Assembly: GCA_050485365.1 (NCBI GenBank)
Contig: JBJHBH010000001.1
Coordinates: forward strand, 1,101 to 65,100
Length of the DNA stretch: 64,000 bases
Direction of reading: 5' to 3'
From: Desulfuromonadales bacterium
GTDB taxonomy: Bacteria; Desulfobacterota; Desulfuromonadia; Desulfuromonadales; JACZKF01
The position numbers and the translations under genes are program-made. This document shows, piece after piece, positions 1 through 64,000 of the stretch; within the stretch, counting starts at the first letter, position 1; the number at the start of each line of letters is the position of its first letter. The notes below the pieces were generated by a model that made no database searches, was not told where the DNA came from, and saw only the letters and a program-made list of their open reading frames with translations.

Positions 1-1
1 G

Positions 2-1003
2 CTGATCGCGCCGGAGCTTGCGCCCAGCGCCCGCTTCGACCCGGGGCACCATGCGGTGATGATGGGGTACGACTTCCATCTGCAGGGCGATGCGCCGCGG
101 CTGATCGAAGTCAACACCAACGCGGGCGGCGCGCTGCTCGCCTATCTGGCCCACCACCCCAGCGCCGCCGTCGCCAGAGAGCGCCTCCCCGAGCGCCTTC
201 GCCGGCGGTTTCTGCGCCCGTTTTCCGACGAGATGAGCGCCTTCAGCGCAGGGACGCTGCGGCGCCCCGAGCGCCTCGTCATCCTCGACGAAGATCCTGA
301 AGGACAGTTTCTCTACCGGGAGATGGTCGAATTCGCGCGGATGTTCGCCGAGGCGTGGGGGATCGAGGCACACGTCGTCGACCCCGCCCGTCTTCAGGCC
401 TCGGAAGCGGGGGTCTTTCTGGAGGGGAGGCGCATCGACATGGTCTACAACCGTCACTGCGACTTCTATCTGGCGGAGGAGGGGATGCGGGGGATGCGCG
501 ACGCCTATATGGCGAAAACGGTCTGTTTGACCCCCAACCCCTTCGCCTACGGACGCCTCGCCGACAAGCGCCGGATGACGCTGTGGTCCGATCCGTCGGT
601 GCTGAAGGCGCTCGGGGCGCGGCCGAAGGAGGTGGCGCTTTTGGGGGAGGTCGTGCCGGAGAGCCGCCTGATGAGCGATTTCGATCGCGAGGCGCTCTGG
701 CGTGAGCGCAAGGGGTGGGTCTTCAAGCCGGTCTCGCGCTTCGGCAGCCGGGGCGTCTTTCTCGGACGCAAGATCTCGCGCGCGCGCTTCGACGAGCTTT
801 GCGCCGAGGAGACCCTGGTTCAGCGCGAGGTTCCCCCCTCCGAGACCGCCGGGCCGTCCGGAGGGGCGCCGATGAAGACCGACTTTCGCCTCTACGTCTA
901 CCGCACCCGCCTCCTCGGCGTCACCGCCCGCCTCTACCAGGGGCAGGTCACCAACCTGCGCACGCCGGGCGGGGGGTTCGCGCCGGTGAAGATCAGGCGA
1001 TAG
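2..1003 (+). CDS. ATP-grasp-like (circularly permuted / glutathionylspermidine-synthase-like) ligase, 5'-partial
   Basis: Frame is open from base 2 (LIAPELAPSARFDPGHHAVMMGYDFHL...). Motifs GYDFHL-x-RLIEVNTNAGG, WVFKPVSRFGSRG and LVQREV..KTDFRLY..RLYQGQVTNLRTPGGGF are typical of this family. Confidence 0.6.
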   Translation: MIAPELAPSARFDPGHHAVMMGYDFHLQGDAPRLIEVNTNAGGALLAYLAHHPSAAVARERLPERLRRRFLRPFSDEMSAFSAGTLRRPERLVILDEDPEGQFLYREMVEFARMFAEAWGIEAHVVDPARLQASEAGVFLEGRRIDMVYNRHCDFYLAEEGMRGMRDAYMAKTVCLTPNPFAYGRLADKRRMTLWSDPSVLKALGARPKEVALLGEVVPESRLMSDFDREALWRERKGWVFKPVSRFGSRGVFLGRKISRARFDELCAEETLVQREVPPSETAGPSGGAPMKTDFRLYVYRTRLLGVTARLYQGQVTNLRTPGGGFAPVKIRR

Positions 1004-1080
1004 GCGAGAGGCGATGGGCGATGGCGCTAGACTCTCTTGCCCCTTGCCCCTTGCCCCTTGCCCCTTGCCCCTTGTGCCCC
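1001..1080. repeat. Heptamer tandem repeats: 5 perfect TTGCCCC (1037-1071) preceded by degenerate purine-rich heptamers (ATAGGCG AGAGGCG ATGGGCG)
   Basis: Read directly; lies between two convergent stop codons. Confidence 0.85.
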
Positions 1081-1775
1081 TACCAGGGCAGCTCGCGGCC
1101 GTCGTAATTGAAGAAGCTGCCGCTGTCGTCGAGGGTGATGCGGTCGAGGACTTTTTGCAGCCCCTGCGCGCTTTGGTGCGGAGTGATGGGAGCGTCGGCG
1201 CCCCCCATGTCGGTCTGCACCCAGCCGGGATGCAGGACGACGGCGGCGATTCCGCGCGGGCGCAGGTCGGCGGCGAGGGAGCGCACCACCATGTGGGCGG
1301 CTGCCTTGGAGGAGCGGTAGGCGTAGGAGTCTCCGGAGCGGTTGTCGGCGAGGCTCCCCATGAGGGTTCCCATGGTGGCGATGATCTTGCGGTCGCTGCG
1401 CGCGACGTGCTCCACGAAGGCGAGGGCCATCTTGTAGGGGGCGACAGTGTTGACGCGAAAGGCGCGCATCCACCCGCTCAGATCGATGGGGCCGAAGGCC
1501 TGGGGGCGCGGGCCGTAGATGCCGGCGTTGTTGAACAGGATGTCGATCTTCTCCCCGTCGAGGTCGCGCGCCAGGGCGTCGATCTGCTCGTGCTCATCGA
1601 CGGTCAGTCGGTGAACGCTGATCGAATCGGCGCTGTGCTGCGCCAGGGCGTTGAGCTCCTGCGCGGATTCGGGGGCGCGGCAGCACGCGAAGATGCGCCA
1701 CTGCCGCGCGGCGTACTGCCGGACCAACTCCAGCCCGATGCCGCGATTGGCCCCGGTGATCAGGATCGATTCCAT
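1080..1775 (-). CDS. Short-chain dehydrogenase/reductase (CsgA/C-factor-like)
   Basis: TGANRGIG Rossmann motif, NNAG, catalytic YRSSK, LHPGWVQTDMG. Confidence 0.92.
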   Translation of the reverse strand: MESILITGANRGIGLELVRQYAARQWRIFACCRAPESAQELNALAQHSADSISVHRLTVDEHEQIDALARDLDGEKIDILFNNAGIYGPRPQAFGPIDLSGWMRAFRVNTVAPYKMALAFVEHVARSDRKIIATMGTLMGSLADNRSGDSYAYRSSKAAAHMVVRSLAADLRPRGIAAVVLHPGWVQTDMGGADAPITPHQSAQGLQKVLDRITLDDSGSFFNYDGRELPW

Positions 1776-1803
1776 CCGACCTCCTTTCCCCGGGGCGTCT
1801 CGC

Positions 1804-3123
1804 TCAGCGGGCCGCGCTTCCGGGCACGAGTTCCAGTTTGCTTGTGATGTTGTTTCTGACCCAGGCCGGGTCCCACCACTCCAACGGCGCCACTTCCAGT
1901 CCCGCTATAAGCATACCAAAATGCAGGTGGTCTCCACCGGCCATCCCCGACGTTCCGCTTCGGCCGATCTCCTGTCCCTTCTCGACCCATTGACCGACCT
2001 CCACGCTCATATGGCTGAGGTGGGAGTAGAGGCTTTGAAGCCCCAGCCCGTGATCGATGACGACGCAATTGCCGTAGATGCCGAGGTAGTCGGCGTAGAC
2101 GACGCGGCCGGTGTTGGCCGCCGCGATGGGCATCTGGGCGACCCCGGCGATGTCGATGCCGAGATGGGTGGCCCGGTCGATTTCGCGCCCCTGGTAGTAA
2201 TAGGTGCGCCCCTGGGCGAAGAGGCCGTGGGTGGAGCCGGGCTGGCGGCGAAAGGCGCCGTCCCACAGGGGGCGCGAGGCGGTCTGTTTGCCGATCTGTT
2301 CGAGGTAGCGCACGTTCTCCTCCCTCAGCTCGCGATTGACCCTGAGGAAAAGGTCGAGATAGCTCTTCTCGCCGGGGAAGAACGGCTCGAATTCGGGCAT
2401 CTTGGCGTTCAGGAAGTTATCGCTGATGTTGATGGTGTCGCGGGGGAAGTTGCGGGCGTTGGCGTGGAAGTTAAAGCCGCTGCGGCGCTCGTTGCCGGCC
2501 AGGTCGACCGCCACCAGGCGGGGGGTGAACTCCTCGCGCGACATCATCCAGGGGAAGGCGAAGAACGAGGCGTAGAGGTTCTCCTCGATCCTGTGGCCGG
2601 GGAAGAAGAAGTCGCCCACCTCCACGCCGGTGCGCTCCACCTCTTCGTCGAGGCGATAGAGGATGAGGGCGCCCCCCCCCTGATTGATGTTGTGCGTTGT
2701 CGTCACCAGCGTGATGACCGGCGCACGGGTGTCGAGGGTGTAGGAGAGGCTCGTCTCGGCCCTGTTGCCGCGCCCGAAGGAGTAGATGGAGTGATCGCCC
2801 GCGGTGACGACGATCTGCACGGGTCCTTCGCGCAGCTCGGCGCCGGCCAGGGTGACGCTCTCGGTGGCGCGGGTCGTTCCCGCCTCGTAGCTGCGGCTCA
2901 ACAGCTCGCGGGTTCTGTCGCCCTGAACGGCGACGACGCGCACGCTCTTGAGGCCGGCCCCGGTGTCCTCGAACTCCAGCGTCAGGGGACGCTGGTTCGA
3001 GATCGGGCCGGGACCGGGGGTGATCGACACGGTCGGGGCGGTGGTGTCCTTGAAATAGGTGATCGCACCGACGATGGAGAGGGCGAGGAGCAGCGAGAGG
3101 AGAACGGCCGATTTTTTCTTCAT
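1804..3123 (-). CDS. M23/LytM family metallopeptidase with N-terminal signal/anchor
   Basis: Hydrophobic N-terminus; HLGID (HxxxD), YSHLS and HLHF zinc motifs; YGNCVVIDHGLG. Confidence 0.9.
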   Translation of the reverse strand: MKKKSAVLLSLLLALSIVGAITYFKDTTAPTVSITPGPGPISNQRPLTLEFEDTGAGLKSVRVVAVQGDRTRELLSRSYEAGTTRATESVTLAGAELREGPVQIVVTAGDHSIYSFGRGNRAETSLSYTLDTRAPVITLVTTTHNINQGGGALILYRLDEEVERTGVEVGDFFFPGHRIEENLYASFFAFPWMMSREEFTPRLVAVDLAGNERRSGFNFHANARNFPRDTINISDNFLNAKMPEFEPFFPGEKSYLDLFLRVNRELREENVRYLEQIGKQTASRPLWDGAFRRQPGSTHGLFAQGRTYYYQGREIDRATHLGIDIAGVAQMPIAAANTGRVVYADYLGIYGNCVVIDHGLGLQSLYSHLSHMSVEVGQWVEKGQEIGRSGTSGMAGGDHLHFGMLIAGLEVAPLEWWDPAWVRNNITSKLELVPGSAAR

Positions 3124-3351
3124 TTCAATGGATCCTTTTGGTCGTTGGGGACGAAACGGACGAACGTTGTATGGGGTCGATCGAAAATCGCAGGGAGATG
3201 ACAGCGACGTGGGATGAGCACCGTAAGTACTTTTGGTAGAAAGGAAAAGAAGCGAACGGCGCCAGTATAATCCGCTTTTTCTCGGGGGGCAAGAAATACC
3301 GGAGGAGAATCGTGAGGTGGGGTTACTCGGCGACCACCACGGCGGCGCGCC

Positions 3352-4371
3352 TCAGCGGCTGCGCATCAGCTCGCGGTAGCGCTGCACGGCGCGGTTGTGC
3401 TCCTGCAGGGTGCGCGAGAAGACGTGGGTGCCGTCGCCGGCCGAGACGAAGTAGAGATAATCGACGTCGGCGGGGAAGGCCGTGGCGCGCAGGGCGTCCT
3501 CCCCCGGGCTGGCGATGGGGCCCGGCGGCAGGGCGGGGATGCGGTAGGTGTTGTAGGGGGTGTCGGCCTGCAGGTGGCGCCGGGTGATCGTGCCGGTGTA
3601 GTCCTCGACCCCGTAAATGACCGTCGGGTCGGCCTGAAGCGGCATGCGGATGCGCAACCGATTGTGGAAGACGGCCGCTACCTTGGGCATCTCTTCGCGG
3701 TTGCCCGCCTCCTTCTGCACGATGGAGGCGAGGGTGAGGAGCTGGTGGATGTCGAGGCCCCGGGCGGCGGCCCCCTCGACGATCTCGGGGGTCAGCCGGG
3801 CGCGCAGCTGCTGGACCATGGAGCGCGCCATGCGCTCGGCGCTCATCCCGGAGATGAAGGTGTAGGTTTCGGGAAAGAGATATCCTTCCAGCGAAGGAGC
3901 CTCGATCTGCAGCGAGGCGAGAAAATCGGGGTCGCGGGCGAGGAGCCCGAAGGCCTCCGCGCCGCCGAAGCCGGCCGCGGCCAGGGTGGCGGCGATCTCG
4001 TTCAGGTTGAACCCTTCGGGGATGGTGACACGGTGCACGACGACGTCGCCGGCGACGAGGCGATCGAGCACCCGGTTCGGCGTCGCCGCCTCCGAGAAGG
4101 CGTACTCCCCCGCCTTGACCAAGGTCGCGTCACCGCGCAGGCGCACCAGAAGGCGCAGCTTCTCGGCGCTGGAGACGACCCCCGCCTCTTCCAGCGAGGC
4201 GGCGGTGCGGGCGAAGGACGCCCCGGGGGGGATCGTCACCACCACGGCCTGCGAAGGCGCCACCTCCTCGACATAGAAGGCGAGGTAGGGATAGGCGATG
4301 ACGGCCGCCAGGGCGAGGCCCGTCACGAAAAAGAGCAGAGCGAGTTTGCGAAGCATGTGCGAGATCGTCAT
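3352..4371 (-). CDS. mltG: Endolytic transglycosylase MltG (YceG)
   Basis: N-terminal TM; TIPEG, LEGYLFPETY, LASIVQKEA, LQADPTVIY, YNTY..PALPPGPIASPG, YLYFVS. Confidence 0.95.
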   Translation of the reverse strand: MTISHMLRKLALLFFVTGLALAAVIAYPYLAFYVEEVAPSQAVVVTIPPGASFARTAASLEEAGVVSSAEKLRLLVRLRGDATLVKAGEYAFSEAATPNRVLDRLVAGDVVVHRVTIPEGFNLNEIAATLAAAGFGGAEAFGLLARDPDFLASLQIEAPSLEGYLFPETYTFISGMSAERMARSMVQQLRARLTPEIVEGAAARGLDIHQLLTLASIVQKEAGNREEMPKVAAVFHNRLRIRMPLQADPTVIYGVEDYTGTITRRHLQADTPYNTYRIPALPPGPIASPGEDALRATAFPADVDYLYFVSAGDGTHVFSRTLQEHNRAVQRYRELMRSR

Positions 4372-4457
4372 GTGAAATCGAGGGGTGCAATCGTCGTTTC
4401 AGGTTAACGAAAGCCGCTCCCCTGTCAAACGCGAAAGTCGCCCATCGGCCGCCGCCC

Positions 4458-5042
<585 letters not shown>

Positions 5043-5268
5043 CGAAAGCGGTCTCTCGGAGGAGAAATCAGAAAGAGCGGCCTGCAGGGCCGCTCCTCAT
5101 GCATGCGTACGAACGGGACCCGGCAGGCGCGAACGCCCTGATCCCTGACGGATACAGCCGACACATATACCATGGTTCGCTCCGGCAAGGCAAGATGGTT
5201 GCCTTGGGGCGTATGGCACCGTGGTCATCGGGACAAGCGCGTCGCGAAGGGAGGGGGGGGGGGAATGC

Positions 5269-6507
5269 TCAGCTCCCCGGGGCGGGGTCGGTGTCGAGAA
5301 ACGCAAGCCAGCTCTCGGCCTGCCGGCGCGCGCTCGAATGGTCGCGCGCCTGCACGAAGGCGGTGCGGGCCGATACGGCGTCGCCGCTGTAAAAAGACGC
5401 CATCCCGAGCATCAGCAGGGCGTCGGCGCGGGTGCGCTCGCGGGGGCTCTGGGCGGCGCGGCGCAGGGGTTCCACCGCGGCGTCCCATTCTTCCTGCTGC
5501 AGGTGGATCTGTCCGAGCTTCAGGCTCGTCTCGTACCCTGCGCCGGCCGTCAGCGCCTTGTGCAGCGCCGTCACCGCGAAGGGGAGCTCCTGCGCCCGAA
5601 GCCAGCTGTCGGCGAGGAGCTCGTAGTGCGCGGCGCTCGCCTCGATCCTCCTTTTTTCGAGGGCCTCTTCGAGGATCCTCGCCGCCTTGTGGGGGACGCC
5701 GACGTAGAGGTGAAAACGCGCCAGATGCAGGATGTCGCGCTCCTGCGTCATCAGGCCGTTGTGGTAGGCCGCCGCCAGGGCCGCCACGGCCCGCCGGTCG
5801 TCCTGAAGCTGGAAGTAGACCGAGGAGAGCTGCTGCCAGTAGCGCTTCTCCTGCGGGAAGCGCTCGATGACGACGGGGAGCCACTTCACGAGGGCGGCGT
5901 TGTCCTGCGCCCCCTGCAGGGCGGCGACGAGGAGCTGATACCACGACTCGGGGGGCGCGGGGGCGGCGCGCAGGGCCTCCTCCATGAGGCGGGCGGCGCG
6001 TTTGTAGCTCTCGGCGCCGAGGTGAATCCAGGCGGCCTGCACGCGCCGCTCGGGGGTGATGTCGTCGGCGGCGGCGAGCCAGGCGTCGATGGCCCGAAGC
6101 GCCTCGGCGTGGCGGCCGAGGCTCATCAGGATCTGGGCGATGTTGTAGCGGATCTGCTGGGCGCTTGCGGCGTCGAGGTCGTCGGACTGCAGCGCCGTCT
6201 CGTAGGCCTTGAGCGCCTCGGCGTTGCGGCCGGTCTCGCTCAGCAGGTAGCCTCGCATCTGCCAGGCGGTGGCGACGGCGTACGATTCGCGGCTGAAATT
6301 TTCGATGAAACGGCCCAGCGCCGCGTCGGCCTCTCGCCATTTCGACTCCTGCAAAAGGGACTGGATCTGCGTAAGGGCCTCGTGCGCCCGCGGCGAGATG
6401 CTCGGCCCCTGGGCGAGGGAAGCGCCCGCCGGTGCCAGAAGGAGCGCGGCGAGAACCAGGGTGCCCAGCAGGCGCGATAGAGGGCGAATCGGTGAAAAGA
6501 ACGGCAT
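5269..6507 (-). CDS. Exported tetratricopeptide-repeat protein of the TonB cluster (TtpD-like)
   Basis: Signal peptide, repeated helical A/L/Y TPR pattern, 3 nt downstream of tonB. Confidence 0.8.
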   Translation of the reverse strand: MPFFSPIRPLSRLLGTLVLAALLLAPAGASLAQGPSISPRAHEALTQIQSLLQESKWREADAALGRFIENFSRESYAVATAWQMRGYLLSETGRNAEALKAYETALQSDDLDAASAQQIRYNIAQILMSLGRHAEALRAIDAWLAAADDITPERRVQAAWIHLGAESYKRAARLMEEALRAAPAPPESWYQLLVAALQGAQDNAALVKWLPVVIERFPQEKRYWQQLSSVYFQLQDDRRAVAALAAAYHNGLMTQERDILHLARFHLYVGVPHKAARILEEALEKRRIEASAAHYELLADSWLRAQELPFAVTALHKALTAGAGYETSLKLGQIHLQQEEWDAAVEPLRRAAQSPRERTRADALLMLGMASFYSGDAVSARTAFVQARDHSSARRQAESWLAFLDTDPAPGS

Positions 6508-6510
6508 CGC

Positions 6511-7158
6511 TCAGCGTTCCATGTTGAAGTTGATGGTGATCGTCGCCGTGGCGGGGACAGGCCTGCCGTCGACCGTCTGCGGGTTGAACTTCCAGCGGGC
6601 CAGAGCCCGGCTCGCTTCGTGGTCGAAGATCCCGCGGCGCGGGCTCGCCTCGACGACCTCGATGTCGCGCACCGATCCGTCTTCGTTGATGATGAAGGTG
6701 AGGCGGACCCACCCCGAGATGCCGTCCATCTGCGCCCGGCGCGGATACATGGGGGGCACCTGAGAGACGGGGGTGAGGGGCTGCGAGTAGGCGACGGGGC
6801 CCGAAGCGGCCGCGGGGGCCGCCGCCACCGGAATCCCCCCCATGGCCAGACTCGGCCGAAAATCGGGCATCGGCAGATCGAGAGGCGGCGCCTGGGGTGT
6901 TTGGGTTTGCGGCGTCGGAAGAGCTTCTATCTGCGGAACGGGCCGGGGCTTTTCTGGGGGCGGGGGGGGCTCGCGGCGACGCTCCTGCACCTGCGTCGTC
7001 TGGTCGTCGATGCGGATGAAGTTCATCGTCACCCGGTCGCGGCGCTCGCCGAGATCGCCGCCGCCGCGGCTGATGAGGACCGTCATGAGCCAGAACAGGG
7101 CGAAGGCGACGAGGAGGGCGCTCAGAAAGGCCCCCGCGTAGCGCATCTGCGTCGTCAT
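6511..7158 (-). CDS. tonB: Energy transducer TonB
   Basis: N-terminal TM, proline-rich linker (PPPPPEKPRP), C-terminal YPRRAQMDGISGWV..F..G.V...EASRALARWKF. Confidence 0.93.
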   Translation of the reverse strand: MTTQMRYAGAFLSALLVAFALFWLMTVLISRGGGDLGERRDRVTMNFIRIDDQTTQVQERRREPPPPPEKPRPVPQIEALPTPQTQTPQAPPLDLPMPDFRPSLAMGGIPVAAAPAAASGPVAYSQPLTPVSQVPPMYPRRAQMDGISGWVRLTFIINEDGSVRDIEVVEASPRRGIFDHEASRALARWKFNPQTVDGRPVPATATITINFNMER

Positions 7159-7559
7159 GGGCGGCTCGCCGCGATGGCCATGTTGACCACCCCCGCAAGG
7201 CGGACCTGGTCCATGACCTCGACCAGGATACCGGTGCGCGACCCCTCGTCGGCCTGGATCACCACCGCCCCCTCGGGGTTTTCGGCTCGCAGGCGCTCGA
7301 CATTGGCCCGCACGGCCCGCAGGTCGACCTGACGCTGATCGATCCAGATGGCGCCGCTCTCCGATACCGCGATCATGATGTTGCCGCGCTCCTGTCGCTC
7401 GGCGCTCGCCGCCGTGGGGCGGTTGATCTCGATCCCCGCCTCCTTCACGAAGGAGGTGGTGACGATGAAGAAGATCAGCATGATGAAGACGACGTCCATC
7501 ATCGACGTCAGGTCGATTTCAGCCGACTCCCTCTCAGAGATGCGGTGTCTTCGTCTCAT
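7155..7559 (-). CDS. exbD: ExbD/TolR biopolymer transport protein
   Basis: IDLTSMMDVVFIMLIFFIVTTSF motif and VVIQAD. Start re-placed at ATG 7559, overlapping the exbB stop. Confidence 0.93.
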   Translation of the reverse strand: MRRRHRISERESAEIDLTSMMDVVFIMLIFFIVTTSFVKEAGIEINRPTAASAERQERGNIMIAVSESGAIWIDQRQVDLRAVRANVERLRAENPEGAVVIQADEGSRTGILVEVMDQVRLAGVVNMAIAASRP

Positions 7560-8092
7560 TTTTTTCCTGTCCTGGTGATGTACTGCGAAAGGACGTCGGA
7601 GGCCTTGCGGGCCTTCGCCTCGCTTGCGCGCCTGAGGTCGATGCTGAAAAAGAGCCCCGAGAGGGCCACGACGAGCCCCGTCATCGTCGGGATCGTCGCC
7701 ATGGAGACCCCCGAGGCCATCGCCCGGGGGTTGCCGGTGCCGCTGAACTCCAGCACGTCGAAGACCTGGATCATCCCCGTCACCGTCCCCAGAAGCCCCA
7801 ATAGCGGGCACAGAGCGATGAAGGTGCGGATGAGGTAGACCGACCCCCCCAGCCGGTGGCGCAGCTCGGCGATCTCCTTGCGCTGGACGGTGCGGGCCTG
7901 CCACAGATCGGGGCAGGGGCGTTCCTTCCAGCGGGCGCACAGCTGCGCGAATTCACGCGGATAGATGCGCCAGTGATACCAGTAGCGCTCGATGATGAGG
8001 GTCCACAGGGCGATGGAGACGAAGAGAATCGCCCACATCACCTGCCCGCCCGCATCGAAGAAGTGCGCTATGGCGTAGAACGACTCAGGCAT
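7556..8092 (-). CDS. exbB: MotA/TolQ/ExbB proton channel
   Basis: PLLGLLGTVTGMIQVF and MASGVSMATIPTMTGL. Confidence 0.92.
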   Translation of the reverse strand: MPESFYAIAHFFDAGGQVMWAILFVSIALWTLIIERYWYHWRIYPREFAQLCARWKERPCPDLWQARTVQRKEIAELRHRLGGSVYLIRTFIALCPLLGLLGTVTGMIQVFDVLEFSGTGNPRAMASGVSMATIPTMTGLVVALSGLFFSIDLRRASEAKARKASDVLSQYITRTGKK

Positions 8093-9449
8093 CGGCCCCC
8101 GCCCCTCTGACCTTCTCCATGTGTTCGGCGAGAAGCCCCGCCCCCTGCTCCTCCATGATGTTGACCAGGTAGCGGCTCTTGGCCGCCGCCACGTTGTGCA
8201 AAAAGAGGAGCGGGATCGCCACGACGAGGCCGAGGGCCGTGGTGACGAGGGCCTGCGAGATCCCGCCTGCCATGAGCTGCGGGTCCCCCGTGCCGAAGAG
8301 GGTGATCGACTGGAACGTCTCGATCATCCCCACGACGGTCCCCAGAAGGCCGAGAAGCGGCGCCACGGCGGCGAGAATCTTGATCGTCGTCAGCCCCCAC
8401 TCCAAGCGCGGGATCTCGCGCAGCACCGCCTCGTCGAGCTTGACCTCCAGCGTCTCCGGCGCCATGGCGCGGTTCTGGTCGTACAGGGCGAGGATTCGCC
8501 CCACGGGATTGTCGTCGCGGGCTTCATCGGTCTGGAGCTGCCCCTTGACGCGGCGGCTCACCAGGCACAGGTAGGTGTAGCGCGCGGCGAAGAGGCCGAT
8601 GCCGAAGACGCCGAGGACGAGGATGATCGCCCCGATTTCGCGGCCGTGGCGCACCCGCTCCATCAGCGTCGGCGACTGAACGAGCTGCGTCAGAATCGCG
8701 CCGCGCGAAGGGTCGACGGCGAAGGGGCGCACCTGGCCGTTCGAAGCGCTTTCGAGCTCACGGGCCATCCGCAGGGTGCGCCCTTCGGGTTGCCTGGGCA
8801 GGACGAGGAACTGATTTCGCCCCTCGACATGCGAAAGATACGCCCCTGCGGCGACGGCGTTGAAGGCGCCGACGCGAAGAATCTGGCCCGGCTCTCTGCG
8901 CCCGTCGGGAGTGACGATCTCGCTCGCGAAGGGGACGACCTTCCCCGATTCGACCATCTCCTGCAGAACGATGAGCCACAGCCCTTCGAGCTCTTCGATG
9001 GAGGGGAGGGTGCGACTCGAGCTGAGGCGGCCCAGAAAATCGATCGATTCGGGGTGGGCGGCCATGGCCAGCGAGCCGAGAGAGCGGGCGTGAAAGTCGC
9101 CGGCGCTCTGGCGCACCACGCCGAAGACTTCGCCGAGGCTCCCCTGCTGCTCGCGCAGCGTCTCCTCCAACCGGGTGAGGCGCGCCTCGTTGGCGTCGTA
9201 GGTACGGGAGAGGGTCTCCTGGCGGCGCTGCTGCTCCTGCAGGCGCTGCTGCGCCTCGCGCACGAGGCGCCGGGCGGCTTCGGCGTCGGTTGTAACGGCC
9301 TTTTCACGCTCCTCGTTGATCTTGCGCTCCGAGGCGGACTGGCGCCGCACCTCCTTGAGGAAGTCGTCGAGGGACGAAGCGGCGTGGAGCGGCAGGGCGG
9401 TCAGGACGAGGGCGAAAAACGACAGAAAGGAAACGACGAAACGGCTCAT
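8085..9449 (-). CDS. Large MotA/TolQ/ExbB-family protein with periplasmic coiled-coil N-terminus (TtpC-like)
   Basis: Start at MSRFVVSF (ATG 9449, overlapping the upstream stop); signal peptide, coiled coil, APLLGLLGTVVGMIETF..GGISQALVTTALGL. Confidence 0.88.
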   Translation of the reverse strand: MSRFVVSFLSFFALVLTALPLHAASSLDDFLKEVRRQSASERKINEEREKAVTTDAEAARRLVREAQQRLQEQQRRQETLSRTYDANEARLTRLEETLREQQGSLGEVFGVVRQSAGDFHARSLGSLAMAAHPESIDFLGRLSSSRTLPSIEELEGLWLIVLQEMVESGKVVPFASEIVTPDGRREPGQILRVGAFNAVAAGAYLSHVEGRNQFLVLPRQPEGRTLRMARELESASNGQVRPFAVDPSRGAILTQLVQSPTLMERVRHGREIGAIILVLGVFGIGLFAARYTYLCLVSRRVKGQLQTDEARDDNPVGRILALYDQNRAMAPETLEVKLDEAVLREIPRLEWGLTTIKILAAVAPLLGLLGTVVGMIETFQSITLFGTGDPQLMAGGISQALVTTALGLVVAIPLLFLHNVAAAKSRYLVNIMEEQGAGLLAEHMEKVRGAGADA

Positions 9450-10267
9450 CGCTGCACCTCCGACATCACCACCGGCACCTCGATGAGCTCGGGGGCCGTC
9501 TGGCGGTTGGCGATGCGGATCCCCTGGCGGATGCCGCGGTGATAGCTTTTGTCGAGAGGCTCCCAGCGCCGAAGCTGCGGGTTCCAGAAACCGCTCTCGC
9601 GCCGGTCGAGGGTCTGGTAGACGAAGGCGAGGCGCCCGATGCGCAGAAACTCGACGCTGCGCTCCTGCCCGTCGATGGTGAGCTCGCCCCGGTACGCCTC
9701 GATGGTGCGGCCGTAGTCGGCTTCGACCTGATAGGCCTCCATGACCTGGCGAAACTTCTGGGCGATGTCGACGTCTGCACGGGTCATCAGCGTCTGCAGC
9801 CCCTCGACCCGCCCCTTGCGCTCGGCATGCAGGAAGGGGACGTCGAGATCGACGAAGCCGTCGAGGGTTTCGAGCATCCGCAGCATCAGCGGGACGATCT
9901 CGCGCTGGGTGACCTGGATGTTCTCGATCTGCCGGTTCAGCGAAGCCGTCTCGGCCTGCTGCGACGCGATCATCGCCTCCAGGTTGTCGTTGTAGACGGT
10001 GAGACTGTCGGCCTGCCTCTGCAGCTCCCTGTACTGGCGCAGCAGCTTCTCCGTCTCCTCGGTCATCCGGTCGATGCGCGTCTGGGACGCTTGCCCCTGC
10101 TGCACCGTCGAGCGCTCGACGTCGATGACCTGTTCGGCGGCCGCCAGAGGCGAAGCCGACACCAGGAGCGCGAAAAGCGCCACCCACGGGGCGCGCCGGA
10201 GAAAATAGTCCGGGCGGCCGGTCCGCCGGGGCGTCTTGTCTTTCAGAGCTGTTCGGGCGAAAGTCAC
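9446..10267 (-). CDS. DUF3450 family periplasmic protein of TonB2-type clusters
   Basis: Coiled coil, LDVPFLHAER, FRQVMEAYQVE..YGRTIEAY, LRIGRLA. GTG start at 10267 inferred from an AAGGAG SD 10 nt upstream. Confidence 0.8.
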   Translation of the reverse strand: MTFARTALKDKTPRRTGRPDYFLRRAPWVALFALLVSASPLAAAEQVIDVERSTVQQGQASQTRIDRMTEETEKLLRQYRELQRQADSLTVYNDNLEAMIASQQAETASLNRQIENIQVTQREIVPLMLRMLETLDGFVDLDVPFLHAERKGRVEGLQTLMTRADVDIAQKFRQVMEAYQVEADYGRTIEAYRGELTIDGQERSVEFLRIGRLAFVYQTLDRRESGFWNPQLRRWEPLDKSYHRGIRQGIRIANRQTAPELIEVPVVMSEVQR

Positions 10268-10346
10268 GACAGTAGATCTCCTTGTTGCTACTATACTTAG
10301 GACGGTTATCTTGAAGCGATAGAATGGAGCGTCTTTCATGGGGGCG

Positions 10347-10365
10347 GAAAATGAAAACCGGGATC
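10347..10365. promoter_or_regulatory. Fur-box-like operator upstream of the DUF3450-exbBBD-tonB operon
   Basis: GAAAATGAAAACCGGGATC, 13/19 match to GATAATGATAATCATTATC; shares GAAAATGAAAA with 12822. Confidence 0.45.
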
Positions 10366-10466
10366 AAAATAGGCAAAGGCAGCCGTGGTGTCAAGGGAAA
10401 TATACCCGGAGGGCTGCGGGTGCTCTAGATGAAGCGCCGCCTCTCACCTTCGGTTGGGCTCTATGT

Positions 10467-10498
10467 AAAAAAACCCGGGTGGATTGGATCCACCCGGG
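10467..10498 (-). terminator. Rho-independent terminator of the TonB-dependent receptor gene
   Basis: CCCGGGTGGAT-tgg-ATCCACCCGGG 11-bp stem followed by T7 on the minus strand, ~40 nt after the stop. Confidence 0.85.
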
Positions 10499-10540
10499 AA
10501 GCTGAAGATCAGCCTGATGTCAGGAGGCGGTTTGGAAGGA

Positions 10541-12622
10541 TCAGAACGCCATGCGTACGCCGGCCATGACCAGACGCGGCGTACCGGTGAAGATCCCCTC
10601 GGGTGCTCTGGATGAGATGTAATCCTTGTCGAAGAGGTTCTTGACCGATGCCTCGAGGGCGACCGAGGGCGTAAGCTGATAGTCGCCGCTCAGGTTCCAG
10701 ACGCTGTAGGAGGGGATGATTCCCGTGCGGCCGTTGGGGGAACCCTCGACCGTGTTGGCGAAATCGGAAAACTGCTCATCGACGTACTGGTAGTGCACGG
10801 CGGCGCGGACGGGTCCCTGTCGGTAGGTCAGCGCGGCGTTGGCGACATTCTTCGGCGCATAGGGGAGGCGGTTCCCCCGGCGGTCGATGCCGCCGATGAT
10901 GCGTGTGCTGTCGAGCCTGGCGGTGGCGACGTGCGTCCAGTTGGCGTCGAGCCCGAAGCCCCACAGGAGGTCGACGCCGACGCCGACCTCGAATCCCTGG
11001 TTCAGGGTTTCGCCGGCATTCGTCAGGAGGTTGCCGGCCGCCCCGCCGGCTTCGCTGGATTGAATGATCTGGTTGCTGAAGTCGTAGCGGAAGCCGGTGA
11101 TTTCATACGTCAGACGCGGAAGACGGCCACGCAGGCCGATCTCGTAATTGGTGCTGCGCTCGGCATTCAGGTCGACGGCTTCACCGACGTTGCTGACCGC
11201 ATCCGCAACGCGAGGGGGGGCGAAGCCGCGGTGGACGCCGCCGAACAGGATGGCACCATCATGAAATGCATAGGTGGCGCCGACTCCAGGGACCCACTCG
11301 GTGTTGCTCGTTTTGGCGCTCTCCTCGACTCGCGCGTTGGCCCAGCGGTGAATGGTGCGCTCCTGGCGATAGCTCTCGACGCGCAGGCCGGGGGTCACCG
11401 CGAAACGATCGGTGATGTGGAAGCGGTTCTGAAGGAAAAGGGCGATGGCCTCGGCTTCGCGCACATCGTCCTCCCGGATCGTGCCGGAGCGATCCGTGGG
11501 AGCGACGCCGTCGATGCGCTGATTGGTCATTTCCTCGCTGTGAACGCGGACGCCGAGCTCGGCTTCGTTGTAGATGCCGAGAGCGTCGTAGGCGAGCTCC
11601 AGACGGGAGTCGGCGCCCATGACATGCCACTCCCTGAGACGGCCGCCGGTGTTGCCCGCCATCACGTTGTAGCCGGTTTCGGCATCGAACGAGTGCCCTT
11701 CTCGCCACCAGTCGCGAGCGGCATTGTTGAAATAGATCAGGTTGCTCCAAGTGAGGTTCGGCGTGAGGTGGATCTCGTGATTGAGGTCGACCGAGTAGCG
11801 CTTTACCTCCATCCGGTCGTTGGCGGCTCTGTTCAAGCGGGGGTTTTCTTCGAACTCCCGTTGCGTCAGGCCCAGGTAGGTGTTTTGGCTGTCGCGATCG
11901 TAATAGGTGATCTTCGCGCCCACGAACTGGTTGTGACCGATGCCGAAGCCGCCCTTGACCACGACGTCATCGACCCGGAAATCGTTGTTCTGGCGGGCGC
12001 CGTCCCCTTCCTTGCGCAGGTAACTGATGCTCCCCATGGCGTTGTCCCAGGTGCCGCCGTATTCGGCCAGGACCGAACGGTAGCCGCGGTTGCCGCCGGT
12101 AAGTGTCACCGAGCCGCCCGGCTCGTAGGGAGGATTTTTCGTGACATAGTTGATGGCGCCGCCGACAGTGGACGGACCGTAGCGAAGAGACCCGCTCCCC
12201 TTGAGGACTTCGACGCGCTCCATGCGCTCGATGGGGGGGCTGTAGTAGGAGGACGGATCGGTGTAGGGTCCGAGGGCGATGGGCGCGCCGTCCTCGAGGA
12301 GCAAAACCTTCCGGCTCATGTCGGGGCTCAGGCCGCGAACGCCGATGCGGGGATGGAAGCCGTACCCTTCGGTCTCGACGATATTGACACCCGGCACACG
12401 GCGCAGAGCGTCCTGGGCACTGAGGGGCTGGAAGGTTTCAAGATCTTCTTTAGTGACGATGTGGCCGGAGCCCGGAACAAAATCGAGTGCCTCGGCGGTG
12501 CTGCCGATGACGTCGATGGTGGGAAGTCTGGCGGGTTCTTCCGCAAGGACCGGCGCCGCAAGGCCCGTGACCAGTAGCGCAGAGAGAACTGTTGAGGCAA
12601 CGGTTGCCTTTCTAAATTCCAT
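10541..12622 (-). CDS. TonB-dependent outer-membrane receptor (FecA-like iron/siderophore family)
   Basis: Start at MEFRKAT (AAGGAG SD); signal peptide, TonB box LPTIDVIGS, plug DALRRVPGV / ERVEVLKGSGSLRYG, barrel ending NLFDKDY..GVRMAF. Confidence 0.93.
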   Translation of the reverse strand: MEFRKATVASTVLSALLVTGLAAPVLAEEPARLPTIDVIGSTAEALDFVPGSGHIVTKEDLETFQPLSAQDALRRVPGVNIVETEGYGFHPRIGVRGLSPDMSRKVLLLEDGAPIALGPYTDPSSYYSPPIERMERVEVLKGSGSLRYGPSTVGGAINYVTKNPPYEPGGSVTLTGGNRGYRSVLAEYGGTWDNAMGSISYLRKEGDGARQNNDFRVDDVVVKGGFGIGHNQFVGAKITYYDRDSQNTYLGLTQREFEENPRLNRAANDRMEVKRYSVDLNHEIHLTPNLTWSNLIYFNNAARDWWREGHSFDAETGYNVMAGNTGGRLREWHVMGADSRLELAYDALGIYNEAELGVRVHSEEMTNQRIDGVAPTDRSGTIREDDVREAEAIALFLQNRFHITDRFAVTPGLRVESYRQERTIHRWANARVEESAKTSNTEWVPGVGATYAFHDGAILFGGVHRGFAPPRVADAVSNVGEAVDLNAERSTNYEIGLRGRLPRLTYEITGFRYDFSNQIIQSSEAGGAAGNLLTNAGETLNQGFEVGVGVDLLWGFGLDANWTHVATARLDSTRIIGGIDRRGNRLPYAPKNVANAALTYRQGPVRAAVHYQYVDEQFSDFANTVEGSPNGRTGIIPSYSVWNLSGDYQLTPSVALEASVKNLFDKDYISSRAPEGIFTGTPRLVMAGVRMAF

Positions 12623-12821
12623 TGAACACTCCTTGAAGCGAAAAAGACAGTGAAAGCCGATTTCAACAAACATCAACACCTAGGTATCGGAATTGGATCG
12701 AAGCACCTCCCTTCGCACAGCTCACACACGCTGGAATTACTCAGAAGTCAGTCTGAGAATTCAGGTGGTGTGGAGAAAATGGCCCATCAGGGCTGAATTG
12801 AGTCGCTGAAATTGTGAAACC

Positions 12822-12840
12822 GAAAATGAAAATTGTCGTC
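12822..12840. promoter_or_regulatory. Fur-box-like operator upstream of the TonB-dependent receptor
   Basis: GAAAATGAAAATTGTCGTC, 13/19 match to the Fur consensus. Confidence 0.5.
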
Positions 12841-13017
12841 AAGATAGGGGAGGGTCGCGACGCTGTCAAGGAAAAACGCCAGAAAAAAATCCAAAGAACC
12901 GGCTCAGAGGAGGCGTTGTCAGCCCGGGCAGAGCGGACTGCAACGCATTGGAGACGAAAGAGCTACTGGAGGATCGGGAAGACTATCTGTTCGGTCCGGC
13001 CCGCGTCGGCGCACCGC

Positions 13018-13359
13018 TCAAGCATCCGCACCCTTGCTGTAGCGCAGCACCTGGACTTTTTCCATCGTCACCAGGCCGCTCGACATCATGGCATCGAGAT
13101 CCGGCAGGAAGTCCCGGATTTTGGCCTCGGCGTCGACGATCTCGATGATCAGGGGGAGATCTTCGGAGAGGCGCAGGATTTTAGCCGTATGCACTCGGCT
13201 GCCCTGACCGAAGCCCATGGGGCTGCGCAGGACGGTGGCACCGGCGAGATGGCGCTCGCGCGCTTTGAGAACGATCGCTTCGTAAAGAGGGCGACCCTGG
13301 AACCGGTGGTCCTCACCGATGAAGATGCGCAGCAGCATCTCCTCCTGGAGTTGTTTCAT
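13018..13359 (-). CDS. DUF190 (PII-like) protein associated with crcB
   Basis: LLRIFIGED..PLYEAIV..GATVLRSPMGFG..LSEDLPLIIEIVD. Start re-placed at ATG 13359. Confidence 0.9.
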   Translation of the reverse strand: MKQLQEEMLLRIFIGEDHRFQGRPLYEAIVLKARERHLAGATVLRSPMGFGQGSRVHTAKILRLSEDLPLIIEIVDAEAKIRDFLPDLDAMMSSGLVTMEKVQVLRYSKGADA

Positions 13360-13361
13360 CG

Positions 13362-13757
13362 TTACGTCCTCGCGAGGTGGTTGAGCCGGCCGGCCAGCGC
13401 GTGACCGCCCCAGACCGCCAGCAAACAGGTTGTCGTCGTCAGAGTCAGATTGAGCACCCCCAACCATGGGTTGCTCTCGATCAGAGCAAGGCTTTCCAGG
13501 CTCAGAATAGAAAAGGTGGTATAGCCGCCGCAGAAACCGGTCATGATGAACTGCCGGATGTGCATCGGCATCATCACTCGGCTGTCGGCTTCGGTCAGGG
13601 TGGCGACAAAGCCGATCAAAAGCGAACCGGTGACGTTGACGAACAGGGTGTCCCAGGGGAACGGCATCGTCCACAGGTGGCGAAACAGATCGGTGGCCAC
13701 GAAGCGCGCCCCCCCGCCGAGGGCACTTCCGAGTGCGACCCAAGCCCAAATGTTCAT
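13362..13757 (-). CDS. crcB: Fluoride channel Fluc/CrcB, subunit 2
   Basis: GSALGGGAR, FPWDTLFVNVTGS, GFCGGYTTFS. Start re-placed at ATG 13757. Confidence 0.92.
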   Translation of the reverse strand: MNIWAWVALGSALGGGARFVATDLFRHLWTMPFPWDTLFVNVTGSLLIGFVATLTEADSRVMMPMHIRQFIMTGFCGGYTTFSILSLESLALIESNPWLGVLNLTLTTTTCLLAVWGGHALAGRLNHLART

Positions 13758-14188
13758 GTCAGTCCCCCGGGCAGCCCCAGGATCAGGGAGCTCAGACGAA
13801 ACCCCAGCCAAACGCCCAGCATGCAAAGCGCCAGAGAAGCGAAGACATTGATGAGCGCCGACAGCCACTGGGCGTCCCGAACCTGCGCCAAGGTCTGAAG
13901 GGCGAACGAAGAGACGGTCGTGTAGCTGCCGCAAACGCCGACAATCAGAAGTTTCTGCGCCTCGGTGGCTGATGCCAGGGGGGCGGCGCCGGCGGCCAGG
14001 GCCGCGAGAATACCGATCAATACCGCACCGGAGACATTGACCGCCAGCGTACCCCAGGGGAAGCGCTCGCCGAAGCACCGATGGGCAAAGCCCGACACCC
14101 AATAGCGTGCTGTTCCTCCCACGGCGCTGCCGATGAGGACCGCCAACAAGCTGATCACATACTGGTTCAACGCGGAAATGCCTTCCAT
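13754..14188 (-). CDS. crcB: Fluoride channel Fluc/CrcB, subunit 1
   Basis: GSAVGGTARY, FPWGTLAVNVSG, GVCGSYTTVSSF. A tandem pair suggests a heterodimeric Fluc. Confidence 0.92.
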   Translation of the reverse strand: MEGISALNQYVISLLAVLIGSAVGGTARYWVSGFAHRCFGERFPWGTLAVNVSGAVLIGILAALAAGAAPLASATEAQKLLIVGVCGSYTTVSSFALQTLAQVRDAQWLSALINVFASLALCMLGVWLGFRLSSLILGLPGGLT

Positions 14189-14328
14189 GGTTCTCAACTG
14201 AATGGTGCGGCTAGGGAGACCTTATCATATGCAAAAAAACATCTTCATGGGAACGAGTGTTCTGTTTCGCCTGGTATGCCCGAGGATTTCACAGTCCGTA
14301 TGCGTCGCGGCGGCGCAGCAATGCATCG

Positions 14329-15714
14329 TTAAGCGGCGCCCGCAGCGGTGATCATATCCCGCAGCAGCCACGTGGCGATGGAGAAGTAGATCAGCACCCC
14401 GCCGATATCGGCGATGGAGGTGATGAGCGGCGCGCTGGCGGTGGCAGGGTCCATCTTCAGCTTGCTGAGGATGAAGGGGAGCGACATCCCCACCAGGGAG
14501 CCGAACATGACGGTGCACACCATGGTGATGGCGACGACGACGGCGACCTCGGGGCCGGCGCGAAAGACGCCGATGAGGGAGACGGCGGCGGCCATGCTCA
14601 CCCCCAGGACGACGGCGACGCCGACCTCTTTGCCGAGCAGGGCGAACCAGTCCTTCATGTGGGCGCGCCCCGTGGCGAGGGCGCGGATCATGAGGGTCGA
14701 GGCCTGGCTGCCGGCGTTGCCGCCGCTGTCGATGAGGAGCGGCAGGAAGAAGACGAGGGCGACCACCGCCTCGATGGTGTCCTCGAAGTAGGCGATGCCG
14801 GCGCCGGAGAAGATGTTCATAAAGACGAGCACCAGCAGCCAGGGGAGACGCTTCTGCACGATGAGCCAGCTGCTCGCCTCGAGCATGCTGACGCTGCCGA
14901 GCCCGGGGGCCGTGTGCGAGAGGGCGCCCATGCGGTGGAAGTCCTCGGTGGCCTCTTCCTCGGCGACGTCGTGGGCGTCGTCGAAGGTGACGATGCCGAC
15001 CAGCGCCTCGTTGCCGTTGGTGACGGGGATGGCGAGCAGATCGTACTTGGCGAGCTTGCGGGCGACCTCTTCCTGGTCGTCCTCGACGGTGGCGGTGACG
15101 AGCTCGCGGTGCATGATCTCTTCGATGCGCGAGTCGGGGCGCGCCAGGATCAGGTCCTTGAGGGAGACGAGCCCCTGAAGGCGCCGAGCGCCGTCAATGA
15201 CGTAGGCGTAGTAGATCGTCTCTTTGTTCGGCGCCTCGAGGCGCAGCTTGTCGAGGGCCTGGCGGGCTGTGAAGTCGGGGCGCAGCGTGGCGTATTCGGA
15301 GGTCATCACCGCGCCGGCCGTCCCCTCCCGATAGGAGCCGAGCTTGCGGATATCCTCGCGCTCGGTCTTGGCCAGAAGGCGCAGAACTTTCTCGCTGTGG
15401 TCTTCAGGGAGGCGCTGCACCAGGTCGACGCGGTCGTCGGCGTCCATGCGCGAGATGATGCGCGCCAGGCGCTCGTCGGGGATGAGGGCGGCGATCTCGA
15501 CCTGCCTTTCGGGTTCGAAATGCGCAAGGATCTCGGCGTTCTGGTCGGTGTCGAGCACCTCGAGAGCTGCCAGCGCTTCGGTGGGCTCTGCGTCGGCGAG
15601 GACCGGGGCGAGGTCGGCCGGGTGGAGCGAGGCGCAGTAGGCGCGCAGCGCCTCGTGATCGCCGCGGGCGATCAGCTCCTGCAACTCGGGAAGGATCAGG
15701 GACGAGAATTTCAT
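14329..15714 (-). CDS. mgtE: Magnesium transporter MgtE
   Basis: HPADLA, MDADDRVD, GTAGAVMTSEY, CBS pair, LPWLLVL, GGNAGSQ, DPATASAPLITSIADI. Start ATG 15714 with GGAGG SD. Confidence 0.97.
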   Translation of the reverse strand: MKFSSLILPELQELIARGDHEALRAYCASLHPADLAPVLADAEPTEALAALEVLDTDQNAEILAHFEPERQVEIAALIPDERLARIISRMDADDRVDLVQRLPEDHSEKVLRLLAKTEREDIRKLGSYREGTAGAVMTSEYATLRPDFTARQALDKLRLEAPNKETIYYAYVIDGARRLQGLVSLKDLILARPDSRIEEIMHRELVTATVEDDQEEVARKLAKYDLLAIPVTNGNEALVGIVTFDDAHDVAEEEATEDFHRMGALSHTAPGLGSVSMLEASSWLIVQKRLPWLLVLVFMNIFSGAGIAYFEDTIEAVVALVFFLPLLIDSGGNAGSQASTLMIRALATGRAHMKDWFALLGKEVGVAVVLGVSMAAAVSLIGVFRAGPEVAVVVAITMVCTVMFGSLVGMSLPFILSKLKMDPATASAPLITSIADIGGVLIYFSIATWLLRDMITAAGAA

Positions 15715-15715
15715 G

Positions 15716-15759
15716 GTTACCTCCGTGTCGATGCGTCGGCACGCAAAGGACACGGGAGG
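15716..15759 (-). promoter_or_regulatory. Hairpin sequestering the mgtE Shine-Dalgarno
   Basis: Minus strand: CCTCC(C)GTGTC-ctt-TGCGT-gccg-ACGCA-tc-GACACGGAGG-taacc-ATG; the 3' arm contains the GGAGG SD. Confidence 0.6.
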
Positions 15760-15778
15760 ATGAACCGGGGGGCGGGGG

Positions 15779-15883
15779 TCAGCCGGAGGGGTTCAGCGCA
15801 GTCGCAAGCCTTTCGCGCGCGGAAGCGATTGGGGGAATAGTGAATGTTGCGGCATCTAAGCCGTAACTGCCACCTTCGTCCAT
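15779..15883 (-). CDS. Putative 34-aa leader peptide upstream of mgtE (MDEGGSYGLDAATFTIPPIASARERLATALNPSG)
   Basis: ATG with GGAG 6 nt upstream, inside the predicted 5' UTR, stop 20 nt before the SD-sequestering hairpin. Confidence 0.4.
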   Translation of the reverse strand: MDEGGSYGLDAATFTIPPIASARERLATALNPSG

Positions 15884-15948
15884 GTGCGACTCCAAAACGG
15901 GTTGACGATGTGCCCCTGCGAAGGGGCGGCGGATTGAACAACCGAACG

Positions 15949-15978
15949 AGCCTATACCTGCCTGATGATGGGAGTCAA
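15949..15978 (-). promoter_or_regulatory. Sigma70-like promoter for mgtE
   Basis: TTGACT-N18-TAGGCT on the minus strand. Confidence 0.45.
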
Positions 15979-16307
15979 GGGAAATGGAACGCGGATTTTC
16001 GCGAAAAAGGCTCTGATGAAAACCTGATTTTCAAACACCTTGGGGGGCGCGGCTCACATGGCAAGGGTGTCTGGCGCCATGGACGGCGAAAAGCGTCCCT
16101 TGGCATGGGAGTTGTGACCCCATGCTGAACAGGTACAAAATCTTGATGGATTCGCCAAACCTGTTTCACCATCAAGGCGCCAGGAGTGCCAAAAAATCGC
16201 AAAATCAGTATGTTTGTTCTTGTGTCTTGGTGGTGAGATTTTGAATTGAAATCAGATTTTGATCCGCGCGCATCAGATCTTATCCGCGTTCGATTCAGGT
16301 CCTCCCC

Positions 16308-17117
16308 CTAGGGGGCGAAGCTTCCGAAGAGGACGATGAGAAGGACGCCGAGTGCGACGCGGTAGACGACAAAGGGCTGCATCCCGATGCGTTTGATGAA
16401 GGCCAGAAAATAGTGGATGCACAAGAAGGCGCTGATGCCGGCGATGACGGCGCCGATGAACATCGCCGTCCAGTCGGTCCCCTCGGGGAGGCGCATCAGT
16501 TGATACGTCTGCAGGGCGCCGGCCAGGAAGATGACGGGGATGGAGAGCAAAAACGAGAAGCGCGACGCCCCTTCGCGCGAGAGCCCCAGCAGCAGAGCGG
16601 CGGTGATGGTGATCCCCGAGCGCGATGTGCCGGGAAAGAGTGCGAGGGCCTGGGCACAGCCGATGAAGAGGATCCCCGCCCAGGTAAGGCTGAACTCGTC
16701 GCGCTCGCCGCGCTTTCGCCAGTCGCTCCAGGCGAGCAAAAGCCCGAAGCCGATGAGTCCGACGCCGATGAGGACGGGGGAGCGCAGGTTCGTCTCGATG
16801 AACCCCTTGAACAAAAGCCCCGCCAGCCCCACGGGGACCGTCCCGATCAAAATCCCCCAGGCGAGGCGCGACGCGGGGGTTGCCTTGCGGGTGACGAGGG
16901 AGCGCCCCCACTCGGCCGACATCTGCGTCAGGTCGCGGCGGAAATAGGCGACGACGGCGACGAGGGTGCCGACGTGGATGGCGATGTCGAAGGCGAGCCC
17001 CTGATCTTCCCAACTGGTGAAGACCGGCACCAGAATCAAGTGCGCCGAGCTGGAGATGGGGAGAAATTCGGTGATCCCCTGGACGACGGCCAGGATGAAG
17101 ATCTGCAGAAAATCCAT
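16308..17117 (-). CDS. uppP: Undecaprenyl-diphosphate phosphatase UppP/BacA
   Basis: QGITEFLPISSSAHL, HVGTLVA, PGTSRSGITI, SRFSFLLSIP. Confidence 0.97.
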   Translation of the reverse strand: MDFLQIFILAVVQGITEFLPISSSAHLILVPVFTSWEDQGLAFDIAIHVGTLVAVVAYFRRDLTQMSAEWGRSLVTRKATPASRLAWGILIGTVPVGLAGLLFKGFIETNLRSPVLIGVGLIGFGLLLAWSDWRKRGERDEFSLTWAGILFIGCAQALALFPGTSRSGITITAALLLGLSREGASRFSFLLSIPVIFLAGALQTYQLMRLPEGTDWTAMFIGAVIAGISAFLCIHYFLAFIKRIGMQPFVVYRVALGVLLIVLFGSFAP

Positions 17118-17242
17118 CGATTTCCTCGTGTGATAGCCTCGGTATCAAATAGAGCAGAATACATGAGCGATCGCAGAATCGCAACCCGGAAGCGCCCCCG
17201 AAGAGAGCGAAATTCCTTGCCGGCGATTTTTCCTTTTCTCCC

Positions 17243-17294
17243 TTGACCGCCGCGGAAGTTTCGCTATTATCTCTTACTTAGTAATTATTCTGAA
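17243..17294 (+). promoter_or_regulatory. Sigma70 promoter plus PerR/Fur-like operator for rubrerythrin
   Basis: TTGACC-N16-TATTAT, followed by the imperfect palindrome TTAGTAAT-T-ATTCTGAA. Confidence 0.55.
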
Positions 17295-17358
17295 CGGAAG
17301 GGGATACCGACAGGTTCCCTCCGCTCTCCAATCATCATCACCAAAGGAGGCAGGACAG

Positions 17359-17874
17359 ATGGAGAAAACGGCCGCAAACCAGACGGAAAAAGATCTCAAG
17401 GAAGCCTTTGCAGGCGAATCGCAGGCCAACCGCAGTTATCTCGCCTTTGCCGTCAAGGCCGAGCAGGAGGGGCAGCCGGGCATCGCCGCCCTCTTCCGGG
17501 CGGTGGCCGAGGCCGAGACGATCCACGCCCACGCGCATCTGCGGATTCTCGGCGGGGTAAAGACGACCGCCGACAACCTCCAGGAGGCGATCAACGGCGA
17601 GACGCACGAGTTCACCGACATGTACCCGGCGATGATCGAGAACGCCGTCAAATCGGGGAACGAGGGGGCGCGGCGTACCTTTCACTTCGCCAACGAGGTG
17701 GAGAAGGTTCACGCCAAGCTCTTCCAGGCGGCTCTCGAGAAGTTGAACAAGGGCGAGAGTCACAGCGCCGAATACTACGTCTGCAAGGTCTGCGGTCACA
17801 CCGTCGAAGGGGAGCCCGACGGCCCCTGTCCGACCTGCAACGCCAACAAGAGCGCCTTCTACAAGGTCGGCTGA
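17359..17874 (+). CDS. rbr: Rubrerythrin
   Basis: Di-iron motifs EAFAGESQA, ETIHA, GETHE, EKVH; C-terminal CKVCGH..CPTC rubredoxin site. Confidence 0.96.
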   Translation: MEKTAANQTEKDLKEAFAGESQANRSYLAFAVKAEQEGQPGIAALFRAVAEAETIHAHAHLRILGGVKTTADNLQEAINGETHEFTDMYPAMIENAVKSGNEGARRTFHFANEVEKVHAKLFQAALEKLNKGESHSAEYYVCKVCGHTVEGEPDGPCPTCNANKSAFYKVG

Positions 17875-17901
17875 GTCTTTTTCGGCACTGCGCGCTGCAA
17901 C

Positions 17902-17937
17902 CGAAGGCCCGCACGCCCGATGACGTGCGGGCCTTCG
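17902..17937. terminator. 14-bp perfect hairpin between convergent rbr and DGC genes
   Basis: CGAAGGCCCGCACG-N8-CGTGCGGGCCTTCG; no clear U-tract. Confidence 0.6.
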
Positions 17938-17952
17938 TGCGTCCGGGGCGCC

Positions 17953-19044
<1,092 letters not shown>

Positions 19045-19053
19045 GGGGGGCCT

Positions 19054-20175
19054 TCACTGCGGGTCGACGTCGAGCAGATGGGTCGCCCCGCCGTTCTCCA
19101 GGCGGTTGATGACCACCGGCTTGCGCGGATCGCCGACCTCGTCGAAGCGGATCGGCCCCGTGACCCCCGGAAAATCCCGGGTGGCCGCCAGGGCGGCGCG
19201 CACCTTTTCGGGATCGAAAGTGCCGGCCCGCCGCACCGCGTCCGCCCAGAGCATCAACGCATCGTAGCTCAAGGGGATGGTGTTCTGCCGAATGGTGCCG
19301 TGGCGCGCCTCGTAGCGCTCGACGAAGCGCCGCGACTCAGGGCGCGGGCTCTCCCGGTGCCAGTGGTTTGTGTAGTAGATCCCCTCGGCCAGATCGCCGA
19401 TGTAGTCGTAAAGACGGATCGAGAGTCCGTCTCCGCCCACGATCGTCGTTGCGATCCCCATGGCGCGCGCCTGGCTGATGAGGAAGGAGGAGTCGCGGTA
19501 GTCGCCGGGGATGAAGAGGATGTCGGGGGCGAGGCGCTTCGCCTGCGTGAGCAGCGCCTCGAAGTCCGAGGCGTCGAGGAGAAAATTGCCCTGCCAGACG
19601 ATCTCGCCCCCCTTCGCGACAAAGCTCTCGGCGAAAACCGAAGCGAGATCGGTGCTGTACTTGCGGCTGACGTTGACGAGCATCACGGCGGTGCGGGCGC
19701 CGAGAACGTCTCGGGCGTAGGCGGCCATCGCCGCACCCTGCGCCGGATCGGTGTAGCAGACCCGAAAGATGAAGTCGCCGACGCGGGTGACTTCCGGGTG
19801 GGTTGAGATCGGGGTGATCATCGGGATCTTCGCCGCCTGCAGCGGCGCAGCCATGGCGAGGGAGTGCTCGCTCCACGACGCGCCGATCACCGCCGCGACC
19901 TGCGCCTCGATCGCCCGAAGCGCCGCCTGATGCGAACCGATGGCCGTACTGCCGTTGTCGATCTCCAGCAGATCGATGCGCGACCCCAGCAATCCTCCGG
20001 CGGCGTTGATCTCCTCGGCGGCGAACCGCACGGCCTCGAACAGTACCCGGTTCGACGGGGCCGCATCGCCGCTTTGCGCGGCGACGACCGCCACCGTCAC
20101 CGTGCCGGTGAGCGCAGGGGAGGGCAGGAGCAGGGCTGAAACAAAGGCGATCGCCGCCAGCGAGATCCGATTCAT
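19054..20175 (-). CDS. LivJ-type (branched-chain amino acid family) periplasmic binding protein
   Basis: Signal peptide from MNRISL, EEINAAGGLLG, FRVCYTD..QG, YDALML, FPGVTGPIRFD..GDP. Confidence 0.9.
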   Translation of the reverse strand: MNRISLAAIAFVSALLLPSPALTGTVTVAVVAAQSGDAAPSNRVLFEAVRFAAEEINAAGGLLGSRIDLLEIDNGSTAIGSHQAALRAIEAQVAAVIGASWSEHSLAMAAPLQAAKIPMITPISTHPEVTRVGDFIFRVCYTDPAQGAAMAAYARDVLGARTAVMLVNVSRKYSTDLASVFAESFVAKGGEIVWQGNFLLDASDFEALLTQAKRLAPDILFIPGDYRDSSFLISQARAMGIATTIVGGDGLSIRLYDYIGDLAEGIYYTNHWHRESPRPESRRFVERYEARHGTIRQNTIPLSYDALMLWADAVRRAGTFDPEKVRAALAATRDFPGVTGPIRFDEVGDPRKPVVINRLENGGATHLLDVDPQ

Positions 20176-20326
20176 GACTTTCCTGACATCCAAAGTGAGA
20201 ACAAAGGTTGAGCGCGGTCTTTCATTGTAGCACTGAGACGTTCGATTCATCCCGCGCAGGCAGCGGGAGGTTTTCAGCAGATTGTGATAGAATTTGTCTC
20301 GAATGACAATGAAAAGGAGACAGATC

Positions 20327-20542
20327 ATGGCGGATCGGTTCTCGAAAGCCGTGCGAGAGTTGCACGAAAGATCACCCTTTGTCTGCGAAAGCTGCGGTCA
20401 CCACGACATCCCTCACACGCAGAAGGCGATGGCCGCCCTGGGCGGCGAAGGCCTCACCGACCGCTTCTCCGAGGCGGTCGAAGAGATGGCCGAAAAATCC
20501 GCCTTCTTCTGCGAAAGCTGCAGGTGCGCGACCCGTCACTGA
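20327..20542 (+). CDS. 71-aa miniprotein with two DRFSxAVxExxExSxFxCxSC repeats
   Basis: AAGGAG SD before ATG 20327; internal repeat; paralog immediately downstream. Confidence 0.8.
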   Translation: MADRFSKAVRELHERSPFVCESCGHHDIPHTQKAMAALGGEGLTDRFSEAVEEMAEKSAFFCESCRCATRH

Positions 20543-20657
20543 TGTGGTCGCGCACCAGGGTCCGGCGCGAAAAAATCCCCGATTCCGAAAAGATTTCGGG
20601 GGATTATGGTAAAATGAGTGCAAGGACCATACTATGGAATAGAAAGGAGCAGGGGTC

Positions 20658-20858
20658 ATGACCGATCGATTCTCGAAAGCCGTTGAAGAACTGCAGGAAA
20701 AGTCGCCCTTCGTCTGCGTGAGTTGCGGCCACCACGAAATTCCGCAGGTCCACGAGGACGGCTCCACCCACGTCAAAGACCGTTTCAGCGACGCCGTCGA
20801 AGAGTCCGCCGAGAAATCCGCCTTCGTCTGCGAAAGCTGCAAGTCCAAGACCCGGTAG
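20658..20858 (+). CDS. 66-aa miniprotein, paralog of 20327-20542
   Basis: AAGGAG upstream; same two CxSC repeats. Confidence 0.82.
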   Translation: MTDRFSKAVEELQEKSPFVCVSCGHHEIPQVHEDGSTHVKDRFSDAVEESAEKSAFVCESCKSKTR

Positions 20859-20948
20859 GCAAGACGGGGCCTGGACCCCGCGAACGTCTCGCCCGAAAAC
20901 AAACACGCCTGCTCTCCTCATCGAGGGGACGCAGGCGTTTTATCTTTG

Positions 20949-21000
20949 AAGGAAATGCTCGGGGCGAGAGGATTTGAACCTCCGGCCCCCTGCTCCCGAA
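20949..21000. repeat. att-like direct repeat, copy 1 (52 bp)
   Basis: 51/52 identical to 22442-22493. Confidence 0.92.
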
Positions 21001-21025
21001 GCAGGTACGCTACCAGGCTGCGCTA
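20956..21025 (-). pseudogene. Truncated tRNA-Pro(CGG): positions ~8-76 only, with CCA changed to GCA
   Basis: Minus strand TAGCGCAGCCTGGTAGCGTACCTGCTTCGGGAGCAGGGGGCCGGAGGTTCAAATCCTCTCGCCCCGAGCA. D, anticodon and T arms are present; the 5' acceptor strand (expected CGGGGCG) is absent. Confidence 0.85.
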
Positions 21026-22204
21026 TTGCGGGACTGGGTTCAATTCCGTCCCTTCGCTCAGGATTCCGACATAAGCGTCATAAATAAACCGGCGATTTCG
21101 TCTGCCACTGCTGATCTGACGTAGAATGCCCAACTCTTCGTACACGGCTATCAGGGAATTTGCTTTGGTGTAGCTGACTCCGACGATGCGCACCACGTCA
21201 TTGGCCATAACGACGGGCTGGCGCATCAGACCCCGCAACAGGTGAAGGCCGTGTGAGCCTTCCCCGTGAGCCACCAGTCGATCTGAGTCCTCTCTTTCCA
21301 AGGCCTGTATCCTTTTTGTCGTCTGCAGCACCATTCGCGAAACTTCGCGGACTCCCTCCAGAAAGAAGCGCGTCCAGGCCTCGAAATTACCGTCGGTGCG
21401 CACCTGGGTGAGACGATCATAATATTCCTGCTGGTGCGCCTTGAGATAAGCGCTGAGGTAGAGCATCGGCTCATCGAGGATCCCCTTCCAAACAAGATAG
21501 AGCGTGATCAAAAGGCGCCCCACGCGGCCGTTTCCGTCATTGAAGGGGTGGATCGTTTCAAACTGATAGTGGAGCAGGCCGCAGCGGATGAGTGGAGGGG
21601 TCGCATCTTCCTCGTGCAGGTACCGTTCGAAAGCTTCCAATGCCTTCTGCATTTCCTCCGGAGGCGGAGGAACAAACCTGGCATTCGCGGGGCTTGTCCC
21701 CCCGATCCAGTTCTGCATTGTGCGAAATTCCCCGGGACTGAGATGGACGCCGCCTCCCCGCACCTGCTGCATCAGAATGCCATGGATTTCACGGATCAGC
21801 CTGAGAGACATCGGGAAGTCATCTTCCCTGAGCCTCTTCAGGCCATGACGCATCGCCTTGACGTAATTAATGACCTCTCCCACGTCCGCCGTCGGCAAGT
21901 GATCTTCATCGGCTCCCAGTACATCCGCAAGCGACGACTGGGTTCCCTCGATCTGTGAGCTGAGCAAGGCTTCCTTCTGGATGAACATTCCCACCAGCAG
22001 ATCCGGATTGGGCAGCACCGTAACAACGACGTTCAACGCGCCCAGCGCGCGGTCTGCCTCGGAAAGAAGCAAGGGAAGGTCGCCTTCCATGGCAATTTGT
22101 GGTTCCGGGGGGAGGTCGGCCGGGAAGAAAGCCGTGTAGCCCGTGGATGTCTTTTTGAAGCGTCCGCTTCGCGCCATAACGCCTTCCATATATTGCACTT
22201 GCAA
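21023..22204 (-). CDS. fic: Fic family protein (Fic/DOC core, C-terminal HTH)
   Basis: Canonical HPFNDGNGRVGR motif; N-terminal EALLSSQIEGT. Confidence 0.95.
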   Translation of the reverse strand: MQVQYMEGVMARSGRFKKTSTGYTAFFPADLPPEPQIAMEGDLPLLLSEADRALGALNVVVTVLPNPDLLVGMFIQKEALLSSQIEGTQSSLADVLGADEDHLPTADVGEVINYVKAMRHGLKRLREDDFPMSLRLIREIHGILMQQVRGGGVHLSPGEFRTMQNWIGGTSPANARFVPPPPEEMQKALEAFERYLHEEDATPPLIRCGLLHYQFETIHPFNDGNGRVGRLLITLYLVWKGILDEPMLYLSAYLKAHQQEYYDRLTQVRTDGNFEAWTRFFLEGVREVSRMVLQTTKRIQALEREDSDRLVAHGEGSHGLHLLRGLMRQPVVMANDVVRIVGVSYTKANSLIAVYEELGILRQISSGRRNRRFIYDAYVGILSEGTELNPVPQ

Positions 22205-22441
22205 GTTGTGTAATCCCTTTTGATGGGTTTATATCATTTTTTTAAAGATATGGAGAGAGGAAAGGGAGCCTTATCTCGCAATTTAGAGATATGGCTTGAG
22301 TGAAAGGGGTCATGTCTCGCGAGCGCAAATAAAACGCCCTGCGGATCTCAAAGAGCAGGCAGGCGTTTCGGTCGACTCCCCAAATTGAAAAGCCCCACTC
22401 CCGGGCCAGGAAGAGGGGCAAATTCTTTGAAGTCTAAAGGA

Positions 22442-22493
22442 AAGGAAATGGTCGGGGCGAGAGGATTTGAACCTCCGGCCCCCTGCTCCCGAA
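22442..22493 (-). repeat. att-like direct repeat, copy 2: 3' half of tRNA-Pro(CGG) from the anticodon loop to CCA
   Basis: Minus strand TTCGGGAGCAGGGGGCCGGAGGTTCAAATCCTCTCGCCCCGACCAtttcctt. Confidence 0.92.
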
Positions 22494-22643
22494 CCCGATG
22501 CACTACGGCGGGTGGTAGGGTTCGCGGCACATTGTTCCCTTAATTACCGCAATGTTTCTAGCATATCGCCCCGAAAATGGCAAGAATCTTCCCCGATGCT
22601 TGCCTTGCAAGAAGCCCGTTTCCAAGGACCATAAGGGAACTGA

Positions 22644-23045
22644 TCAGCGCCTGTTCATCCAAGATGAAACGAATCTTTCCAGGTTCTCCAAACAATCTGA
22701 AGAATAGGCCCTTTCGTCAAGACTAGCGTGAATTTCCATCTCCTTCAGCCGTAGCAGGCAGACTAGCCGGTCCAGCCGAAATGGACCGGAGGAGGACCGG
22801 AGCATCACGTTTGCCATTTCAGACCTCAGCTCAATTAGATGTGGTTGTCGGGAGTATCGGGGAGAATGCTCTGGTTTTGGCGGTTTTGGCGGAAACATCG
22901 GTGGCCGTATTCTGATGAATTCCATCCAGGGTTCCCCGAAAAAAACTAGTCCACATTTTTCATCAATCCACAGCAGTGTAATTTTTTCGATACCCACCCA
23001 CCAACTATCATGTTGCTTTTGAGTGTCTCCGATTGCAGGTTTCAT
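22644..23045 (-). CDS. Hypothetical protein (possibly a relic)
   Basis: ORF only; no recognisable motif. Confidence 0.25.
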   Translation of the reverse strand: MKPAIGDTQKQHDSWWVGIEKITLLWIDEKCGLVFFGEPWMEFIRIRPPMFPPKPPKPEHSPRYSRQPHLIELRSEMANVMLRSSSGPFRLDRLVCLLRLKEMEIHASLDERAYSSDCLENLERFVSSWMNRR

Positions 23046-23299
23046 CGAAACTGTTGAAATTTTTCCCGCTCGGTACCGCCCAGAATCCAGGACGAGCTTT
23101 TTGGACAGGACACGGAATTGAGACTAAAGGATGGCGTAGGGATTAGCAGATGGTGGTCTCAAACCCAAGTCTTCTTGCAACAAGTACGTTGACAATCAAA
23201 ACCGTCACAGATTAAATGGAGTATCTTGAAATTCGTGAGGGCGGGCGTTTTTGGGGCAAGGTCGGCTCATTCTTTGGCTGCTGGTAAGGGAAATAGATC

Positions 23300-24349
23300 G
23301 TGAGTACATCTCGGCCTTCGCTGGAAGAGCGCTTTAAGGCCTTCCTTGGCCAATTAGAAGGCGCGGAGAGCATCGACGACACGCTGTCAGATCCAGAACT
23401 CGCCCACGGCAAGCGCGCGGACTTCCTCTTGGATGATCGCCGCATTGTTCTGGAGATGAAGTCCCTTGAGGCAGACCCTGAGTACAAGATTGAGGAACGA
23501 CTTGCGCCGCATCGTACCAGGCCGGAGTTTCCTGCTTTCTACTGGAAAGCGGACCTGAATGAGATATTACCATACCTGCCTGACGGCGAAGATGTTCGGC
23601 GAGAAATTTTTCATGCGGTTACTCGGTCCGTGCAAGGGGCACTTGAGAAGGCAGATGATCAAATTGAAGCGACAAAAAAAGCGTTAGGGCTAGTAAATTC
23701 ATGCGGCGTTGCCGCGATTCTGAATGAAAGGATCGGCATCCTGGCACCAGAACTGGTGACGGCAAAGGCCAGCCAGATTTTATTGAAAACTCGGGATGGC
23801 GGCGTTAGATACAAACACATTGCCTATGTATGGATCGTCTCGGAAAGCCACAGGATTGCCACCAAGGAGGGGCTCGAATATCTGCCGATGATTCTCATGG
23901 AGGGGCCGGCCGCGGATGATCATGCCGACGCCGGAGAGTACCTGGATGGCTTGCAGGCAAAATGGGCGAAATTCGAAAAAATGCCGTTTTTCTCCCTGGG
24001 GCACCGGAAGAATTTCGATGATCTGAACTTTGAGAACCGAACAGTGAAGCAGGCCGAGACCGAGAACCGTCCTCTAGTCCGTCACGAAGTATGGCGGCGG
24101 GACTACAGGACGTCCCCATACCTGAGGTCTCTCTCAGCGGAGGACTTCCTAGAACACGCGGTACGGATTCTCACAGCTATGACGCCGCATTTTCTTGTGG
24201 GCGGGAAAAAGTTGCCGGAGGCTACGGTGGCCGAGTTCATGGAAGGGTGGACGCATATATTGGAAGAGGCGGAACACCGCCGCCTTGACATGAAGAAGCT
24301 CCAGAGCCGACTGCCCGATCCGAATAAATTCCGTGATGGAAGCGGCTAA
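23300..24349 (+). CDS. Hypothetical protein with PD-(D/E)XK-like nuclease motif
   Basis: RADFLL..IVLEMK (D...ExK) near the N-terminus; 349-aa ORF. Candidate promoter TTGACA-N17-TTAAAT around 23189-23217. Confidence 0.6.
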   Translation: MSTSRPSLEERFKAFLGQLEGAESIDDTLSDPELAHGKRADFLLDDRRIVLEMKSLEADPEYKIEERLAPHRTRPEFPAFYWKADLNEILPYLPDGEDVRREIFHAVTRSVQGALEKADDQIEATKKALGLVNSCGVAAILNERIGILAPELVTAKASQILLKTRDGGVRYKHIAYVWIVSESHRIATKEGLEYLPMILMEGPAADDHADAGEYLDGLQAKWAKFEKMPFFSLGHRKNFDDLNFENRTVKQAETENRPLVRHEVWRRDYRTSPYLRSLSAEDFLEHAVRILTAMTPHFLVGGKKLPEATVAEFMEGWTHILEEAEHRRLDMKKLQSRLPDPNKFRDGSG

Positions 24350-24416
24350 GCACTGCCGTCAGCCGACATAGGGCGGACCCAGTCGGCTGGCGGGGGTATT
24401 GAGTTCGGTGATAAAA

Positions 24417-25088
24417 ATGAAACGTCTTCGTGACCATGCAAAGCTCGGCTCAGTTGCCGACGTAAAGGTCAATCTCAAAGATCTTGCGATGAGTCTTCAC
24501 TCTGCTGGAGTTGCTCTCTTGCCTCGCAATGATTTGGGTGTTGGATGCCGTGTTTATCCTGGCATTGCTCGATCCACTGCCGAGCAACTTCAGCTGCTAG
24601 CAAAGCACCTAGAAGAACCGATTGAAATCACAGCGAATATTTGTCGAACGGTCTTTGAGATAAACGTTGTCTTTCGTTATTGTCTCTCGTCAAATGATAA
24701 ACTTAATGAGTATGCCGATCAATCTGGCACTGACGAAATTTCAATCTACAAGAGCATTAAAGGCTTAGCGGATGAAAATACTGAGCCAAAAAATTTGGAA
24801 CTCCTTGAACAGCACATATGCCAAATTAGATCTGTTCTTGAAAAGCATGGAAGAAATCTCAAGCCGGAGCGACCATCCCTCTTCCAAATGGCAAAAGAAG
24901 TAGATTTAAAGGACGAATATCAATCGATGTATGGTATTTACTCAAAATATGTGCATGCTTCTGCTTGGTTCGTTTTAAGGAAGCGAGAACACATCGATTT
25001 ACCTATGTATAGAGTTCCGATGCAGCTTCATACACAATTATACGCGGCAGACACACTTTATAGATTACAAGAGCTAGGTAATAAATGA
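24417..25088 (+). CDS. DUF5677-like hypothetical protein
   Basis: Low-GC helical ORF with RTVFEIN and Y..YSKYVHAS, typical of this family. Confidence 0.55.
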   Translation: MKRLRDHAKLGSVADVKVNLKDLAMSLHSAGVALLPRNDLGVGCRVYPGIARSTAEQLQLLAKHLEEPIEITANICRTVFEINVVFRYCLSSNDKLNEYADQSGTDEISIYKSIKGLADENTEPKNLELLEQHICQIRSVLEKHGRNLKPERPSLFQMAKEVDLKDEYQSMYGIYSKYVHASAWFVLRKREHIDLPMYRVPMQLHTQLYAADTLYRLQELGNK

Positions 25089-25355
25089 CACCGAACCACA
25101 GCCTCCACCGGCCAGGAAAGCAGCAGTGGATCTTGATGAATTTCTACCATATTCACGTTCACTGCGCTGCCGGTGATGCTGGCCGTTATTGCTGTTGAAA
25201 ATCCTCTGGTCTGTCTCATAAAAAACAGCACCACCTTTGCCCATCTCCGGCCTAGGCTCAACCCAATGTGGTCGTCACCGATGATAGGGCATTGTTTCGG
25301 GTTTCGACGGTTATGGCGGAAGGCTTCCGGGCCATTTCTTGGTATTTTCTTCCGG

Positions 25356-26522
25356 CTACCACCTATTGTACCCACACCATTTTTCTTCTTCATCGAGAAC
25401 CGATGGCGGGCTTTTCGCCAAGGGGTCTAAGCGGTCAGCCTGTTGGGTGGCCCAATCAAGCCAATCGCTGACATCTTCTCCAGTTCCGATCCTAACGTCA
25501 TCCGAGACATGCCGAACTGCTTCGATGAATGCCCTCAGCTTTTGGCTCTTGTGCCAATCCTCGGCAACGGTTTCAAGATCCTTGAGTTTGGCCTTTTCCT
25601 TTCGTATAGCCTCTTGTTTTTCATGCTTTAACTTTTCGTATTCCTTCCTTTCCCGTTCGCGCCGCTCATTCTCTGCGCGTCGCGACTTCTCTTTGAAAGC
25701 AGAATCGATCAATCCGATGATGACGTCATTCAGGCAATTCTCAATACGTTTTTTCTTGCCATCATTCCAAGACCTTCTGTGGCCATAGGAGTCTTTGTCA
25801 ATTTTCAAAGAAAGCCTGCCTGAGGGCAGATAGTCATATTTTTCGGGACGCATCCAAGAATACTTTTCCATTTGCCTGATTTCCTTCTCAGTTGGCTCAT
25901 GGTCAATACGCGTGGATGTTTCTTCGAGAGTGATCGAAAACTTCTCCCCCATTACGGTGACGTAGGTTTGGCCATTTTCGAGGGCAATCTTGTGCTTTCG
26001 CTTTTCTAAACCTTTGACGAGGACATCCATAATCGGGATGGCCCTGTGGATCAATGGCGGGCTCACGCAGACATTCAGGCTCTTCGGGCCACCTCGGACC
26101 CAGGACCGATCGGATTTGCTTTTCTTGCTGGCGGCCTTGAGTAGCTGCTCCTGGGTCCGCAACGCCAGCCGGTGCAGTTCTTCGGACCCCTCGTTTGCCT
26201 GAAGAAGGTTTGCCGGCAATTTTTCCTGATCGATCAGCATCTCCCGTTCGGATTTTTGAGCACTGTCCAGTTCGAGCGCAGGCATCACCCATTTTTGAAT
26301 CACATGCTCGGTCGGGCCTTTTGTCGGGGGTAAGGTAGGCGGCTTCCCCGGATACTTTCGCAGCCAATAGCCCTTAGGGGGACGAGGGATGTTCAGCTTT
26401 TTGCAGATCTTCGCCAATCCAACATCTGAAATGCCGTATTCCATCGCCAGCTTTGTGGTCGGCTTCGACCAGATTTGCTCAAAAAGCTCCTCTCTGGTGA
26501 GGTGAATCCTTTCCCATCCCAT
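25356..26522 (-). CDS. Conserved island-associated protein with N-terminal HTH and C-terminal coiled coil
   Basis: LTREELFEQIWSKPTTKLAMEYGISDVGLAKICKKLNIPRPPKGYW; AAGGAGG SD before ATG 26522. Confidence 0.75.
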   Translation of the reverse strand: MGWERIHLTREELFEQIWSKPTTKLAMEYGISDVGLAKICKKLNIPRPPKGYWLRKYPGKPPTLPPTKGPTEHVIQKWVMPALELDSAQKSEREMLIDQEKLPANLLQANEGSEELHRLALRTQEQLLKAASKKSKSDRSWVRGGPKSLNVCVSPPLIHRAIPIMDVLVKGLEKRKHKIALENGQTYVTVMGEKFSITLEETSTRIDHEPTEKEIRQMEKYSWMRPEKYDYLPSGRLSLKIDKDSYGHRRSWNDGKKKRIENCLNDVIIGLIDSAFKEKSRRAENERRERERKEYEKLKHEKQEAIRKEKAKLKDLETVAEDWHKSQKLRAFIEAVRHVSDDVRIGTGEDVSDWLDWATQQADRLDPLAKSPPSVLDEEEKWCGYNRW

Positions 26523-26633
26523 GACAAGCCCTCCTTGCTGTGATCGTGTTGGCTGCACAGCCAAGCCTAGCGGGAGGTCGGTGTAATGGCCAGCAAGGAT
26601 GTATTGCATCGATTCCCATTTAGGTCCCCATGA

Positions 26634-26667
26634 GCCGAAGCCCTCCTAGAAGAAGGAGGGCTTCGGC
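26634..26667 (-). terminator. 14-bp perfect hairpin closing the 27587/27050 two-gene unit
   Basis: GCCGAAGCCCTCCT-AGAAGA-AGGAGGGCTTCGGC, 11 nt after the stop at 26679. Confidence 0.65.
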
Positions 26668-26678
26668 ATGCTCACTGG

Positions 26679-27050
26679 TCACGGTTCGAGGAAATAGACC
26701 GTCCCGCTGTATTCCCTGCGGGGGTCTTTTTCCTCCTTCAGGAACCTCCAGTTCTGGGGGTGGTTGGCAATGTGGTTCCAGAGGGTCATGCCGAATAACG
26801 ACCCGAGTAGATTCGGGTCAACGCCATTGACCAGGGAGTCGCCGCTGTCCTGAATCTCGGACAAAATCTTTTTCCCCAGATGCCCGGAATTGACAATCTT
26901 TTCCTCGGCGATTTGGTGCCCGATGAGTTCGGAAAGTCGGCCGTGCAGGGGAGAGCCCTGATAGTCGATAAAGGAATTCCAGTGGTCCTTTTTGCCGATT
27001 GCCGGCTGGGGAGTTTTGGTGTCCTTGTCGGTGTAAGTAAAAAGCGGCAT
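26679..27050 (-). CDS. Hypothetical 123-aa protein
   Basis: AGGAGG SD, clean ORF directly downstream of the 168-aa gene. Confidence 0.75.
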   Translation of the reverse strand: MPLFTYTDKDTKTPQPAIGKKDHWNSFIDYQGSPLHGRLSELIGHQIAEEKIVNSGHLGKKILSEIQDSGDSLVNGVDPNLLGSLFGMTLWNHIANHPQNWRFLKEEKDPRREYSGTVYFLEP

Positions 27051-27080
27051 GGTCTTCCTCCTGGTCTTGAGTTGAATGGA

Positions 27081-27587
27081 TTACTTCGGATAATGGTATT
27101 TCATTTCCTCAAGCCATTCTTTGTAGTCATCGCCGATGTCGGTCAGAAACTGTTCAAAGGTGGAAATAGCGTCAGCTGCTAAGTAGTAGCGCTTCTCTCC
27201 TTTGGGCATCATTTTGATGTCCAAGACAAAATCCTTCAGTCCATAGCGCTTGCAGACTTTTTTGGCGCCTCCAACCCTAGCGGACATGCTTTTTTCCGTC
27301 AGTGTCTCGGAGTTGCCAAGGGGAATGGCCTCAAGTTGCTCCAGAGTCGAGAAGCGTCCTTTGGAGTCGTCCTCGCCATGCAGAAAAATGAGGTGGGCCA
27401 GGTGGAAGGTCTCCCAGCTCACGCTTTCAAAAACCTGGTAAATGGTTTCATCGTCTCTTCCTTCCGTAGCGGATACGATGCCTGCTTCGGCAAGACGAGC
27501 CAGGGTTTCCGACGCCTTCTCTCCCGAGCTCAGCTCCCTGAAAAACGCTGCGACCTGTCCATGTGTGCCCCTGATGATGATTTCCAT
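27081..27587 (-). CDS. Hypothetical 168-aa protein with possible C-terminal winged helix
   Basis: AGGAGG SD before ATG 27587; LTEKSMSARVGGAKKVCKRYG..KRYYL resembles a recognition helix plus wing. Confidence 0.7.
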   Translation of the reverse strand: MEIIIRGTHGQVAAFFRELSSGEKASETLARLAEAGIVSATEGRDDETIYQVFESVSWETFHLAHLIFLHGEDDSKGRFSTLEQLEAIPLGNSETLTEKSMSARVGGAKKVCKRYGLKDFVLDIKMMPKGEKRYYLAADAISTFEQFLTDIGDDYKEWLEEMKYHYPK

Positions 27588-27645
27588 GAGTGCCTCCTGT
27601 CTTGAGTTCATTGTCTTTAGTTCGACTCGCCGTTATGTAATCGAA

Positions 27646-27673
27646 ATATTACACTCCCGCCTGTTGTTGTCAA
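27646..27673 (-). promoter_or_regulatory. Leftward sigma70 promoter
   Basis: TTGACA-N16-TAATAT on the minus strand. Confidence 0.65.
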
Positions 27674-27788
27674 GAAATAAACGATACGACTTTTACGAGT
27701 TTATTTCGAGTTACTCGATATCGATACGAAATGGCGTGTCTTGGCGAGCCCCTTGTGACGCAAACCGAGTGGCAGTCGAGGTTTTTTG

Positions 27789-27852
27789 TTGATTTTTAAT
27801 TCTTGCCTGCTATTATGGGTCTACTTTTTAGACTCGTTATCAAAACTAGACC
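27789..27852 (+). promoter_or_regulatory. Rightward promoter with adjacent inverted-repeat operator
   Basis: TTGATT-N16-TATTAT, then GGGTCTA-CTTTT-TAGACTC and a further TAGACC half-site at 27847. Confidence 0.55.
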
Positions 27853-27870
27853 TGTTGATCGGAAGCCGGC

Positions 27871-28737
27871 ATGGAAGCACCACTCGATACCAGGGACGAC
27901 ATTAAGTGGGCGGCACGCAAGCGCCTTGAACTCATCGAGATGGAACTGTTCTGGTCCGGGCGGGTCAACCGGCAGACCTTGATGGGAAAAACCGGGATAT
28001 CCAAGGCGCAGGCCAGTGCCGACTTGGCCCAATACAAAAAGCTGGCAGACCACAACCTCGCCTACAACCTGACCGAAAAGACCTATCAGGTCACCCCCGT
28101 TTTCTCCCCCCTGTTCATCAACACCTCACCGCAGGTCTTTCTGGCTCAGCTTGCATTCGCCGGTGAGAATGCCGAACAGCTTCAGCTGCCCGCCCGTGAC
28201 ATCCAGCCGGCCCTTTTGCGGATTGTCGCCCAGGCGGTTCAGGCAGCCACCTGCGTGGATATCACCTATCAGTCCATGTCCTCCCCCGAGCCGAAAGCTC
28301 GCCTCATTGCGCCACACACCTTCGTCTCCGATGGCTGGCGCTGGCACGTGCGAGCCTACGATTTTCTGAGCGGCTCCTTTCGGGACTTCCTACTGGCCAG
28401 AGTTCTGCTGGCCGGGGAGTGTGCTGCACCGGGGAGGCCCAGGGAACAGCTCTGGTCGAAGGAGAACGATACCGAGTGGCAGACGAGGGTGCCATTGCGG
28501 ATCGTTCCTCACCCGGGGTTGAGCCCTCAACAGAAGGCGGTGGTGGCGAGCGACTTCGGCATGGTCGATGGCGAGGTGCTGTTTCCGGTCCGCCAGGCGT
28601 GCCTCTTTTACGTTTTGCGACAGCTCAGGCTCCTGGATGAATCGAAGAACCCGGCGGAGCAGCAGATCGTTCTGGCCAACAAGGCGGAAGTGTTGCCTCT
28701 GTTAAACAGGCCACTTCAAGGAGGGGACCTTGAGTGA
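27871..28737 (+). CDS. WYL-domain transcriptional regulator (CapW/BrxR-like; wHTH-WYL-WCX)
   Basis: RLELIEMELFWSGRVNRQTLM..GISKAQASADLAQY wHTH; ITYQSMS..LIAPH..DGWRWHVRAY..FRDFLLARV WYL core. Confidence 0.92.
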   Translation: MEAPLDTRDDIKWAARKRLELIEMELFWSGRVNRQTLMGKTGISKAQASADLAQYKKLADHNLAYNLTEKTYQVTPVFSPLFINTSPQVFLAQLAFAGENAEQLQLPARDIQPALLRIVAQAVQAATCVDITYQSMSSPEPKARLIAPHTFVSDGWRWHVRAYDFLSGSFRDFLLARVLLAGECAAPGRPREQLWSKENDTEWQTRVPLRIVPHPGLSPQQKAVVASDFGMVDGEVLFPVRQACLFYVLRQLRLLDESKNPAEQQIVLANKAEVLPLLNRPLQGGDLE

Positions 28738-30034
28738 TCCGGACCACCTGAGGGAGGAGAGCAGCCAGGAAGAGGTTCTGTCGGGATTCTTCCGTGAGGA
28801 TGTCATTCCGGAAGACCTTCCGATGCTTTTCCCCCTGCTGCAGGCGAAAGCCTCGGTTGAGGCTTTTTCGGCCCTATTCAGCGGGTCGCCCGCCAGTGTA
28901 CTGGTGCGGCTGATGATCCTGCGGGAAATCGGCCGCCGTGGCGACGATCCGCATTGGTCGCCCCGGGACATCGAGTCGATGTTCTCCTATGTGGATGAGA
29001 CGAAGCTCAAGAGTGCGATGCTGAGGCTGCGCAACAGCGGCATCCTGGTCTGGCTCTCGGATATCTCCCGCTACCAGTTGAGCCCCCTGGGGCGCATGGC
29101 GCTGTCCGCGCTGTCGACCATGATGAAGTTCGGTCAGGAAGAGGGGAGCGAGCTTGGCTACATCACTTCCCAGATCGCGGCCAGCCAGGCGATGGGGGAG
29201 GTCAATCCGGAAACGCTGGAACACCTGCTCTCCCGCCTCTCGGAACTCGATGACGAATTCAACCGGGCGATCGTCTCCGGTTCGGAATCCCGGATCAAAG
29301 CCGCCGAAAAGAAGCTCGACTCGGTCTGGAACTGGGTGGAGAAGGGCACCGAGGTCATGAAATTGGTGACCGACAGCCTTGATCTGGACCGGGGCGCCCA
29401 TCGCCTGGCGCAACAGATCGGCCGCCGGCAGAGCAAGCTGCTCAGCATGGCCTCCCGGTTCCAGAGCGAGTTGAACCTCATCGAGAAGAACAAGGTCCAC
29501 ATCGAACGCGGGCTCTCCAGCAGCGACATCCTGCACTGGTTGCAGGGACAGCCGGTGAAGGCGTTGGCTTCGATTCTGGACGGGGCCATGGTCCATACCC
29601 CCTCGCCCGGGTTCGTGCTCAGTGACATCGCCGTGGATATCGCCGAGGACATGCTGATCCACCGCGATGTCTCCGAATTGGACGAATCGATTCCGCCGTT
29701 GCCGGACCAGGAGGACGCCAAGGCGATCGATCTGGAGCCCATCGACTTCCGCGCCCTTGGCTCCCTGCAGTCGGATTTAACGGTCGTGAAGGAATCCACG
29801 CCGCTTCAGGAACTGGTGCCCAAGAAGGATTTTGGAACGACCTCCTACCGGCTCTCCCTGATTGCCCTGATTGGCCGGGCCGGCGATGTGGCCGAGGGCA
29901 ACCCGGTAAAGGGGTTGGTGGATCTGCCGATCGACATGGAAATTGCGGAATCGGGAGAAATCGTCCGGATCGGACGGTGTGGCGTGAAGGAAATGACCGC
30001 AGGGTATTTGCATCGTAAAGGAGAGGGGCAGTGA
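28730..30034 (+). CDS. Kleisin-like subunit of a Wadjet/Mks-type SMC system (JetA/MksF-like)
   Basis: N-terminal wHTH (SAMLRLRNSGIL..YQLSPLGR), helical bundle; first of four genes with KITE-like, SMC and Toprim genes. TTG start with AGGAGG SD. Confidence 0.7.
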   Translation: MSDPDHLREESSQEEVLSGFFREDVIPEDLPMLFPLLQAKASVEAFSALFSGSPASVLVRLMILREIGRRGDDPHWSPRDIESMFSYVDETKLKSAMLRLRNSGILVWLSDISRYQLSPLGRMALSALSTMMKFGQEEGSELGYITSQIAASQAMGEVNPETLEHLLSRLSELDDEFNRAIVSGSESRIKAAEKKLDSVWNWVEKGTEVMKLVTDSLDLDRGAHRLAQQIGRRQSKLLSMASRFQSELNLIEKNKVHIERGLSSSDILHWLQGQPVKALASILDGAMVHTPSPGFVLSDIAVDIAEDMLIHRDVSELDESIPPLPDQEDAKAIDLEPIDFRALGSLQSDLTVVKESTPLQELVPKKDFGTTSYRLSLIALIGRAGDVAEGNPVKGLVDLPIDMEIAESGEIVRIGRCGVKEMTAGYLHRKGEGQ

Positions 30035-30726
30035 TAGAGTCACCGGCGCAAGTGCTGGCCGCACGGCTGATCGCCATGCAGTGGTTGCCGCGCAAGGATG
30101 AGCAGGTTACGCGCCTGATCACCGACGAAATCTTTCGGGAAGATGTTCTGGCGCGTCTTAAGTCATGCGGGTTGTGTCTCCTTGAGAACCCCTTTGCCGA
30201 ACACGTGGCTGTTGGGCTCGACGAATCGTCGACGCAGGCGGTCATGGGGCGGGATACAAGCTACATCTCGAACACCTTTGGCCTGCGGCAGGATGCTATG
30301 GCCCTGCTGGTGATCCTCTGGGCGCTGCTGATCATTCCCAAACGACAAAAGCAACTCGACGCCAGCACCGAGAGTGAAGAGACGGAGCAGATGGAATTTT
30401 TCCCCTCCCCCAGACTGGTTTCCCGGGAAGAATTTGACCGGCCGGCCGTCAAGCTCAGTGCGCTCATCTCCGATTTTGGTGGGAAGCTGGGCAAGAAGCA
30501 GCGCATCAACATCAACCTGGGACAGCTGAAGCGGCTCGGGTTCGTGTCCCAGCACAAGGAGCTGATCACGGAAGGGCCGCTCCTGGATCTGGCCTTCGAC
30601 TACAAACACATGGCCTCCCGGATCATCGAAGGGGCCTTGGGCGATATCCTGAAAGACCCGGACCTCGCGCCCACGGCCGATGAAGATCAGGAGGATTTTG
30701 AAGAAGTGGAGGGGGAGGATGTTTGA
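30031..30726 (+). CDS. KITE-like subunit (JetB/MksE-like)
   Basis: 231 aa, two wHTH-like halves (LGQLKRLGFV..GPLLDLAFDY), position between kleisin-like and SMC genes, GTGA overlap. Confidence 0.68.
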   Translation: MIESPAQVLAARLIAMQWLPRKDEQVTRLITDEIFREDVLARLKSCGLCLLENPFAEHVAVGLDESSTQAVMGRDTSYISNTFGLRQDAMALLVILWALLIIPKRQKQLDASTESEETEQMEFFPSPRLVSREEFDRPAVKLSALISDFGGKLGKKQRININLGQLKRLGFVSQHKELITEGPLLDLAFDYKHMASRIIEGALGDILKDPDLAPTADEDQEDFEEVEGEDV

Positions 30727-33532
30727 GTTCAGATACTTCGAGGCGGTGCATTGGGATTTCTGGGAGCGGATCGCTCTGCCCTTCGATGGCCAGCTGCTGA
30801 CCATCGTCGGACCGAATGGCTCGGGGAAAACTACCCTCCTCGACGGCCTGAGAACCCTGCTCGGAATCGACTGCTCCTCCGAGCGCGATTACCGGCGGTA
30901 CGTGCGCCGCAGCCAGAAGCCGGTCGCCTGGCTACGGGCGGTGGTCAGCAATGCCAAGACGGCCCGGGGCCTTCACTCTTTCCACCCCTGCTACACCCCC
31001 GAGGTGACCCTGGTCTGTCGCGTGAAACGCAAGGGGGGTGATTGGAGCCGTGAGTATGCCGTCTTGCCGGGCAACGTCCCGATCGAGGAGGCCGAGGCCA
31101 AGGCGGGCAAGGACTGGTATGGACAGAAGGACTATCGAAACCTCCTGGAGCGGGCGGGACTGGGTCGGGCGATTCGCAAGGTGCTGACCTTGGAACAGGG
31201 CGCCACGGACAAGCTCTGCACCATGAAGTCGCGGGAACTTCTGACTCTGGTTTTCGAGGCCCACGGGGATCAGGAGATCCTCGACAAATATCAGGAAGCC
31301 AAAAACGAGCAGATGACCATCCAGCAGGAGATCGAGGGTCTGAAGCAGGACCTGACCAAGCTGGAGTTGGATGTCAAACTCAACCAAAACAAGGTTGAGT
31401 CATACAATGAGTGGAAACGGCGCAAAGAGCAGCTAGAACGGCTGGTCCTGGAAGATATTCCCCGGCTGGAACTCTTGGAGCAAACCGAGCAGGCAAGGGC
31501 CGGGAGAAACCAGCTGAAAAGTCATCGCCGTGAGCTGAGAAAACTTCAGCATGATCTGGCAGAAAGACGACTTCATCGGCAAAGTATTAACCGGCAGTTG
31601 CAGGAAGCTACGAACCAATTGAACTTTTGGGATGCCGAAGAAAAGAAAAGGCGGGATGATCGCAATAAGGCATCAAATGCCGTCGACGAGCTGAAAAAAA
31701 TTCTTGTGGAAAAGGCCCGTTTGGAAGCTGTCCAGAAACAACAGGTCGAAGGATTCGATCCCGACAGAGTAACTGCGGACAAGACTCGTTTCGAGCTGGA
31801 ACATGCCGAAACCGTTAATCAAATAAAAAAGCTTGAGAAGGAGCTTAAAGACGCTCGCGCTCGCCAGACCGCCCTCCAGGCCACCCATACCAAAGAACTG
31901 TCGCCGCCGGCGCAACGCATGCGGGAAGCCCTTTCCGCCAAAGACATTCCGCACCTGTTTTTCTCCGAAGTCGTTGAAATTATCCTGCCCGAGTGGCAGC
32001 CCGTCATCGAGGGATTGATCGGCGGCGATGCCAATACGGTTCTTCTCGACCGGTCACAGGATAAGACCACCGCCTTTTCGGTCGGTGAGGAGCAGAGGTA
32101 CCGGGGTTTGGTCACCACGGACCAGATGGAGCGCCCCACCCCGCGGCCAGGCTCTTTGCTGGAAGCGGTGGAGTTCCATGCCCCGGTCCCCTCCTGGATC
32201 ATTTCTCGCCTGGATCAGACCCAGCGGGTCGAAGATGCCCAGGCCGGAGCCGCGCTTCCCGCCGGGCAGAACTGGGCCTCCCGCAAGGGTTACTACAAGG
32301 ACAACCGCGGTGGTCGCTACATCGCGGCCGATGTGAAAAGAGAGTATCAATTTGGCAAGGCCGCCGTCTTGGCCGAAATCGAGGATCTTGAGGAGACCAT
32401 TCAACGAGGCAAGAAGGAAATCATTAGGCTAGAGGATCTCAAGACGGAACTTAACGGGAAGATCGCTGACTGCACCTTGCTGCTGGAGGGCTGGGATGCC
32501 GATGCCAACCTGAAGGCTCGAATGGCCGAGTTTGTTCAAGCCGCCAATGATTTGCCGGGCAAGAAAGCCGCTTTAGAAGAAACTGAGGCGAGATTGCGCG
32601 AAGCAGAAAAGGCAGAGGGCGAAGCAAAAAAATCCTTCGATGCCTTCAATAAGGCATCAGGTCAAGTCGATACCCAAATCAAGGAAAAAGAAAAGCAGGC
32701 CGATGATGCTGAAAAGAAGATAGCGGAGAAGAGAAAAGATGTTAGCGCCTTGATTTTGCTGTGTCGGCAAACACGAAAGAAATTTGCCCCCCATCTGCGT
32801 ACGCCTGAACTCCTTCAATCTATCCTGGCTGAGTATGATTCCCTGGCCAGTGCCAAGGCTGAGAGCAAATCCCTGCAGTCCGACCTTGATAATCGAGAGT
32901 GGGAAAAGGATCCTCAAGTCCTCATCATCGCCCAGAAACTTCAAAAGGATTACGAGGCCAAAAAGACGGTCATCGACCAGCGGCGGGCACACCACGTGCG
33001 GGCACTGACCCTGACGGAACAGGCGCGGGAGCAATACATCAATGTCCTCTACGCGACCCTGCGCAACTACATCCGAAGCATTCGAACCCTGGGGGAGATG
33101 GCCGGAGTCGAAATTCTTGCTACCCTGCCCAAACTGGAGAACGACGACCTGAGCCTGGCGCAGGCAGGGCTGGATGTCGAGTTCCGCTTCGACCAGAAGG
33201 AGACCGACGAAACCTCCGGTGGCCAGAAGGTCATCAAGAGTCTGGTCCTTCTGGTCGGATTGATGATGGACAAGGACGAGCAGTCGGGCGGTTTTGTGTT
33301 CATCGATGAACCGTTCGCCCACCTGGATGTCCTCAACATCAACCTGGTCAGCAATTTCCTGCGGCGCAGCGGAGCGCAGTATGTTCTGACCACCCCCAAT
33401 ACCCACAACATCAACGTCTTCGATGCCTCCGACCTGACCTTTGTGACCCGGAGTTGGAAAGCTCCTGCCAAATGGGCACCGCCGGTGGCTTGGGCGCGCC
33501 GGCAGGAGACCGGCGATGAGGCCGTCGCATGA
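30719..33532 (+). CDS. SMC-family ATPase, 937 aa (JetC/MksB-like)
   Basis: Walker A GPNGSGKT, Q-loop LEQG, long coiled coils around a central hinge, signature TSGGQK, Walker B FVFIDEPFAHLD. Start at MFEFRY. Confidence 0.9.
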   Translation: MFEFRYFEAVHWDFWERIALPFDGQLLTIVGPNGSGKTTLLDGLRTLLGIDCSSERDYRRYVRRSQKPVAWLRAVVSNAKTARGLHSFHPCYTPEVTLVCRVKRKGGDWSREYAVLPGNVPIEEAEAKAGKDWYGQKDYRNLLERAGLGRAIRKVLTLEQGATDKLCTMKSRELLTLVFEAHGDQEILDKYQEAKNEQMTIQQEIEGLKQDLTKLELDVKLNQNKVESYNEWKRRKEQLERLVLEDIPRLELLEQTEQARAGRNQLKSHRRELRKLQHDLAERRLHRQSINRQLQEATNQLNFWDAEEKKRRDDRNKASNAVDELKKILVEKARLEAVQKQQVEGFDPDRVTADKTRFELEHAETVNQIKKLEKELKDARARQTALQATHTKELSPPAQRMREALSAKDIPHLFFSEVVEIILPEWQPVIEGLIGGDANTVLLDRSQDKTTAFSVGEEQRYRGLVTTDQMERPTPRPGSLLEAVEFHAPVPSWIISRLDQTQRVEDAQAGAALPAGQNWASRKGYYKDNRGGRYIAADVKREYQFGKAAVLAEIEDLEETIQRGKKEIIRLEDLKTELNGKIADCTLLLEGWDADANLKARMAEFVQAANDLPGKKAALEETEARLREAEKAEGEAKKSFDAFNKASGQVDTQIKEKEKQADDAEKKIAEKRKDVSALILLCRQTRKKFAPHLRTPELLQSILAEYDSLASAKAESKSLQSDLDNREWEKDPQVLIIAQKLQKDYEAKKTVIDQRRAHHVRALTLTEQAREQYINVLYATLRNYIRSIRTLGEMAGVEILATLPKLENDDLSLAQAGLDVEFRFDQKETDETSGGQKVIKSLVLLVGLMMDKDEQSGGFVFIDEPFAHLDVLNINLVSNFLRRSGAQYVLTTPNTHNINVFDASDLTFVTRSWKAPAKWAPPVAWARRQETGDEAVA

Positions 33533-34743
33533 GCGAGCACTGGTCACCTCCTGATGCGCAGGGGATCATCACCCTGACCCTCGATGTCGGCGCCAAACGA
33601 ACGATGCGCGGGAAACGGCGCCGGCGGTCGGTTCTGGAAAATCCCGCCAGCCTTGCGATGCTTGCTGAGGATCAGAAGGAGCTGATTCGCGGCTGGGTGA
33701 AAGGAGCCTCCTACCGCCGAAAGTGGCAAAACCTGCTTGCCACTGGCGGGTATGCCAATGTTCTGCTGGCAGAAGAGTTGCTCAGGATACTGCTGGAAGC
33801 CGGCTGGGTGGAAATTGAGGAGCATCGGACTCCACGCGGCTGGGAACCGGTATGGATCGAGTTCCGGGGGTATGAGGATCTGCGGGAACACCTGGGGCTG
33901 AGCAATCGCGACAAGGAGAGGGCTCAGGCTGACAGCCTGCCAGGGGACTTCTCAACGGATGCACTACGGATTGCTGCCGCCCAATTGGATACGCTTCCGG
34001 CTGCCACCAAGATCAAACGACACGAACTCCTCTCCGGGCTGGAGAACTGGATGCAGGAAGGCCTGCAGGGGACCCGGCGAGATTTTTCCCTGTTCGTTCG
34101 GGGCCGGACGAAGGATATTACGGCCGCCGAATGGGACTGGCTGGAATCCCAGTTGGACCTTGCGTCCTTCGGCGTTAGCGCGCACACGCCCCTGGTCCGC
34201 ATCAAGATCCCGGGGGCTCTAATCTTCCCGGAGGGGCAGGTGGATTTTCGGATGCTGCCGGGAGCGGTGGCGCTCACTCAAGAGCAGATCACCCGAGCGG
34301 CTGCCTTTGCGGGAGAAATTTCCTGCTGGAAGGTGGTCGAGAACCTGACCAGCTTTGAGCGGGTCGTGGCGTCATCAGGAGAAGCCGAAGGGGTCATCTG
34401 GGTGCCGGGCTTTGCCCCTTCCTGGTGGGTTCAGGCGGTTGCCCATCTGGTTGCAATGACAAAGGCTCCAGGGAGAGTCGCCTGTGATCCCGATCCGGCC
34501 GGCCTGCTGATCGCGTCGCAGGTGGGTGATATCTGGGAACGGCAAAGCGCCGCATGGGAGCCTTGGTTTATGAGTCCGGATGATTTTCAGGATAAAGGAA
34601 TTTCGATGTCGCTTACCGAGCATGACCGGGGTTTGCTCAACACTTTCATGCAAAGGCAGTATAATCACGCCAAACTATTGGAATTAGCATGCTGGATGAT
34701 AGGAAAAGGGAATAAATTAGAACAGGAGTCATTTTTGGTTTAG
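33529..34743 (+). CDS. Toprim (TopoVI-A-like) nuclease, JetD/MksG-like
   Basis: VVENLTSFE (catalytic Glu), VIWVPGF, CDPDPAG (DxD), terminal LEQE; ATGA overlap with the SMC gene. Confidence 0.85.
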   Translation: MSEHWSPPDAQGIITLTLDVGAKRTMRGKRRRRSVLENPASLAMLAEDQKELIRGWVKGASYRRKWQNLLATGGYANVLLAEELLRILLEAGWVEIEEHRTPRGWEPVWIEFRGYEDLREHLGLSNRDKERAQADSLPGDFSTDALRIAAAQLDTLPAATKIKRHELLSGLENWMQEGLQGTRRDFSLFVRGRTKDITAAEWDWLESQLDLASFGVSAHTPLVRIKIPGALIFPEGQVDFRMLPGAVALTQEQITRAAAFAGEISCWKVVENLTSFERVVASSGEAEGVIWVPGFAPSWWVQAVAHLVAMTKAPGRVACDPDPAGLLIASQVGDIWERQSAAWEPWFMSPDDFQDKGISMSLTEHDRGLLNTFMQRQYNHAKLLELACWMIGKGNKLEQESFLV

Positions 34744-34844
34744 AGGTCCTCATCAACAGATTTCGTTAATTGTGAACCGTCTTGCCGAAGTACCACATCG
34801 ATTTACACGCTTACGTCGCGGCCGGACCGGGGGCCAGATTGAAA

Positions 34845-35660
34845 TTAATCTGCGGTTTGTCCATATGCCTCAGCACGCAGTCTTTTCAAGAACTTCTCCA
34901 GTCCTTGGCGCGGGTCGCTCTCCTCTGACACGATTGGCTCTATTCCTCTTGAACGAAGTATCTCCTCTTGAATGAGGTTAGGTCTAGCTAAAAAGATGTA
35001 AGATCGAGGCCTTACACGTTCAAAGAATGATGTTTGCCATTGCCTATGCAACTTGTATAGCAAGTATCTGATGTTAATGTCGGTTAGGCTGTATCCTATA
35101 AACAAGATGGACTTACCAAGGGCATCTGACCGCAGCTTGATGTCCAGCGGGGATTCGAAACTCAATCGATCGAAATAACTTGATTCTGAGAGTACTATTG
35201 AAGAGTCATCATCGAAGTCCCCATGCAACTTAACTATTTGAGTGTGCTTTTGCTGGGCAAGGGCGATATCGGCGACGTTGGCAATTTTCGTGTACTGAGA
35301 ACCTGCTTTTTCAAATGTCTTTTCAATCAAACGGTCATAGTTAGTCGTGTATATAATCGGAAAATCCAATGCCACTATTGCTTTGTGTACTTCTGATTTC
35401 TCCACATCAACTTGGCTGTCATGCCACTTCCGGTCCATCCAACTCCGGAGAGGACCGAGTGTGCCCTTCTTCAGAATGTAATATTCCGCTAATGAGAGGT
35501 AGTCTCCAGATAATTGAAAAACTTGAGGGTCAAAATCAAGCTCTTCGGCTAGTCTGTCGATAAGTTCGCTAAATGAGGGCAACTGAAGGTTCATGGAAAC
35601 CCCAGCACCAGCGAACAAGATTACTTTTTTATCCCTTATCGCCTGAATTAGATCCTGCAT
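34845..35660 (-). CDS. SIR2-like NADase (KomC-like)
   Basis: LFAGAGVSM..LPSFSEL, IYTTNYD, KLHGD, LFIGYSLTD. Confidence 0.92.
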   Translation of the reverse strand: MQDLIQAIRDKKVILFAGAGVSMNLQLPSFSELIDRLAEELDFDPQVFQLSGDYLSLAEYYILKKGTLGPLRSWMDRKWHDSQVDVEKSEVHKAIVALDFPIIYTTNYDRLIEKTFEKAGSQYTKIANVADIALAQQKHTQIVKLHGDFDDDSSIVLSESSYFDRLSFESPLDIKLRSDALGKSILFIGYSLTDINIRYLLYKLHRQWQTSFFERVRPRSYIFLARPNLIQEEILRSRGIEPIVSEESDPRQGLEKFLKRLRAEAYGQTAD

Positions 35661-35661
35661 T

Positions 35662-36222
35662 TCAAGCCCTCCCGCGCTTTCTCAAGAAACCTGCAAAAGC
35701 ATCTAACGCGCTTCGTCGCATTGAAATTTCATTCTTTTTCTCGCCAAGTTCAGCGAATGTCTGTTCATATCCATGTGGAATAAAAACACAGTCCCATTGA
35801 AAGTCTCTATTCCCTCGAGGTTCCGAGGCGATCGTTCCTGCGATCTCCCCTTCAAAGAGATAGAATTGTTTTCCATCAACGTAGCCGATTATCGTTCTTG
35901 CTACTACACTGTTATCCGGCGCTTTGCCGAACAGTTCAGCGAATCGGTCTGCTTGAAGCGTGTCCCAGAAGATCTGCGTCAGTCCCCCTGGAAGGCCGTT
36001 CATGTAACTGAGATAGAGTCCCGTATGCTCAACAAACAAAGGCCGGCCGATTTGCTGAAATGCCTTCAAAGCCTTATCTTTTACCAGACGTTTTGTGTCT
36101 TCAGTCTGAAGTTCTTCAACCTTGAGACTTACAGGAATAACCATGACTCCTGCGCCCGAAAGGATTTGTTCCGACTCAGCTATTTTAAAGCGATTACTTG
36201 ACAGGAACCGGACTTGCAGCAT
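35662..36222 (-). CDS. HAM1/ITPase-fold protein with degenerate catalytic residues (KomB-like)
   Basis: SSNRFKIAE, KDKALKA, VEHTGL (canonical VEDT/ADDS), NGLPG, DFQWDCVF, EISMR (canonical SHR). Start ATG 36222 with GCGGAG SD. Confidence 0.9.
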   Translation of the reverse strand: MLQVRFLSSNRFKIAESEQILSGAGVMVIPVSLKVEELQTEDTKRLVKDKALKAFQQIGRPLFVEHTGLYLSYMNGLPGGLTQIFWDTLQADRFAELFGKAPDNSVVARTIIGYVDGKQFYLFEGEIAGTIASEPRGNRDFQWDCVFIPHGYEQTFAELGEKKNEISMRRSALDAFAGFLRKRGRA

Positions 36223-36224
36223 GG

Positions 36225-37820
36225 TCAGACTCCGCATAAGCAGAAATTCAAGTCGATGGCCAGGACCTTTGTAATCAAATTACCTAGCTCCATATCGTGC
36301 ATTCCTGGTTTGAACTCCCAAACTCCCGCTCCATACTGATTGATGTACTCCTTCGAGAACCATCCGGCCGTATCCTCCGACCGGGCTGGTGAAAGAAGCA
36401 AGACGGCTTGGCAGGTCCCGCCGAAACTGTCATATCTGAGGGCATCGCGATAGATGTGCACCGAAGAAAAGGAGTCAGCAAGGTTCTGGCGACCAACGCG
36501 GTATTTTGCGTCCAAGCAGAGCCATCTGCCCTCGCCATTCTTTGGCTGATAACTGATAGTGATGTCAGGCCGGCGCTCGCCGGAGATGGACCATCGTTTG
36601 TGGTTGGAGCGGTTAAAGTAGCTGGCGAACGTCGCGTTGAATCTGATCTCAACCGTACCCCCCGATACGTCTTGAGCTCTGAACAATGCACCATCGCCGG
36701 TGGAGCAGGGGTCCAGCAGATTCGAAAGCTTGCAGCCCGCCCATTTCCAATCAGGCAAGGCCGCCCGCATCTGCCGGCAGACCGCCAGAAACGCCCACAG
36801 CTCGTAGACGGAATAGCTAGGCCGCACCGCGGCTTGATATGCGCTCTGCTGGGTTTCGTAGCGGAACAGCGGATTCAGAAAAAGCCGACCAATCTGGTGG
36901 ACCTGCAGGTATGTCGGGTCGTCGAAGACGACCTGCAGCGCAGCCTCGCTCAGGGGCTCACGCTGAATTCGGCTCAGGAAAGACCTTCGCCACAACTGCA
37001 GGAGGCGATCGGCTCCCTTTCGCAGCGCGTTGGCTCTACTCCGGCACCAGAGCTGACTGTCTTCAGAACCCTTTGCTGCCGCCCTATCCAGACCATCTGC
37101 CGCTCTGCAAAGGGTGGATTCGACCTCGTAGACTAGCCAAGAGATGTAGCGGTTTGCGGGATGGTCGATGATCTCGACCGTCAGCCGCTGTGAAATCAGC
37201 GGTGCGGGGCCTGGCAATGCCAGGCTTTTCCAAGGGTCAAGGTGTTCTTGGAGTTGAGGGTGCCGAGTGACCCACCGCAGCGTCTCTCGATCAACTTTCC
37301 TGACCATGCGTAGCGGTATGTCATCCTGGATGGTGATGTCCCGCTGTCTTGGGTTTTCAAGGAGAACCTGGAGGGCGCGTTCGAAAACCGTCAATAAGGG
37401 TGTCAGCGCTTCCGCAATGAAGGGAAGAGGAACTCCCTCTTTGCCTACGTTGCCTGACTTGCCTCCCTCCGTCCCCGCCGAAACCCCTGGTAGCCAGTTC
37501 TCCAGATCGGTCAACATGCCTATCCAGAGTGTATCGGTAAGCTTGGACTGACGCGGCTGCACCCTCACCGGTATGGAGATAACCTGATCTGGCGACGCCT
37601 GTATGCGCAGTTCGGCATCGGCAATCCAATGCCCAGGTCGTATCGTCAAGGTGCCTTGGGGATTTGGCTGAACCTTTATTCCATCGAAAAATAACTCAAA
37701 GGCACCGCTCTCTTCAGATAGGATTTGGTACTCGACCATCTCCTCCAGAAGTAGTTTTGCCCCAGGCTGAACGGGAATGATCTTTCCGTTCGGCCGTCGT
37801 TGTAATGCCAGGCTAATCAT
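36225..37820 (-). CDS. McrC-like nuclease (DUF2357 + PD-(D/E)XK)
   Basis: DHPANRYI, DDPTY..I, YELWAFL, RPDITI..LCLDAKYR..IHIYRDAL. Confidence 0.85.
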   Translation of the reverse strand: MISLALQRRPNGKIIPVQPGAKLLLEEMVEYQILSEESGAFELFFDGIKVQPNPQGTLTIRPGHWIADAELRIQASPDQVISIPVRVQPRQSKLTDTLWIGMLTDLENWLPGVSAGTEGGKSGNVGKEGVPLPFIAEALTPLLTVFERALQVLLENPRQRDITIQDDIPLRMVRKVDRETLRWVTRHPQLQEHLDPWKSLALPGPAPLISQRLTVEIIDHPANRYISWLVYEVESTLCRAADGLDRAAAKGSEDSQLWCRSRANALRKGADRLLQLWRRSFLSRIQREPLSEAALQVVFDDPTYLQVHQIGRLFLNPLFRYETQQSAYQAAVRPSYSVYELWAFLAVCRQMRAALPDWKWAGCKLSNLLDPCSTGDGALFRAQDVSGGTVEIRFNATFASYFNRSNHKRWSISGERRPDITISYQPKNGEGRWLCLDAKYRVGRQNLADSFSSVHIYRDALRYDSFGGTCQAVLLLSPARSEDTAGWFSKEYINQYGAGVWEFKPGMHDMELGNLITKVLAIDLNFCLCGV

Positions 37821-40141
37821 GCCCAGAACCGGGTGATTCCCGTCGTTGAGAGTTGGTCATTCATCCGCTTGATCTTCGCAGTGCATGCCTCCAGGTTGTG
37901 GTCTTCGCAAATTTTTCCGATTTGCAACAGAGTGTCAGTCAAGAGCGCTCCCTCGCCCCGGATTCGCGGCAGGATTTTGGAGAAAAAAGCCTGATCGACG
38001 AGCGACCAATACTTGGACTGAGTTTCATCGAGCGGTCCATCTGCGGTATCCAAAAAGTCGAGGATCTCTCCTGCCGTACGGTATCCAAAGTGACGACGAA
38101 TTCGAAAGAGTAGACTGTTTAGCTGGAGCAGGAGTGTCTCTACTCTTTGTTTCCTCTGATTCCCGTTTTCGGAAGCACGGCGCTCGAAGAACTCTTCCAG
38201 ACGAACATCCCAGAACTCCATCGTAAACGCCCGATCTAAGACCTTGTCACTGAAAGGGTGAGTGGTTTCGTCCATATTGACAGTGCCGCCAATGAACAGG
38301 TTGCTGGGCCAACGGATGCTTGGCGGGACTCCGTTGACCGGATCATCATTGGCATGGAGAACTAAGCGCTCCCCTGTTTCCATGGAAGAAAGAAATGGGG
38401 CGAAATAGCGCTCCACGCGGGCCAAGTTCATTTCGTCTAGGATCAGGAAATACGGAAACTGTGGATTTTTCGCAGTTGAAAGGACTAGGCGCAGCGCCGG
38501 CTCGATCTGGAATGTTGGGTCGGCATGAAGGGCATTGAAGTACCCTAAAATTCCAGAAGGGTCGCGCCAGTCTGGAGAGACAGCGACAACTGCCTGATGC
38601 TGCTGTGGGTCCAACTCAAGAGATTTGCAATAGATTCTGGAATAGTGGCACAGAAGAGCCGTTTTGCCTGTCCCAGACAGTCCGGAGAGGATGGCAAAGC
38701 GTTTGCGGGGATTGCAGTGCCAGGCAAGGTGGAGGGCCTCAACCTGTCTTTCCGTGAAAACGAAACCTTTTAGATCTTGATCCTGGCAGAACTTCTGCCA
38801 GACGGCAGAAGATGTCAGCCCGGAGAACGTTCCCCTTTCGACCTCCTCCTCATCGATCTCAAGTAACGTTTCCTCAAGCAGCCCCTGTTCCTCTGGGGTC
38901 TGTAGTCTCTCCGGGAGCCTTTTGGCCCAGCTTTTCCCATAATCCGAAAGTTTGACTTTGCCATTAGCATCGAAATCTACAATCCCCAGTGATTTCAACC
39001 AGGCAAGGAGAGCATTTGGCATAAAGTTCGATGTCCAACGAGGATACAACTCTCGCAGGTAGCTGAAGAGGTCTTTCTTGGAAACCTCTCCTTCACCCTC
39101 TACTTTTTGAACCAGATGAGCAAACCCGAAGGCTTGGATGAACAGCTTTTCGACCAGGATATTGGCGGGATCATCCTCGACAAGCTCTTCCCCCGCCTCT
39201 GATGGATGCCAGAGGCCGTTTTTGTTTTCGAGAAAACCCAGATTTCGGACCATATTAAAGATTTGCCGGCAAGATGAAGAAGAGTACTTGGCAAATTCAG
39301 GTGTAGCTTTTAGGGTTTCAACCAAATCCTCAGGCGTTGCTCCCCCTCGCGCTACCGTAATCAGCATTCGGAAAGCTTCAAGATAACTGCTGATCGCCGG
39401 GAAACCCCGTCTTTGTTTTGTGATCGACCACAGTTTAAGCTTTTGAGGGGCCTGTTCCTCATCTTCTAGTGTGTCTGGCCTACGTGCCCCCTCCTCTTTG
39501 TCGACCATTACAGGGGGAGTTTGGCCCTGCTGAAGCGATTCGTATTTCGTATGTAACCACCAGCAGAACATTGACCGCCAGATATGCTCATCTTGAGTGT
39601 CTTCCTTTCCAAGGGCCTCTCGGATTCGCGATCTGACCCTAACCCCACCCTCACAGAAAGAAAAGTTTGTGGTTCCGAGGACGAGTTCGTGAAGATGTTT
39701 TCTGGATTGCCATTGATAGCAGGTGTGGAGGTCTTCAGGAAAAAGGGCAGTGAGAAGACGGCTGAGCTTGGCCTGAGGTCTTTGTGTGGCGTGAGTGCCA
39801 TAGATCATGTCCATGATCTGGTCATAGGCATCACTAAACGCTTTGGCTCGCTTTTGTATATCATCAGGCCAAGACTTTTTCCGGATGTCCAGCAACGCCT
39901 GCGCAACCTGTTGATCGGTGTAGGCAGATTTTACATTGACCGCTTCTCCTGCTCCAATCCCACTGACACCCTTTGCCCGCCAAAGTTTCTCTTGATTCCC
40001 AGGCTCTAGAAACTCCTGCTCGGAAAGTGATTTGAAATACTGAACGTCACGCAAGTAATCGTTATGCCATTCTCTCCAAGGAGATTGCTCGCGGAATTTC
40101 TTGTACAGTTCCTGAAGTTTGGTTGCCTCTAGTACAGCCAT
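37817..40141 (-). CDS. McrB-like AAA+ NTPase with ~430-aa N-terminal reader region
   Basis: Walker A GLSGTGKT, VAVSPDWRD, Walker B LILDEMNLARVERYFA, McrB signature GTVNMDE, DKVLDRAF. Confidence 0.9.
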   Translation of the reverse strand: MAVLEATKLQELYKKFREQSPWREWHNDYLRDVQYFKSLSEQEFLEPGNQEKLWRAKGVSGIGAGEAVNVKSAYTDQQVAQALLDIRKKSWPDDIQKRAKAFSDAYDQIMDMIYGTHATQRPQAKLSRLLTALFPEDLHTCYQWQSRKHLHELVLGTTNFSFCEGGVRVRSRIREALGKEDTQDEHIWRSMFCWWLHTKYESLQQGQTPPVMVDKEEGARRPDTLEDEEQAPQKLKLWSITKQRRGFPAISSYLEAFRMLITVARGGATPEDLVETLKATPEFAKYSSSSCRQIFNMVRNLGFLENKNGLWHPSEAGEELVEDDPANILVEKLFIQAFGFAHLVQKVEGEGEVSKKDLFSYLRELYPRWTSNFMPNALLAWLKSLGIVDFDANGKVKLSDYGKSWAKRLPERLQTPEEQGLLEETLLEIDEEEVERGTFSGLTSSAVWQKFCQDQDLKGFVFTERQVEALHLAWHCNPRKRFAILSGLSGTGKTALLCHYSRIYCKSLELDPQQHQAVVAVSPDWRDPSGILGYFNALHADPTFQIEPALRLVLSTAKNPQFPYFLILDEMNLARVERYFAPFLSSMETGERLVLHANDDPVNGVPPSIRWPSNLFIGGTVNMDETTHPFSDKVLDRAFTMEFWDVRLEEFFERRASENGNQRKQRVETLLLQLNSLLFRIRRHFGYRTAGEILDFLDTADGPLDETQSKYWSLVDQAFFSKILPRIRGEGALLTDTLLQIGKICEDHNLEACTAKIKRMNDQLSTTGITRFWA

Positions 40142-40508
40142 GGTTCTCCCTTTGGTAGGTTGGCGTTATTTGAAGGTTTCAATGCGGGAGGATCACAAAT
40201 AGTGGGCGGCGACTTGGAAGATGCCGCCATGAATGGTGCGTTGGGGGTTCTTGGAGGTAGACTGCGACAGGGTCAGGACGACGATTGGCCGAAAGTTGCC
40301 TTCCGGGACATGGTACTAGGCAGTTCCGCGTCTGGGAAAAGCATACTGCCTTTCGGCAACGGCGCCCATGAGGATTGATGTCAAACGTTGAGAACTGTGA
40401 TCGCCCATTCCCGGCCCCCCTCCCTATGACGAAAATTAAGAAAACCTAGGCTAACATGTTTAATTTTTTCAATGAAGTAAAAAGTGAAATGCGCAATGGG
40501 GGCCTCAC

Positions 40509-41459
40509 TTATTGGGAATTATCTACCATCGCAGAATGGCCAGTTGGGGTGGCTGAAAATTTCCTAACAGTCTTAGCAATTTCGCGAAGAACGTCTTCTT
40601 CGCAACTAAACACATCCTTAAAGATGATAGGTCCTTCAGAAAGTGTTGGAGGATCATCCCTAATATCAGAATAATGTTTGGATAAGACATCTTTTCCGCT
40701 CAATGTTGGAACAGATTGTCCATTAATATAGGTTGCGGTTATGGATAATTTTACTACTTTTAAAGAAGATCTCTCAATCATTGAAATCAAGTAATTGACA
40801 GCCGCATTTTCTTCCAGGATATCCTCAGGCATTATTGAAAATAAAAACTTTTCCTGAGGGGATGCCCTGTCGGCCACCAACAAAAGTCTTCTAAGCTTTT
40901 CAACCAAAATTGACCTTTTCTTTCCAGTGTGCTTAACGCTTTGCTTCCATTTGATAGGAGTGCAATGTACTGCAATATCTCCATCAGACCATTTCTTTAA
41001 GCTTTCTCTAGCCCTCGCTTTCACAAAATCATTTCCACGGTATTGTCTTAGACTCAAATCCATCCCGTAAGCGAACAGCCCGTAGATATGGTTTTTGTAA
41101 GTGCTTGTTCTGTCATCTTGCCTAACTCCAAGAGTTAGGCGATCTGGTTTAAACGTCTTAATGTACCGATCCATTGGCCAGCACAAAAGGCGTTCGAACT
41201 CAAGAAATACTCTAAATCTTATGGCTTTATTACGGGCACTTTCAATTCGTTCATTTAGGTATTCGGGTTTTTGTAGCAAATCCCTAATTCTTCTCGCCGA
41301 AATTCCCACTTCTGTGGACAATTTTTCGATTTTTCTTACTCGTATTCCTTTCGAATATGAATTGCTTCGGTCCTCACTTAAAAACTCCCTAATCCTCTCA
41401 AGGTCTTCTAATTTGAGAGCCGCCTTTTGGTTTTGGGGGGTCATCCTCGGTTCCTGCAT
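40509..41459 (-). CDS. AT-rich orphan protein, possible N-terminal HTH
   Basis: Long ORF with very low GC; KLSTEVGISARRIRDLL helix-turn-helix-like. Start uncertain (41459 or 41444). Confidence 0.55.
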   Translation of the reverse strand: MQEPRMTPQNQKAALKLEDLERIREFLSEDRSNSYSKGIRVRKIEKLSTEVGISARRIRDLLQKPEYLNERIESARNKAIRFRVFLEFERLLCWPMDRYIKTFKPDRLTLGVRQDDRTSTYKNHIYGLFAYGMDLSLRQYRGNDFVKARARESLKKWSDGDIAVHCTPIKWKQSVKHTGKKRSILVEKLRRLLLVADRASPQEKFLFSIMPEDILEENAAVNYLISMIERSSLKVVKLSITATYINGQSVPTLSGKDVLSKHYSDIRDDPPTLSEGPIIFKDVFSCEEDVLREIAKTVRKFSATPTGHSAMVDNSQ

Positions 41460-41633
41460 ATAGTGAAGTGATTTTTTTGGAAAATTGTTGCAGAAAATTA
41501 CTTGGGAGACAAGCCGTATTTCGCGTCGCAGCGTTGTAAGTACCCGAAGTGAAAGAAAAAACTCCTTGATATGGAATTCAGCGCACCCTATTCTGAGCTT
41601 CCCAATCAAGGGCAAACACGAAGGAGGAGGTAG

Positions 41634-41900
41634 ATGAATTTAAACGATTTCGACCCGATGGAGGAAATCACACAGGTGATGATCGACAACTATGATGAGG
41701 AGGAATTAGAGCGGCAATTATTGGAGGAAATTGAAGAGCTCGCGTTTCAGCGCCTGAGCGAGGATGACGACGACTCTTTCGGCCCCGGCGGGGGATCTTG
41801 TTGTTGTGGCCTCGATTTTCCTTACTGCCGAGATGAGGCTGTCGAGCGAAATGTGACACGTTTCATGGACGGAAAATCTCCAGATTTTGTTGGGTATTGA
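41634..41900 (+). CDS. Highly acidic 88-aa protein
   Basis: AAGGAGGAGG SD; stop overlaps the primase start. Confidence 0.6.
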   Translation: MNLNDFDPMEEITQVMIDNYDEEELERQLLEEIEELAFQRLSEDDDDSFGPGGGSCCCGLDFPYCRDEAVERNVTRFMDGKSPDFVGY

Positions 41901-44359
41901 TGATGGGGCACGATTTAAAACATGCCATGCGGGCGGCCGGCCTTGAGCCGCCCGCAGACCTCATCGCCGACGGGCAGATCCACCGCTTCCACGTGGAAGG
42001 TGATAAGCAAAGGGCGGAGAACGGGTGGTACGTTCTCTTCCCTGGTGAACCCGCTGCCGGCGCCTTTGGTTGTTGGAAGAGGGGGATCAGCGAAAAATGG
42101 TGTGCTGCTAGCGCACAGACGCTCAGCCCTGAAGAGCAGGCGTCCATCAGGGCAAAGTTCGAGGAGTTGCGTCGTATCCGCGAAATAGAGAATGAAAAGC
42201 GAAACGCCGAAACCAGAGCAAGGGCCACTCTTATCTACAATTCAGCTGAACAGGCAAAAGACGACCACCCATATCTGATCCGGAAGGAAGTTCGGGCTCT
42301 CCATGGTTTGCGGGTCTCGAAGGGTGCTCTCGTAATTCCTGTTCATGATATCCGGGGGCATTTGCTTGGGCTTCAATTCATCGATTCGGAGGGGGAGAAG
42401 CGATTTTTGACCGGCACGGTGAAGCGTGGCAGCTACTTCAGCATCGGACGACCGAAAGGTATCGTATGTGTGGCCGAGGGTTACGCTACGGCAGCCAGTA
42501 TTCATCAGGCAACCGGTTACGCCGTTGCGATCGCCTTCGACGCCGGAAATCTCCAGTCTGTGGCCGTAGCGCTGCGCAATAAATTCCCTAGGGAAACCTT
42601 GGTTATCTGTGCCGATAACGATCCGAGCGGAGTTGGCCAGAACAAAGCCGAGGGCGCCGCTCGCGCAGTCCAGGGAATCGTTGCTGTCCCAAAGTTCAAG
42701 GTTCCGCAGGGGAGCTCGACCGATTTCAATGATCTGCACGTACTGGAGGGATTGGCGGCCGTCGGTGATCAGATATCCTCAGTCATCGCGAAGGTGCCCA
42801 GCAGCCAGGTAAGGGTGTCGATGAATGATGAACGATGGGGTGAGCCTGGGATTATTGAGCCCGAACTGCAGCCCGTGCCAGCGTTTGATCCCGCAGTTCT
42901 GCTCCCCGAGCCCCTGCGAGACTGGATGGTCGATGAGGCCGACCGCATGCCTGTTCCAATCGAATTTGTCGCCGCTACAGGAATAGCCGCACTTGGTTCT
43001 GTGGTCGGAACGCGATGTGCCATACTGCCGAAACGGCGCGATTTATGGACCATCGTCCCAAATACCTGGTGCGCAATCGTCGGGGCACCTTCTGCGAAGA
43101 AGTCCCCAGCAATAGCTGCGGCTGTTAAACCTCTGGATGTCCTCAGTACCCGGGAGTCCAGAAACAATAGCAAGGATCTTCAAAACTATGAAGCCATGCT
43201 GGTTGTACAGCAGGCCCGGGAAGAAGCAATCCAAGCACGTATCCGAGCCGCAGCTAAGGATAGTCAAAAGGGAGATCCTGAAGAGCTTGCCAGGGAACTC
43301 CTCCAATTGAAGCAGACAGGAGTATCCCCACCGGCCAAGAGGCGCTACAAATCTAATGACTGCACCATCGAAAAGCTTGGAGAGATTTTGCAGGACAATC
43401 CCCTGGGCGTTCTGGTTCTGCGTGACGAGTTGACAGGTCTGCTCGCTTCAATGGACAAGGCCGGCCATGAGGGGGATCGTGCTTTTTATCTCGAAGGCTG
43501 GAATGGGACTAGCTCCTACGACACTGACCGTATCGGGCGGGGTTCACAGCACATCGAAAATCTCTGTATTACCATTGTCGGCGGCATTCAGCCGGATAAG
43601 CTGCTTTCCTATCTGGAGCAAGCTTCCCATTCCCTCGGGAACGACGGATTGCTTCAGCGGTTGCAGCTGCTGGTTTATCCCGACCATCGATCTTGGCAAT
43701 GGCAGGACCGCGCTCCCAACCGGGCCGCACAATCCAAAGCTTTTCGAATCTTCGAAACGCTCGACGATTTTGATCCCGTAGCCTGGGGTGCAGTCCCTGC
43801 GGATGAGCGGATCAAGTTTTCCCATTTTTGCTTCGAAGAAGAAGCGCAGGAAGTTTTCAAGGAATGGGCAACCGAATTGCATGCGCAAAAGCTCCCTGGT
43901 GAGTCCCAGCCCATTGTGGCTCAGCACCTCGCCAAATACGACAAGCTCTTTCCTGCCCTAGCCCTCATCTTTCACTTGGTAGACTGCGCGTCCGGCACTC
44001 CAAGGGCACTGGTTTCCGTCGAGAATGCGTTAAGGGCGGCTGCCTGGTGCGAGTTCCTTGAGGCTCATGCACGCCGCTGCTATGGGCTTCTTGTAGATGA
44101 TGGAATGAGAGCAGCCCAGATGCTTGCGATGCACATTCGGAAGGGGAAGCTCAAAGACGGGTTTACGGTCCGCGATGTCCGTCGCAATCAGTGGCGGCAT
44201 CTTACGACGACGGAAGCCATCCAATCTGCACTGGAGTGGCTTGAGGACGAAAACCACGTCCGCCCTGAATCCATAGGGTCCGGTCCGCGGGGTGGGAGGC
44301 CGACGACAGCTTTCCGGATCAACCCGGCACTCCTTGCGGCCGTGAAAAAACCGAAATGA
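41897..44359 (+). CDS. Primase-helicase (Toprim + DUF3987/YfjI)
   Basis: Toprim CVAEGYATA / ICADND / STDFNDL; helicase-like VGAPSAKKS, LRDELTG, GGIQP, DGLLQR. Confidence 0.88.
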   Translation: MMMGHDLKHAMRAAGLEPPADLIADGQIHRFHVEGDKQRAENGWYVLFPGEPAAGAFGCWKRGISEKWCAASAQTLSPEEQASIRAKFEELRRIREIENEKRNAETRARATLIYNSAEQAKDDHPYLIRKEVRALHGLRVSKGALVIPVHDIRGHLLGLQFIDSEGEKRFLTGTVKRGSYFSIGRPKGIVCVAEGYATAASIHQATGYAVAIAFDAGNLQSVAVALRNKFPRETLVICADNDPSGVGQNKAEGAARAVQGIVAVPKFKVPQGSSTDFNDLHVLEGLAAVGDQISSVIAKVPSSQVRVSMNDERWGEPGIIEPELQPVPAFDPAVLLPEPLRDWMVDEADRMPVPIEFVAATGIAALGSVVGTRCAILPKRRDLWTIVPNTWCAIVGAPSAKKSPAIAAAVKPLDVLSTRESRNNSKDLQNYEAMLVVQQAREEAIQARIRAAAKDSQKGDPEELARELLQLKQTGVSPPAKRRYKSNDCTIEKLGEILQDNPLGVLVLRDELTGLLASMDKAGHEGDRAFYLEGWNGTSSYDTDRIGRGSQHIENLCITIVGGIQPDKLLSYLEQASHSLGNDGLLQRLQLLVYPDHRSWQWQDRAPNRAAQSKAFRIFETLDDFDPVAWGAVPADERIKFSHFCFEEEAQEVFKEWATELHAQKLPGESQPIVAQHLAKYDKLFPALALIFHLVDCASGTPRALVSVENALRAAAWCEFLEAHARRCYGLLVDDGMRAAQMLAMHIRKGKLKDGFTVRDVRRNQWRHLTTTEAIQSALEWLEDENHVRPESIGSGPRGGRPTTAFRINPALLAAVKKPK

Positions 44360-44904
44360 TGAAGTGGATGGAGGCGGCGAGAAAACGCCTGCTTTCCAGT
44401 TCGCAAGGGTCCGCCGAAATCGCCGAAACCGACGCACTCAGGGTAATGGCGGTTTCGGCGGATCCCCGGCGGCAGCCCTTGAGGGTGGTTCCGGGCCGCT
44501 CTGCAGAAAAACTGCCTGAGAGGGGGATAGGGGGGCAAAGTGGGGGTGGAAGCCAAGTCGTTTCGCTTGGAGGGCGGCCATCAAGAAGGAAGAGAGTCCG
44601 GCTGTTTGAAGAATTGGCCGAAGAGTCGAGAAAACGTTTTCATTTCTGCGAGACCCACGCACGAATGAAGGGAGGCATCTGCCCGCACTTGGGAGGGCGC
44701 CAGAACGGAGACTGTTTGCTCTGGCAGATTGTCACGTCAGAGCCGAAGCTGGAGAAAATTGCGGAAGTTTCGATCACCAAGGGAGTCACAATTGGAGGTG
44801 CTTTGAGTTGTTTGCGGGAGAATAGATTTCCCGAGGATTTGTTTCAGAGGGACCGAAGGTGGATTTTGGAGCTTTCAAAGCAAATCCTTGTTCGCCAGTT
44901 ATGA
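44356..44904 (+). CDS. Hypothetical protein following the primase
   Basis: ATGA overlap with the primase; contains an 11-bp inverted repeat CGCCGAAACCG/CGGTTTCGGCG (44421-44460). Confidence 0.5.
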   Translation: MMKWMEAARKRLLSSSQGSAEIAETDALRVMAVSADPRRQPLRVVPGRSAEKLPERGIGGQSGGGSQVVSLGGRPSRRKRVRLFEELAEESRKRFHFCETHARMKGGICPHLGGRQNGDCLLWQIVTSEPKLEKIAEVSITKGVTIGGALSCLRENRFPEDLFQRDRRWILELSKQILVRQL

Positions 44905-45165
44905 GCAAGGCTGGACGGATGCGGTCCGCGAGTATTTGGGGGTTGCACATTTCGTAGACTTCGAGCATTTGTAGTCTCAATGAATTAAAGTGATTTTCAA
45001 TAAGGCTGTTCTTCCCGGGTGGAGGAACAGCCTTATTTTTTTCTGAGGTGGTGCCGCTCAGGTGAATAATTTTTTATTGACTTTCCTGGGCGGACGGTTA
45101 AATATTTCGGAAATAAAGCAACATCATTTTTCGCCGGCAAACTAGCCGGCAAGATGGAGAGTGCA

Positions 45166-45981
45166 ATGGGCGGGCTGTTTTTGAATGCCTTTAAAGGTTT
45201 AGATCCTTTGGTTCTCAAGGGGCTAGGGGTTCGACTGGGCGACAAGGGGACCCAAACCAGCCGGACCATCATGTTCGAGGAACTGCAGCATCTTTTGGCG
45301 GCGGTCCCGGGAAAAGCTGGGCGTGAAAGCTATGCGAACGCCGTCCTGGAAGACAATTGCCTGGGGAAGAGGACCGCGTCCACCCGGGCTTTGAGTCTTC
45401 AGCGCCTTTGTGAACTCTACGCTCTTGACCCTGGGGTGCCCCTTTTTCGGGTCATGCGCGACCTCTGGATTATCAACGAAACGAGTCGGCCCCTCCTGGC
45501 CCTCCTCCTAGCTCTTGCTCGTGACCCCCTTCTCCGAATCACTGCGACTCCCGTGATCGCGACCCCCTTCGGCAAAGAATTCGCCCGCCAAGCCATGACA
45601 GATGCCTTGGAGTCTGCCGTTGGCGATCGCCTGAACGAATCAACTCTCGACAAGGTGGTGCGCAACGCCTCATCCTCCTGGACCCAGTCCGGGCACCTGC
45701 AAGGCCGGGCGCGAAAGTTTCGGCATCAGGTTCAGCCAACCCCGACGGCATGTGCTTTTGCTCTTTTTATCGGCTATTTCCTTGGCAAACGTGGCCCACT
45801 CCTGTTTGAAACTGCCTGGTGCAAGGTTCTCGACCTTTCCACGGCCGAAATTGCCGAGCTGGCGCACGACGCCAAACGCCTGGGCCTTTTGGAAATTAAG
45901 CAGTCCGGCACGATCGTCGATATTTCCTTCCCGGCGCTACTCACCGATAAAGACAGGGAGCTGATCCATGGGTCGCATTGA
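45166..45981 (+). CDS. BREX BrxA-like DNA-binding protein
   Basis: First gene of the BREX operon; NCLGKRTASTR..L.ELY, SSWTQSGHL; GGAGA SD before ATG 45166. Confidence 0.7.
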   Translation: MGGLFLNAFKGLDPLVLKGLGVRLGDKGTQTSRTIMFEELQHLLAAVPGKAGRESYANAVLEDNCLGKRTASTRALSLQRLCELYALDPGVPLFRVMRDLWIINETSRPLLALLLALARDPLLRITATPVIATPFGKEFARQAMTDALESAVGDRLNESTLDKVVRNASSSWTQSGHLQGRARKFRHQVQPTPTACAFALFIGYFLGKRGPLLFETAWCKVLDLSTAEIAELAHDAKRLGLLEIKQSGTIVDISFPALLTDKDRELIHGSH

Positions 45982-46531
45982 GAAACTGGTCGATCGATAC
46001 CAGCGTTATATTTCTCTGCCCTGGCAAAAGGATCTCGCCGGCGCGCAGCGGGCGGTTTTCGTCGTGTACCACAAGAATGACGAGCGCCGGATGCGTGCTC
46101 GCCTTGAGCTCTTTGCCCTGGCCACTAAGGAGGCCGGCCATGGATGGAAGGTCTGTGACCTGACGACCGCCTTTTCGACCTGGATGTCCGGCATCGATTA
46201 TCGGGATTCCTATTTCGAGGATCCCGAAAGTCTTGAATTGAAGCTGGAGGAAGACTTTTTGGATTTTGTCGCCCAACGGCTTCGAGATGCCTTGAGCGCT
46301 GCTGACGTAGATGACCAGACAGTCGTTGGCGTCTATGGACTCGCTTCCCTATTCGGCTTTGCCCGGGTTTCGGAGGTTATGGCGAAAATTGAAAAGAGCA
46401 TCCGGGGGCGGCTGCTGGTGCTCTTCCCCGGTGAGTACGACAACAACAACTACCGTCTTCTGGATGCTCGCGATGGGTGGAACTATCACGCCATACCGAT
46501 CACGCTGCACCAGGAACTGTTTGAATCCTGA
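45968..46531 (+). CDS. brxB: BREX protein BrxB (DUF1788)
   Basis: VGVYGLASLFGFARVS..GRLLVLFPGEY..YRLLDARDGWNYHA. Confidence 0.88.
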   Translation: MGRIEKLVDRYQRYISLPWQKDLAGAQRAVFVVYHKNDERRMRARLELFALATKEAGHGWKVCDLTTAFSTWMSGIDYRDSYFEDPESLELKLEEDFLDFVAQRLRDALSAADVDDQTVVGVYGLASLFGFARVSEVMAKIEKSIRGRLLVLFPGEYDNNNYRLLDARDGWNYHAIPITLHQELFES

Positions 46532-46546
46532 GGAGGGAGGACCCTT

Positions 46547-49500
46547 ATGAAAAACCGTGACGTTTTCCAGCGCGACCCTGGCAAAATCACCCTGCTGAAC
46601 AATGGGGTGGCGGCAATGACCGATGCACTGACGGATGAAGAACGAAAAACGCTGCGCTTCGAACTTGAACATTTCGTCTGCGAAGGCGAGTACCAACGAG
46701 GCCTTGTGCGCATCCTCAATTCCTATGTCAGCAACATGGGGCAATCGGAGCAGCCAGCGGCCTGGATCAGCGGCTTCTTCGGTAGCGGCAAATCCCATCT
46801 CGCCAAGATGCTGCACTATCTCTGGATCGACTACACCTTTGCCGAAGACGGGGCCACCGCCCGGGGACTGGCCCACCTGCCGGATGACGTCAAGGATCTG
46901 TTGCGGGAGATTTCGACTCTCGGCAAGCGGGAGGGAGGTCTGCATGCCGCCTCGGGGACTCTGGGCGCCGGCGCCGGCGACAGTGTGCGGCTCGCGCTGT
47001 TGGGAATCATCTTCCGCTCGGCAGGTCTGCCCGAAAGTTATCCCCAGGCTCGCTTTTGCATGTGGCTGCGCAAAAACGGCATCTACGATCAGGTCTGCTC
47101 CGATGTCGAGGCCGCCGGCCGCAACTTCCGTAAGGAACTCAACGACCTGTATGTGAGCCCAGTCATTGCCAAGGCCCTTCTAAAGGCCGATCCCTCCTTT
47201 GCCTCCGACGAACCCGGAGCCAAGGCCAGCCTGCGCGCCCAGTTTGCCAAGCCGAAGGACATCAGCAACGAGGAATTCGTTCTGGCCGTGCAGGATGCCC
47301 TGATGGTGGATGGAAAAATGCCCTGCACCGCGGTGATTCTGGACGAGGTCCAGCAGTACATCGGCGACGACACCAGCCGCTCCTACACCGTGCAGGAGGT
47401 TGCCGAGGCCTGCAGCAAGCGCTTCGGCGACGCCCTCCTTTTCGTCGGTACCGGGCAGACGGCTCTCTCCGGCATTCCCGCCCTCCAGCGTCTCCAGGGG
47501 CGCTTTACGGTGAATGTCGAGCTGTCGGACAGCGATGTTGAGACGGTCACCCGCCGGGTCGTGCTGGCCAAGCGTGCAGATCGCGTCGGAGAGGTCGAAA
47601 AAAAGTTGGACGAAAATTCCGGAGAGGTCGATCGGCACCTGAAGGGAACCCGGATCGAACCTCGCAGCGAAGATCATGCGGTTCTGACTGAGGACTACCC
47701 TCTGCTCCCGGTGCGCCGTCGTTTCTGGGAACAGGCCCTGCGGGCGGTTGACAAGGCCGGCACCGCCGGGCAGCTGCGGACCCAGTTGCGGATCGTTTAC
47801 GACGCCATCCGCAAGACAGCGGACGAACCCCTGGGTACCGTGGTGCCGGCGGATTTTCTCTTCGACGAAATCTCGGCCAACCTCCTGCAAACGGGGGTGC
47901 TGCTGCGTGAAATCGACGAAATCATCCGCAAGCAGGACGACGGCACGGCCGATGGGCGGCTCAGGTCTCGTCTGTGTGCCCTGGTTTTCCTGATCCGCAA
48001 GCTCCCCCGCGAGGCCGCAATCGACAGCGGAGTTCGGGCGACTCCGGACATGCTCGCCGATCTCCTGGTCGAGGACCTCTCCTGCGACGGCACCGCTTTG
48101 CGCATCAAGATTCCCCAGTTACTGGAAGAGCTGGTCGGCAAGGGGACCTTGATGAAGGTCGACAGCGGGGAGTACAGCCTGCAGACGAAGGAGAGCAGTG
48201 AATGGGAACAGGAGTTCCGCTCCCGGGAATCCAAGCTGTTGAACGATGTCACCCGGATGACCAGTAAGCGCAGCCAACTGCTGTCGGCCGCGTGTCAGAG
48301 CGCCATCTCTTCGGTGAAGCTGGCGCAAGGAAAATGCAAGGAGCCGCGCAGGCTCCTGCTCCATTTCGGTCAAGATGCCCCCGTGGAAAACAATCAGGAC
48401 GTTCCGGTCTGGATTCGTGACGAATGGGGGACGGACGAAAAGACGATGCTCGACGATGCCCGCGCCGCCGGCACCGACAGCCCCGTTCTGCACATCTTCA
48501 TTCCCAAAATCCAGGCCGAGCCGCTCAGGAAGCGGATTGCCGAGCAGGACGCCGCCAAGGGGACCCTCGACTTCAAGGGGGTGCCCACCACCCGCGAAGG
48601 AATTGAAGCCCGGGAGGCCATGCAGACCCGCCTGACCGAGGCTAGCCAGGGCCTCAATTCTCTGGTCAAGGAGATCATCGACAGCGCCAAGGTTTTCCAG
48701 GGCGGCGGCAACGAGCGCCTTGAGCTGACCCTGCTGGAGAAAACCCAAGAGGCGGCCAGAGCCTCATTGGATCGCATGTTCCCCGAGTTCAAGGATGCCG
48801 ACGACGCCCGCTGGAACAAGGTCATCCAGCAGGCCCGCGGCGGTGCCGAGAACCCCCTCGAAGCGGTCGACCACAAGGACAAGATCGACAAGCACCCGGT
48901 CTGCGCGGCTGTACTCACCTACGTGGGAAGCGGTAAAAAGGGAAAAGAGGTCCGAATCCATCTTGCAGACGCCCCCTACGGCTGGCCCCGGGATGCCGTC
49001 GATGCGGCCCTTATAAGTCTTTTTGCCTCGGGCCACCTGGCTGCATCCATCAATGGGGTGCCGCTCAAGCTCAAGGAAATCGACCAGAACAAAATTCCCG
49101 TCACCGATTTCCGGAGAGAAACGGCAACTATTGGGGCCAAGGATAAGATCAAGCTCCGGGGCCTCTATCAAGCGGCCGGGGTCCCCTGTAAGCCGAATGA
49201 GGAGATCGCCGGCGCCGGGGACTTCCTGAGCCGCCTGCTCTCTCTGGCCCAGGGTGCCGGCGGCGAACCGCCGTTGCCGGAGCGGCCGAAGACCGATCAC
49301 ATTTCGAAGCTGCAGTCCCTGGCCGGCAATGAGCAGCTCTCCGGCATCCTGGAGAAGCATGACGTGCTGAAGGCGAATGCCGAGGCATGGGAGAAGGCCA
49401 AATCCCTGGCCGAGAAGCGGCTGCCTGTCTATCGCAAGGTCCAGGACCTGCTGCGTCATGCCAAGGGGCAGCCCTTCGCCGCCTCTTTGCAGTCCCAACT

Positions 49501-49993
49501 GGATGCCATCGCCCAGGAGCGCCGCCTGCTCGATGCTGCCGACCCCATGCCGGCGCTCACCAAGGCTGTGGTCGACGGGCTGAGAACGGCCCTGACCGAT
49601 GCCGAATTTACTTACACCACGACCTATGATCAGGGAATGCAGGCCCTTGAGGCTGCGGAGAGCTGGCAGAAATTGTCCGAGACCCAATGTGCCGGCATTC
49701 TGGCTTCGGCCGGGCTGAACAAAGTCTCGAAGGGGGCGGTTGGCAATGAGGATGAGGTATTGGCCTCTCTCAATCGTCTGTCTTTGGAGGCGTGGGCCAC
49801 CAAAACCGCCGCCCTGCCCCAGCAGTTTGCCGAGGCCCGTAAGCAGGCGGACAAGCTGCTGGAGCCCAAGACCCAGCACCTCAAGGTCAGCAGCGGGACC
49901 CTGCGCACCCCGGACGATGTGGAGGCCTGGCTCGCCGAAACCAGGCAGCAGATTCTGGTCAAGCTGGGCGATGGCCCGATCGTGATTTCTTAG
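46547..49993 (+). CDS. brxC: BREX P-loop ATPase BrxC
   Basis: WISGFFGSGKSHL, ILDEVQQY, VGTGQ, YPLLP..FWE. Confidence 0.92.
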   Translation: MKNRDVFQRDPGKITLLNNGVAAMTDALTDEERKTLRFELEHFVCEGEYQRGLVRILNSYVSNMGQSEQPAAWISGFFGSGKSHLAKMLHYLWIDYTFAEDGATARGLAHLPDDVKDLLREISTLGKREGGLHAASGTLGAGAGDSVRLALLGIIFRSAGLPESYPQARFCMWLRKNGIYDQVCSDVEAAGRNFRKELNDLYVSPVIAKALLKADPSFASDEPGAKASLRAQFAKPKDISNEEFVLAVQDALMVDGKMPCTAVILDEVQQYIGDDTSRSYTVQEVAEACSKRFGDALLFVGTGQTALSGIPALQRLQGRFTVNVELSDSDVETVTRRVVLAKRADRVGEVEKKLDENSGEVDRHLKGTRIEPRSEDHAVLTEDYPLLPVRRRFWEQALRAVDKAGTAGQLRTQLRIVYDAIRKTADEPLGTVVPADFLFDEISANLLQTGVLLREIDEIIRKQDDGTADGRLRSRLCALVFLIRKLPREAAIDSGVRATPDMLADLLVEDLSCDGTALRIKIPQLLEELVGKGTLMKVDSGEYSLQTKESSEWEQEFRSRESKLLNDVTRMTSKRSQLLSAACQSAISSVKLAQGKCKEPRRLLLHFGQDAPVENNQDVPVWIRDEWGTDEKTMLDDARAAGTDSPVLHIFIPKIQAEPLRKRIAEQDAAKGTLDFKGVPTTREGIEAREAMQTRLTEASQGLNSLVKEIIDSAKVFQGGGNERLELTLLEKTQEAARASLDRMFPEFKDADDARWNKVIQQARGGAENPLEAVDHKDKIDKHPVCAAVLTYVGSGKKGKEVRIHLADAPYGWPRDAVDAALISLFASGHLAASINGVPLKLKEIDQNKIPVTDFRRETATIGAKDKIKLRGLYQAAGVPCKPNEEIAGAGDFLSRLLSLAQGAGGEPPLPERPKTDHISKLQSLAGNEQLSGILEKHDVLKANAEAWEKAKSLAEKRLPVYRKVQDLLRHAKGQPFAASLQSQLDAIAQERRLLDAADPMPALTKAVVDGLRTALTDAEFTYTTTYDQGMQALEAAESWQKLSETQCAGILASAGLNKVSKGAVGNEDEVLASLNRLSLEAWATKTAALPQQFAEARKQADKLLEPKTQHLKVSSGTLRTPDDVEAWLAETRQQILVKLGDGPIVIS

Positions 49994-50005
49994 GGAGGGG
50001 AGAGT

Positions 50006-53000
50006 ATGACCAGTCTGGCATCCACTCTGAGAAGCAAGCTTGAAAAGGTTGTTGTCGAAGCCCGCGACATCGCCGAAGAAGGCACCCGTGCCGCTATCGA
50101 AGCTTTGGCGGTCCATCACCACGAGCCCTACGGGCACATGTCCCCCGAGGATCGAGCCTTGCGGAGCCGGCTGCGCGCTCATGCCCGGCAACTGGGGGAC
50201 CGCAAGGATCCCAAAACAGGGCAGAAGATCGATCGCCTGGTCACCGAATGTGCCTATGAGCACTGGCACCGGATGCTGTTTGCCCGCTTTTTGGCCGAAA
50301 ACCATCTGCTGATCGAGCCGGAGAGCGGAGTGGCCATCAGTCTGGAAGAGTGCGAGGAGATCGCCAAAGAGGAAGGTGTCGATCCCTGGGCCTTGGCTAG
50401 TCGCTATGCCCAGCAGATGCTGCCGCAGATTTTTAGGCAGGACAATCCGGTACTCCAGATCGCCCTCGCCCGGGAGTACCGTCTGAAACTTGAGAAGCTG
50501 CTGGACAGTCTCGATCCTGCCGTTTTCACAGCCAGAGACTCTCTGGGATGGGTTTACCAGTTCTGGCAGAGCAAGAAAAAGGAGGAGGTCAACAAGTCGG
50601 GAAAAAAAATCGGGGCTGATGAGCTGCCGGCGGTGACCCAACTCTTTACCGAGCCGTACATGGTCAGCTTTCTCCTCGACAACTCCCTCGGAGCGTGGTG
50701 GGCGGCGCGGCGATTGAAAGGAGATGATTTAAAAAACGCGAATACCGAAGAGGAGTTGCGGTGCAAGGCCGCCATCCCCGGTGTGCCGTTAAAATACCTG
50801 CGTTTTGTTCATTTGGAGGATGGCAGTTGGACCTCTGCCGCTGGCACCTTCGATGGTTGGCCAGAAAGTCTGAGTGAGCTGAAAATCCTCGACCCGTGTT
50901 GCGGTTCCGGCCATTTCCTGGTTTCGGTTTTCCTTATGCTTGTGCCCATGCGGATGGAGCTGGAAGGCCTTTCCGCCCGCGAGGCGGTGGATGCCGTTCT
51001 GCGCGAGAACATCCATGGTTTGGAAATCGATCAGCGCTGCGTGGAGTTGGCCGCGTTTGCCTTGGCATTCACCGCTTGGAAGTACCCAGGCGCATATGGC
51101 TATCGCATGTTGCCGGAGTTGAATGTGGCCTGCTCTGGTTTGTCAATCAGCGCTAAGAAAGATGACTGGCTTGCCTTGGCTGGTGACAACATCAATCTGC
51201 GGCTCGCGCTGGAAGAATTATATAAACAGTTCAAGGATGCACCGGTCCTCGGCAGTTTGATCAACCCGGAAGCAAGTTTGGGAAAGGGCTCGCTATTTGA
51301 GCTGAACTGGAAAGACATTGGTCCATTAATTACTAAGGCGCTATCCGATCAAAATGATGAGGAAAAAAGCGAACTCGGTGTTGTTGCAAAAGGTACGGCA
51401 AAAGCAGCAAAAATCCTTGCAGACCAATTTTATTGGATCACCACCAATGTTCCGTTTAAGGAAACTAAACAACTATCAGAGACTACTCAAGATTTCATCG
51501 AGAAAAACTATGCAGCGGGAAAGGCAAATTTAGCTACAGCCTTCGTCCTGAGAATTAAAGAATTTCTCTTTAATGATGGCACGGCCTCGATTGTCACTCC
51601 CCATGAATGGTTGTTTTTGAAGTCGTATAGTAGGGTTAGAGAGAACCTTCTAAAGGGTTCTGTTTGGAACAGTCTTGCTGATCTTGGAGAGCATGCTTTC
51701 GAAAGTTCTCAAGCCGCCGGAGCATTTACTGCATTAATTTCGTTCTCTAATAGCCGTAGTTCACCCGAAGATGTATATCTTGGCATAAATGCAACTACAC
51801 AGAAAGGTTCACTTGAAAAAAGAAAATATCTTATTGACTGCCTAGTTGAGAGATATTCCCAAAAGCAGCAGCTCTCAAATCCCGACTATAGGATTGGTTT
51901 ATTTGAATCAAGTGATCATCCGTTACTTTCAAGGATTGCCGGATCTTACGTTGGTCTCCAAAATGGAGACACTCCGAAATTCGTATTTTACTTTTTCGAA
52001 TTGAATTGGCCAAATTCCACGTGGAATTTTTTCCAATTGCCGTGTGCGCTTCCTGCCCATTTCACCGGAAGAGAAGGTGCTCTACGATGGGAGCAAGGAA
52101 AAGGTGAACTACAAACATCTCCTTTAGCGTATATTAAGGGGAAAGAAGCATGGAATAAAAGCGGTGTTGCGATAAGGCAAACTAGAACACTTCCGGCAAC
52201 GTTGTATTCCGGCGATTTGTACGATCAGTCGAGTGCGGCAATCGTCCCGGCGAATAAAGAATATTTGCCTGCTCTTTGGGCATTCTGCACAAGCCCTTCT
52301 TTTCACGACGAAGTGAGAAAAATCGATAAAAAGAAGAATGTGACAAATGCAACACTGGTAAAAATTCCGTTTGATATTGATCACTGGACTAAAGTTTCCG
52401 AAGAAAAATACCCAAACGGGCTTCCCAAGCCCTACTCTGACGACCCTACCCAATGGACCTTTCACGGCCATCCTTGCGGCTCTGTAACTTGGGATGAGGC
52501 GACGAAGTGGACGGCCCACGGCCCGTTACGCAGCGACAACACCGTGCTGCAAGTCGCCGTAGCCCGCCTCCTCGGTTACCGCTGGCCAGCAGAGCTGGAC
52601 CCAAACATGGATTTGGCCGAAGAACAGCGTGAATGGGCGAGCCGCTGCAAAGCTCTGCTTTCCTACTCCGACGATGGCGGAATTATTTGTTTGCCTGCAA
52701 TTCGAAAAGAAGATGCTGCGGCAGATCGTCTTGCCCATTTCCTTTCCGTCGCGTATGGCTCAGAGTGGTCACCAGCGAAGGAGCATGAACTTCTGGTTGC
52801 AAGTGGCTCCCAAGCGAAAGTGTTGGATGATTGGCTGCGCAATGATTTTTTCGAACAACACTGCATACTTTTTGCCCAACGCCCGTTCATTTGGCACATC
52901 TGGGATGGACGCAAACGTGACGGTTTCCATGCTCTGGTGAATTACCACAAGTTGGTAGAAGGGGGCGGCAAAGGGCGAAGGCTGCTTGAAATGTTGACCT

Positions 53001-53443
53001 ACAGCTATCTTGGAGACTGGATTAAAGCCCAGCGGGACGGAATCAAGCAAGGAACTGGCGGGGCCGAAGATCGCCTTTCCGCTTCTCTGGAATTGGAAAA
53101 ACGCCTCAAGGCAATCCTCGCAGGCGAACCTCCTTTCGATATCTTCGTGCGCTGGAAGCCAATCGAGGAGCAGCCCATCGGCTGGGAACCGGACATCAAT
53201 GACGGTGTCCGACTCAATCTCCGACCCTTCATGGCCGATGATATTCCCGGAGGCAGAACCGGCGCCGGCATTCTGCGCTGGGCGCCGAACATCAAGTGGG
53301 ACAAGGATCGGGGCAAGGATATTCCCTCCGCTCCCTGGTACCCCGTCTTCAAGGGTGAACGCATCAACGATCACCACCTGACCATTGCTGAAAAATGGGC
53401 GGCTCGTGAAGCAGCACAGCAGGAGAAGAGAGGGAAAGGCTGA
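50006..53443 (+). CDS. pglX: BREX adenine methyltransferase PglX/BrxX
   Basis: LPAVTQLFTEPYMV, motif I LDPCCGSGHFL, motif IV variant TNVPF, low-GC central target-recognition region. Confidence 0.92.
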   Translation: MTSLASTLRSKLEKVVVEARDIAEEGTRAAIEALAVHHHEPYGHMSPEDRALRSRLRAHARQLGDRKDPKTGQKIDRLVTECAYEHWHRMLFARFLAENHLLIEPESGVAISLEECEEIAKEEGVDPWALASRYAQQMLPQIFRQDNPVLQIALAREYRLKLEKLLDSLDPAVFTARDSLGWVYQFWQSKKKEEVNKSGKKIGADELPAVTQLFTEPYMVSFLLDNSLGAWWAARRLKGDDLKNANTEEELRCKAAIPGVPLKYLRFVHLEDGSWTSAAGTFDGWPESLSELKILDPCCGSGHFLVSVFLMLVPMRMELEGLSAREAVDAVLRENIHGLEIDQRCVELAAFALAFTAWKYPGAYGYRMLPELNVACSGLSISAKKDDWLALAGDNINLRLALEELYKQFKDAPVLGSLINPEASLGKGSLFELNWKDIGPLITKALSDQNDEEKSELGVVAKGTAKAAKILADQFYWITTNVPFKETKQLSETTQDFIEKNYAAGKANLATAFVLRIKEFLFNDGTASIVTPHEWLFLKSYSRVRENLLKGSVWNSLADLGEHAFESSQAAGAFTALISFSNSRSSPEDVYLGINATTQKGSLEKRKYLIDCLVERYSQKQQLSNPDYRIGLFESSDHPLLSRIAGSYVGLQNGDTPKFVFYFFELNWPNSTWNFFQLPCALPAHFTGREGALRWEQGKGELQTSPLAYIKGKEAWNKSGVAIRQTRTLPATLYSGDLYDQSSAAIVPANKEYLPALWAFCTSPSFHDEVRKIDKKKNVTNATLVKIPFDIDHWTKVSEEKYPNGLPKPYSDDPTQWTFHGHPCGSVTWDEATKWTAHGPLRSDNTVLQVAVARLLGYRWPAELDPNMDLAEEQREWASRCKALLSYSDDGGIICLPAIRKEDAAADRLAHFLSVAYGSEWSPAKEHELLVASGSQAKVLDDWLRNDFFEQHCILFAQRPFIWHIWDGRKRDGFHALVNYHKLVEGGGKGRRLLEMLTYSYLGDWIKAQRDGIKQGTGGAEDRLSASLELEKRLKAILAGEPPFDIFVRWKPIEEQPIGWEPDINDGVRLNLRPFMADDIPGGRTGAGILRWAPNIKWDKDRGKDIPSAPWYPVFKGERINDHHLTIAEKWAAREAAQQEKRGKG

Positions 53444-55803
53444 TGATCACCTCAGCGAAAACTTCCGACCCGATGAAGTTGACTGTTCTGGAGGCGCTGC
53501 GCGACTCGCTCACGGCAGCCGGTCGCTACAATCCCAACGACATGGTTCGGCCGGCGGTGATTCTCTGGGCTGATCCCGAAGGCCAATGGAGACCTGTCGT
53601 TCCTCAGCTGCAAAGCCTGATGCCGGAGCTGCTCGCCTTCGGCGTTTTTCAGCCTGAGAAGAAAACCGGCCCGGCGATCTGGCTGCGCTGCGCCATTGAG
53701 AGGACTCTGCCGGAGGTGGAAATCCCCGAGCGGGCGGTTCCCATCATCTATTTGCCCAACATCAGCCGCCAAAACCTGCGTAACCTGCACGAGTGCCCCG
53801 ATTCGCTGAAGCCGCTGGTGGAGCTGCAATATCGCGGCACCATTTGGGCGCAGAAGAACGGCAAGGATTGGACGGTTGAAGCTTTCCTGGTCTCGGAGGA
53901 TGGCGGCCTTGGGCTGGATCTGGCGAAAGACGCCCTGACCCGGGCAGCGTTGCAGACGGCCCTGACGGAAGTGATTGCCCAGCCCATCGCCAAGCTGCGC
54001 GGGAAGCGCCTGGAAGCGGATGACTTCGACAGGCTGATGGTCCAGGACACGGTCAAGGAACTCCTCATCTGGCTGAACGCCCCCGAGGAGGTTCGCGCCG
54101 CCTGGCAGGACGGCAAGTGGAGCGCCTTTCGGTCGCGCTGCAAGGCCGACTTTGGGTTCGACCCCGAAAAAGACGGCGAACTGGCCGGCGGTGAATCGCT
54201 GGGGAAAAAAGAAGGGAGTTGGGACGCCGTCTGGGAGCGTTTTGCCGAATCGCCGGCCCTCTATCCAGGCATTCCGGACCTGCTGCGTAAAGCCAAGCCC
54301 GCCTCTGGTGACCTGTTCGAGGATCAGTCGAGCTGGCCGCAGCAGAACGAAGCCATGGAAGAGGACCTGCGCCGGCAGTTGAAGGAGCTGGAGAAAGTGG
54401 CAGCGCCACAGGCGCGGCAGAAAATTCTGGAGATGGAAAATGTTCATTCTCCCCGGCGAGACTGGGTCTGGGCTCGGCTGGGGCACTCCCCCCTGGCCTT
54501 TGCCTTGAGAGCCCTCGCCCAGCTGGCCACGAAAACGGAGAGCGGACTTGGCGGGGCCTCGGTCAAGGCGATGGCGGACCTCTACACCGGGGGAGCCTGG
54601 GAAGCCGATGCGGCCCTTCTGGAGGCACTGGCTTCGGTAAAGAGCGCGGCGGACTACCAGGCTGTGAGCTGTGCGGCGCACAGCATCTATCTCCCCTGGG
54701 CGCAAAGCAGTGCCGAACATTTCCAGCGGCTCCTTGTCAAGGAACCTCTGCCGACCTATGGCAAGGCCGGGAGTGAACCGATTAAGCCCACCAAAGGGTG
54801 CGTGATCCTCTTCGCCGACGGTCTACGATGGGATCTTGCCAATCTGCTGGCCAGCCGCCTTAAGGAGAAGGGTCTCAATCCCCAACTGGCCCAGCGCTGG
54901 GCTGGCGAGCCGACAGTCACCGCAACCGCCAAGCCGGCCTTGGCCCCCGTTGCGGCCAAACTGAAGGGAACCACTCCGGGGGAAGATTTCCTTCCTGAGG
55001 TCGACGAAACTGGCCAAAACCTGACCCCCGACCGTTTCAGGAAGCTGCTGGAGGCGGAGAAGGTCCAGTATCTAACCGCCGGCGAAACCGGGAACCCGGC
55101 CGGTTGTGCCTGGACCGAGCAAGGGGAGCTGGACAAGCTGGGGCATTCCCTCCAGTCCAAGCTCGCTGGTCGGGTTCAGGAGCAGCTTGATCAGATTGTG
55201 GAGAGGATCGAGGGTCTGCTGGAAGCGGGCTGGAAAGAAATCCGTATCGTCACCGACCATGGCTGGCTGCTCATACCCGGTGGTCTGCCGAAAGTTAACA
55301 TGCCCAAGTATCTGACCGAGACCCGCTGGTCGCGGTGCGCCTCGATCAAGGACGGCTCCAAGGTCGAATGCCCGACCGTCCCTTGGTATTGGAATCCCTC
55401 GCAGCATGTGGCGGTCGCTCCGGGAGTACACAGCTTCTTCGAAGGGAACGAGTACGCGCATGGTGGGACCAGTCTGCAGGAATGCCTGATTCCGGTTATC
55501 ACCCTGAAGGCGGAAGGCAAAGCAGGAGCCACCACGGCCACCATCACCGAAGTCAAATGGATCGGGTTGCGCTGCAAAGTGATCGTGGGTGAGGCAGAAC
55601 AGGGGATGAAGGTCGACTTGCGCACCAAGACCAATGATCCCTCTTCCAGCCAGGCCCAGCCGAAAACCGTCGCCGCGGACGGTACGGCGAGCTTGCTCGT
55701 GGAGGACGACAGCCTGGAGGGGACGCCTGCGGTCGTCGTTCTGCTGGATGCCGCCGGTCATGTGATCAGTAAACAAGCCTCCATCATCGGAGGGGAGGAT
55801 TGA
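53443..55803 (+). CDS. pglZ: BREX phosphatase-fold PglZ (type B-like)
   Basis: ILWADPEGQW, LFADGLRWD, PTVTATAK, IVTDHGW, YAHGGTSLQE; TGATG coupling to pglX. Confidence 0.92.
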   Translation: MITSAKTSDPMKLTVLEALRDSLTAAGRYNPNDMVRPAVILWADPEGQWRPVVPQLQSLMPELLAFGVFQPEKKTGPAIWLRCAIERTLPEVEIPERAVPIIYLPNISRQNLRNLHECPDSLKPLVELQYRGTIWAQKNGKDWTVEAFLVSEDGGLGLDLAKDALTRAALQTALTEVIAQPIAKLRGKRLEADDFDRLMVQDTVKELLIWLNAPEEVRAAWQDGKWSAFRSRCKADFGFDPEKDGELAGGESLGKKEGSWDAVWERFAESPALYPGIPDLLRKAKPASGDLFEDQSSWPQQNEAMEEDLRRQLKELEKVAAPQARQKILEMENVHSPRRDWVWARLGHSPLAFALRALAQLATKTESGLGGASVKAMADLYTGGAWEADAALLEALASVKSAADYQAVSCAAHSIYLPWAQSSAEHFQRLLVKEPLPTYGKAGSEPIKPTKGCVILFADGLRWDLANLLASRLKEKGLNPQLAQRWAGEPTVTATAKPALAPVAAKLKGTTPGEDFLPEVDETGQNLTPDRFRKLLEAEKVQYLTAGETGNPAGCAWTEQGELDKLGHSLQSKLAGRVQEQLDQIVERIEGLLEAGWKEIRIVTDHGWLLIPGGLPKVNMPKYLTETRWSRCASIKDGSKVECPTVPWYWNPSQHVAVAPGVHSFFEGNEYAHGGTSLQECLIPVITLKAEGKAGATTATITEVKWIGLRCKVIVGEAEQGMKVDLRTKTNDPSSSQAQPKTVAADGTASLLVEDDSLEGTPAVVVLLDAAGHVISKQASIIGGED

Positions 55804-55804
55804 T

Positions 55805-57859
55805 ATGACAACCGTTCTCGACAATCTGGACCGCTTGGCCGCCTCCCAATTCGAGGGGTATCTGGTGCGCAAAGATCTGGTGCGCAAGTACAGCCGTCAG
55901 TATCCCGTGCCGACCTACGTCGTTGAGTTCATGCTCGGCCGCTATTGTGCCAGTGTGGTCGAAGATGAGATCAACGAAGGGCTCACCATCGTCGAGCGTC
56001 AGCTCAAGGACCGCACGGTACGAACCGGCGAAGAAGAACTCTTCAAGGCACGGGCGCGGGAAAAGGGGGCGGTGAAGCTGATCGACATCGTTCGGGCGAA
56101 GCTCGATTCCAAGAACGACTGCTTCGTTGCGGAGCTCCCAAGTTTGGCGTTGAAGAATGTCCGGATCGATGACAACTTGGTCAAAAATCACGAGCGGATG
56201 CTGACCGACGGCTTCTATGCCGAGGTTACCTTGAGCTATGACGCGGCCATTGCTCTGGAGCGAGGCGGGCGTCCCTTCGCCATCGACAGTTTGAGGGCGA
56301 TTCAGCTCTCCAAGGCAGATGCCCTGAACGTTCTGATCCAGGCACGCAGCCGGTTCACCGCCGATGAATGGAAGCAGTTGCTCCTCCGGAGCATCGGTCT
56401 GGAACCGACCGCCCTGAGTGAGCGCGGGCAACTGGTGGCGCTTCTGCGGATGGTCCCGTTTGTGGAGCGAAATTTCAACTTGGTCGAACTCGGGCCGCGG
56501 GGTACTGGCAAGAGCCACCTTTTTCAGCAGATTTCCCCCTACGCGCATCTGATTTCAGGGGGCAAGGCAACGGTGGCCAAGATGTTCGTCAACAATGCCT
56601 CCGGCCAGAGAGGCTTGGTCTGCCAGTACGACGTGGTCTGTTTCGATGAGATCTCCGGCGTTTCTTTCGACCAGAAGGACGGAGTCAATATCCTCAAGGG
56701 CTACATGGAGTCTGGGGAGTTCTCCCGAGGGAAGGAAAGTATCCGGGCCTCCGGCGGGATCGTCATGGTCGGCAACTTTGATGTCGATATTGAGCAACAG
56801 CAGCGCATCGGTCACCTGCTCAGTCCCTTGCCGCCGGAAATGCGGGACGACACCGCCTTTATGGACCGCATTCATGCCTATCTCCCGGGGTGGGACTTTC
56901 CCAAGCTTAACCCCAACGACCACTTCACCAATCACTTCGGCTTGGTCAGTGATTTCCTCTCCGAGTGCTGGAACCAGCTGCGCAACGGCAGCCGGGTGAC
57001 GATCCTGCAAGGGAGGGTCAATTTCGGCGGTGCCCTCAGCGGTCGTGATCTGACCGCGGTAAATAAGACGATCAGCGGCTTGATCAAGCTCCTCTACCCT
57101 GATCCGGAGGTGCCGATTCCCGACGAAGAACTAGAATCCCTGGTGAAGGTCGCCCTGGAGTGCCGCCGGCGGGTCAAGGAACAGCAGAAGAAATGCCTGA
57201 AGACGGAGTTTCGCAATACCCACTTCAGCTACACAATGGGCGAAGATGGAGTGGAGAAGTTCGTTGCCACCCCGGAGCTGCACAGCGAGGACAAGATCGA
57301 TGCCGATCCGTTACCGCCGGGGCAGGTCTGGGGGATCAGCCCCGGAAGCAGCGAAGCCGGGCCGAGCCTTTACCGCATTGAGGTAACTACCGGACCTGGC
57401 GGAGGAGTAAAGATCCTAAACCATCCAGTTCCGGCGCCATTCCGGGAGAGTGTCCGCTACGCAGAGCAGAATCTCTACACCCGGGCTAAGGAGCTGGTTG
57501 GCGACCGCGACCCCCGCGCCCACGATTTCGCGGTGCAGCTACGCGCCATGGATAACGACCGAAGCGGCGCCTCCCTGGGGCTGCCGGTTCTGATGGCGTT
57601 GTGCAGCGGCCTGGTCGAGAAAAGCACCAAGGGCGGTCTCATCATTGCCGGCGCCCTTAACCTGGGAGGGTCCATAGAGCCGCTGGCCAACGCCGTCGCC
57701 ATCGTCGAACTGGCCGTTGAAAAAGGAGCGGACACCATCCTGATGCCCGTGTCAGCCCGAAAGCAGCTTTTCGACCTCTCCGACGACATGGCAACGAAGG
57801 TCAATGTGCAGTTTTATTCTGAGGCGCAGGATGCGTTTTTGAAGGCGTTGGTGGAATAA
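55805..57859 (+). CDS. brxL: BREX Lon-related AAA+ protein BrxL
   Basis: YPVPTYVVEFMLGRY, ELGPRGTGKSH, FDEI, DTAFMDRIH, C-terminal Lon-like domain. Confidence 0.94.
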   Translation: MTTVLDNLDRLAASQFEGYLVRKDLVRKYSRQYPVPTYVVEFMLGRYCASVVEDEINEGLTIVERQLKDRTVRTGEEELFKARAREKGAVKLIDIVRAKLDSKNDCFVAELPSLALKNVRIDDNLVKNHERMLTDGFYAEVTLSYDAAIALERGGRPFAIDSLRAIQLSKADALNVLIQARSRFTADEWKQLLLRSIGLEPTALSERGQLVALLRMVPFVERNFNLVELGPRGTGKSHLFQQISPYAHLISGGKATVAKMFVNNASGQRGLVCQYDVVCFDEISGVSFDQKDGVNILKGYMESGEFSRGKESIRASGGIVMVGNFDVDIEQQQRIGHLLSPLPPEMRDDTAFMDRIHAYLPGWDFPKLNPNDHFTNHFGLVSDFLSECWNQLRNGSRVTILQGRVNFGGALSGRDLTAVNKTISGLIKLLYPDPEVPIPDEELESLVKVALECRRRVKEQQKKCLKTEFRNTHFSYTMGEDGVEKFVATPELHSEDKIDADPLPPGQVWGISPGSSEAGPSLYRIEVTTGPGGGVKILNHPVPAPFRESVRYAEQNLYTRAKELVGDRDPRAHDFAVQLRAMDNDRSGASLGLPVLMALCSGLVEKSTKGGLIIAGALNLGGSIEPLANAVAIVELAVEKGADTILMPVSARKQLFDLSDDMATKVNVQFYSEAQDAFLKALVE

Positions 57860-57879
57860 ATGCAACAGCGGGGGGAGTT

Positions 57880-60800
57880 ATGAATATTGGAGGAGTTAAT
57901 TTTAGTGAATCCCTGATCAGCGCACAGCAACAGGATTCTCTTGTTATTTTTGCTGGGGCCGGCGTGTCAATGGGGCCTCCTTCCAATTACCCTAGCTTTC
58001 AAGGTTTGGTTGGAGAAATTGCCAAGTGGGCGGGGAAGAAACGCCCTGAAGATGATCCTCTGGAGCATTTTTTAGGTCGTCTGGAAATTAACGTCCATGA
58101 AAAAGTCGCATATTTGTTGTCATCGCCCGACTCAAAGCCGAAAAGCCTTCATCGTAACCTGTTAAAGCTTTTTGGAGGACCTGATCATGTGAGAGTTGTT
58201 ACTACAAACTTTGATTCTCACTTTGAAACTGCTGCTCAGGAGGTTTTCGGTAGGCAACCGGAAATATTCTCAGCTCCAGCCTTACCCATTGGGGATGACT
58301 TCACAGGGATAGTCTATTTACATGGAAGCGTATGTGCCGATCCTAGGAGATTAGTGTTAACAGATAAAGATTTTGGTAGAGGCTATATTACAAAAGGATG
58401 GGCGACAAGATTTTTACTTGATATGTTCTCAAAGTATACCGTTCTTTTTGTCGGCTATAGCCATAATGATACGGTAATGCATTATCTCTCACGAGGACTG
58501 CCGCCTGACAGCACGAAACCGCGTTTTGCACTTGTGCGATCAGATGAAGGGCTCGACAATTGGCGATACCGTGGAATAGAACCTTTACCATACACGTACA
58601 AGACACATGGTGATTATTCACAGTTAGATCGAGCCGTCTCGGGCTGGGTCGAATGGGTGAGTCGGGGGGCATTGGATACAGAGCAAAGAATCAAAACGTT
58701 AGTATCGGGTCCACCGCCATTGGATGAGGAATCCATAGATTTTATGGTATGGGCCATTAGCAATCCTGTGGCAGTTCGATTCTTCACTCGTCATGCCAAA
58801 AGATTGGATTGGTTGCTTTGGGCCTCCGAACGAAAATTTATTGAGCCACTATTTTCTCAGTCAAATCTCACCGACGGTGGAAAAGAGCTTGCACAATGGA
58901 TCGCTGAAGACTTCGCAGTCCAACACGTTGATGACGTAATGCTAATCATAGAGGATGCTAGAAAAGCGATCAATCCATGGTTTGCGTATATGATTACTCG
59001 GAGACTTGCTATTAACAATCCTCCTCCGGAAGGTGTTGTCATCAGTATGTGGGTCCCAATATTGTTGCAGAATCCGATCATTGGTGACAAGTTTGAATTA
59101 GTTGAAATTTTGAACCGATCAATTGCTAAAAATGCCTTTTCCGCTGCTGTACAAGTATTCGAATATCTAACTAGACCACATCTTAATCTAAAAAAAGGAC
59201 TCTCTCCGGATATAGATGAATCCGAAAAGGTAAGGAGGGTGGATTCAGATCTAATCTTTTTTGGAGAATATCATCTTCTAGTTAGGACTTGGTTAGACAA
59301 AATCAAGCCAGCCCTAGGCAGCTTTGCCATTCATCTATGGCCCGCTCTAATTCAAAACCTGAATCATGCCTTTCATTTATCCCGGAGTTGGGAACGGGTT
59401 GGATCTACTTGGGATCCACTTAGTTGGCGCCGGTCTGCAATTGAGCCCCACGAACAAGACAGGTACCCTCATAACCAAGATATTTTGATAGATGCTGCAA
59501 GAGACTGCCTCGAATGGGCACTTCAGAACATCCCCCATACTGGTCAAGCCTGGGTAGAGTCCCTATCTACCATGGAGCCAATACTGCTAAAACGATTGGC
59601 CATTCACGGAGCCTCCTTTTCTCCAAATCTGACCCCCGACGAAAAAATTATCTGGCTGCTTCGCAAGAATTTTCTTCTTTCTCCTGGGCTTCGGCATGAG
59701 GGTTTTCAGCTGCTAAGGCTTACTTTTCCGAATGCATCCTCTACCACTAAGAACTACTTGCTCGAGAAAGTTGTTACGACTATAGACGCTCTTCCCGAGG
59801 AAGAAGAAGAGGATAAAAATCGGAAAGCCTACAAGAAATTCAACATCATCTACTGGCTCTCTCAAGCTGATCCAACCTGCCAAGAGGTTGTTAAGCAGCT
59901 GGATGTGATCAAGGAGAAATATCCTGGTTTTCAACCACGAGAATTCCCAGATCTTGACCATTGGTTCTCCGGTGGAACATGGGCTGGTCCTCGTAGTCCT
60001 GTAGCTGTGGAGGATCTGCTAAAGAAGGCTCCAGTTAACTGGATCGACTTTTTTCTGACCTTCGAGGGGGAACGATTCGACGGGCCTGATCGGAACAGTT
60101 TGCTCCTGATTATCGGCGAGGCCGTGAAGCAAAATTTTGCTTGGGGAGAAGAATTGGCGGAGTTGTTAGCTACTCGTGCCGATCCTGCCTCCGATCTGTG
60201 GGAGAGTGTCATAAGGGGATGGAGTAACGCCAAGCTCTCGCATGCGCAATGGGATTTCGTTTTGGTAAATCTCGGTAAAGAGGATCTGGCCCAGACACAT
60301 TCACATTATCTTTCTGACCTGCTTAAAAATGGTGCAGAGAAAGATGACGGAGGGATCCCTGTTTCTCTCTTTAGCAAAGCTGACAGCTTGGCCCAAAAAA
60401 TCTGGGGCGCCCTTCAGGATGATGGTGAAGAGGAAGCAGATGATTGGTTAGGGAAAGCCCTCAATCACCCTGGCGGTAGTTTGGCTCTGTTTTGGCTTCA
60501 TGCCCTATCTCGCGAACGAAAGGAAAAGAGCGAAAAGCAGAAAGGTCTAACCCAGCCATATAGAAAACGGTTTGAGGCCATTGTTTCTGGCACCGGTGAG
60601 GCTGCTGCACTTGGTAGGGTTATTTTAACTAGTCAATTAGGATTTTTGTTTTCTGTAGATCAAGGTTGGGCAACGGAAAGAATTGTCCCGCTACTTGACT
60701 GGGATCGGGATCTTAGACAGGCCAAGCAAGCATGGCATGGTTGGCTAAGCTGGGGTCAACTAAACGAACCTCTTCTTGAAGATCTGATCCCGTTATTTCG

Positions 60801-61437
60801 AAAGTCATTTCGGTTTCTTTCCACTGAACTTGATAATGAGAGGGATCGCTTTGTAGAGTGGATAGTAGTGATTTCACTTTTCTGGATGGATGATCCATTG
60901 AGCAATGGTTGGTTGGCCGATTTTCTGCTGGCGGCAGAGGAGCAGGACAAAATAAATTTTGCATCTCGGCTCGGAAGCCAATTGATGGGAATGAAAGTTG
61001 AGTCCAAGAAAGAACTCTGGAGCCGTTGGTTGCGGAGGTATTGGGAAGGCCGGAATCAAGGAGTACCCGTGATTCTTTGTAATGATGAGGTTAAGGAAAT
61101 GGTCGAATGGACTGGAGAACTCGAACCCGTTTTTCCAGAGGCGGTGGAAGTTGCTTGTCAAATAGATCCACCTCAGTTTGACCACTCCACCCTATTTTGG
61201 CGTTTGACCAGAGATGAATCCAATATGTCCAGTCGACATCCCGAGTTTGTGGCAAAACTACTCATTCACCTTACAACGGGTGTTCATTTTCCAAGGTATC
61301 TTTGTGGCACACTTGAGGAGTTAACCGACCAAATCATCACTGCGGGAGCTCCTGTTCCTCTTCTAAAACAGCTCTGCGACAATTTAGCTGCTATTGGCTG
61401 CGCCAATGCTATGGAACTGCAGGGCAAGGTGGGATAA
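57880..61437 (+). CDS. Large defence-associated sirtuin, SIR2 + DUF4020 (DSR1-like)
   Basis: VIFAGAGVSM, VVTTNFD, YLHGSV, LFVGYSHND; C-terminal WLRRYWEGR..EMVEW..FPEAV typical of DUF4020. Confidence 0.85.
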   Translation: MNIGGVNFSESLISAQQQDSLVIFAGAGVSMGPPSNYPSFQGLVGEIAKWAGKKRPEDDPLEHFLGRLEINVHEKVAYLLSSPDSKPKSLHRNLLKLFGGPDHVRVVTTNFDSHFETAAQEVFGRQPEIFSAPALPIGDDFTGIVYLHGSVCADPRRLVLTDKDFGRGYITKGWATRFLLDMFSKYTVLFVGYSHNDTVMHYLSRGLPPDSTKPRFALVRSDEGLDNWRYRGIEPLPYTYKTHGDYSQLDRAVSGWVEWVSRGALDTEQRIKTLVSGPPPLDEESIDFMVWAISNPVAVRFFTRHAKRLDWLLWASERKFIEPLFSQSNLTDGGKELAQWIAEDFAVQHVDDVMLIIEDARKAINPWFAYMITRRLAINNPPPEGVVISMWVPILLQNPIIGDKFELVEILNRSIAKNAFSAAVQVFEYLTRPHLNLKKGLSPDIDESEKVRRVDSDLIFFGEYHLLVRTWLDKIKPALGSFAIHLWPALIQNLNHAFHLSRSWERVGSTWDPLSWRRSAIEPHEQDRYPHNQDILIDAARDCLEWALQNIPHTGQAWVESLSTMEPILLKRLAIHGASFSPNLTPDEKIIWLLRKNFLLSPGLRHEGFQLLRLTFPNASSTTKNYLLEKVVTTIDALPEEEEEDKNRKAYKKFNIIYWLSQADPTCQEVVKQLDVIKEKYPGFQPREFPDLDHWFSGGTWAGPRSPVAVEDLLKKAPVNWIDFFLTFEGERFDGPDRNSLLLIIGEAVKQNFAWGEELAELLATRADPASDLWESVIRGWSNAKLSHAQWDFVLVNLGKEDLAQTHSHYLSDLLKNGAEKDDGGIPVSLFSKADSLAQKIWGALQDDGEEEADDWLGKALNHPGGSLALFWLHALSRERKEKSEKQKGLTQPYRKRFEAIVSGTGEAAALGRVILTSQLGFLFSVDQGWATERIVPLLDWDRDLRQAKQAWHGWLSWGQLNEPLLEDLIPLFRKSFRFLSTELDNERDRFVEWIVVISLFWMDDPLSNGWLADFLLAAEEQDKINFASRLGSQLMGMKVESKKELWSRWLRRYWEGRNQGVPVILCNDEVKEMVEWTGELEPVFPEAVEVACQIDPPQFDHSTLFWRLTRDESNMSSRHPEFVAKLLIHLTTGVHFPRYLCGTLEELTDQIITAGAPVPLLKQLCDNLAAIGCANAMELQGKVG

Positions 61438-61463
61438 GCCCCACCACCGGACCGACATGCTAC

Positions 61464-61500
61464 TGCCAAAACCGCCGAATTGGTTTCGACGGTTTTGGCA
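61464..61500. repeat. 11-bp inverted repeat between the convergent sirtuin and integrase genes
   Basis: TGCCAAAACCG-N15-CGGTTTTGGCA. Confidence 0.75.
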
Positions 61501-61522
61501 AATCGCACGTCGGGAGTCCAGA

Positions 61523-62737
61523 TTACTCTCTCATAGCTCTACCAATCACCTGGGCCGCGTTGTCAGTGGCCCTCTGCAAACTCTCATCGACCATATGAGC
61601 ATAACGCTGGGTCATCGAGATGTCCGAGTGGCCCAACAATTTCTGCACATCGTACAGGCTCGCTCCGCCCATGATGGCGATCGTAGCGAAGGAATGCCGC
61701 AGGTCATGAATTCTTAGCCCCTCCACGCCGGCAATTGCGCAGGCAGTCTCGAAAGGCTTCCGCAGATCATAGATGTACCCTTTGCGAGTGCCTGCTCGGG
61801 AAGGAAATACGAAATCACTATCCCGGGTACGGCGATCGTCGCCTTTGCCAGCTTGTAAACTCTCCAAGATCTCCCGAGCTTTTGTATTCAGAAGGACAGA
61901 TCGTGAGCGCCCATTCTTGGTCGTCGGCAGGAAGATCCGGCCTTCTTCCAGTCTCACCTGATCCCATCGCATCGACAGGATCTCATTACGACGGCAACCG
62001 GTGAATAGCAGCAGCTTAATGGAAGCCACCGAAAGCCGGTCATTTAGCTCGTCCAAAGCCTTCAGAAAGTTGGGCAACTCATCTCTGGTCAAATAGCGTT
62101 CACGATGGGGCGGCTCTTTGAACTTGTCCATTCCCGCCGCAGGACTTTTTTCCAAGAGTCCCCACTTGACTGCCAGATTCATCATTCGTTTGAGCAAAGT
62201 CAGATAGTGATTCGCGGTGGTCGCCGAGGTCCTCTCCTTCTCTTTTGCGTGAAAGGAGGTGATGTCGCGCTGGGTGATGGTCGAGAGCCGAAGCTTGCCA
62301 AGCGCAGGGTTGATCCGGCGCTCGATTCGATTGACGTCCTCCTGCCAGGTCTTCTTGTGCATGGTGGCATGGGGGATGTAGAAATCTTTGGCGAAGGTCG
62401 CCAATGTGATGTCATCGCGTTTCTGTGCCCGCTCGTCGGCCGGATCGATGTCCCTCGCCAACAGCGCTTTTTGTTCGCTGACCCGCTGCCGGGCTTCCTG
62501 CAGGGAAATGTGCGGGAACTCCCCTATCGTCATGCACCGCTTCCGGCTAATGTGGCGGTACCGGTGCTGAAAGAATTTACGTCCCGCCTTACTAACCCGC
62601 AGATGCAGGCCGATGCACTCAGAATCGGTATACTCTGCTTCACGGCTCCGGCTATCGGGATCATGTGCAGGTAATGCCTCGATGCCGCGCTTGGAAAATG
62701 GGAATCGGCGGGATTGTGGGCGAGAATGCTGGTGCAT
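61523..62737 (-). CDS. Tyrosine integrase with arm-binding N-terminal domain
   Basis: GLHLRVSKAGRKFFQHRY arm domain; catalytic R (GCRRNE), K (TKNG), HDLRH, LGH, RYAH all intact. AAGGAGG SD before ATG 62737. Confidence 0.94.
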   Translation of the reverse strand: MHQHSRPQSRRFPFSKRGIEALPAHDPDSRSREAEYTDSECIGLHLRVSKAGRKFFQHRYRHISRKRCMTIGEFPHISLQEARQRVSEQKALLARDIDPADERAQKRDDITLATFAKDFYIPHATMHKKTWQEDVNRIERRINPALGKLRLSTITQRDITSFHAKEKERTSATTANHYLTLLKRMMNLAVKWGLLEKSPAAGMDKFKEPPHRERYLTRDELPNFLKALDELNDRLSVASIKLLLFTGCRRNEILSMRWDQVRLEEGRIFLPTTKNGRSRSVLLNTKAREILESLQAGKGDDRRTRDSDFVFPSRAGTRKGYIYDLRKPFETACAIAGVEGLRIHDLRHSFATIAIMGGASLYDVQKLLGHSDISMTQRYAHMVDESLQRATDNAAQVIGRAMRE

Positions 62738-63055
62738 GTTGTGTCCTCCTTCTTTTCGATTGGTCTTCTCTGCCCCTTTCCGGCGCAGAGTCTTAGGTAT
62801 TCGGTGCGCTATTGGGACAGCCCCAGCAGCCACAATGATATGTTCGTTTTACGGGTTAAACTCCGGTCCCCGTCCGGTCCGGAGCGCAGATTTCGGGGGA
62901 ATTTTCTCCCTCGATTTCCCCGTACAGGAGAGGCTGAGTCGGAGAGCGAACAACGCGACTGCCGCATGATCGGATAAGAGCTGACGCGAGTCTGGCCCAT
63001 GCCCTTTTGGCACGGCAGAAACCAATAGGACATCATGGACTCCCCGGACGCCGGT

Positions 63056-63457
63056 CTAAGAGGGTTCGGCGGTCACCTCGTAGGCACCCATCTGGAAGTA
63101 GCGGCAGAAATTCCTAGCCCAAAGCGTGAAAAGCTCCCGTCCGGAATCGATTGGGAGGTCTCTGCCCAAGTGCTGAAAGAGTCCCATCGAAACGTCGAAG
63201 TCGATCTCCTTGGCGAGTTCTGCGAAGGGGGGACGACCCACATAGGAAAAGTCCGTGATGTACTGGATCTGCCCCTTTGCGTTGATGTAGATCTCCACCG
63301 GATGAAATCCGCCGCTCTCGGGTGAGTAGTCGGGATCGCGGAAGTTGAGGATTACCCCTGTTTCAGGAGGGAGATGTGCCTTGGAAATTTCACTCTCCAA
63401 GATCGCAATGAATTCCTTGGAGAGATGGAAGGGGAAGGCTCTCTTGTCTATCTTCAT
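63056..63457 (-). CDS. DUF2787 family protein
   Basis: VILNFRDPDYSPESGGFHPVEI..ITDFSYVG..ELAKEIDFD. AGGAG SD before ATG 63457. Confidence 0.85.
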   Translation of the reverse strand: MKIDKRAFPFHLSKEFIAILESEISKAHLPPETGVILNFRDPDYSPESGGFHPVEIYINAKGQIQYITDFSYVGRPPFAELAKEIDFDVSMGLFQHLGRDLPIDSGRELFTLWARNFCRYFQMGAYEVTAEPS

Positions 63458-63551
63458 GGGCTTGTCTCCTAGAAAGTGGAAGAGCCCACGCTTGCAGTGG
63501 GCGAGGGCTCTAGCATGTGATGCGTCCAGGCAAAAGTGGGGGGATTCACCG

Positions 63552-63953
63552 TTACGTCGGGGCCTCCTGTTTTTCAAATACTTCTGGGAGGTAACCCTCC
63601 AACAGGGTTCGTAGTCGAGGATCCAGGTCAGGTGTGAAGGGGATGATCACTGCCACGGTGCGATCATCATCCAGGTGGGCCACTGCCTCAAAGACCAACT
63701 GCCCACTCTCCTCGAAGGCCTCCACGTAGTCAAAGAGCGGCCAGTCCTCATTTCCCGTAAAAAGCCCCTTTTCTCCCAGTTCAGGAAGTTCCCTCTCCGG
63801 ATCGTCCCCGTCTTGAAGGACGATGATGTATCCGTGCGTATCCGGATCATAGGTTCCATCTGTCCCTTGGAACTGGCTCATTCGGAGGATCGCCAGTTCG
63901 GGGACAGTTCCCCTCAGGGATAAAGCTTGGTTTGTCGAAGTCAGTCGAATCAT
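63552..63953 (-). CDS. Acidic hypothetical protein
   Basis: AAGGAGG SD upstream; clean 133-aa ORF. Confidence 0.7.
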   Translation of the reverse strand: MIRLTSTNQALSLRGTVPELAILRMSQFQGTDGTYDPDTHGYIIVLQDGDDPERELPELGEKGLFTGNEDWPLFDYVEAFEESGQLVFEAVAHLDDDRTVAVIIPFTPDLDPRLRTLLEGYLPEVFEKQEAPT

Positions 63954-64000
63954 TTTTTCCTCCTTTAAAATCGGAGTAGGTCAGAGCATCCCCCGGTCGG

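What the first reader, a model, noticed from the sequence alone, without database searches (positions are those of the whole stretch)
27871..34743. WYL-headed, divergent Wadjet/MksFEBG-like SMC-Toprim operon
Seen: five genes chained by 4-8 nt overlaps: WYL, kleisin-like, KITE-like, a short 937-aa SMC with TSGGQ signature, and a Toprim nuclease whose N-terminus I cannot match to canonical JetD. Established: Wadjet (JetABCD/MksFEBG/EptABCD) extrudes and cleaves small circular DNA; CapW/BrxR de-repress defence operons. Inference: a possibly unclassified Wadjet subtype that is inducible rather than constitutive. Inducibility could spare the island's own excised circle.
Basis: partly seen in the sequence, partly recalled or inferred. 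Interest (0 to 1): 0.7.

Follow-up and report, generated by a model that had tools for sequence, protein, structure and literature searches.

The report
Divergent Wadjet operon with WYL repressor
This is a real five-gene operon: a very divergent relative of the plasmid-cutting Wadjet (JetABCD) SMC machine that standard annotation models miss, preceded by a CapW/BrxR-type stress-sensing repressor, so it is a new branch of a known system and not a new kind of machine.

Summary
Five co-directional genes (27871-34743, +) are chained by 8/4/8/4-nt overlaps, each with its own Shine-Dalgarno sequence. Gene 1 is a full-length CapW/BrxR homologue (E 1e-44 to PDB 7TB6). Genes 2-5 are remote homologues of JetA, JetB, JetC and JetD, in the canonical order. 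JetD matches by profile-profile comparison at 99.5% (E 3e-22), with Toprim E271 and D320/D322 invariant. JetC matches at 98.9% (E 4e-17), hinge included. The JetB-like model's best PDB matches are JetB chains (E 4e-5). JetA is the weakest: MukF and JetA lead the fold hits at E 1e-3, and hhalign gives P 1e-3.

No PADLOC, Pfam or NCBIfam model for JetA or JetB matched at E ≤ 0.1, and the JetC and JetD models match only weakly and in part. Public records call these proteins "hypothetical" or "DUF2399". The four-gene cassette is conserved in about 187 species, forms its own clade far from JetD1, and lies closest to type I.

The WYL gene is confined to this window's small clade (three loci). BrxR/CapW-Wadjet association is already published, so "inducible Wadjet" is not new. 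The operon sits on a ~45-kb tRNA-Pro island with its own integrase. Verdict: an unclassified Wadjet variant of moderate interest.

The parts
27789..27816 (+). Sigma-70-like promoter (TTGATT-16-TATTAT, extended TG) upstream of the WYL gene
   Evidence: Consensus scan. The -10 TATTAT is invariant in the two orthologous loci L002 and L003 while the flanks have diverged. Function not shown.
27818..27852 (+). Candidate operator: palindrome GGTCTACTTTT / AAAACTAGACC (GTCTA/TAGAC half-sites) between the -10 and the start codon
   Evidence: Inverted repeat I3, 11-nt arms, 91% complementary. Conserved in L002 and L003 against diverged flanks. Binding by the WYL protein is inferred by analogy with BrxR/CapW.
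27871..28737 (+). CapW/BrxR-family wHTH-WYL-WCX transcriptional repressor (288 aa)
   Evidence: phmmer against PDB: S. maltophilia CapW 7tb6 E 1.1e-44 over residues 10-277; 7tb5 and 9c5g CapW; BrxR 7t8k E 1.9e-35. Pfam WYL E 4e-10. 8-nt overlap with the next gene.
28730..30034 (+). JetA/MukF-like kleisin candidate (434 aa): N-terminal winged helix, helical bundle, disordered linker, C-terminal winged helix
   Evidence: No Pfam, PADLOC or NCBIfam hit. AF2 pLDDT 73, pTM 0.38. Foldseek PDB top hits are MukF chains (7nz2_C1 E 1.3e-3, 1t98, 3euh, 9gm7), with JetA 8dk2_A at rank 9 and low TM scores. Enriched hhalign against JetA: P 1.3e-3, 198 collinear columns. Always the first gene of the conserved cassette.
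30031..30726 (+). JetB-like KITE subunit (231 aa): tandem winged-helix domains and an acidic C-terminal tail
   Evidence: No HMM hit. AF2 pLDDT 77, pTM 0.70. Foldseek PDB ranks 1-3 are JetB chains 8dk1_E, 8as8_C and 8dk1_F (E 3.7e-5 to 1.4e-4, prob 1.00, TM 0.50-0.62), followed by MukE and Nse1/Nse3.
30719..33532 (+). JetC-like SMC ATPase (937 aa): Walker A K37, Q160, signature S833-Q836, Walker B D863/E864, central hinge around residues 400-550
   Evidence: Pfam SMC_N E 1.3e-13. PADLOC JetC1 E 6.7e-18, partial. hhalign of the family against JetC1: 98.9%, E 3.6e-17, 557 columns from the N-head through the hinge. ATPase motifs invariant in 21 family members.
33529..34743 (+). JetD-like Toprim nuclease (404 aa): E271, D320xD322, C-terminal EQE 398-400; family-specific basic N-terminal extension (RGKRRRR)
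   Evidence: Pfam DUF2399 E 4.5e-6. PADLOC JetD1 E 8e-10 on residues 210-403 only. Enriched hhalign against JetD1: full length 99.5%, E 3.2e-22; N halves alone P 2e-5; C halves 1.2e-17; crossed controls P 0.15-0.18. Catalytic residues invariant in the family.

Best explanation
The locus encodes a highly divergent member of the Wadjet (JetABCD / MksFEBG) family of SMC-nuclease DNA-restriction complexes. It comprises a MukF/JetA-like kleisin, a JetB-like KITE subunit, a compact 937-aa JetC-like SMC ATPase and a JetD-like Toprim nuclease. All four are translationally coupled behind a CapW/BrxR-type WYL repressor. Inferred mechanism, by homology: the kleisin-KITE-SMC complex loads on DNA and extrudes loops using ATP. 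On small circular DNA, extrusion runs to completion and the stalled motor presents DNA to the JetD-like dimer, which cleaves it, destroying plasmids and other small circles. In this lineage the WYL protein probably binds the palindrome between the -10 and its own start codon and keeps the whole operon low. Single-stranded DNA or DNA damage would release it, as shown for CapW. Shown here: the gene structure, homology of each subunit, conservation of catalytic motifs, conservation of the four-gene cassette, and conservation of the promoter and palindrome. Inferred: complex formation, loop extrusion, circle-specific cleavage, repression and induction.
For: Gene chain and Shine-Dalgarno sequences. 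JetD homology at 99.5%, E 3e-22, with invariant E271, D320 and D322. JetC homology at 98.9%, E 4e-17, hinge included, with invariant ATPase motifs. KITE fold with JetB chains as the top three PDB matches. MukF and JetA dominate the fold hits for the first gene, and hhalign gives P 1e-3. The A-B-C-D order and subunit sizes match canonical type I loci from the same class. The cassette is conserved in essentially every locus with enough flanking DNA among 80 fetched, out of 187 species matches. The WYL protein matches CapW/BrxR at E 1e-44 over its full length. The -10 and palindrome are conserved in the two orthologous loci. The setting is a defence island (BREX, Dsr1, McrBC-like, SIR2/HAM1). Distribution is patchy: 3 of 61 relatives, none in the same genus or family. 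The published Wadjet and CapW mechanisms are cited from abstracts and text seen.
Against: No functional data exist for this family. The kleisin assignment rests on marginal statistics (Foldseek E 1e-3, TM 0.14-0.30, model pTM 0.38). PADLOC, Pfam and NCBIfam Wadjet models for JetA and JetB do not match, so by current operational definitions it is not a Wadjet type I-III. In many Betaproteobacteria the cassette sits in fixed housekeeping positions, such as between prfB and lysS, and tracks taxonomy. That pattern is unusual for a purely mobile defence module. The SMC is about 200 aa shorter than JetC1, so the size threshold or substrate could differ. Type II and III sequences could not be fetched for a joint tree.
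Confidence: 0.75

Rival explanations
1. The family is mainly a chromosome-handling SMC complex (MksBEF-like condensin or a repair factor) that has kept a nuclease partner. Its presence in a defence island here would be secondary.
For: In Gallionellaceae-type loci the cassette lies between prfB and lysS on the same strand, with a 5-nt gap after prfB (L035). In Nitrosospira and Burkholderiales loci it lies between a proA-like gene and an lpdA-like gene. The JetD tree largely tracks taxonomy inside Betaproteobacteria.
Against: The Toprim catalytic residues are invariant across the family, and every locus keeps the nuclease gene. In the window's order the system is patchy and absent from the same genus and family. 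Here it rides a 45-kb integrative defence island. Some other loci have defence-type neighbours such as DUF4276, HNH and PIN.
Confidence: 0.1
2. It is an SMC-nuclease defence system with a different trigger from Wadjet, for example sensing phage DNA ends or replication intermediates as Lamassu does, and not measuring circular DNA.
For: The best single PADLOC hit of the SMC is an LmuB model (E 2.9e-20, C-terminal half). The SMC arms and heads are shorter than in JetC1. The JetD-like protein has a family-specific basic N-terminal extension. A DNA-damage-sensing regulator heads the operon.
Against: The hinge and N-terminal half align specifically with JetC1. The partners are a KITE, a kleisin-like protein and a JetD homologue, none of which Lamassu has. 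No LmuA- or LmuC-like gene is present.
Confidence: 0.1
3. The WYL gene is only a neighbour. It regulates itself or the divergent two-gene unit at 26634-27673, and the ABCD genes are expressed independently.
For: About 60 family loci lack any WYL gene. A strong divergent promoter lies at 27673-27646 on the minus strand.
Against: The WYL stop overlaps the TTG start of gene 2 by 8 nt, with a Shine-Dalgarno sequence inside the WYL gene. The same WYL-ABCD join is kept in L002 and L003 at 70-74% identity. The two-gene unit is not found in L002 or L003. No promoter-like site was found between the WYL gene and gene 2.
Confidence: 0.05

Closest known systems
Type I Wadjet / JetABCD (E. coli GF4-3, P. 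aeruginosa PA14; PDB 8as8, 8dk1-8dk2), equivalent to MksFEBG of C. glutamicum
   Same: Four genes in the order kleisin, KITE, SMC, Toprim nuclease, with similar subunit sizes. JetC-type hinge and heads. JetD Toprim E/DxD and C-terminal EQE, with the N-terminal domain alignable including the RxF...GD(S/T)K motif. JetB is the best structural match of the KITE subunit.
   Different: No JetA or JetB HMM of any type matches at E ≤ 0.1, and the JetC and JetD HMMs match weakly and in part. JetD here hits Pfam DUF2399 but not PF09983 or PF11795, which canonical JetD1 proteins carry. The SMC is 937 aa against 1140-1200 aa. JetD has an extra ~60-residue basic N-terminal extension. About 8 substitutions per site separate the JetD clades. 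Public annotation gives no Wadjet name.
CapW / BrxR wHTH-WYL-WCX repressors (PDB 7tb5, 7tb6, 7t8k, 7qfz)
   Same: Full-length homology (E 1e-44 to 2.5e-27), similar length, position at the head of a defence operon, and a palindromic candidate operator at the promoter. BrxR homologues are reported next to Wadjet (PMC9122601).
   Different: It is translationally coupled to the first structural gene by an 8-nt overlap and is not divergently transcribed. Operator binding and ssDNA sensing were not tested here.
MukBEF / MksBEF condensins
   Same: SMC-kleisin-KITE architecture. MukF is the best fold match of gene 2 and MukE is among the matches of gene 3.
   Different: A Toprim nuclease gene is always attached, the SMC is much shorter than MukB, and here the system is accessory and island-borne.
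Lamassu (LmuABC)
   Same: An SMC-like ATPase with short arms. An LmuB model gives the best single PADLOC score for the C-terminal half.
   Different: Lamassu has no KITE, no kleisin-like first gene and no JetD. The partners and hinge here are of the Wadjet kind.

Membership tests
Wadjet (JetABCD/MksFEBG) | Four-gene operon in the order jetA-jetB-jetC-jetD | tested here: met
   The order and overlaps are as in canonical type I loci L091-L094 of the same class. The cassette is conserved in related loci.
Wadjet (JetABCD/MksFEBG) | JetC: MukB-like SMC ATPase with Walker A/B, signature motif, coiled-coil arms and hinge | tested here: met
   SMC_N E 1.3e-13. hhalign against JetC1: 98.9%, E 3.6e-17, hinge included. 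Motifs invariant.
Wadjet (JetABCD/MksFEBG) | JetD: Toprim nuclease (E, DxD) with an N-terminal CAP-like domain | tested here: met
   hhalign at 99.5%, E 3.2e-22 full length; N halves P 2e-5. E271, D320 and D322 invariant. The fold of the N-terminal domain was not predicted.
Wadjet (JetABCD/MksFEBG) | JetB: KITE subunit (tandem winged helix) | tested here: met
   The AF2 model's top three PDB matches are JetB chains (E about 4e-5, prob 1.00), followed by MukE and Nse1/3. The sequence profile against JetB is not significant (E 0.078).
Wadjet (JetABCD/MksFEBG) | JetA: MukF-like kleisin bridging the SMC neck and cap | tested here: inconclusive
   Domain layout fits: nWHD, helical bundle, linker, cWHD. 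MukF and JetA dominate the fold hits, but E is 1e-3 or worse and TM is 0.30 or lower. hhalign against JetA gives P 1.3e-3, prob 18%. No HMM hit.
Wadjet types I, II, III as operationally defined (PADLOC / Pfam / NCBIfam models) | All four proteins recognised by the subtype's HMMs | tested here: not met
   JetA- and JetB-like proteins: no family at E ≤ 0.1 in PADLOC, Pfam or NCBIfam. JetC1 62 bits, partial. JetD1 36 bits on the C-terminal half only. JetD2 11 bits. I did not apply PADLOC's own system rules.
Wadjet (JetABCD/MksFEBG) | ATP-dependent restriction of small circular DNA | not testable with these tools
   Needs transformation assays and in vitro cleavage.
CapW/BrxR WYL regulators | wHTH-WYL-WCX architecture, about 290 aa | tested here: met
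   Residues 10-277 align with 8-286 of CapW 7tb6, E 1.1e-44; BrxR 7t8k E 1.9e-35.
CapW/BrxR WYL regulators | Binds a palindromic operator at the promoter of the defence operon and is released by ssDNA or DNA damage | not testable with these tools
   A candidate palindrome at 27818-27852 is conserved in L002 and L003. Binding is not shown.
Lamassu | LmuB SMC with an LmuA effector and LmuC, and no kleisin/KITE pair | tested here: not met
   Only a partial LmuB HMM hit. The partners are KITE, kleisin-like and JetD-like.

The most novel reading that the evidence does not exclude
This clade is a true fourth Wadjet type. Its compact 937-aa SMC and extended JetD N-terminus would give it a different substrate-size rule or nuclease-docking mode from types I-III. 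It would have been used in two ways. In Gallionellaceae and Nitrosomonadaceae it is wired constitutively into housekeeping operons (prfB-lysS). In this lineage it is placed under a DNA-damage-sensing CapW/BrxR switch on a 45-kb excisable tRNA-Pro island. There, keeping the system off except under stress would stop it from cutting the island's own excised circle.
Probability: 0.15. Interest if true: 0.65.

Novelty: new variant of a known kind. Interest (0 to 1): 0.42.

Why it matters
Wadjet is the model for how an SMC motor distinguishes small foreign circles from the chromosome, and all structural and biochemical work so far is on types I and II. This is a coherent, rare clade (about 0.1% of species genomes) that current defence finders cannot see. 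It keeps all four subunits and the catalytic residues, but it has shorter SMC arms and heads and a modified nuclease N-terminus. It therefore offers a natural test of which features set the size threshold and nuclease recruitment, and it would add HMMs for a missed system. The WYL-headed version gives a concrete case for testing whether a Wadjet-type system can be stress-induced. The locus is not a new kind of machine, WYL-Wadjet association is already published, and earlier notes in this scan report many other divergent Wadjet-like operons. The value is incremental.

Tried and rejected
- Profile searches of the three family alignments against PDB sequences gave nothing significant.
- Thin-profile hhalign against five canonical sequences gave nothing for JetA, E 0.078 for JetB, and P 0.09 for the JetD N half. 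Enriched profiles were needed.
- I tried to fetch type II JetD sequences for a joint phylogeny. PDLC00556 found none in 401 genomes of the phylum or in the controls, so the tree has only JetD1 as an outgroup.
- A search of 1.84 billion representatives with the kleisin-like profile found 328 relatives. Ten distant full-length ones had no Pfam family, apart from one sub-threshold JetA hit at E 0.018, so there is no sequence bridge to JetA.
- I checked whether the WYL gene is a family feature. It is not: upstream genes elsewhere are prfB, proA-like, HNH, DUF4276, AraC/GyrI or unrelated.
- I checked whether the divergent two-gene unit (26634-27673) belongs to the system. It is absent from L002 and L003.
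- Literature searches for "type IV Wadjet", "Wadjet-like" and "DUF2399" found no description of this clade.
- Both structure-prediction jobs went to genes 2 and 3, so the JetD N-terminal fold and the SMC were not modelled.
Full report
**Observation**

The region holds five co-directional ORFs:

| Gene | Coordinates | Length | Start codon |
|---|---|---|---|
| 1 (WYL) | 27871-28737 | 288 aa | ATG |
| 2 (JetA-like) | 28730-30034 | 434 aa | TTG |
| 3 (JetB-like) | 30031-30726 | 231 aa | GTG |
| 4 (JetC-like) | 30719-33532 | 937 aa | ATG |
| 5 (JetD-like) | 33529-34743 | 404 aa | ATG |

- Gene 4's ORF opens at 30680. The family alignment begins at the ATG at 30719, which gives 937 aa.
- The junctions read TTGAGTGA, GTGA, ATGTTTGA and ATGA, so the overlaps are 8, 4, 8 and 4 nt.
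- AAGGAGG or GGAGG-type ribosome-binding sites precede genes 2-4.
- The SMC motifs are Walker A at 31, TSGGQ at 832 and FIDEP at 861.
- The Toprim motifs are ENLTSFE at 270, DPDPAG at 320 and EQE at 398.

**Library scans**

- Gene 1 has a WYL domain (E 4e-10).
- Genes 2 and 3 hit nothing in Pfam, PADLOC or NCBIfam at E ≤ 0.1.
- Gene 4 hits SMC_N (1.3e-13). It hits PADLOC JetC1 models (best 6.7e-18, 62 bits) and one LmuB model (2.9e-20) only partially.
- Gene 5 hits DUF2399 (4.5e-6). It hits JetD1 models only over residues 210-403 (8e-10, 36 bits), and JetD2 at 11 bits.

**A conserved family**

- The JetD-like protein has about 186 relatives of about 400 aa in the 5.8-billion-protein set. They are named "hypothetical" or "DUF2399 domain-containing".
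- Canonical JetD1 relatives, by contrast, are named "Wadjet anti-phage system protein JetD" and carry PF09983 and PF11795.
- A scan of one genome per species found the family in 187 species. These are Desulfuromonadia-type "delta" lineages, Nitrosomonadaceae, Gallionellaceae, Zoogloea, Hydrogenophilales, Methylophilaceae, Nevskiaceae and Xanthomonadales.
- In essentially every fetched locus with enough upstream DNA, the same four genes occur in the same order: 434-like, 231-like, SMC, JetD-like.
- The WYL gene occurs only in L002 and L003, the two loci 70-87% identical to the window.

**Homology of each subunit**

I took canonical type I Wadjet operons from genomes of the same class as yardsticks. 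Their sizes are JetA 473-482, JetB 206-227, JetC 1140-1200 and JetD 396-417 aa.

JetD:
- Thin profiles gave 96.5%.
- Enriched profiles gave 99.5%, E 3.2e-22 over 343 columns.
- The N-terminal halves alone gave P 2e-5 over 162 columns, sharing an RxF...GD(S/T)K motif.
- The C-terminal halves gave 1.2e-17, and crossed controls gave P 0.15-0.18.
- The N-terminus is therefore a diverged JetD N-domain plus a family-specific ~60-residue basic extension (W-S-x-P-D...RGKRRRR).

JetC:
- hhalign gave 98.9%, E 3.6e-17 over 557 columns, running from the N-head through the arm into the hinge.
- Walker A, Q-loop, signature, Walker B and D-loop residues are invariant in 21 members.

JetB:
- The sequence profile is not significant.
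- The AF2 model (pLDDT 77, pTM 0.70) is a tandem winged helix.
- Its three best PDB matches are JetB chains (8dk1_E, 8as8_C, 8dk1_F; E 3.7e-5 to 1.4e-4). MukE and Nse1/Nse3 follow.

JetA:
- The model (pLDDT 73, pTM 0.38) has an N-terminal winged helix, a helical bundle, a disordered linker and a C-terminal winged helix.
- MukF chains lead the fold hits (7nz2_C1 E 1.3e-3) and JetA 8dk2_A is at rank 9. TM scores are low.
- Enriched hhalign against JetA gives P 1.3e-3 over 198 collinear columns.
- A search of 1.84 billion representatives found 328 relatives with no Pfam family.
- The kleisin call is probable but not proven.

**Position relative to known types**

- In a maximum-likelihood tree the JetD-like family is monophyletic (100/100).
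- Stems of 3.4 and 4.5 substitutions per site separate it from JetD1.
- The window, L002 and L003 form a tight clade on a long stem of 1.0.
- I could not fetch type II or III sequences, so "closest to type I" rests on HMM scores.
- No paper in the library describes a fourth type or this clade.

**The regulator**

- Gene 1 aligns over its full length with CapW (7tb6, E 1.1e-44) and BrxR (7t8k, 1.9e-35).
- A promoter-like site at 27789-27816 is followed by a palindrome at 27818-27852 (GGTCTACTTTT / AAAACTAGACC).
- The -10 and the palindrome are conserved in L002 and L003, while the flanks have diverged.
- CapW is a repressor released by single-stranded DNA. BrxR/CapW homologues are already reported next to Wadjet (PMC11662680, PMC9122601).
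- A WYL-headed, presumably inducible Wadjet is therefore plausible here but not a new idea.

**Context**

- The operon lies in a low-GC defence island.
- Upstream are Fic and DUF5677.
- Immediately downstream are SIR2/HAM1 and a McrBC-like pair.
- Further on are a Toprim-DUF3987 primase, a type I BREX system and Dsr1.
- A P4-type integrase lies at 61523-62833.
- A complete tRNA-Pro(CGG) lies about 3.4 kb beyond the window end, and its 3' half is repeated at 22442-22506 and 20949-21013.
- This defines an integrative island of about 45 kb.
- The system is absent from the same genus and family and present in 3 of 61 relatives.
- A 45-kb excised circle would fall inside the published Wadjet size range of about 100 kb (abstract of 10.1101/2022.10.04.510915).

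**Elsewhere in the family**

- In Gallionellaceae-type loci the cassette sits between prfB and lysS on the same strand.
- In Nitrosospira and Burkholderiales loci it sits between a proA-like gene and an lpdA-like gene.
- Other loci have HNH, DUF4276, PIN or AraC/GyrI neighbours.
- A 30%-identical relative on Variovorax megaplasmids is truncated by IS1071.
- These fixed housekeeping positions are the main argument for a rival, non-defence role. Invariant nuclease residues argue against it.

**Verdict**

This is a real, intact, divergent Wadjet-type SMC-nuclease operon, outside current subtype models and closest to type I. It is coupled to a CapW/BrxR repressor in this small clade only. It is a new variant of a known kind, and function and regulation are inferred by homology. 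Earlier notes in this scan report many other divergent Wadjet-like operons in other genomes, which lowers the surprise.

Noticed in passing
window 20949-21013, 22442-22506, 61523-62833; L099 4514-4590: A complete tRNA-Pro(CGG) lies about 3.4 kb beyond the window end. Its 3' half is repeated twice at about 21 and 22.5 kb, and a P4-type tyrosine integrase lies at 61.5-62.8 kb. The whole defence cluster is therefore one tRNA-Pro integrative island of about 45 kb, with a small fic islet stacked at its far end.
   Followed up: partly
L035 4346-12704 (also L023, L027, L044, L052, L055, L068, L072, L079, L080): In Gallionellaceae and Sideroxydans genomes the ABCD cassette is inserted between prfB and lysS on the same strand, with a 5-nt gap after prfB. 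In Nitrosospira and Burkholderiales it lies between a proA-like gene and an lpdA-like gene. These fixed housekeeping positions suggest long vertical retention and constitutive expression.
   Followed up: partly
L098 (Variovorax sp. RA8 plasmid 2, NZ_LR594663.1) 6556-11219: A 30%-identical JetD-like gene on a 429-kb plasmid follows an SMC gene truncated by an IS1071 transposase and is directly followed by xseA-xseB (exonuclease VII). An identical arrangement occurs on a second Variovorax plasmid.
   Followed up: no
window 25356-26609 (-): A 417-aa protein with no Pfam or PADLOC hit has a 66%-identical homologue directly adjacent to, and divergent from, the WYL gene in L003. In the window, the two-gene unit at 26634-27673 separates it from the WYL gene. 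It may be an old neighbour of the WYL-Wadjet module.
   Followed up: partly
L024 3243-5080; L071 2534-4392; L006 4448-5221: In some family loci the gene directly upstream of the cassette is a DUF4276 protein preceded by a ~420-aa gene (L024, L071), or an HNH_2 endonuclease abutting the jetA-like start (L006). These look like other defence-type neighbours.
   Followed up: no
window 45154-61437: A complete type I BREX system (BrxA, BrxB, BrxC, PglX, PglZ, BrxL, all with very strong PADLOC matches) is immediately followed by a Dsr1-type SIR2 protein.
   Followed up: partly
window 33529-33710 (JetD-like residues 1-60): A family-specific N-terminal extension has a conserved W-S-x-P-D-x-x-G-I ... 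L-D-V-G-A-x-S-T-L-R-G-K-R-x-R-R motif that is absent from canonical JetD1. It is a candidate docking or DNA-binding peptide.
   Followed up: no

Follow-up and report, generated by a model that had tools for sequence, protein, structure and literature searches.

The closest described relative of the effector genes considered here is the Kongming system KomABC of E. coli NCTC13216 (Zeng et al., bioRxiv 10.1101/2024.12.20.629578), in which komB follows komA, komB and komC stand in that order as near-abutting genes, and the signal derives from dAMP set free when DNA is broken down. Candidate KomBC types that lack KomA have already been noted by the Kongming authors, with 5′-nucleotidase, UDG, NTPase, SAM-methyltransferase and RADAR-like partners (bioRxiv 10.1101/2024.12.20.629578, section 11, fig. 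S19), and the partners named in that section are mostly nucleotide-metabolism enzymes that may be able to make a signal. The other two genes belong with McrBC, a two-protein system; in E. coli K-12 McrB combines an NxxD signature with a DUF3578 reader of 5mC; the NxD branch of McrB, by contrast, has no characterised member (Bell et al., 2024, eLife, PMC11090510). Here we analyse a block in which genes of both kinds are packed together, within a 64-kb window (the whole stretch of DNA that was analysed) of a genome assembled from a mine tailings metagenome (3.6 Mb, estimated 100% complete, 3.8% contamination).

Organization of the four-gene block

The 5.3-kb block consists of four genes on the same (minus) strand, with the 4-nt overlap and the 2- and 1-nt gaps that had been read from it originally and that the open reading frames and sequence confirm. 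A McrB-like gene (37817-40141; ORF of 774 aa) overlaps a McrC-like gene (36225-37820; ORF of 531 aa) at 37817-37820; then come a HAM1 gene, the komB orthologue (35662-36222; ORF of 191 aa when read from 36237), and a SIR2 gene, the komC orthologue (34845-35660; ORF of 271 aa), whose ATG at 35660 lies 1 nt beyond the end of the komB stop at 35662. The module junction (36222..36237, minus strand) was read directly from the sequence: the McrC-like stop TGA occupies 36227-36225, a GGAG at 36233-36230, within the last McrC-like codons, stands 7 nt 5′ of the komB ATG at 36222, and with this ATG the two genes are 2 nt apart, while a start at the other candidate ATG, 36237, would make komB overlap the McrC-like gene by 13 nt.

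The sole non-coding space ahead of the four genes is an intergenic region of 367 nt (40142..40508, minus strand), the presumed promoter region, where a scan found no consensus promoter and where we infer that one lies. A GGGAG is found 5 nt 5′ of the McrB-like ATG, and a terminator-like hairpin at 40360-40345 belongs to the preceding ORF. Scans found neither a promoter-like site within the final 300 nt of the mcrC-like gene nor a terminator-like hairpin 3′ of komC; overall, promoter and terminator counts equalled the shuffled expectation, which makes these scans uninformative. As the 2-nt gap and the ribosome-binding site inside the mcrC-like gene leave no room for a separate promoter, expression of komBC is probably coupled to that of the mcrBC-like pair, with the promoter of that pair probably serving komBC as well. 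On the other side of the block, a convergent Wadjet operon adjoins, with about 100 nt between komC and the end of jetD.

The join between the McrC-like and HAM1 genes is genuine. One Logan contig, 3018 bp long, spans 35192-38209, junction included, with 0 differences (this contig comes from a different assembler run on the same sequencing run, and is not independent data), and read depth is even at ~10-11x over 33500-41500. The block sequence is contained in one public DNA run and in no public RNA run.

KomB and KomC orthologues

The HAM1 protein matches Ham1p_like (6.5e-35) and is 55% identical to E. coli KomB, while the SIR2 protein matches SIR2_2 (8.8e-30) and the ThsA-type SIR2 of PADLOC, and aligns without gaps to E. 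coli KomC at 59% identity. By these similarities the two proteins are KomB and KomC orthologues, which sharpens the original prediction of a McrB-McrC-HAM1-SIR2 series, whose gene identities are otherwise borne out. Judged against the residues listed in PMC13454610 and the Kongming preprint (bioRxiv 10.1101/2024.12.20.629578), the motif VEHTGL is the same as in E. coli, with the same His (H65, corresponding to H71 in the 191-aa ORF that starts at 36237) where the catalytic acid would otherwise stand, and KomB here is predicted to be a catalytically dead, ITPase-fold sensor. Equivalents of the dITP-pocket residues N9, K12, E15, K49, H65, T66, F140, Q141, W142 and R168 are all kept, and the core pocket is invariant across 85 KomB sequences, with or without KomA (K49 in 84/85). 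R8 and H11 are replaced by S and F, at positions that vary also in KomA-linked KomB (e.g. L006). In KomC, the equivalents of H146, D194 and N107 are kept, the catalytic His and Asp among them. The same holds for the filament residues R72, D76 and R77 and the loop at 148-152 (DFDDD); two interface positions differ from the published residues.

The window operon thus shares gene order, spacing, pocket and catalytic residues with Kongming, but KomA is absent from the operon, the window and the genome, and an unrelated gene, whose 3′ end is joined to komB, takes its place. The lack of a deaminase in the window had been noted originally and extends to the whole 3.6-Mb genome: no KomA-type deaminase was found by PF00962 in the genome, the 64-kb window included, tblastn with E. 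coli KomA gave no match in the genome at E<1, and neither RdrA nor RdrB from a RADAR-like locus (L060) matched anywhere in it. A CDA-fold deaminase, taken from a KomBC locus (L175), matches the genome only on three other contigs (C28, C3 and C83) at 31-42% identity, in what are presumably housekeeping CDA-fold genes. A komA elsewhere supplying the signal, which the original prediction had itself raised as an objection, therefore did not materialize in the PF00962 and tblastn searches of the whole genome. Given a genome without such a deaminase, and since McrB and McrC cannot deaminate adenine, nothing here accounts for the conversion of dAMP to dIMP. In this the locus differs from the KomA-less types of section 11 of the preprint, whose partners could mostly make the signal where a McrBC pair cannot; it does share with those types a defence-island setting with other genes alongside. 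Comparable KomA-less loci were recovered in our sample, with RADAR-like (L060), CDA-fold (L175), dNK and 5′-nucleotidase, and DUF1156-DUF499 (L171) neighbours.

The McrB-like and McrC-like pair

The McrB-like protein comprises a helical N-terminal domain (~1-204), two winged-helix-like domains (~253-313 and ~327-398) and an AAA+ motor (~460-774) with Walker A at G487-T494, Walker B at D569-E570 and an NxD-type signature, N622-M-D624-E; GLSGTGKT, DE and the signature are invariant across 22 homologues. It has a weak AAA_16 match in Pfam, a PADLOC match to PDC-M26A (5e-34), a profile match to T. gammatolerans McrB (E 3.7e-4) and about 100 full-length homologues, some of them annotated as ‘McrB family protein’. 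The AF2 model (pLDDT 79.7) shows the helical domain and both winged-helix-like domains, and its best Foldseek matches, which span the motor only, are McrB AAA+ domains. Residues 1-450 have no match in Pfam or NCBIfam, and thus none to a known modification reader there. The McrC-like protein matches PDDEXK_7 above the cut-off (2.4e-9, 37.9 bits) and DUF2357 at 5.9e-4 with 19.6 bits, under the 23.3 cut-off (a homologue, L081, is listed for this family without a weak mark), and the PD-(D/E)xK motif, P418-D419 ... D437-x-K439, is conserved among 65 homologues. Its last ~9 residues, DLNFCLCGV, are absent from homologues and end at the komB ribosome-binding site.

By family profiles and motifs, the first two genes form a pair of the McrB/McrC family and fall in its NxD branch. 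With the NxD-branch McrBC systems of the published census (PMC11090510) they share overlapping mcrB and mcrC genes, Walker A and B, N-x-D-E, DUF2357, an intact PD-(D/E)xK and a defence-island setting, but the N-terminal region, with its helical part and two winged helices, fits no named reader domain; a CoCoNuT is excluded, as the window pair lacks coiled coils, HEPN and tandem nucleases. With E. coli K-12 McrBC they share the two-protein architecture and the fold of the motor (Foldseek 6hz4, 6ut6), whereas sequence similarity to that pair is detectable by profiles alone, and an NxD signature with an unrelated 450-aa N-terminal region stands in place of the NxxD signature and DUF3578. The predicted cutting of modified DNA by this pair is accordingly unproven, the NxD branch having no characterised member and the N-terminal region of the McrB-like protein matching no known modification reader. 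Elsewhere, the McrC-like gene directly follows the McrB-like gene in 77/85 loci, and the neighbours of the pair vary, including type III RM and YjiT/YjiV-like genes.

Occurrence of the join

The McrBC-KomBC join was found nowhere else in the samples. By tblastn and family HMMs (built from 22 McrB-like and 65 McrC-like sequences), a McrBC-like pair occurred in 0/94 sampled KomBC loci, the best 80 of the 161 KomB loci having been sampled, compared with some 3,600 KomC clusters in all; the sole HMM match there was one weak AAA, in L041. Conversely, KomBC occurred in 0/92 sampled McrB-like loci (from the best 80 of at least 423), and KomB or KomC in none of the 85 McrB-like loci checked for pairing. 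KomA, on the other hand, lies directly upstream in 38 of 80 species-level KomBC loci, and is absent from that place in another 38, the remaining four loci being cut by contig ends. No DUF2357, PDDEXK_7 or AAA_5 appears among the 25 families listed for the 117 genes flanking 30 KomA-less KomBC loci, single-member families aside. Across 400 genomes of the phylum, KomC is found in two and a McrB-like AAA+ in 14, never together, and in 40 relatives of the same genus, family or order the block DNA is absent, with matches of only ~100 nt at chance level; in the relatives at shortest distance (P0108, P0113, P0001) the contigs end before the junction region. The literature is similarly silent: apart from one preprint naming Kongming and McrB, no paper linking KomBC with McrBC was found, the McrBC census (PMC11090510) has 0 mentions of SIR2 or HAM1, the text of the Kongming papers has 0 mentions of McrB or McrC, and a McrBC-partner type is not mentioned in the corresponding text of the Kongming preprint (the drawings of fig. 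S19 aside).

In the tree, the window KomBC falls inside a KomA-less clade whose neighbours are a CDA-fold deaminase, DUF1156-DUF499 or none. The nearest KomC relatives are 73% identical and lie 40 nt downstream of DUF1156-DUF499, a DNA-targeting system; the nearest sisters (L171/L173) likewise have no deaminase. The tree is best read as a KomBC lineage in which the loss of KomA preceded the encounter with McrBC. The space upstream of other KomA-less KomBC is mostly at least 86 nt, with four loci at 25-78 nt. GC3 is 0.47 in komC, 0.44 in komB, 0.64 in mcrC and 0.54 in mcrB, in a genome of 0.636 GC. A HU-like gene beside a McrBC-like pair (L083) is 76% identical to one beside KomBC (L171), indicating that related elements carry the two modules as cargo at a shared position.

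Origin of the arrangement

We favour, as reasonably likely, an arrangement in which two known modules, independent of each other, were stacked head to tail and are probably co-transcribed, with this co-expression a by-product of packing and no evidence of a signalling link between them. Both would be separately mobile two-gene defence units, housed in a defence island that an integrative element carries, where recombination would have placed komB directly on the end of the mcrC-like gene. By analogy with McrBC, the McrB-like and McrC-like proteins would form an NTP-driven complex able to bind foreign nucleic acid and cut it. KomB, for its part, would bind dITP or a close 2′-deoxy-6-oxopurine triphosphate, supplied in trans by some activity of the phage or the host, and the ligand-bound form would switch KomBC filaments to an active SIR2 NADase, so that NAD+ is depleted and infection aborted. 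Several considerations count against stacking: joint expression may itself be under selection, the KomBC lineage could habitually ride restriction-type operons for functional reasons, as next to DUF1156-DUF499, the samples are small beside the known KomC clusters and McrB-like loci, and no generator of the signal came to light, which leaves the KomBC half of this reading incomplete.

The chief alternative, which we regard as unlikely, is that recombination severed komBC from its signal generator and left an intact but triggerless effector, a recent remnant that has yet to decay. A genome estimated to be complete that holds neither PF00962 nor an RdrB-like deaminase would fit this, as would the 159-aa CDA-fold deaminase that directly follows KomC in the same region of the tree (L175-177, L002, L011), where the window has only the short stretch to the convergent jetD end; the low GC of komBC, a sign of little amelioration, indicates that its arrival was probably recent. 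Yet both reading frames are intact, with all functional residues checked kept save R8, H11 and the two KomC interface positions, the sister loci also lack a deaminase, and many Pantoea species keep a stand-alone, yebG-adjacent KomBC at one syntenic site, which argues that the pair is useful without a partner in cis.

Quite unlikely, in our judgement, is the wired, undescribed two-layer system of the original prediction, in which the McrBC-like pair would sense or cut modified phage DNA while KomBC answers a nucleotide released or made as a result, or guards McrBC against phage inhibitors, and depletes NAD+. The operon-like packing, with its likely translational and transcriptional coupling, is what such wiring would call for, nuclease action could enlarge the pool of the precursor dAMP, and the nearest KomBC relatives too sit behind a DNA-targeting system. 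But the census for which that prediction called, of HAM1-SIR2 beside McrBC as opposed to KomA, found the arrangement at this locus alone in every sample examined, an outcome that the prediction itself had named as refuting; the two pairs differ in composition, the junction looks patched, and the KomB pocket is a dITP pocket in an organism that, as set out above, has no KomA-type deaminase to fill it. Neither the McrBC census nor the text of the Kongming papers reports such a link. Very unlikely is a variant in which KomA-less KomBC of this lineage, fixed to the 3′ end of DNA-targeting systems (McrBC-like here; DUF1156-DUF499 in the nearest relatives), would be a co-expressed abortive-infection backstop. 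It would fire when nuclease action or takeover by the phage releases a flood of deoxypurine nucleotides, which the phage or the host would turn into dITP. An assembly or binning artefact, with pairs from different organisms joined by the assembler, would accord with estimated contamination in a metagenome-assembled genome and with the GC drop at the junction, but is extremely improbable and the chimera is rejected, since the Logan contig crosses the junction without difference and depth is even.

Implications

Were the wiring true, restriction of DNA would be tied to nucleotide-signalled NAD+ depletion, and Kongming-type effectors would gain a new class of upstream sensor. Read as stacked, independent cargo, the block is a clean case of how operon-like packing may arise, and a caution for guilt-by-adjacency. 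The block further draws attention to an uncharacterised McrBC subfamily of the NxD type, with many members and two winged helices in its N-terminal region. Finally, with about half of the sampled KomBC modules lacking KomA and their dITP pocket nonetheless unchanged, the question of who makes the signal becomes a sharper one.

Identity of the four genes

The four minus-strand genes are as tightly packed, and of the same kinds, as the original prediction described, judged by ORF coordinates and spacing, Pfam domains, KomB/KomC identity and an McrB-family profile match. An McrB-like gene (37817–40141; 774 aa, weak Pfam AAA_16) overlaps an McrC-like gene (36225–37820; 531 aa, weak DUF2357 plus PDDEXK_7) by 4 nt; the McrC-like stop (TGA, 36227–36225) is separated by 2 nt from the komB start (ATG at 36222, with GGAG at 36233–36230, 7 nt ahead); and komC, encoding the SIR2 protein (34845–35660; 271 aa, SIR2_2 8.8e-30), follows komB at a spacing of 1 nt. 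An upstream ATG at 36237 is an alternative komB start, from which the HAM1 ORF spans 35662–36237 (191 aa, Ham1p_like 6.5e-35).

With the Kongming sequences of Escherichia coli NCTC13216 given in the preprint's Table S1 as reference, identity is 55% between the HAM1 protein and KomB, over the full length, and 59% between the SIR2 protein and KomC, with no gaps in the alignment; on sequence, the pair is KomBC. Functional residues from the published lists are retained in both KomB (H65, N9/K12/E15, K49, T66, F140, Q141, W142, R168) and KomC (H146, D194, N107, R72, D76, R77, loop 148–152). Except for K49 (84/85), no KomB pocket residue varies across the 85 aligned KomB sequences, whether KomA is adjacent or not, and the two changes in the window, R8S and H11F, both occur in a KomA-linked KomB (locus L006). 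Given this conservation, the expected ligand would still be dITP or a very close analogue.

The first two genes are an McrBC-family pair, but not of a CHARACTERISED kind. Full-length homologues of the McrB-like protein number about 100, and some carry the name ‘McrB family protein’. A profile built from 22 of them matches Thermococcus gammatolerans McrB, and the best Foldseek matches of the AF2 model of the 774-aa protein (pLDDT 79.7) are McrB AAA+ domains. Among 22 homologues, Walker A, Walker B and the signature N622-M-D624-E do not vary, the last being the NxD form (Bell et al., 2024; PMC11090510). Residues 1–450 match no family and are modelled as a helical domain and two winged-helix-like domains, while the McrC-like protein retains P418-D419 ... 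D437-x-K439. That such a pair would cut modified DNA is an analogy rather than a finding. The nearest McrB-like relative (L194, 2443–3953; 66% identity) has an McrC-like gene that appears split into two frames (matches at 2467–3600 and 3606–3953); a frameshift, or misassembly of this short contig, may be responsible.

No recurrence in the samples covered

The proposed McrBC plus HAM1-SIR2 system did not recur in any sample. From the KomB side, tblastn and HMMs of both families found no McrB-like or McrC-like relative in 94 KomBC loci (80 species-representative loci, the best 80 of 161, with 7 metagenomic loci holding the closest KomC relatives and 7 viral contigs; about 3,600 KomC clusters exist). 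From the McrB side, neither KomB nor KomC occurred in 85 McrB-like loci (including the best 80 of at least 423) or 7 viral contigs (0/92); McrC-like lies directly downstream of McrB-like in 77 of the 85, and the other neighbours vary (type III RM, YjiT/YjiV-like genes, others). A phylum-wide sample of 400 genomes contains KomC in 2 and the McrB-like motor in 14, with no genome having both, and the 5.3-kb block is absent from 40/40 relatives at genus, family or order level. As far as these samples reach, the arrangement is confined to this locus, an outcome that the original prediction had named as refuting it; two modules of known kinds stand next to each other here.

The join and its surroundings

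GC3 is 0.54 in the mcrB-like gene, 0.64 in mcrC-like, 0.44 in komB and 0.47 in komC. Alignment of the McrC-like protein with its homologues extends to about residue 522; the last nine residues, DLNFCLCGV, occur in no homologue, and the codons of this tail hold the komB ribosome-binding site. In a KomB+KomC tree the window clusters with loci L171/L173, L175, L007, L005, L001, L003 and L004. No clade mate has KomA (L001 and L003 end at a contig edge upstream of komB), so KomA loss would have preceded the meeting with McrBC. Neighbours vary within this clade: a 159-aa CDA-fold deaminase gene overlaps the end of komC in L175–L177, DUF1156-DUF499 lies 40 nt upstream of KomBC in L171–L174, and other members adjoin nothing recognisable. 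In metagenomic locus L083 an HU-like gene (Bac_DNA_binding/HU-HIG; 11645–11920) stands two genes beyond the McrBC-like pair, and in L171 another (7195–7473) directly follows KomBC. The two are 76% identical, as if both modules were interchangeable cargo at one spot; this suggests a common hotspot for cargo on related elements of the conjugative or integrative type.

The surrounding defence island has a G+C of 0.40–0.62 versus 0.636 for the genome. A WYL gene and a Wadjet-like JetABCD operon (27871–34743, plus strand; weak JetC/JetD matches) converge on komC. On the other side, 367 nt ahead of mcrB-like and likewise on the minus strand, a 368-aa ORF (40509–41615) has the island's lowest G+C (0.40). 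Neither Pfam nor PADLOC matches it, the 85 McrB-like loci contain no homologue, and a terminator-like hairpin (40360–40345) lies downstream of the ORF. The island also holds a DUF3987/Toprim primase, a complete type 1 BREX system (BrxA, BrxB, BrxC, PglX, PglZ, BrxL; 45154–57859), a Dsr1-like SIR2-DUF4020 gene 20 nt after brxL (57880–61437) and a tyrosine integrase (61523–62833). With the Dsr1-like gene besides KomC, the window encodes two SIR2 NADase effectors. Direct repeats of 65 nt (20949–21013 and 22442–22506; 91% identical) resemble a tRNA 3′ end and are probably stacked attachment-site remnants; ARAGORN found no intact tRNA in the window.

KomBC without KomA

KomA-less KomBC is frequent and has been described before: the Kongming authors call the KomA association ‘less conserved’ and list nucleotidases, UDG, NTPases, methyltransferases and RADAR-like genes as other partners, with no mention of McrB or McrC in this sense in the preprint's text and supplement. 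In our count of KomBC neighbours (80 species-level loci, the best 80 of 161 KomB loci), KomA lies directly upstream in 38/80 (not so in 38/80, cut by the contig end in 4/80). In many Pantoea species a stand-alone KomBC lies about 73 nt upstream of yebG at one syntenic site (Pantoea/Erwinia loci L049, L054, L057, L063 and L066–L080, about 10001–11850), which suggests that KomBC alone is maintained by selection there. A Rahnella inusitata locus (L060, 242–7254) has an RdrA/RdrB-like pair directly upstream of KomBC (a 914-aa AAA protein and a 921-aa protein with a weak adenosine-deaminase match), the RADAR-like association named in the preprint. One genome of the same phylum (G280; L196, 166–2494) has the order komB-komC-komA, with KomA downstream rather than upstream and 39% identical to E. 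coli KomA.

Behind KomA-less KomBC in several unrelated contigs there recurs a 159-aa CDA-fold deaminase (dCMP_cyt_deam_1/MafB19-deam; H-A-E and PCxxC motifs), a candidate for making the signal in place of KomA. In L175 (6441–8304), L176 and L177 its gene has a 4-nt overlap with the komC stop; in L002 (4653–6524; frameshifted) and L011 (10001–11546; contig end) it follows komC, and in L009 (5592–6065) it lies 1.8 kb off. Among 117 genes flanking KomA-less KomBC, the Pfam tally includes deoxynucleoside kinases (dNK/thymidylate-kinase-like; 4) and 5′-nucleotidases (2), host-encoded enzymes of nucleotide metabolism that recur as neighbours and might take part in signal making; no McrBC domain is among the 25 families listed.

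Source of the signal

The likelier account, in our judgement, is that two independent modules are stacked, McrBC-like then KomBC. Since the join left komB without an upstream region of its own, komBC would probably be co-transcribed with mcrBC-like, and its trigger would be supplied by an activity in trans. Alternatively the trigger is absent and KomBC is an orphaned effector, which we consider rather unlikely. The absence of a deaminase noted for the window holds, for KomA-type enzymes, across the 3.6-Mb genome (estimated 100% complete), where we found no PF00962 match, no tblastn match to E. coli KomA at E<1 and no match to RADAR RdrB; the CDA-fold deaminase neighbouring related KomBC modules matched only three other contigs, at 31–42% identity.

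True wiring of McrBC to KomBC, as originally proposed, is improbable. In Kongming, KomA deaminates dAMP and, weakly, dADP; synthesis of dITP is then finished by a phage dNMP kinase together with the host's NDK, and dITP turns KomBC filaments into an NADase (PMC13454610). An McrBC nuclease could at most raise the dNMP pool; deamination is beyond its reach, and with no PF00962 enzyme encoded in the genome, the wiring would lack a necessary step. The genome was assembled from a mine-tailings metagenome, and an assembly artefact is scarcely credible, since a 3018-bp Logan contig from the same run by another assembler spans 35192–38209, including the McrC/HAM1 junction, with zero differences, and read depth across the block is even (about 10–11x).

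The interest of the locus lies in the signal source of KomA-less KomBC and in an uncharacterised NxD McrBC subfamily, rather than in their juxtaposition.

What the first reader, a model, noticed from the sequence alone, without database searches (positions are those of the whole stretch)
35662..36222. ITPase with catalytic substitutions: sensor rather than enzyme
Seen: VEHTGL where RdgB/ITPA have the catalytic Asp (ADDSGL / VEDTCL), SMR for the base-recognising SHR, and FQWD for FG(Y/W)D, while the triphosphate-binding N..K..E and K residues are kept. Inference: it binds but does not hydrolyse a purine NTP, and the changed SHR and FGWD positions may shift specificity away from inosine.
Basis: partly seen in the sequence, partly recalled or inferred. 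Interest (0 to 1): 0.65.

Follow-up and report, generated by a model that had tools for sequence, protein, structure and literature searches.

The report
KomB dITP sensor of Kongming defence
This gene is a new copy of KomB, the already described "dead" ITPase that senses dITP and switches on its partner NAD-destroying enzyme KomC during phage infection. The only unusual point is that the deaminase that normally makes the signal is missing from this genome.

Summary
The 186-aa ORF at 35662-36222 (-) is a HAM1/ITPase-fold protein. It has VEHTGL in place of the catalytic Asp motif, FQWD for FG(Y/W)D and SMR for SHR, and it keeps N10/K13/E16/K50.

These are not private mutations. They are the invariant hallmarks of KomB, the catalytically dead dITP sensor of the Kongming anti-phage system:
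- The best PDB match is KomB 8zsg (E 4.7e-70, 56% identity). The AlphaFold model superposes on it at TM 0.94.
- The next gene (34845-35660) is KomC, the SIR2 NADase (E 4.5e-99), with its catalytic and filament residues intact.
- The genome has a separate canonical RdgB next to rph.

"Sensor, not enzyme" is therefore supported, but it is already published. "Specificity shifted away from inosine" is not supported. In solved KomB the same FQW/SMR residues bind hypoxanthine and select the 2'-deoxy form.

What differs from canonical Kongming is that no KomA deaminase exists in the locus or anywhere in the 100%-complete genome. The window's KomB sits in a weakly supported tree group of loci with no adjacent deaminase.

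The upstream McrBC-like pair abuts KomB with a 2-nt gap. However, it occurs alone elsewhere, it is absent from all 87 other KomB loci examined, and it differs in GC3. It is probably a separate module.

Verdict: new member of a known kind, low interest.

The parts
35662..36222 (-). komB: HAM1/ITPase-fold, catalytically dead dITP-sensing subunit (186 aa)
   Evidence: Pfam PF01725 6.5e-35. PDB KomB 8zsg 4.7e-70. 56% identity to E. coli KomB. AF2 model pLDDT 87.6, TM 0.94 / rmsd 1.3 A to 8zsg_E. Below every NCBIfam RdgB equivalog cut-off.
36016..36033 (-). VEHTGL motif; His66 replaces the catalytic Asp of ITPases
   Evidence: Sequence read directly. Alignment to PH1917 'iEDSGL'. His is invariant in 120/120 homologues.
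35791..35802 (-). FQWD motif = KomB F140-Q141-W142-D143, the hypoxanthine/2'-deoxy recognition site
   Evidence: The role of these residues in solved KomB is described in PMC13454610.
35716..35724 (-). SMR motif = KomB S166-M167-R168
   Evidence: R168 stabilises the base in the active state.
36175..36195 (-). N10..K13..E16 triphosphate-binding residues (= KomB N9, K12, E15)
   Evidence: The N9A-K12A-E15A mutant abolishes Kongming immunity.
34845..35660 (-). komC: SIR2-like NADase effector (271 aa), 1 nt after the komB stop, with its own GGGAGG Shine-Dalgarno
   Evidence: Pfam SIR2_2 8.8e-30. PDB KomC 8zsf 4.5e-99. 59% identity. N107, H146, D194, R72, D76, R77, H80, loop1 DFDDD, E169 and R177 are kept; E56 is Ser. 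Junction sequence.
36225..40141 (-). Neighbouring, probably independent McrBC-like pair. The 774-aa AAA+ McrB-like gene is at 37817-40141 and the 531-aa DUF2357 + PD-(D/E)xK McrC-like gene is at 36225-37820. It ends 2 nt before komB.
   Evidence: Pfam PDDEXK_7 / DUF2357 / AAA_16 and PADLOC PDC-M26A. Weak match to the McrB GTPase 6ut3. Found as a stand-alone pair elsewhere. Absent from the other KomB loci. GC3 0.64 / 0.54 against 0.44 / 0.47 for komBC.

Best explanation
The ORF encodes KomB, the signal-sensing subunit of the KomBC effector of the Kongming anti-phage system. It is an ITPase that has lost its catalytic Asp (His66 here) but keeps a nucleotide pocket tuned to dITP. With the adjacent SIR2 protein KomC it should assemble into a filament. 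dITP binding to KomB remodels that filament so that KomC hydrolyses NAD+, which kills or arrests the infected cell. Shown here: family membership, conservation of every mutation-tested pocket residue except R8, conservation of KomC catalytic and filament residues, and the tight komB-komC gene pair. Inferred from the characterised E. coli homologue: dITP as ligand, lack of hydrolysis, and NAD+ depletion. Not explained: where the dITP comes from. This locus and genome lack the KomA adenosine deaminase, so the pair is a KomA-less 'receiver-effector' cassette of the kind the Kongming authors already noted.
For: PDB phmmer gives KomB 8zsg 238 bits against at most 86 bits for any true ITPase, and KomC 8zsf 334 bits. 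Foldseek puts the AF2 model on 8zsg_E at TM 0.94, rmsd 1.3 A, ahead of all ITPases. N9, K12, E15, K49, H65, T66, F140, Q141, W142 and R168 of KomB are all present. K49, H65, T66, F140, Q141, W142 and R168 were also checked in 58 non-redundant KomB. F140, Q141, W142 and R168 are invariant in every group; the only departures are one Asn at K49 among loci with a co-directional KomA, and Gln at position 65 in 4 and Ser at 66 in 1 of the 12 divergent-deaminase loci. KomC lies directly downstream in 79 of 80 genome loci. The genome has a separate canonical RdgB beside rph. KomB scores below all RdgB equivalog cut-offs. The locus sits in a defence island with Wadjet, a McrBC-like pair and a P4-type primase.
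Against: No PF00962 deaminase, KomA-like, divergent-deaminase or RdrB-like gene exists in the locus or in the 100%-complete genome, yet KomA activity was essential in the E. coli system. Two dITP-contacting residues differ: KomB R8 is Ser and H11 is Phe, and an R8 mutation abolished defence in E. coli. Both positions vary family-wide, including in KomA-linked loci. KomC E56 (E56K is dead in E. coli) is Ser here. No biochemical data exist for this protein.
Confidence: 0.82

Rival explanations
1. The four co-directional genes (McrB-like, McrC-like, KomB, KomC) form one integrated system. In this reading the McrBC-like nuclease replaces KomA as the sensor or signal generator for KomBC.
For: There is a 4-nt overlap, then a 2-nt gap (TGA CC ATG), then a 1-nt gap between the four genes. 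No convincing promoter or terminator lies at the McrC-like/komB junction. No deaminase is available.
Against: The McrBC-like pair occurs as a stand-alone two-gene module in its nearest relatives (75%, 57% and 53% identity), followed by unrelated genes. None of the 87 other KomB loci carries a homologue of either gene. There is a GC3 step at the junction, 0.64 to 0.44. A restriction nuclease has no evident way of making dITP.
Confidence: 0.08
2. KomB in this KomA-less lineage senses a nucleotide other than dITP, for example one made by phage enzymes. The ligand would have changed along with the loss of KomA.
For: KomA is absent. R8 is Ser and H11 is Phe at two dITP-contacting positions. [quoted passage not shown]
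Against: Base- and sugar-reading residues F140, Q141, W142 and R168, and phosphate-binding K49, are the same in KomA-linked and KomA-less KomB apart from one Asn at K49 in a KomA-linked locus. Positions 8 and 11 vary equally in both groups, and no pocket column separates the groups.
Confidence: 0.07
3. The pair is a decaying remnant of a three-gene Kongming operon that lost KomA and is no longer functional.
For: KomA is essential in the E. coli system and missing here.
Against: Both ORFs are intact with all key residues. KomA-less pairs make up about half of the non-redundant loci (30 of 58) across several phyla. The window's KomB lies in a 15-row tree group, of modest support (81/83), in which no locus has an adjacent deaminase, although several of these loci sit on contigs with under 1 kb upstream of komB. 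Motifs are invariant throughout, which implies purifying selection.
Confidence: 0.06
4. It is an active housekeeping ITPase paralogue.
For: Pfam Ham1p_like match. Public annotations call its homologues 'non-canonical purine NTP pyrophosphatase'.
Against: The catalytic Asp is His. It scores below all RdgB equivalog cut-offs. The genome already has a canonical rph-rdgB. The homologue KomB does not cleave dITP. It is absent from all 5 other genomes of the same family.
Confidence: 0.01

Closest known systems
KomB of the Kongming system (E. coli NCTC13216; PDB 8zsg/8zsh/8zsi/9xvc; Zeng et al. bioRxiv 10.1101/2024.12.20.629578; Li et al. Nat Commun 2026, PMC13454610)
   Same: Full-length homologue, 56% identical, same fold (TM 0.94). 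It has the same Asp-to-His substitution, the same N/K/E, K49, T66, F-Q-W and S-M-R residues, and the same immediately downstream KomC partner.
   Different: There is no KomA deaminase upstream or elsewhere in the genome. R8 is Ser and H11 is Phe. The gene is placed 2 nt behind an unrelated McrBC-like pair.
KomC SIR2 NADase (PDB 8zsf)
   Same: 59% identical over 260 aa. N107, H146, D194, the filament residues R72/D76/R77/H80, loop1 DFDDD and the E169-R177 pair are kept.
   Different: E56 is Ser and K67 is Thr at KomC-KomC contacts. There is an 11-residue longer C-terminus.
Housekeeping ITPases (RdgB, human ITPA, P. horikoshii PH1917, M. jannaschii Mj0226)
   Same: Same HAM1 fold (TM 0.8-0.88) and the same triphosphate-binding Asn/Lys/Glu/Lys.
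   Different: Only 21-31% identity. The catalytic Asp is replaced by His, SHR by SMR and FG(Y/W)D by FQWD. It is not next to rph. It is an accessory island gene.
Second solved KomBC complex (PDB 9v0g series)
   Same: The same HAM1 + SIR2 helical complex.
   Different: More distant: 86 bits and about 30% identity over the Foldseek alignment. It has VEHGAL and FHWD in place of VEHTGL and FQWD.

Membership tests
KomB (defensive HAM1 clade) | HAM1/ITPase fold (PF01725) | tested here: met
   Pfam 6.5e-35. AF2 model with Foldseek TM 0.94 to 8zsg_E.
KomB (defensive HAM1 clade) | Catalytic Asp replaced by His | tested here: met
   His66 in VEHTGL aligns with the Asp of PH1917 and with H65 of KomB. Invariant in 120 homologues.
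KomB (defensive HAM1 clade) | Retained nucleotide-binding residues N9, K12, E15, K49, T66, F140, Q141, W142, R168 | tested here: met
   All are present. R8 and H11 are not kept (Ser, Phe), but these positions vary across the family, including KomA-linked members.
KomB (defensive HAM1 clade) | Closer to KomB than to any housekeeping HAM1 | tested here: met
   238 bits to KomB against at most 86 bits to ITPases. It is placed among KomB sequences in the tree. It is below the RdgB NCBIfam cut-offs.
KomB (defensive HAM1 clade) | Adjacent co-directional KomC (SIR2_2) with catalytic His | tested here: met
   1-nt gap. KomC 4.5e-99 to 8zsf. N107/H146/D194 present.
KomB (defensive HAM1 clade) | Binds dITP, does not hydrolyse it, and activates the KomC NADase | not testable with these tools
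   Inferred from the E. coli homologue only.
Canonical three-gene Kongming (KomABC) | KomA adenosine deaminase (PF00962) in the operon | tested here: not met
   No KomA-like match in the window. No PF00962, divergent-deaminase or RdrB-like match in the 100%-complete genome.
Housekeeping RdgB/ITPA pyrophosphatase | Catalytic Asp in the (D/E)D(S/T)G motif and score above the equivalog cut-off | tested here: not met
   His at that position. 127.8 bits against a cut-off of 203, and 95.5 against 145.

The most novel reading that the evidence does not exclude
KomA-less KomBC cassettes such as this one are activated by a route that needs no host-encoded adenosine deaminase. This genome has no PF00962 enzyme at all. 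The dITP, or a close analogue that fits the same pocket, would then be made entirely by phage enzymes or by a still unrecognised host enzyme. A sub-variant is that co-transcription with the McrBC-like nuclease couples restriction of modified phage DNA to this abortive-infection back-up.
Probability: 0.3. Interest if true: 0.5.

Novelty: new member of a known kind. Interest (0 to 1): 0.2.

Why it matters
The central idea, an ITPase converted into a nucleotide sensor, was published with the Kongming system and has since been solved structurally. This locus adds only another member. Its modest value is as a clean natural example of a KomBC effector pair in a complete genome that has no adenosine-deaminase-family gene at all. 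That sharpens an open question already raised by the Kongming authors: how deaminase-less KomBC modules obtain their activating nucleotide. It also shows that public annotation still labels these sensors as 'non-canonical purine NTP pyrophosphatase'.

Tried and rejected
(1) PADLOC 2.0.0 has no model for KomB, and KomC hits only generic SIR2/ThsA models. That library predates Kongming.

(2) I looked for a conserved alternative partner of KomA-less KomBC by clustering all ORFs within 5 kb in 88 loci. Nothing is shared beyond Pantoea chromosomal synteny, and nothing is shared with the window.

(3) I looked for columns that separate KomA-linked from KomA-less KomB. Only surface and variable positions differ, none in the pocket.

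(4) I searched the own genome for KomA by the Pfam HMM, by a divergent alphaproteobacterial deaminase and by an RdrB-like protein. All were negative.

(5) The simple promoter/terminator scan gave counts no higher than in shuffled sequence, so it is uninformative on operon structure.

(6) A literature search by PDB codes found nothing.

(8) A first attempt to translate the own RdgB used wrong coordinates. It was read from the ORF listing instead.

Full report
**1. The observation**

The ORF on the minus strand at 35662-36222 encodes 186 aa. A 191-aa reading from 36237 is possible, but more than 100 homologues begin at the Met corresponding to 36222.

It is a Ham1p_like protein (Pfam 6.5e-35).
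- VEHTGL at 36016-36033
- FQWD at 35791-35802
- SMR at 35716-35724

N10, K13, E16 and K50 are also present.

In the HMMER alignment to the P. horikoshii NTPase PH1917, the His lies under the Asp of iEDSGL, Gln under the Gly of FGYD, and Met under the His of SHRG.

The same genome carries a second HAM1 gene on another contig, directly after an RNase PH-like gene. It has the canonical LADDSGL, FGYD and ISHRG motifs and a much higher Pfam score (226.7 against 120.8 bits).

**2. What it is**

Against the PDB sequences, the best match by a wide margin is KomB, the HAM-like subunit of the KomBC complex of the Kongming defence system (8zsg: E 4.7e-70, 238 bits, full length). Genuine ITPases score at most 86 bits.

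Identity to E. coli KomB is 56% over 182 residues. An AlphaFold2 model built on 31 homologues (pLDDT 87.6, pTM 0.83) superposes on 8zsg_E with TM 0.94 and rmsd 1.3 A, ahead of every ITPase.

The protein scores below the curated cut-offs of all RdgB/XTP-dITP diphosphatase NCBIfam equivalogs (127.8 against 203; 95.5 against 145).

The next gene, one nucleotide downstream and with its own GGGAGG Shine-Dalgarno, is a SIR2_2 protein. It matches KomC at E 4.5e-99 with 59% identity.

**3. Residue-level check against the characterised system**

Zeng et al. showed three things for KomB:
- It has His in place of the catalytic Asp.
- N9/K12/E15 are required for immunity.
- KomBC is activated most strongly by dITP and does not cleave it.

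Li et al. solved the filament and identified K49, R8, T66, F140, Q141 and W142 as functionally essential dITP contacts. Q141 is unique to KomB; it reads O6 of hypoxanthine and, with W142, crowds the 2' position. R168 stabilises the base.

The window protein has N, K, E, K, H, T, F, Q, W and R at all of these positions. Only R8 (Ser) and H11 (Phe) differ.

In 120 close homologues, H65, T66, F140, W142 and R168 are invariant. Q141 and the Ser-Met of SMR are each present in 119 of 120. Position 8 is mostly G/S/Q and position 11 mostly F. The E. coli residues at those two sites are therefore the minority state.

In KomC, the following are conserved:
- the catalytic N107, H146 and the NADase-specific D194
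- the filament contacts R72, D76, R77, H80 and loop1 DFDDD
- the active-state pair E169-R177

E56 is Ser.

**4.

"Sensor rather than enzyme" is right, but it is the published function of this family.

"Specificity shifted away from inosine" is contradicted by the structures. The very residues that replace SHR and FG(Y/W)D are the ones that bind hypoxanthine and select the deoxy form.

**5. Surroundings, and what is different**

Canonical Kongming is komA-komB-komC. Here there is no KomA:
- tblastn with four KomA proteins finds nothing in the window.
- The PF00962 HMM finds nothing in the whole genome, which is 100% complete in 167 contigs.
- A divergent alphaproteobacterial deaminase and an RdrB-like protein also find nothing.

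I collected 80 KomB loci from species-representative genomes and 8 from metagenome assemblies. KomC is directly downstream in 79 of the 80 genome loci. For the 88 sequences in the tree, which include the window and the solved E. coli KomB:
- 21 have a deaminase upstream and co-directional.
- 12 have a deaminase on the opposite strand next to the pair; 11 are upstream and divergent, about 25% identical to KomA, and mostly alphaproteobacterial.
- 55 have no detected deaminase. Some of these sit on short contigs where upstream sequence is lacking.

On a KomB tree the deaminase label needs at least 7 changes. The window's KomB falls in a 15-row group, spanning several phyla, in which no locus has a deaminase. 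Support for that group is modest (81/83).

Of five such KomA-less genomes, two have no PF00962 gene either. Their completeness is not reported, so absence there is not shown.

The pocket residues are the same in KomA-linked and KomA-less KomB. The exceptions are one Asn at K49 in a KomA-linked locus and, in the divergent-deaminase group, Gln at position 65 in 4 of 12 and Ser at 66 in 1 of 12. No pocket column separates the groups.

The Kongming authors already reported that the KomA association is "less conserved" and that KomBC spreads horizontally as a module.

**6. The upstream pair**

Upstream of komB lie two genes:
- a 774-aa AAA+ protein (PADLOC PDC-M26A; weak match to the McrB GTPase)
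- a 531-aa DUF2357 + PD-(D/E)xK protein

They overlap each other by 4 nt and end 2 nt before komB (TGA CC ATG), so co-transcription is plausible.

Three results argue that this is a separate module:
- Its closest relatives (75%, 57% and 53% identity) are stand-alone pairs followed by unrelated genes.
- None of the 87 other KomB loci has a homologue of either gene.
- GC3 drops from 0.64 / 0.54 to 0.44 / 0.47 exactly at the junction.

Neither komB nor the McrC-like gene is present in the five other genomes of the same taxonomic family. The region also holds a WYL-headed Wadjet-like operon and a Toprim + DUF3987 primase. This is a mosaic defence island.

**7. Mechanism proposed**

KomB and KomC form a filamentous complex. 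dITP binds the dead ITPase pocket of KomB. Remodelling of the filament activates the KomC NADase, and NAD+ depletion aborts infection.
- Shown here: membership and residue conservation.
- Inferred: ligand, lack of hydrolysis and outcome.
- Unknown: the source of dITP in a genome without any adenosine-deaminase-family enzyme.

**8. Verdict**

This is a correct observation of a real, non-random feature, and a new member of a known, structurally solved family. The only open element is the KomA-less context, which the literature already flags. Interest is low.

Noticed in passing
window 36225-40141 (-): A McrBC-like pair: a 774-aa AAA+ protein (PADLOC candidate PDC-M26A) and a 531-aa DUF2357 + PD-(D/E)xK protein. 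It recurs as a stand-alone two-gene module in metagenomes and genomes. No curated NCBIfam model matches either gene.
   Followed up: partly
window 27871-34743 (+): A WYL-domain regulator is followed by a four-gene SMC/Toprim (DUF2399) operon that resembles a divergent Wadjet (JetABCD). It is convergent with komC.
   Followed up: no
window 41897-44359 (+): An 820-aa Toprim + DUF3987 (P4-type primase/helicase-like) protein. It suggests the defence genes ride on an integrative mobile island. No tRNA was found in the window by ARAGORN.
   Followed up: no
window 40509-41615 (-): A 368-aa ORF with low GC (0.40) lies upstream of the McrB-like gene. It has no match in Pfam, PADLOC or NCBIfam.
   Followed up: no
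L023, L035, L038, L039, L042, L046, L051, L053, L076, L077, L081 (about 1 kb upstream of komB, opposite strand): A mostly alphaproteobacterial KomBC subtype has a divergently transcribed adenosine-deaminase-like gene only about 25% identical to KomA. In 4 of 12 of these KomB the catalytic position is Gln and not His.
   Followed up: partly
L011 1165-1824 (+); L013, L017, L027 just downstream of komC (-): A deoxynucleoside-kinase-family gene (PF01712, 2.5e-27) sits next to KomA-less KomBC in Acidobacteriota and Gemmatimonadota loci. This is notable because phage deoxynucleotide kinases are the trigger of canonical Kongming.
   Followed up: partly
L050 2986-5751 (+), Rahnella inusitata: A 921-aa protein with a weak C-terminal A_deaminase match (E 5.9e-4) lies directly upstream of komBC. 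It is possibly the RdrB-like/RADAR association mentioned by Zeng et al.
   Followed up: no
L083/L084 1-9960: The closest KomBC relatives (75% identity) sit behind an SNF2 helicase + DUF1156 + DUF499 cluster and before an HU-like gene and a RES-domain gene. This is another defence-island context without KomA.
   Followed up: no
PMC13454610, section 9: The text says a conserved 'glutamate' is replaced by H65 in KomB. The alignment here and Zeng et al. show that the replaced residue is the catalytic aspartate.
   Followed up: yes
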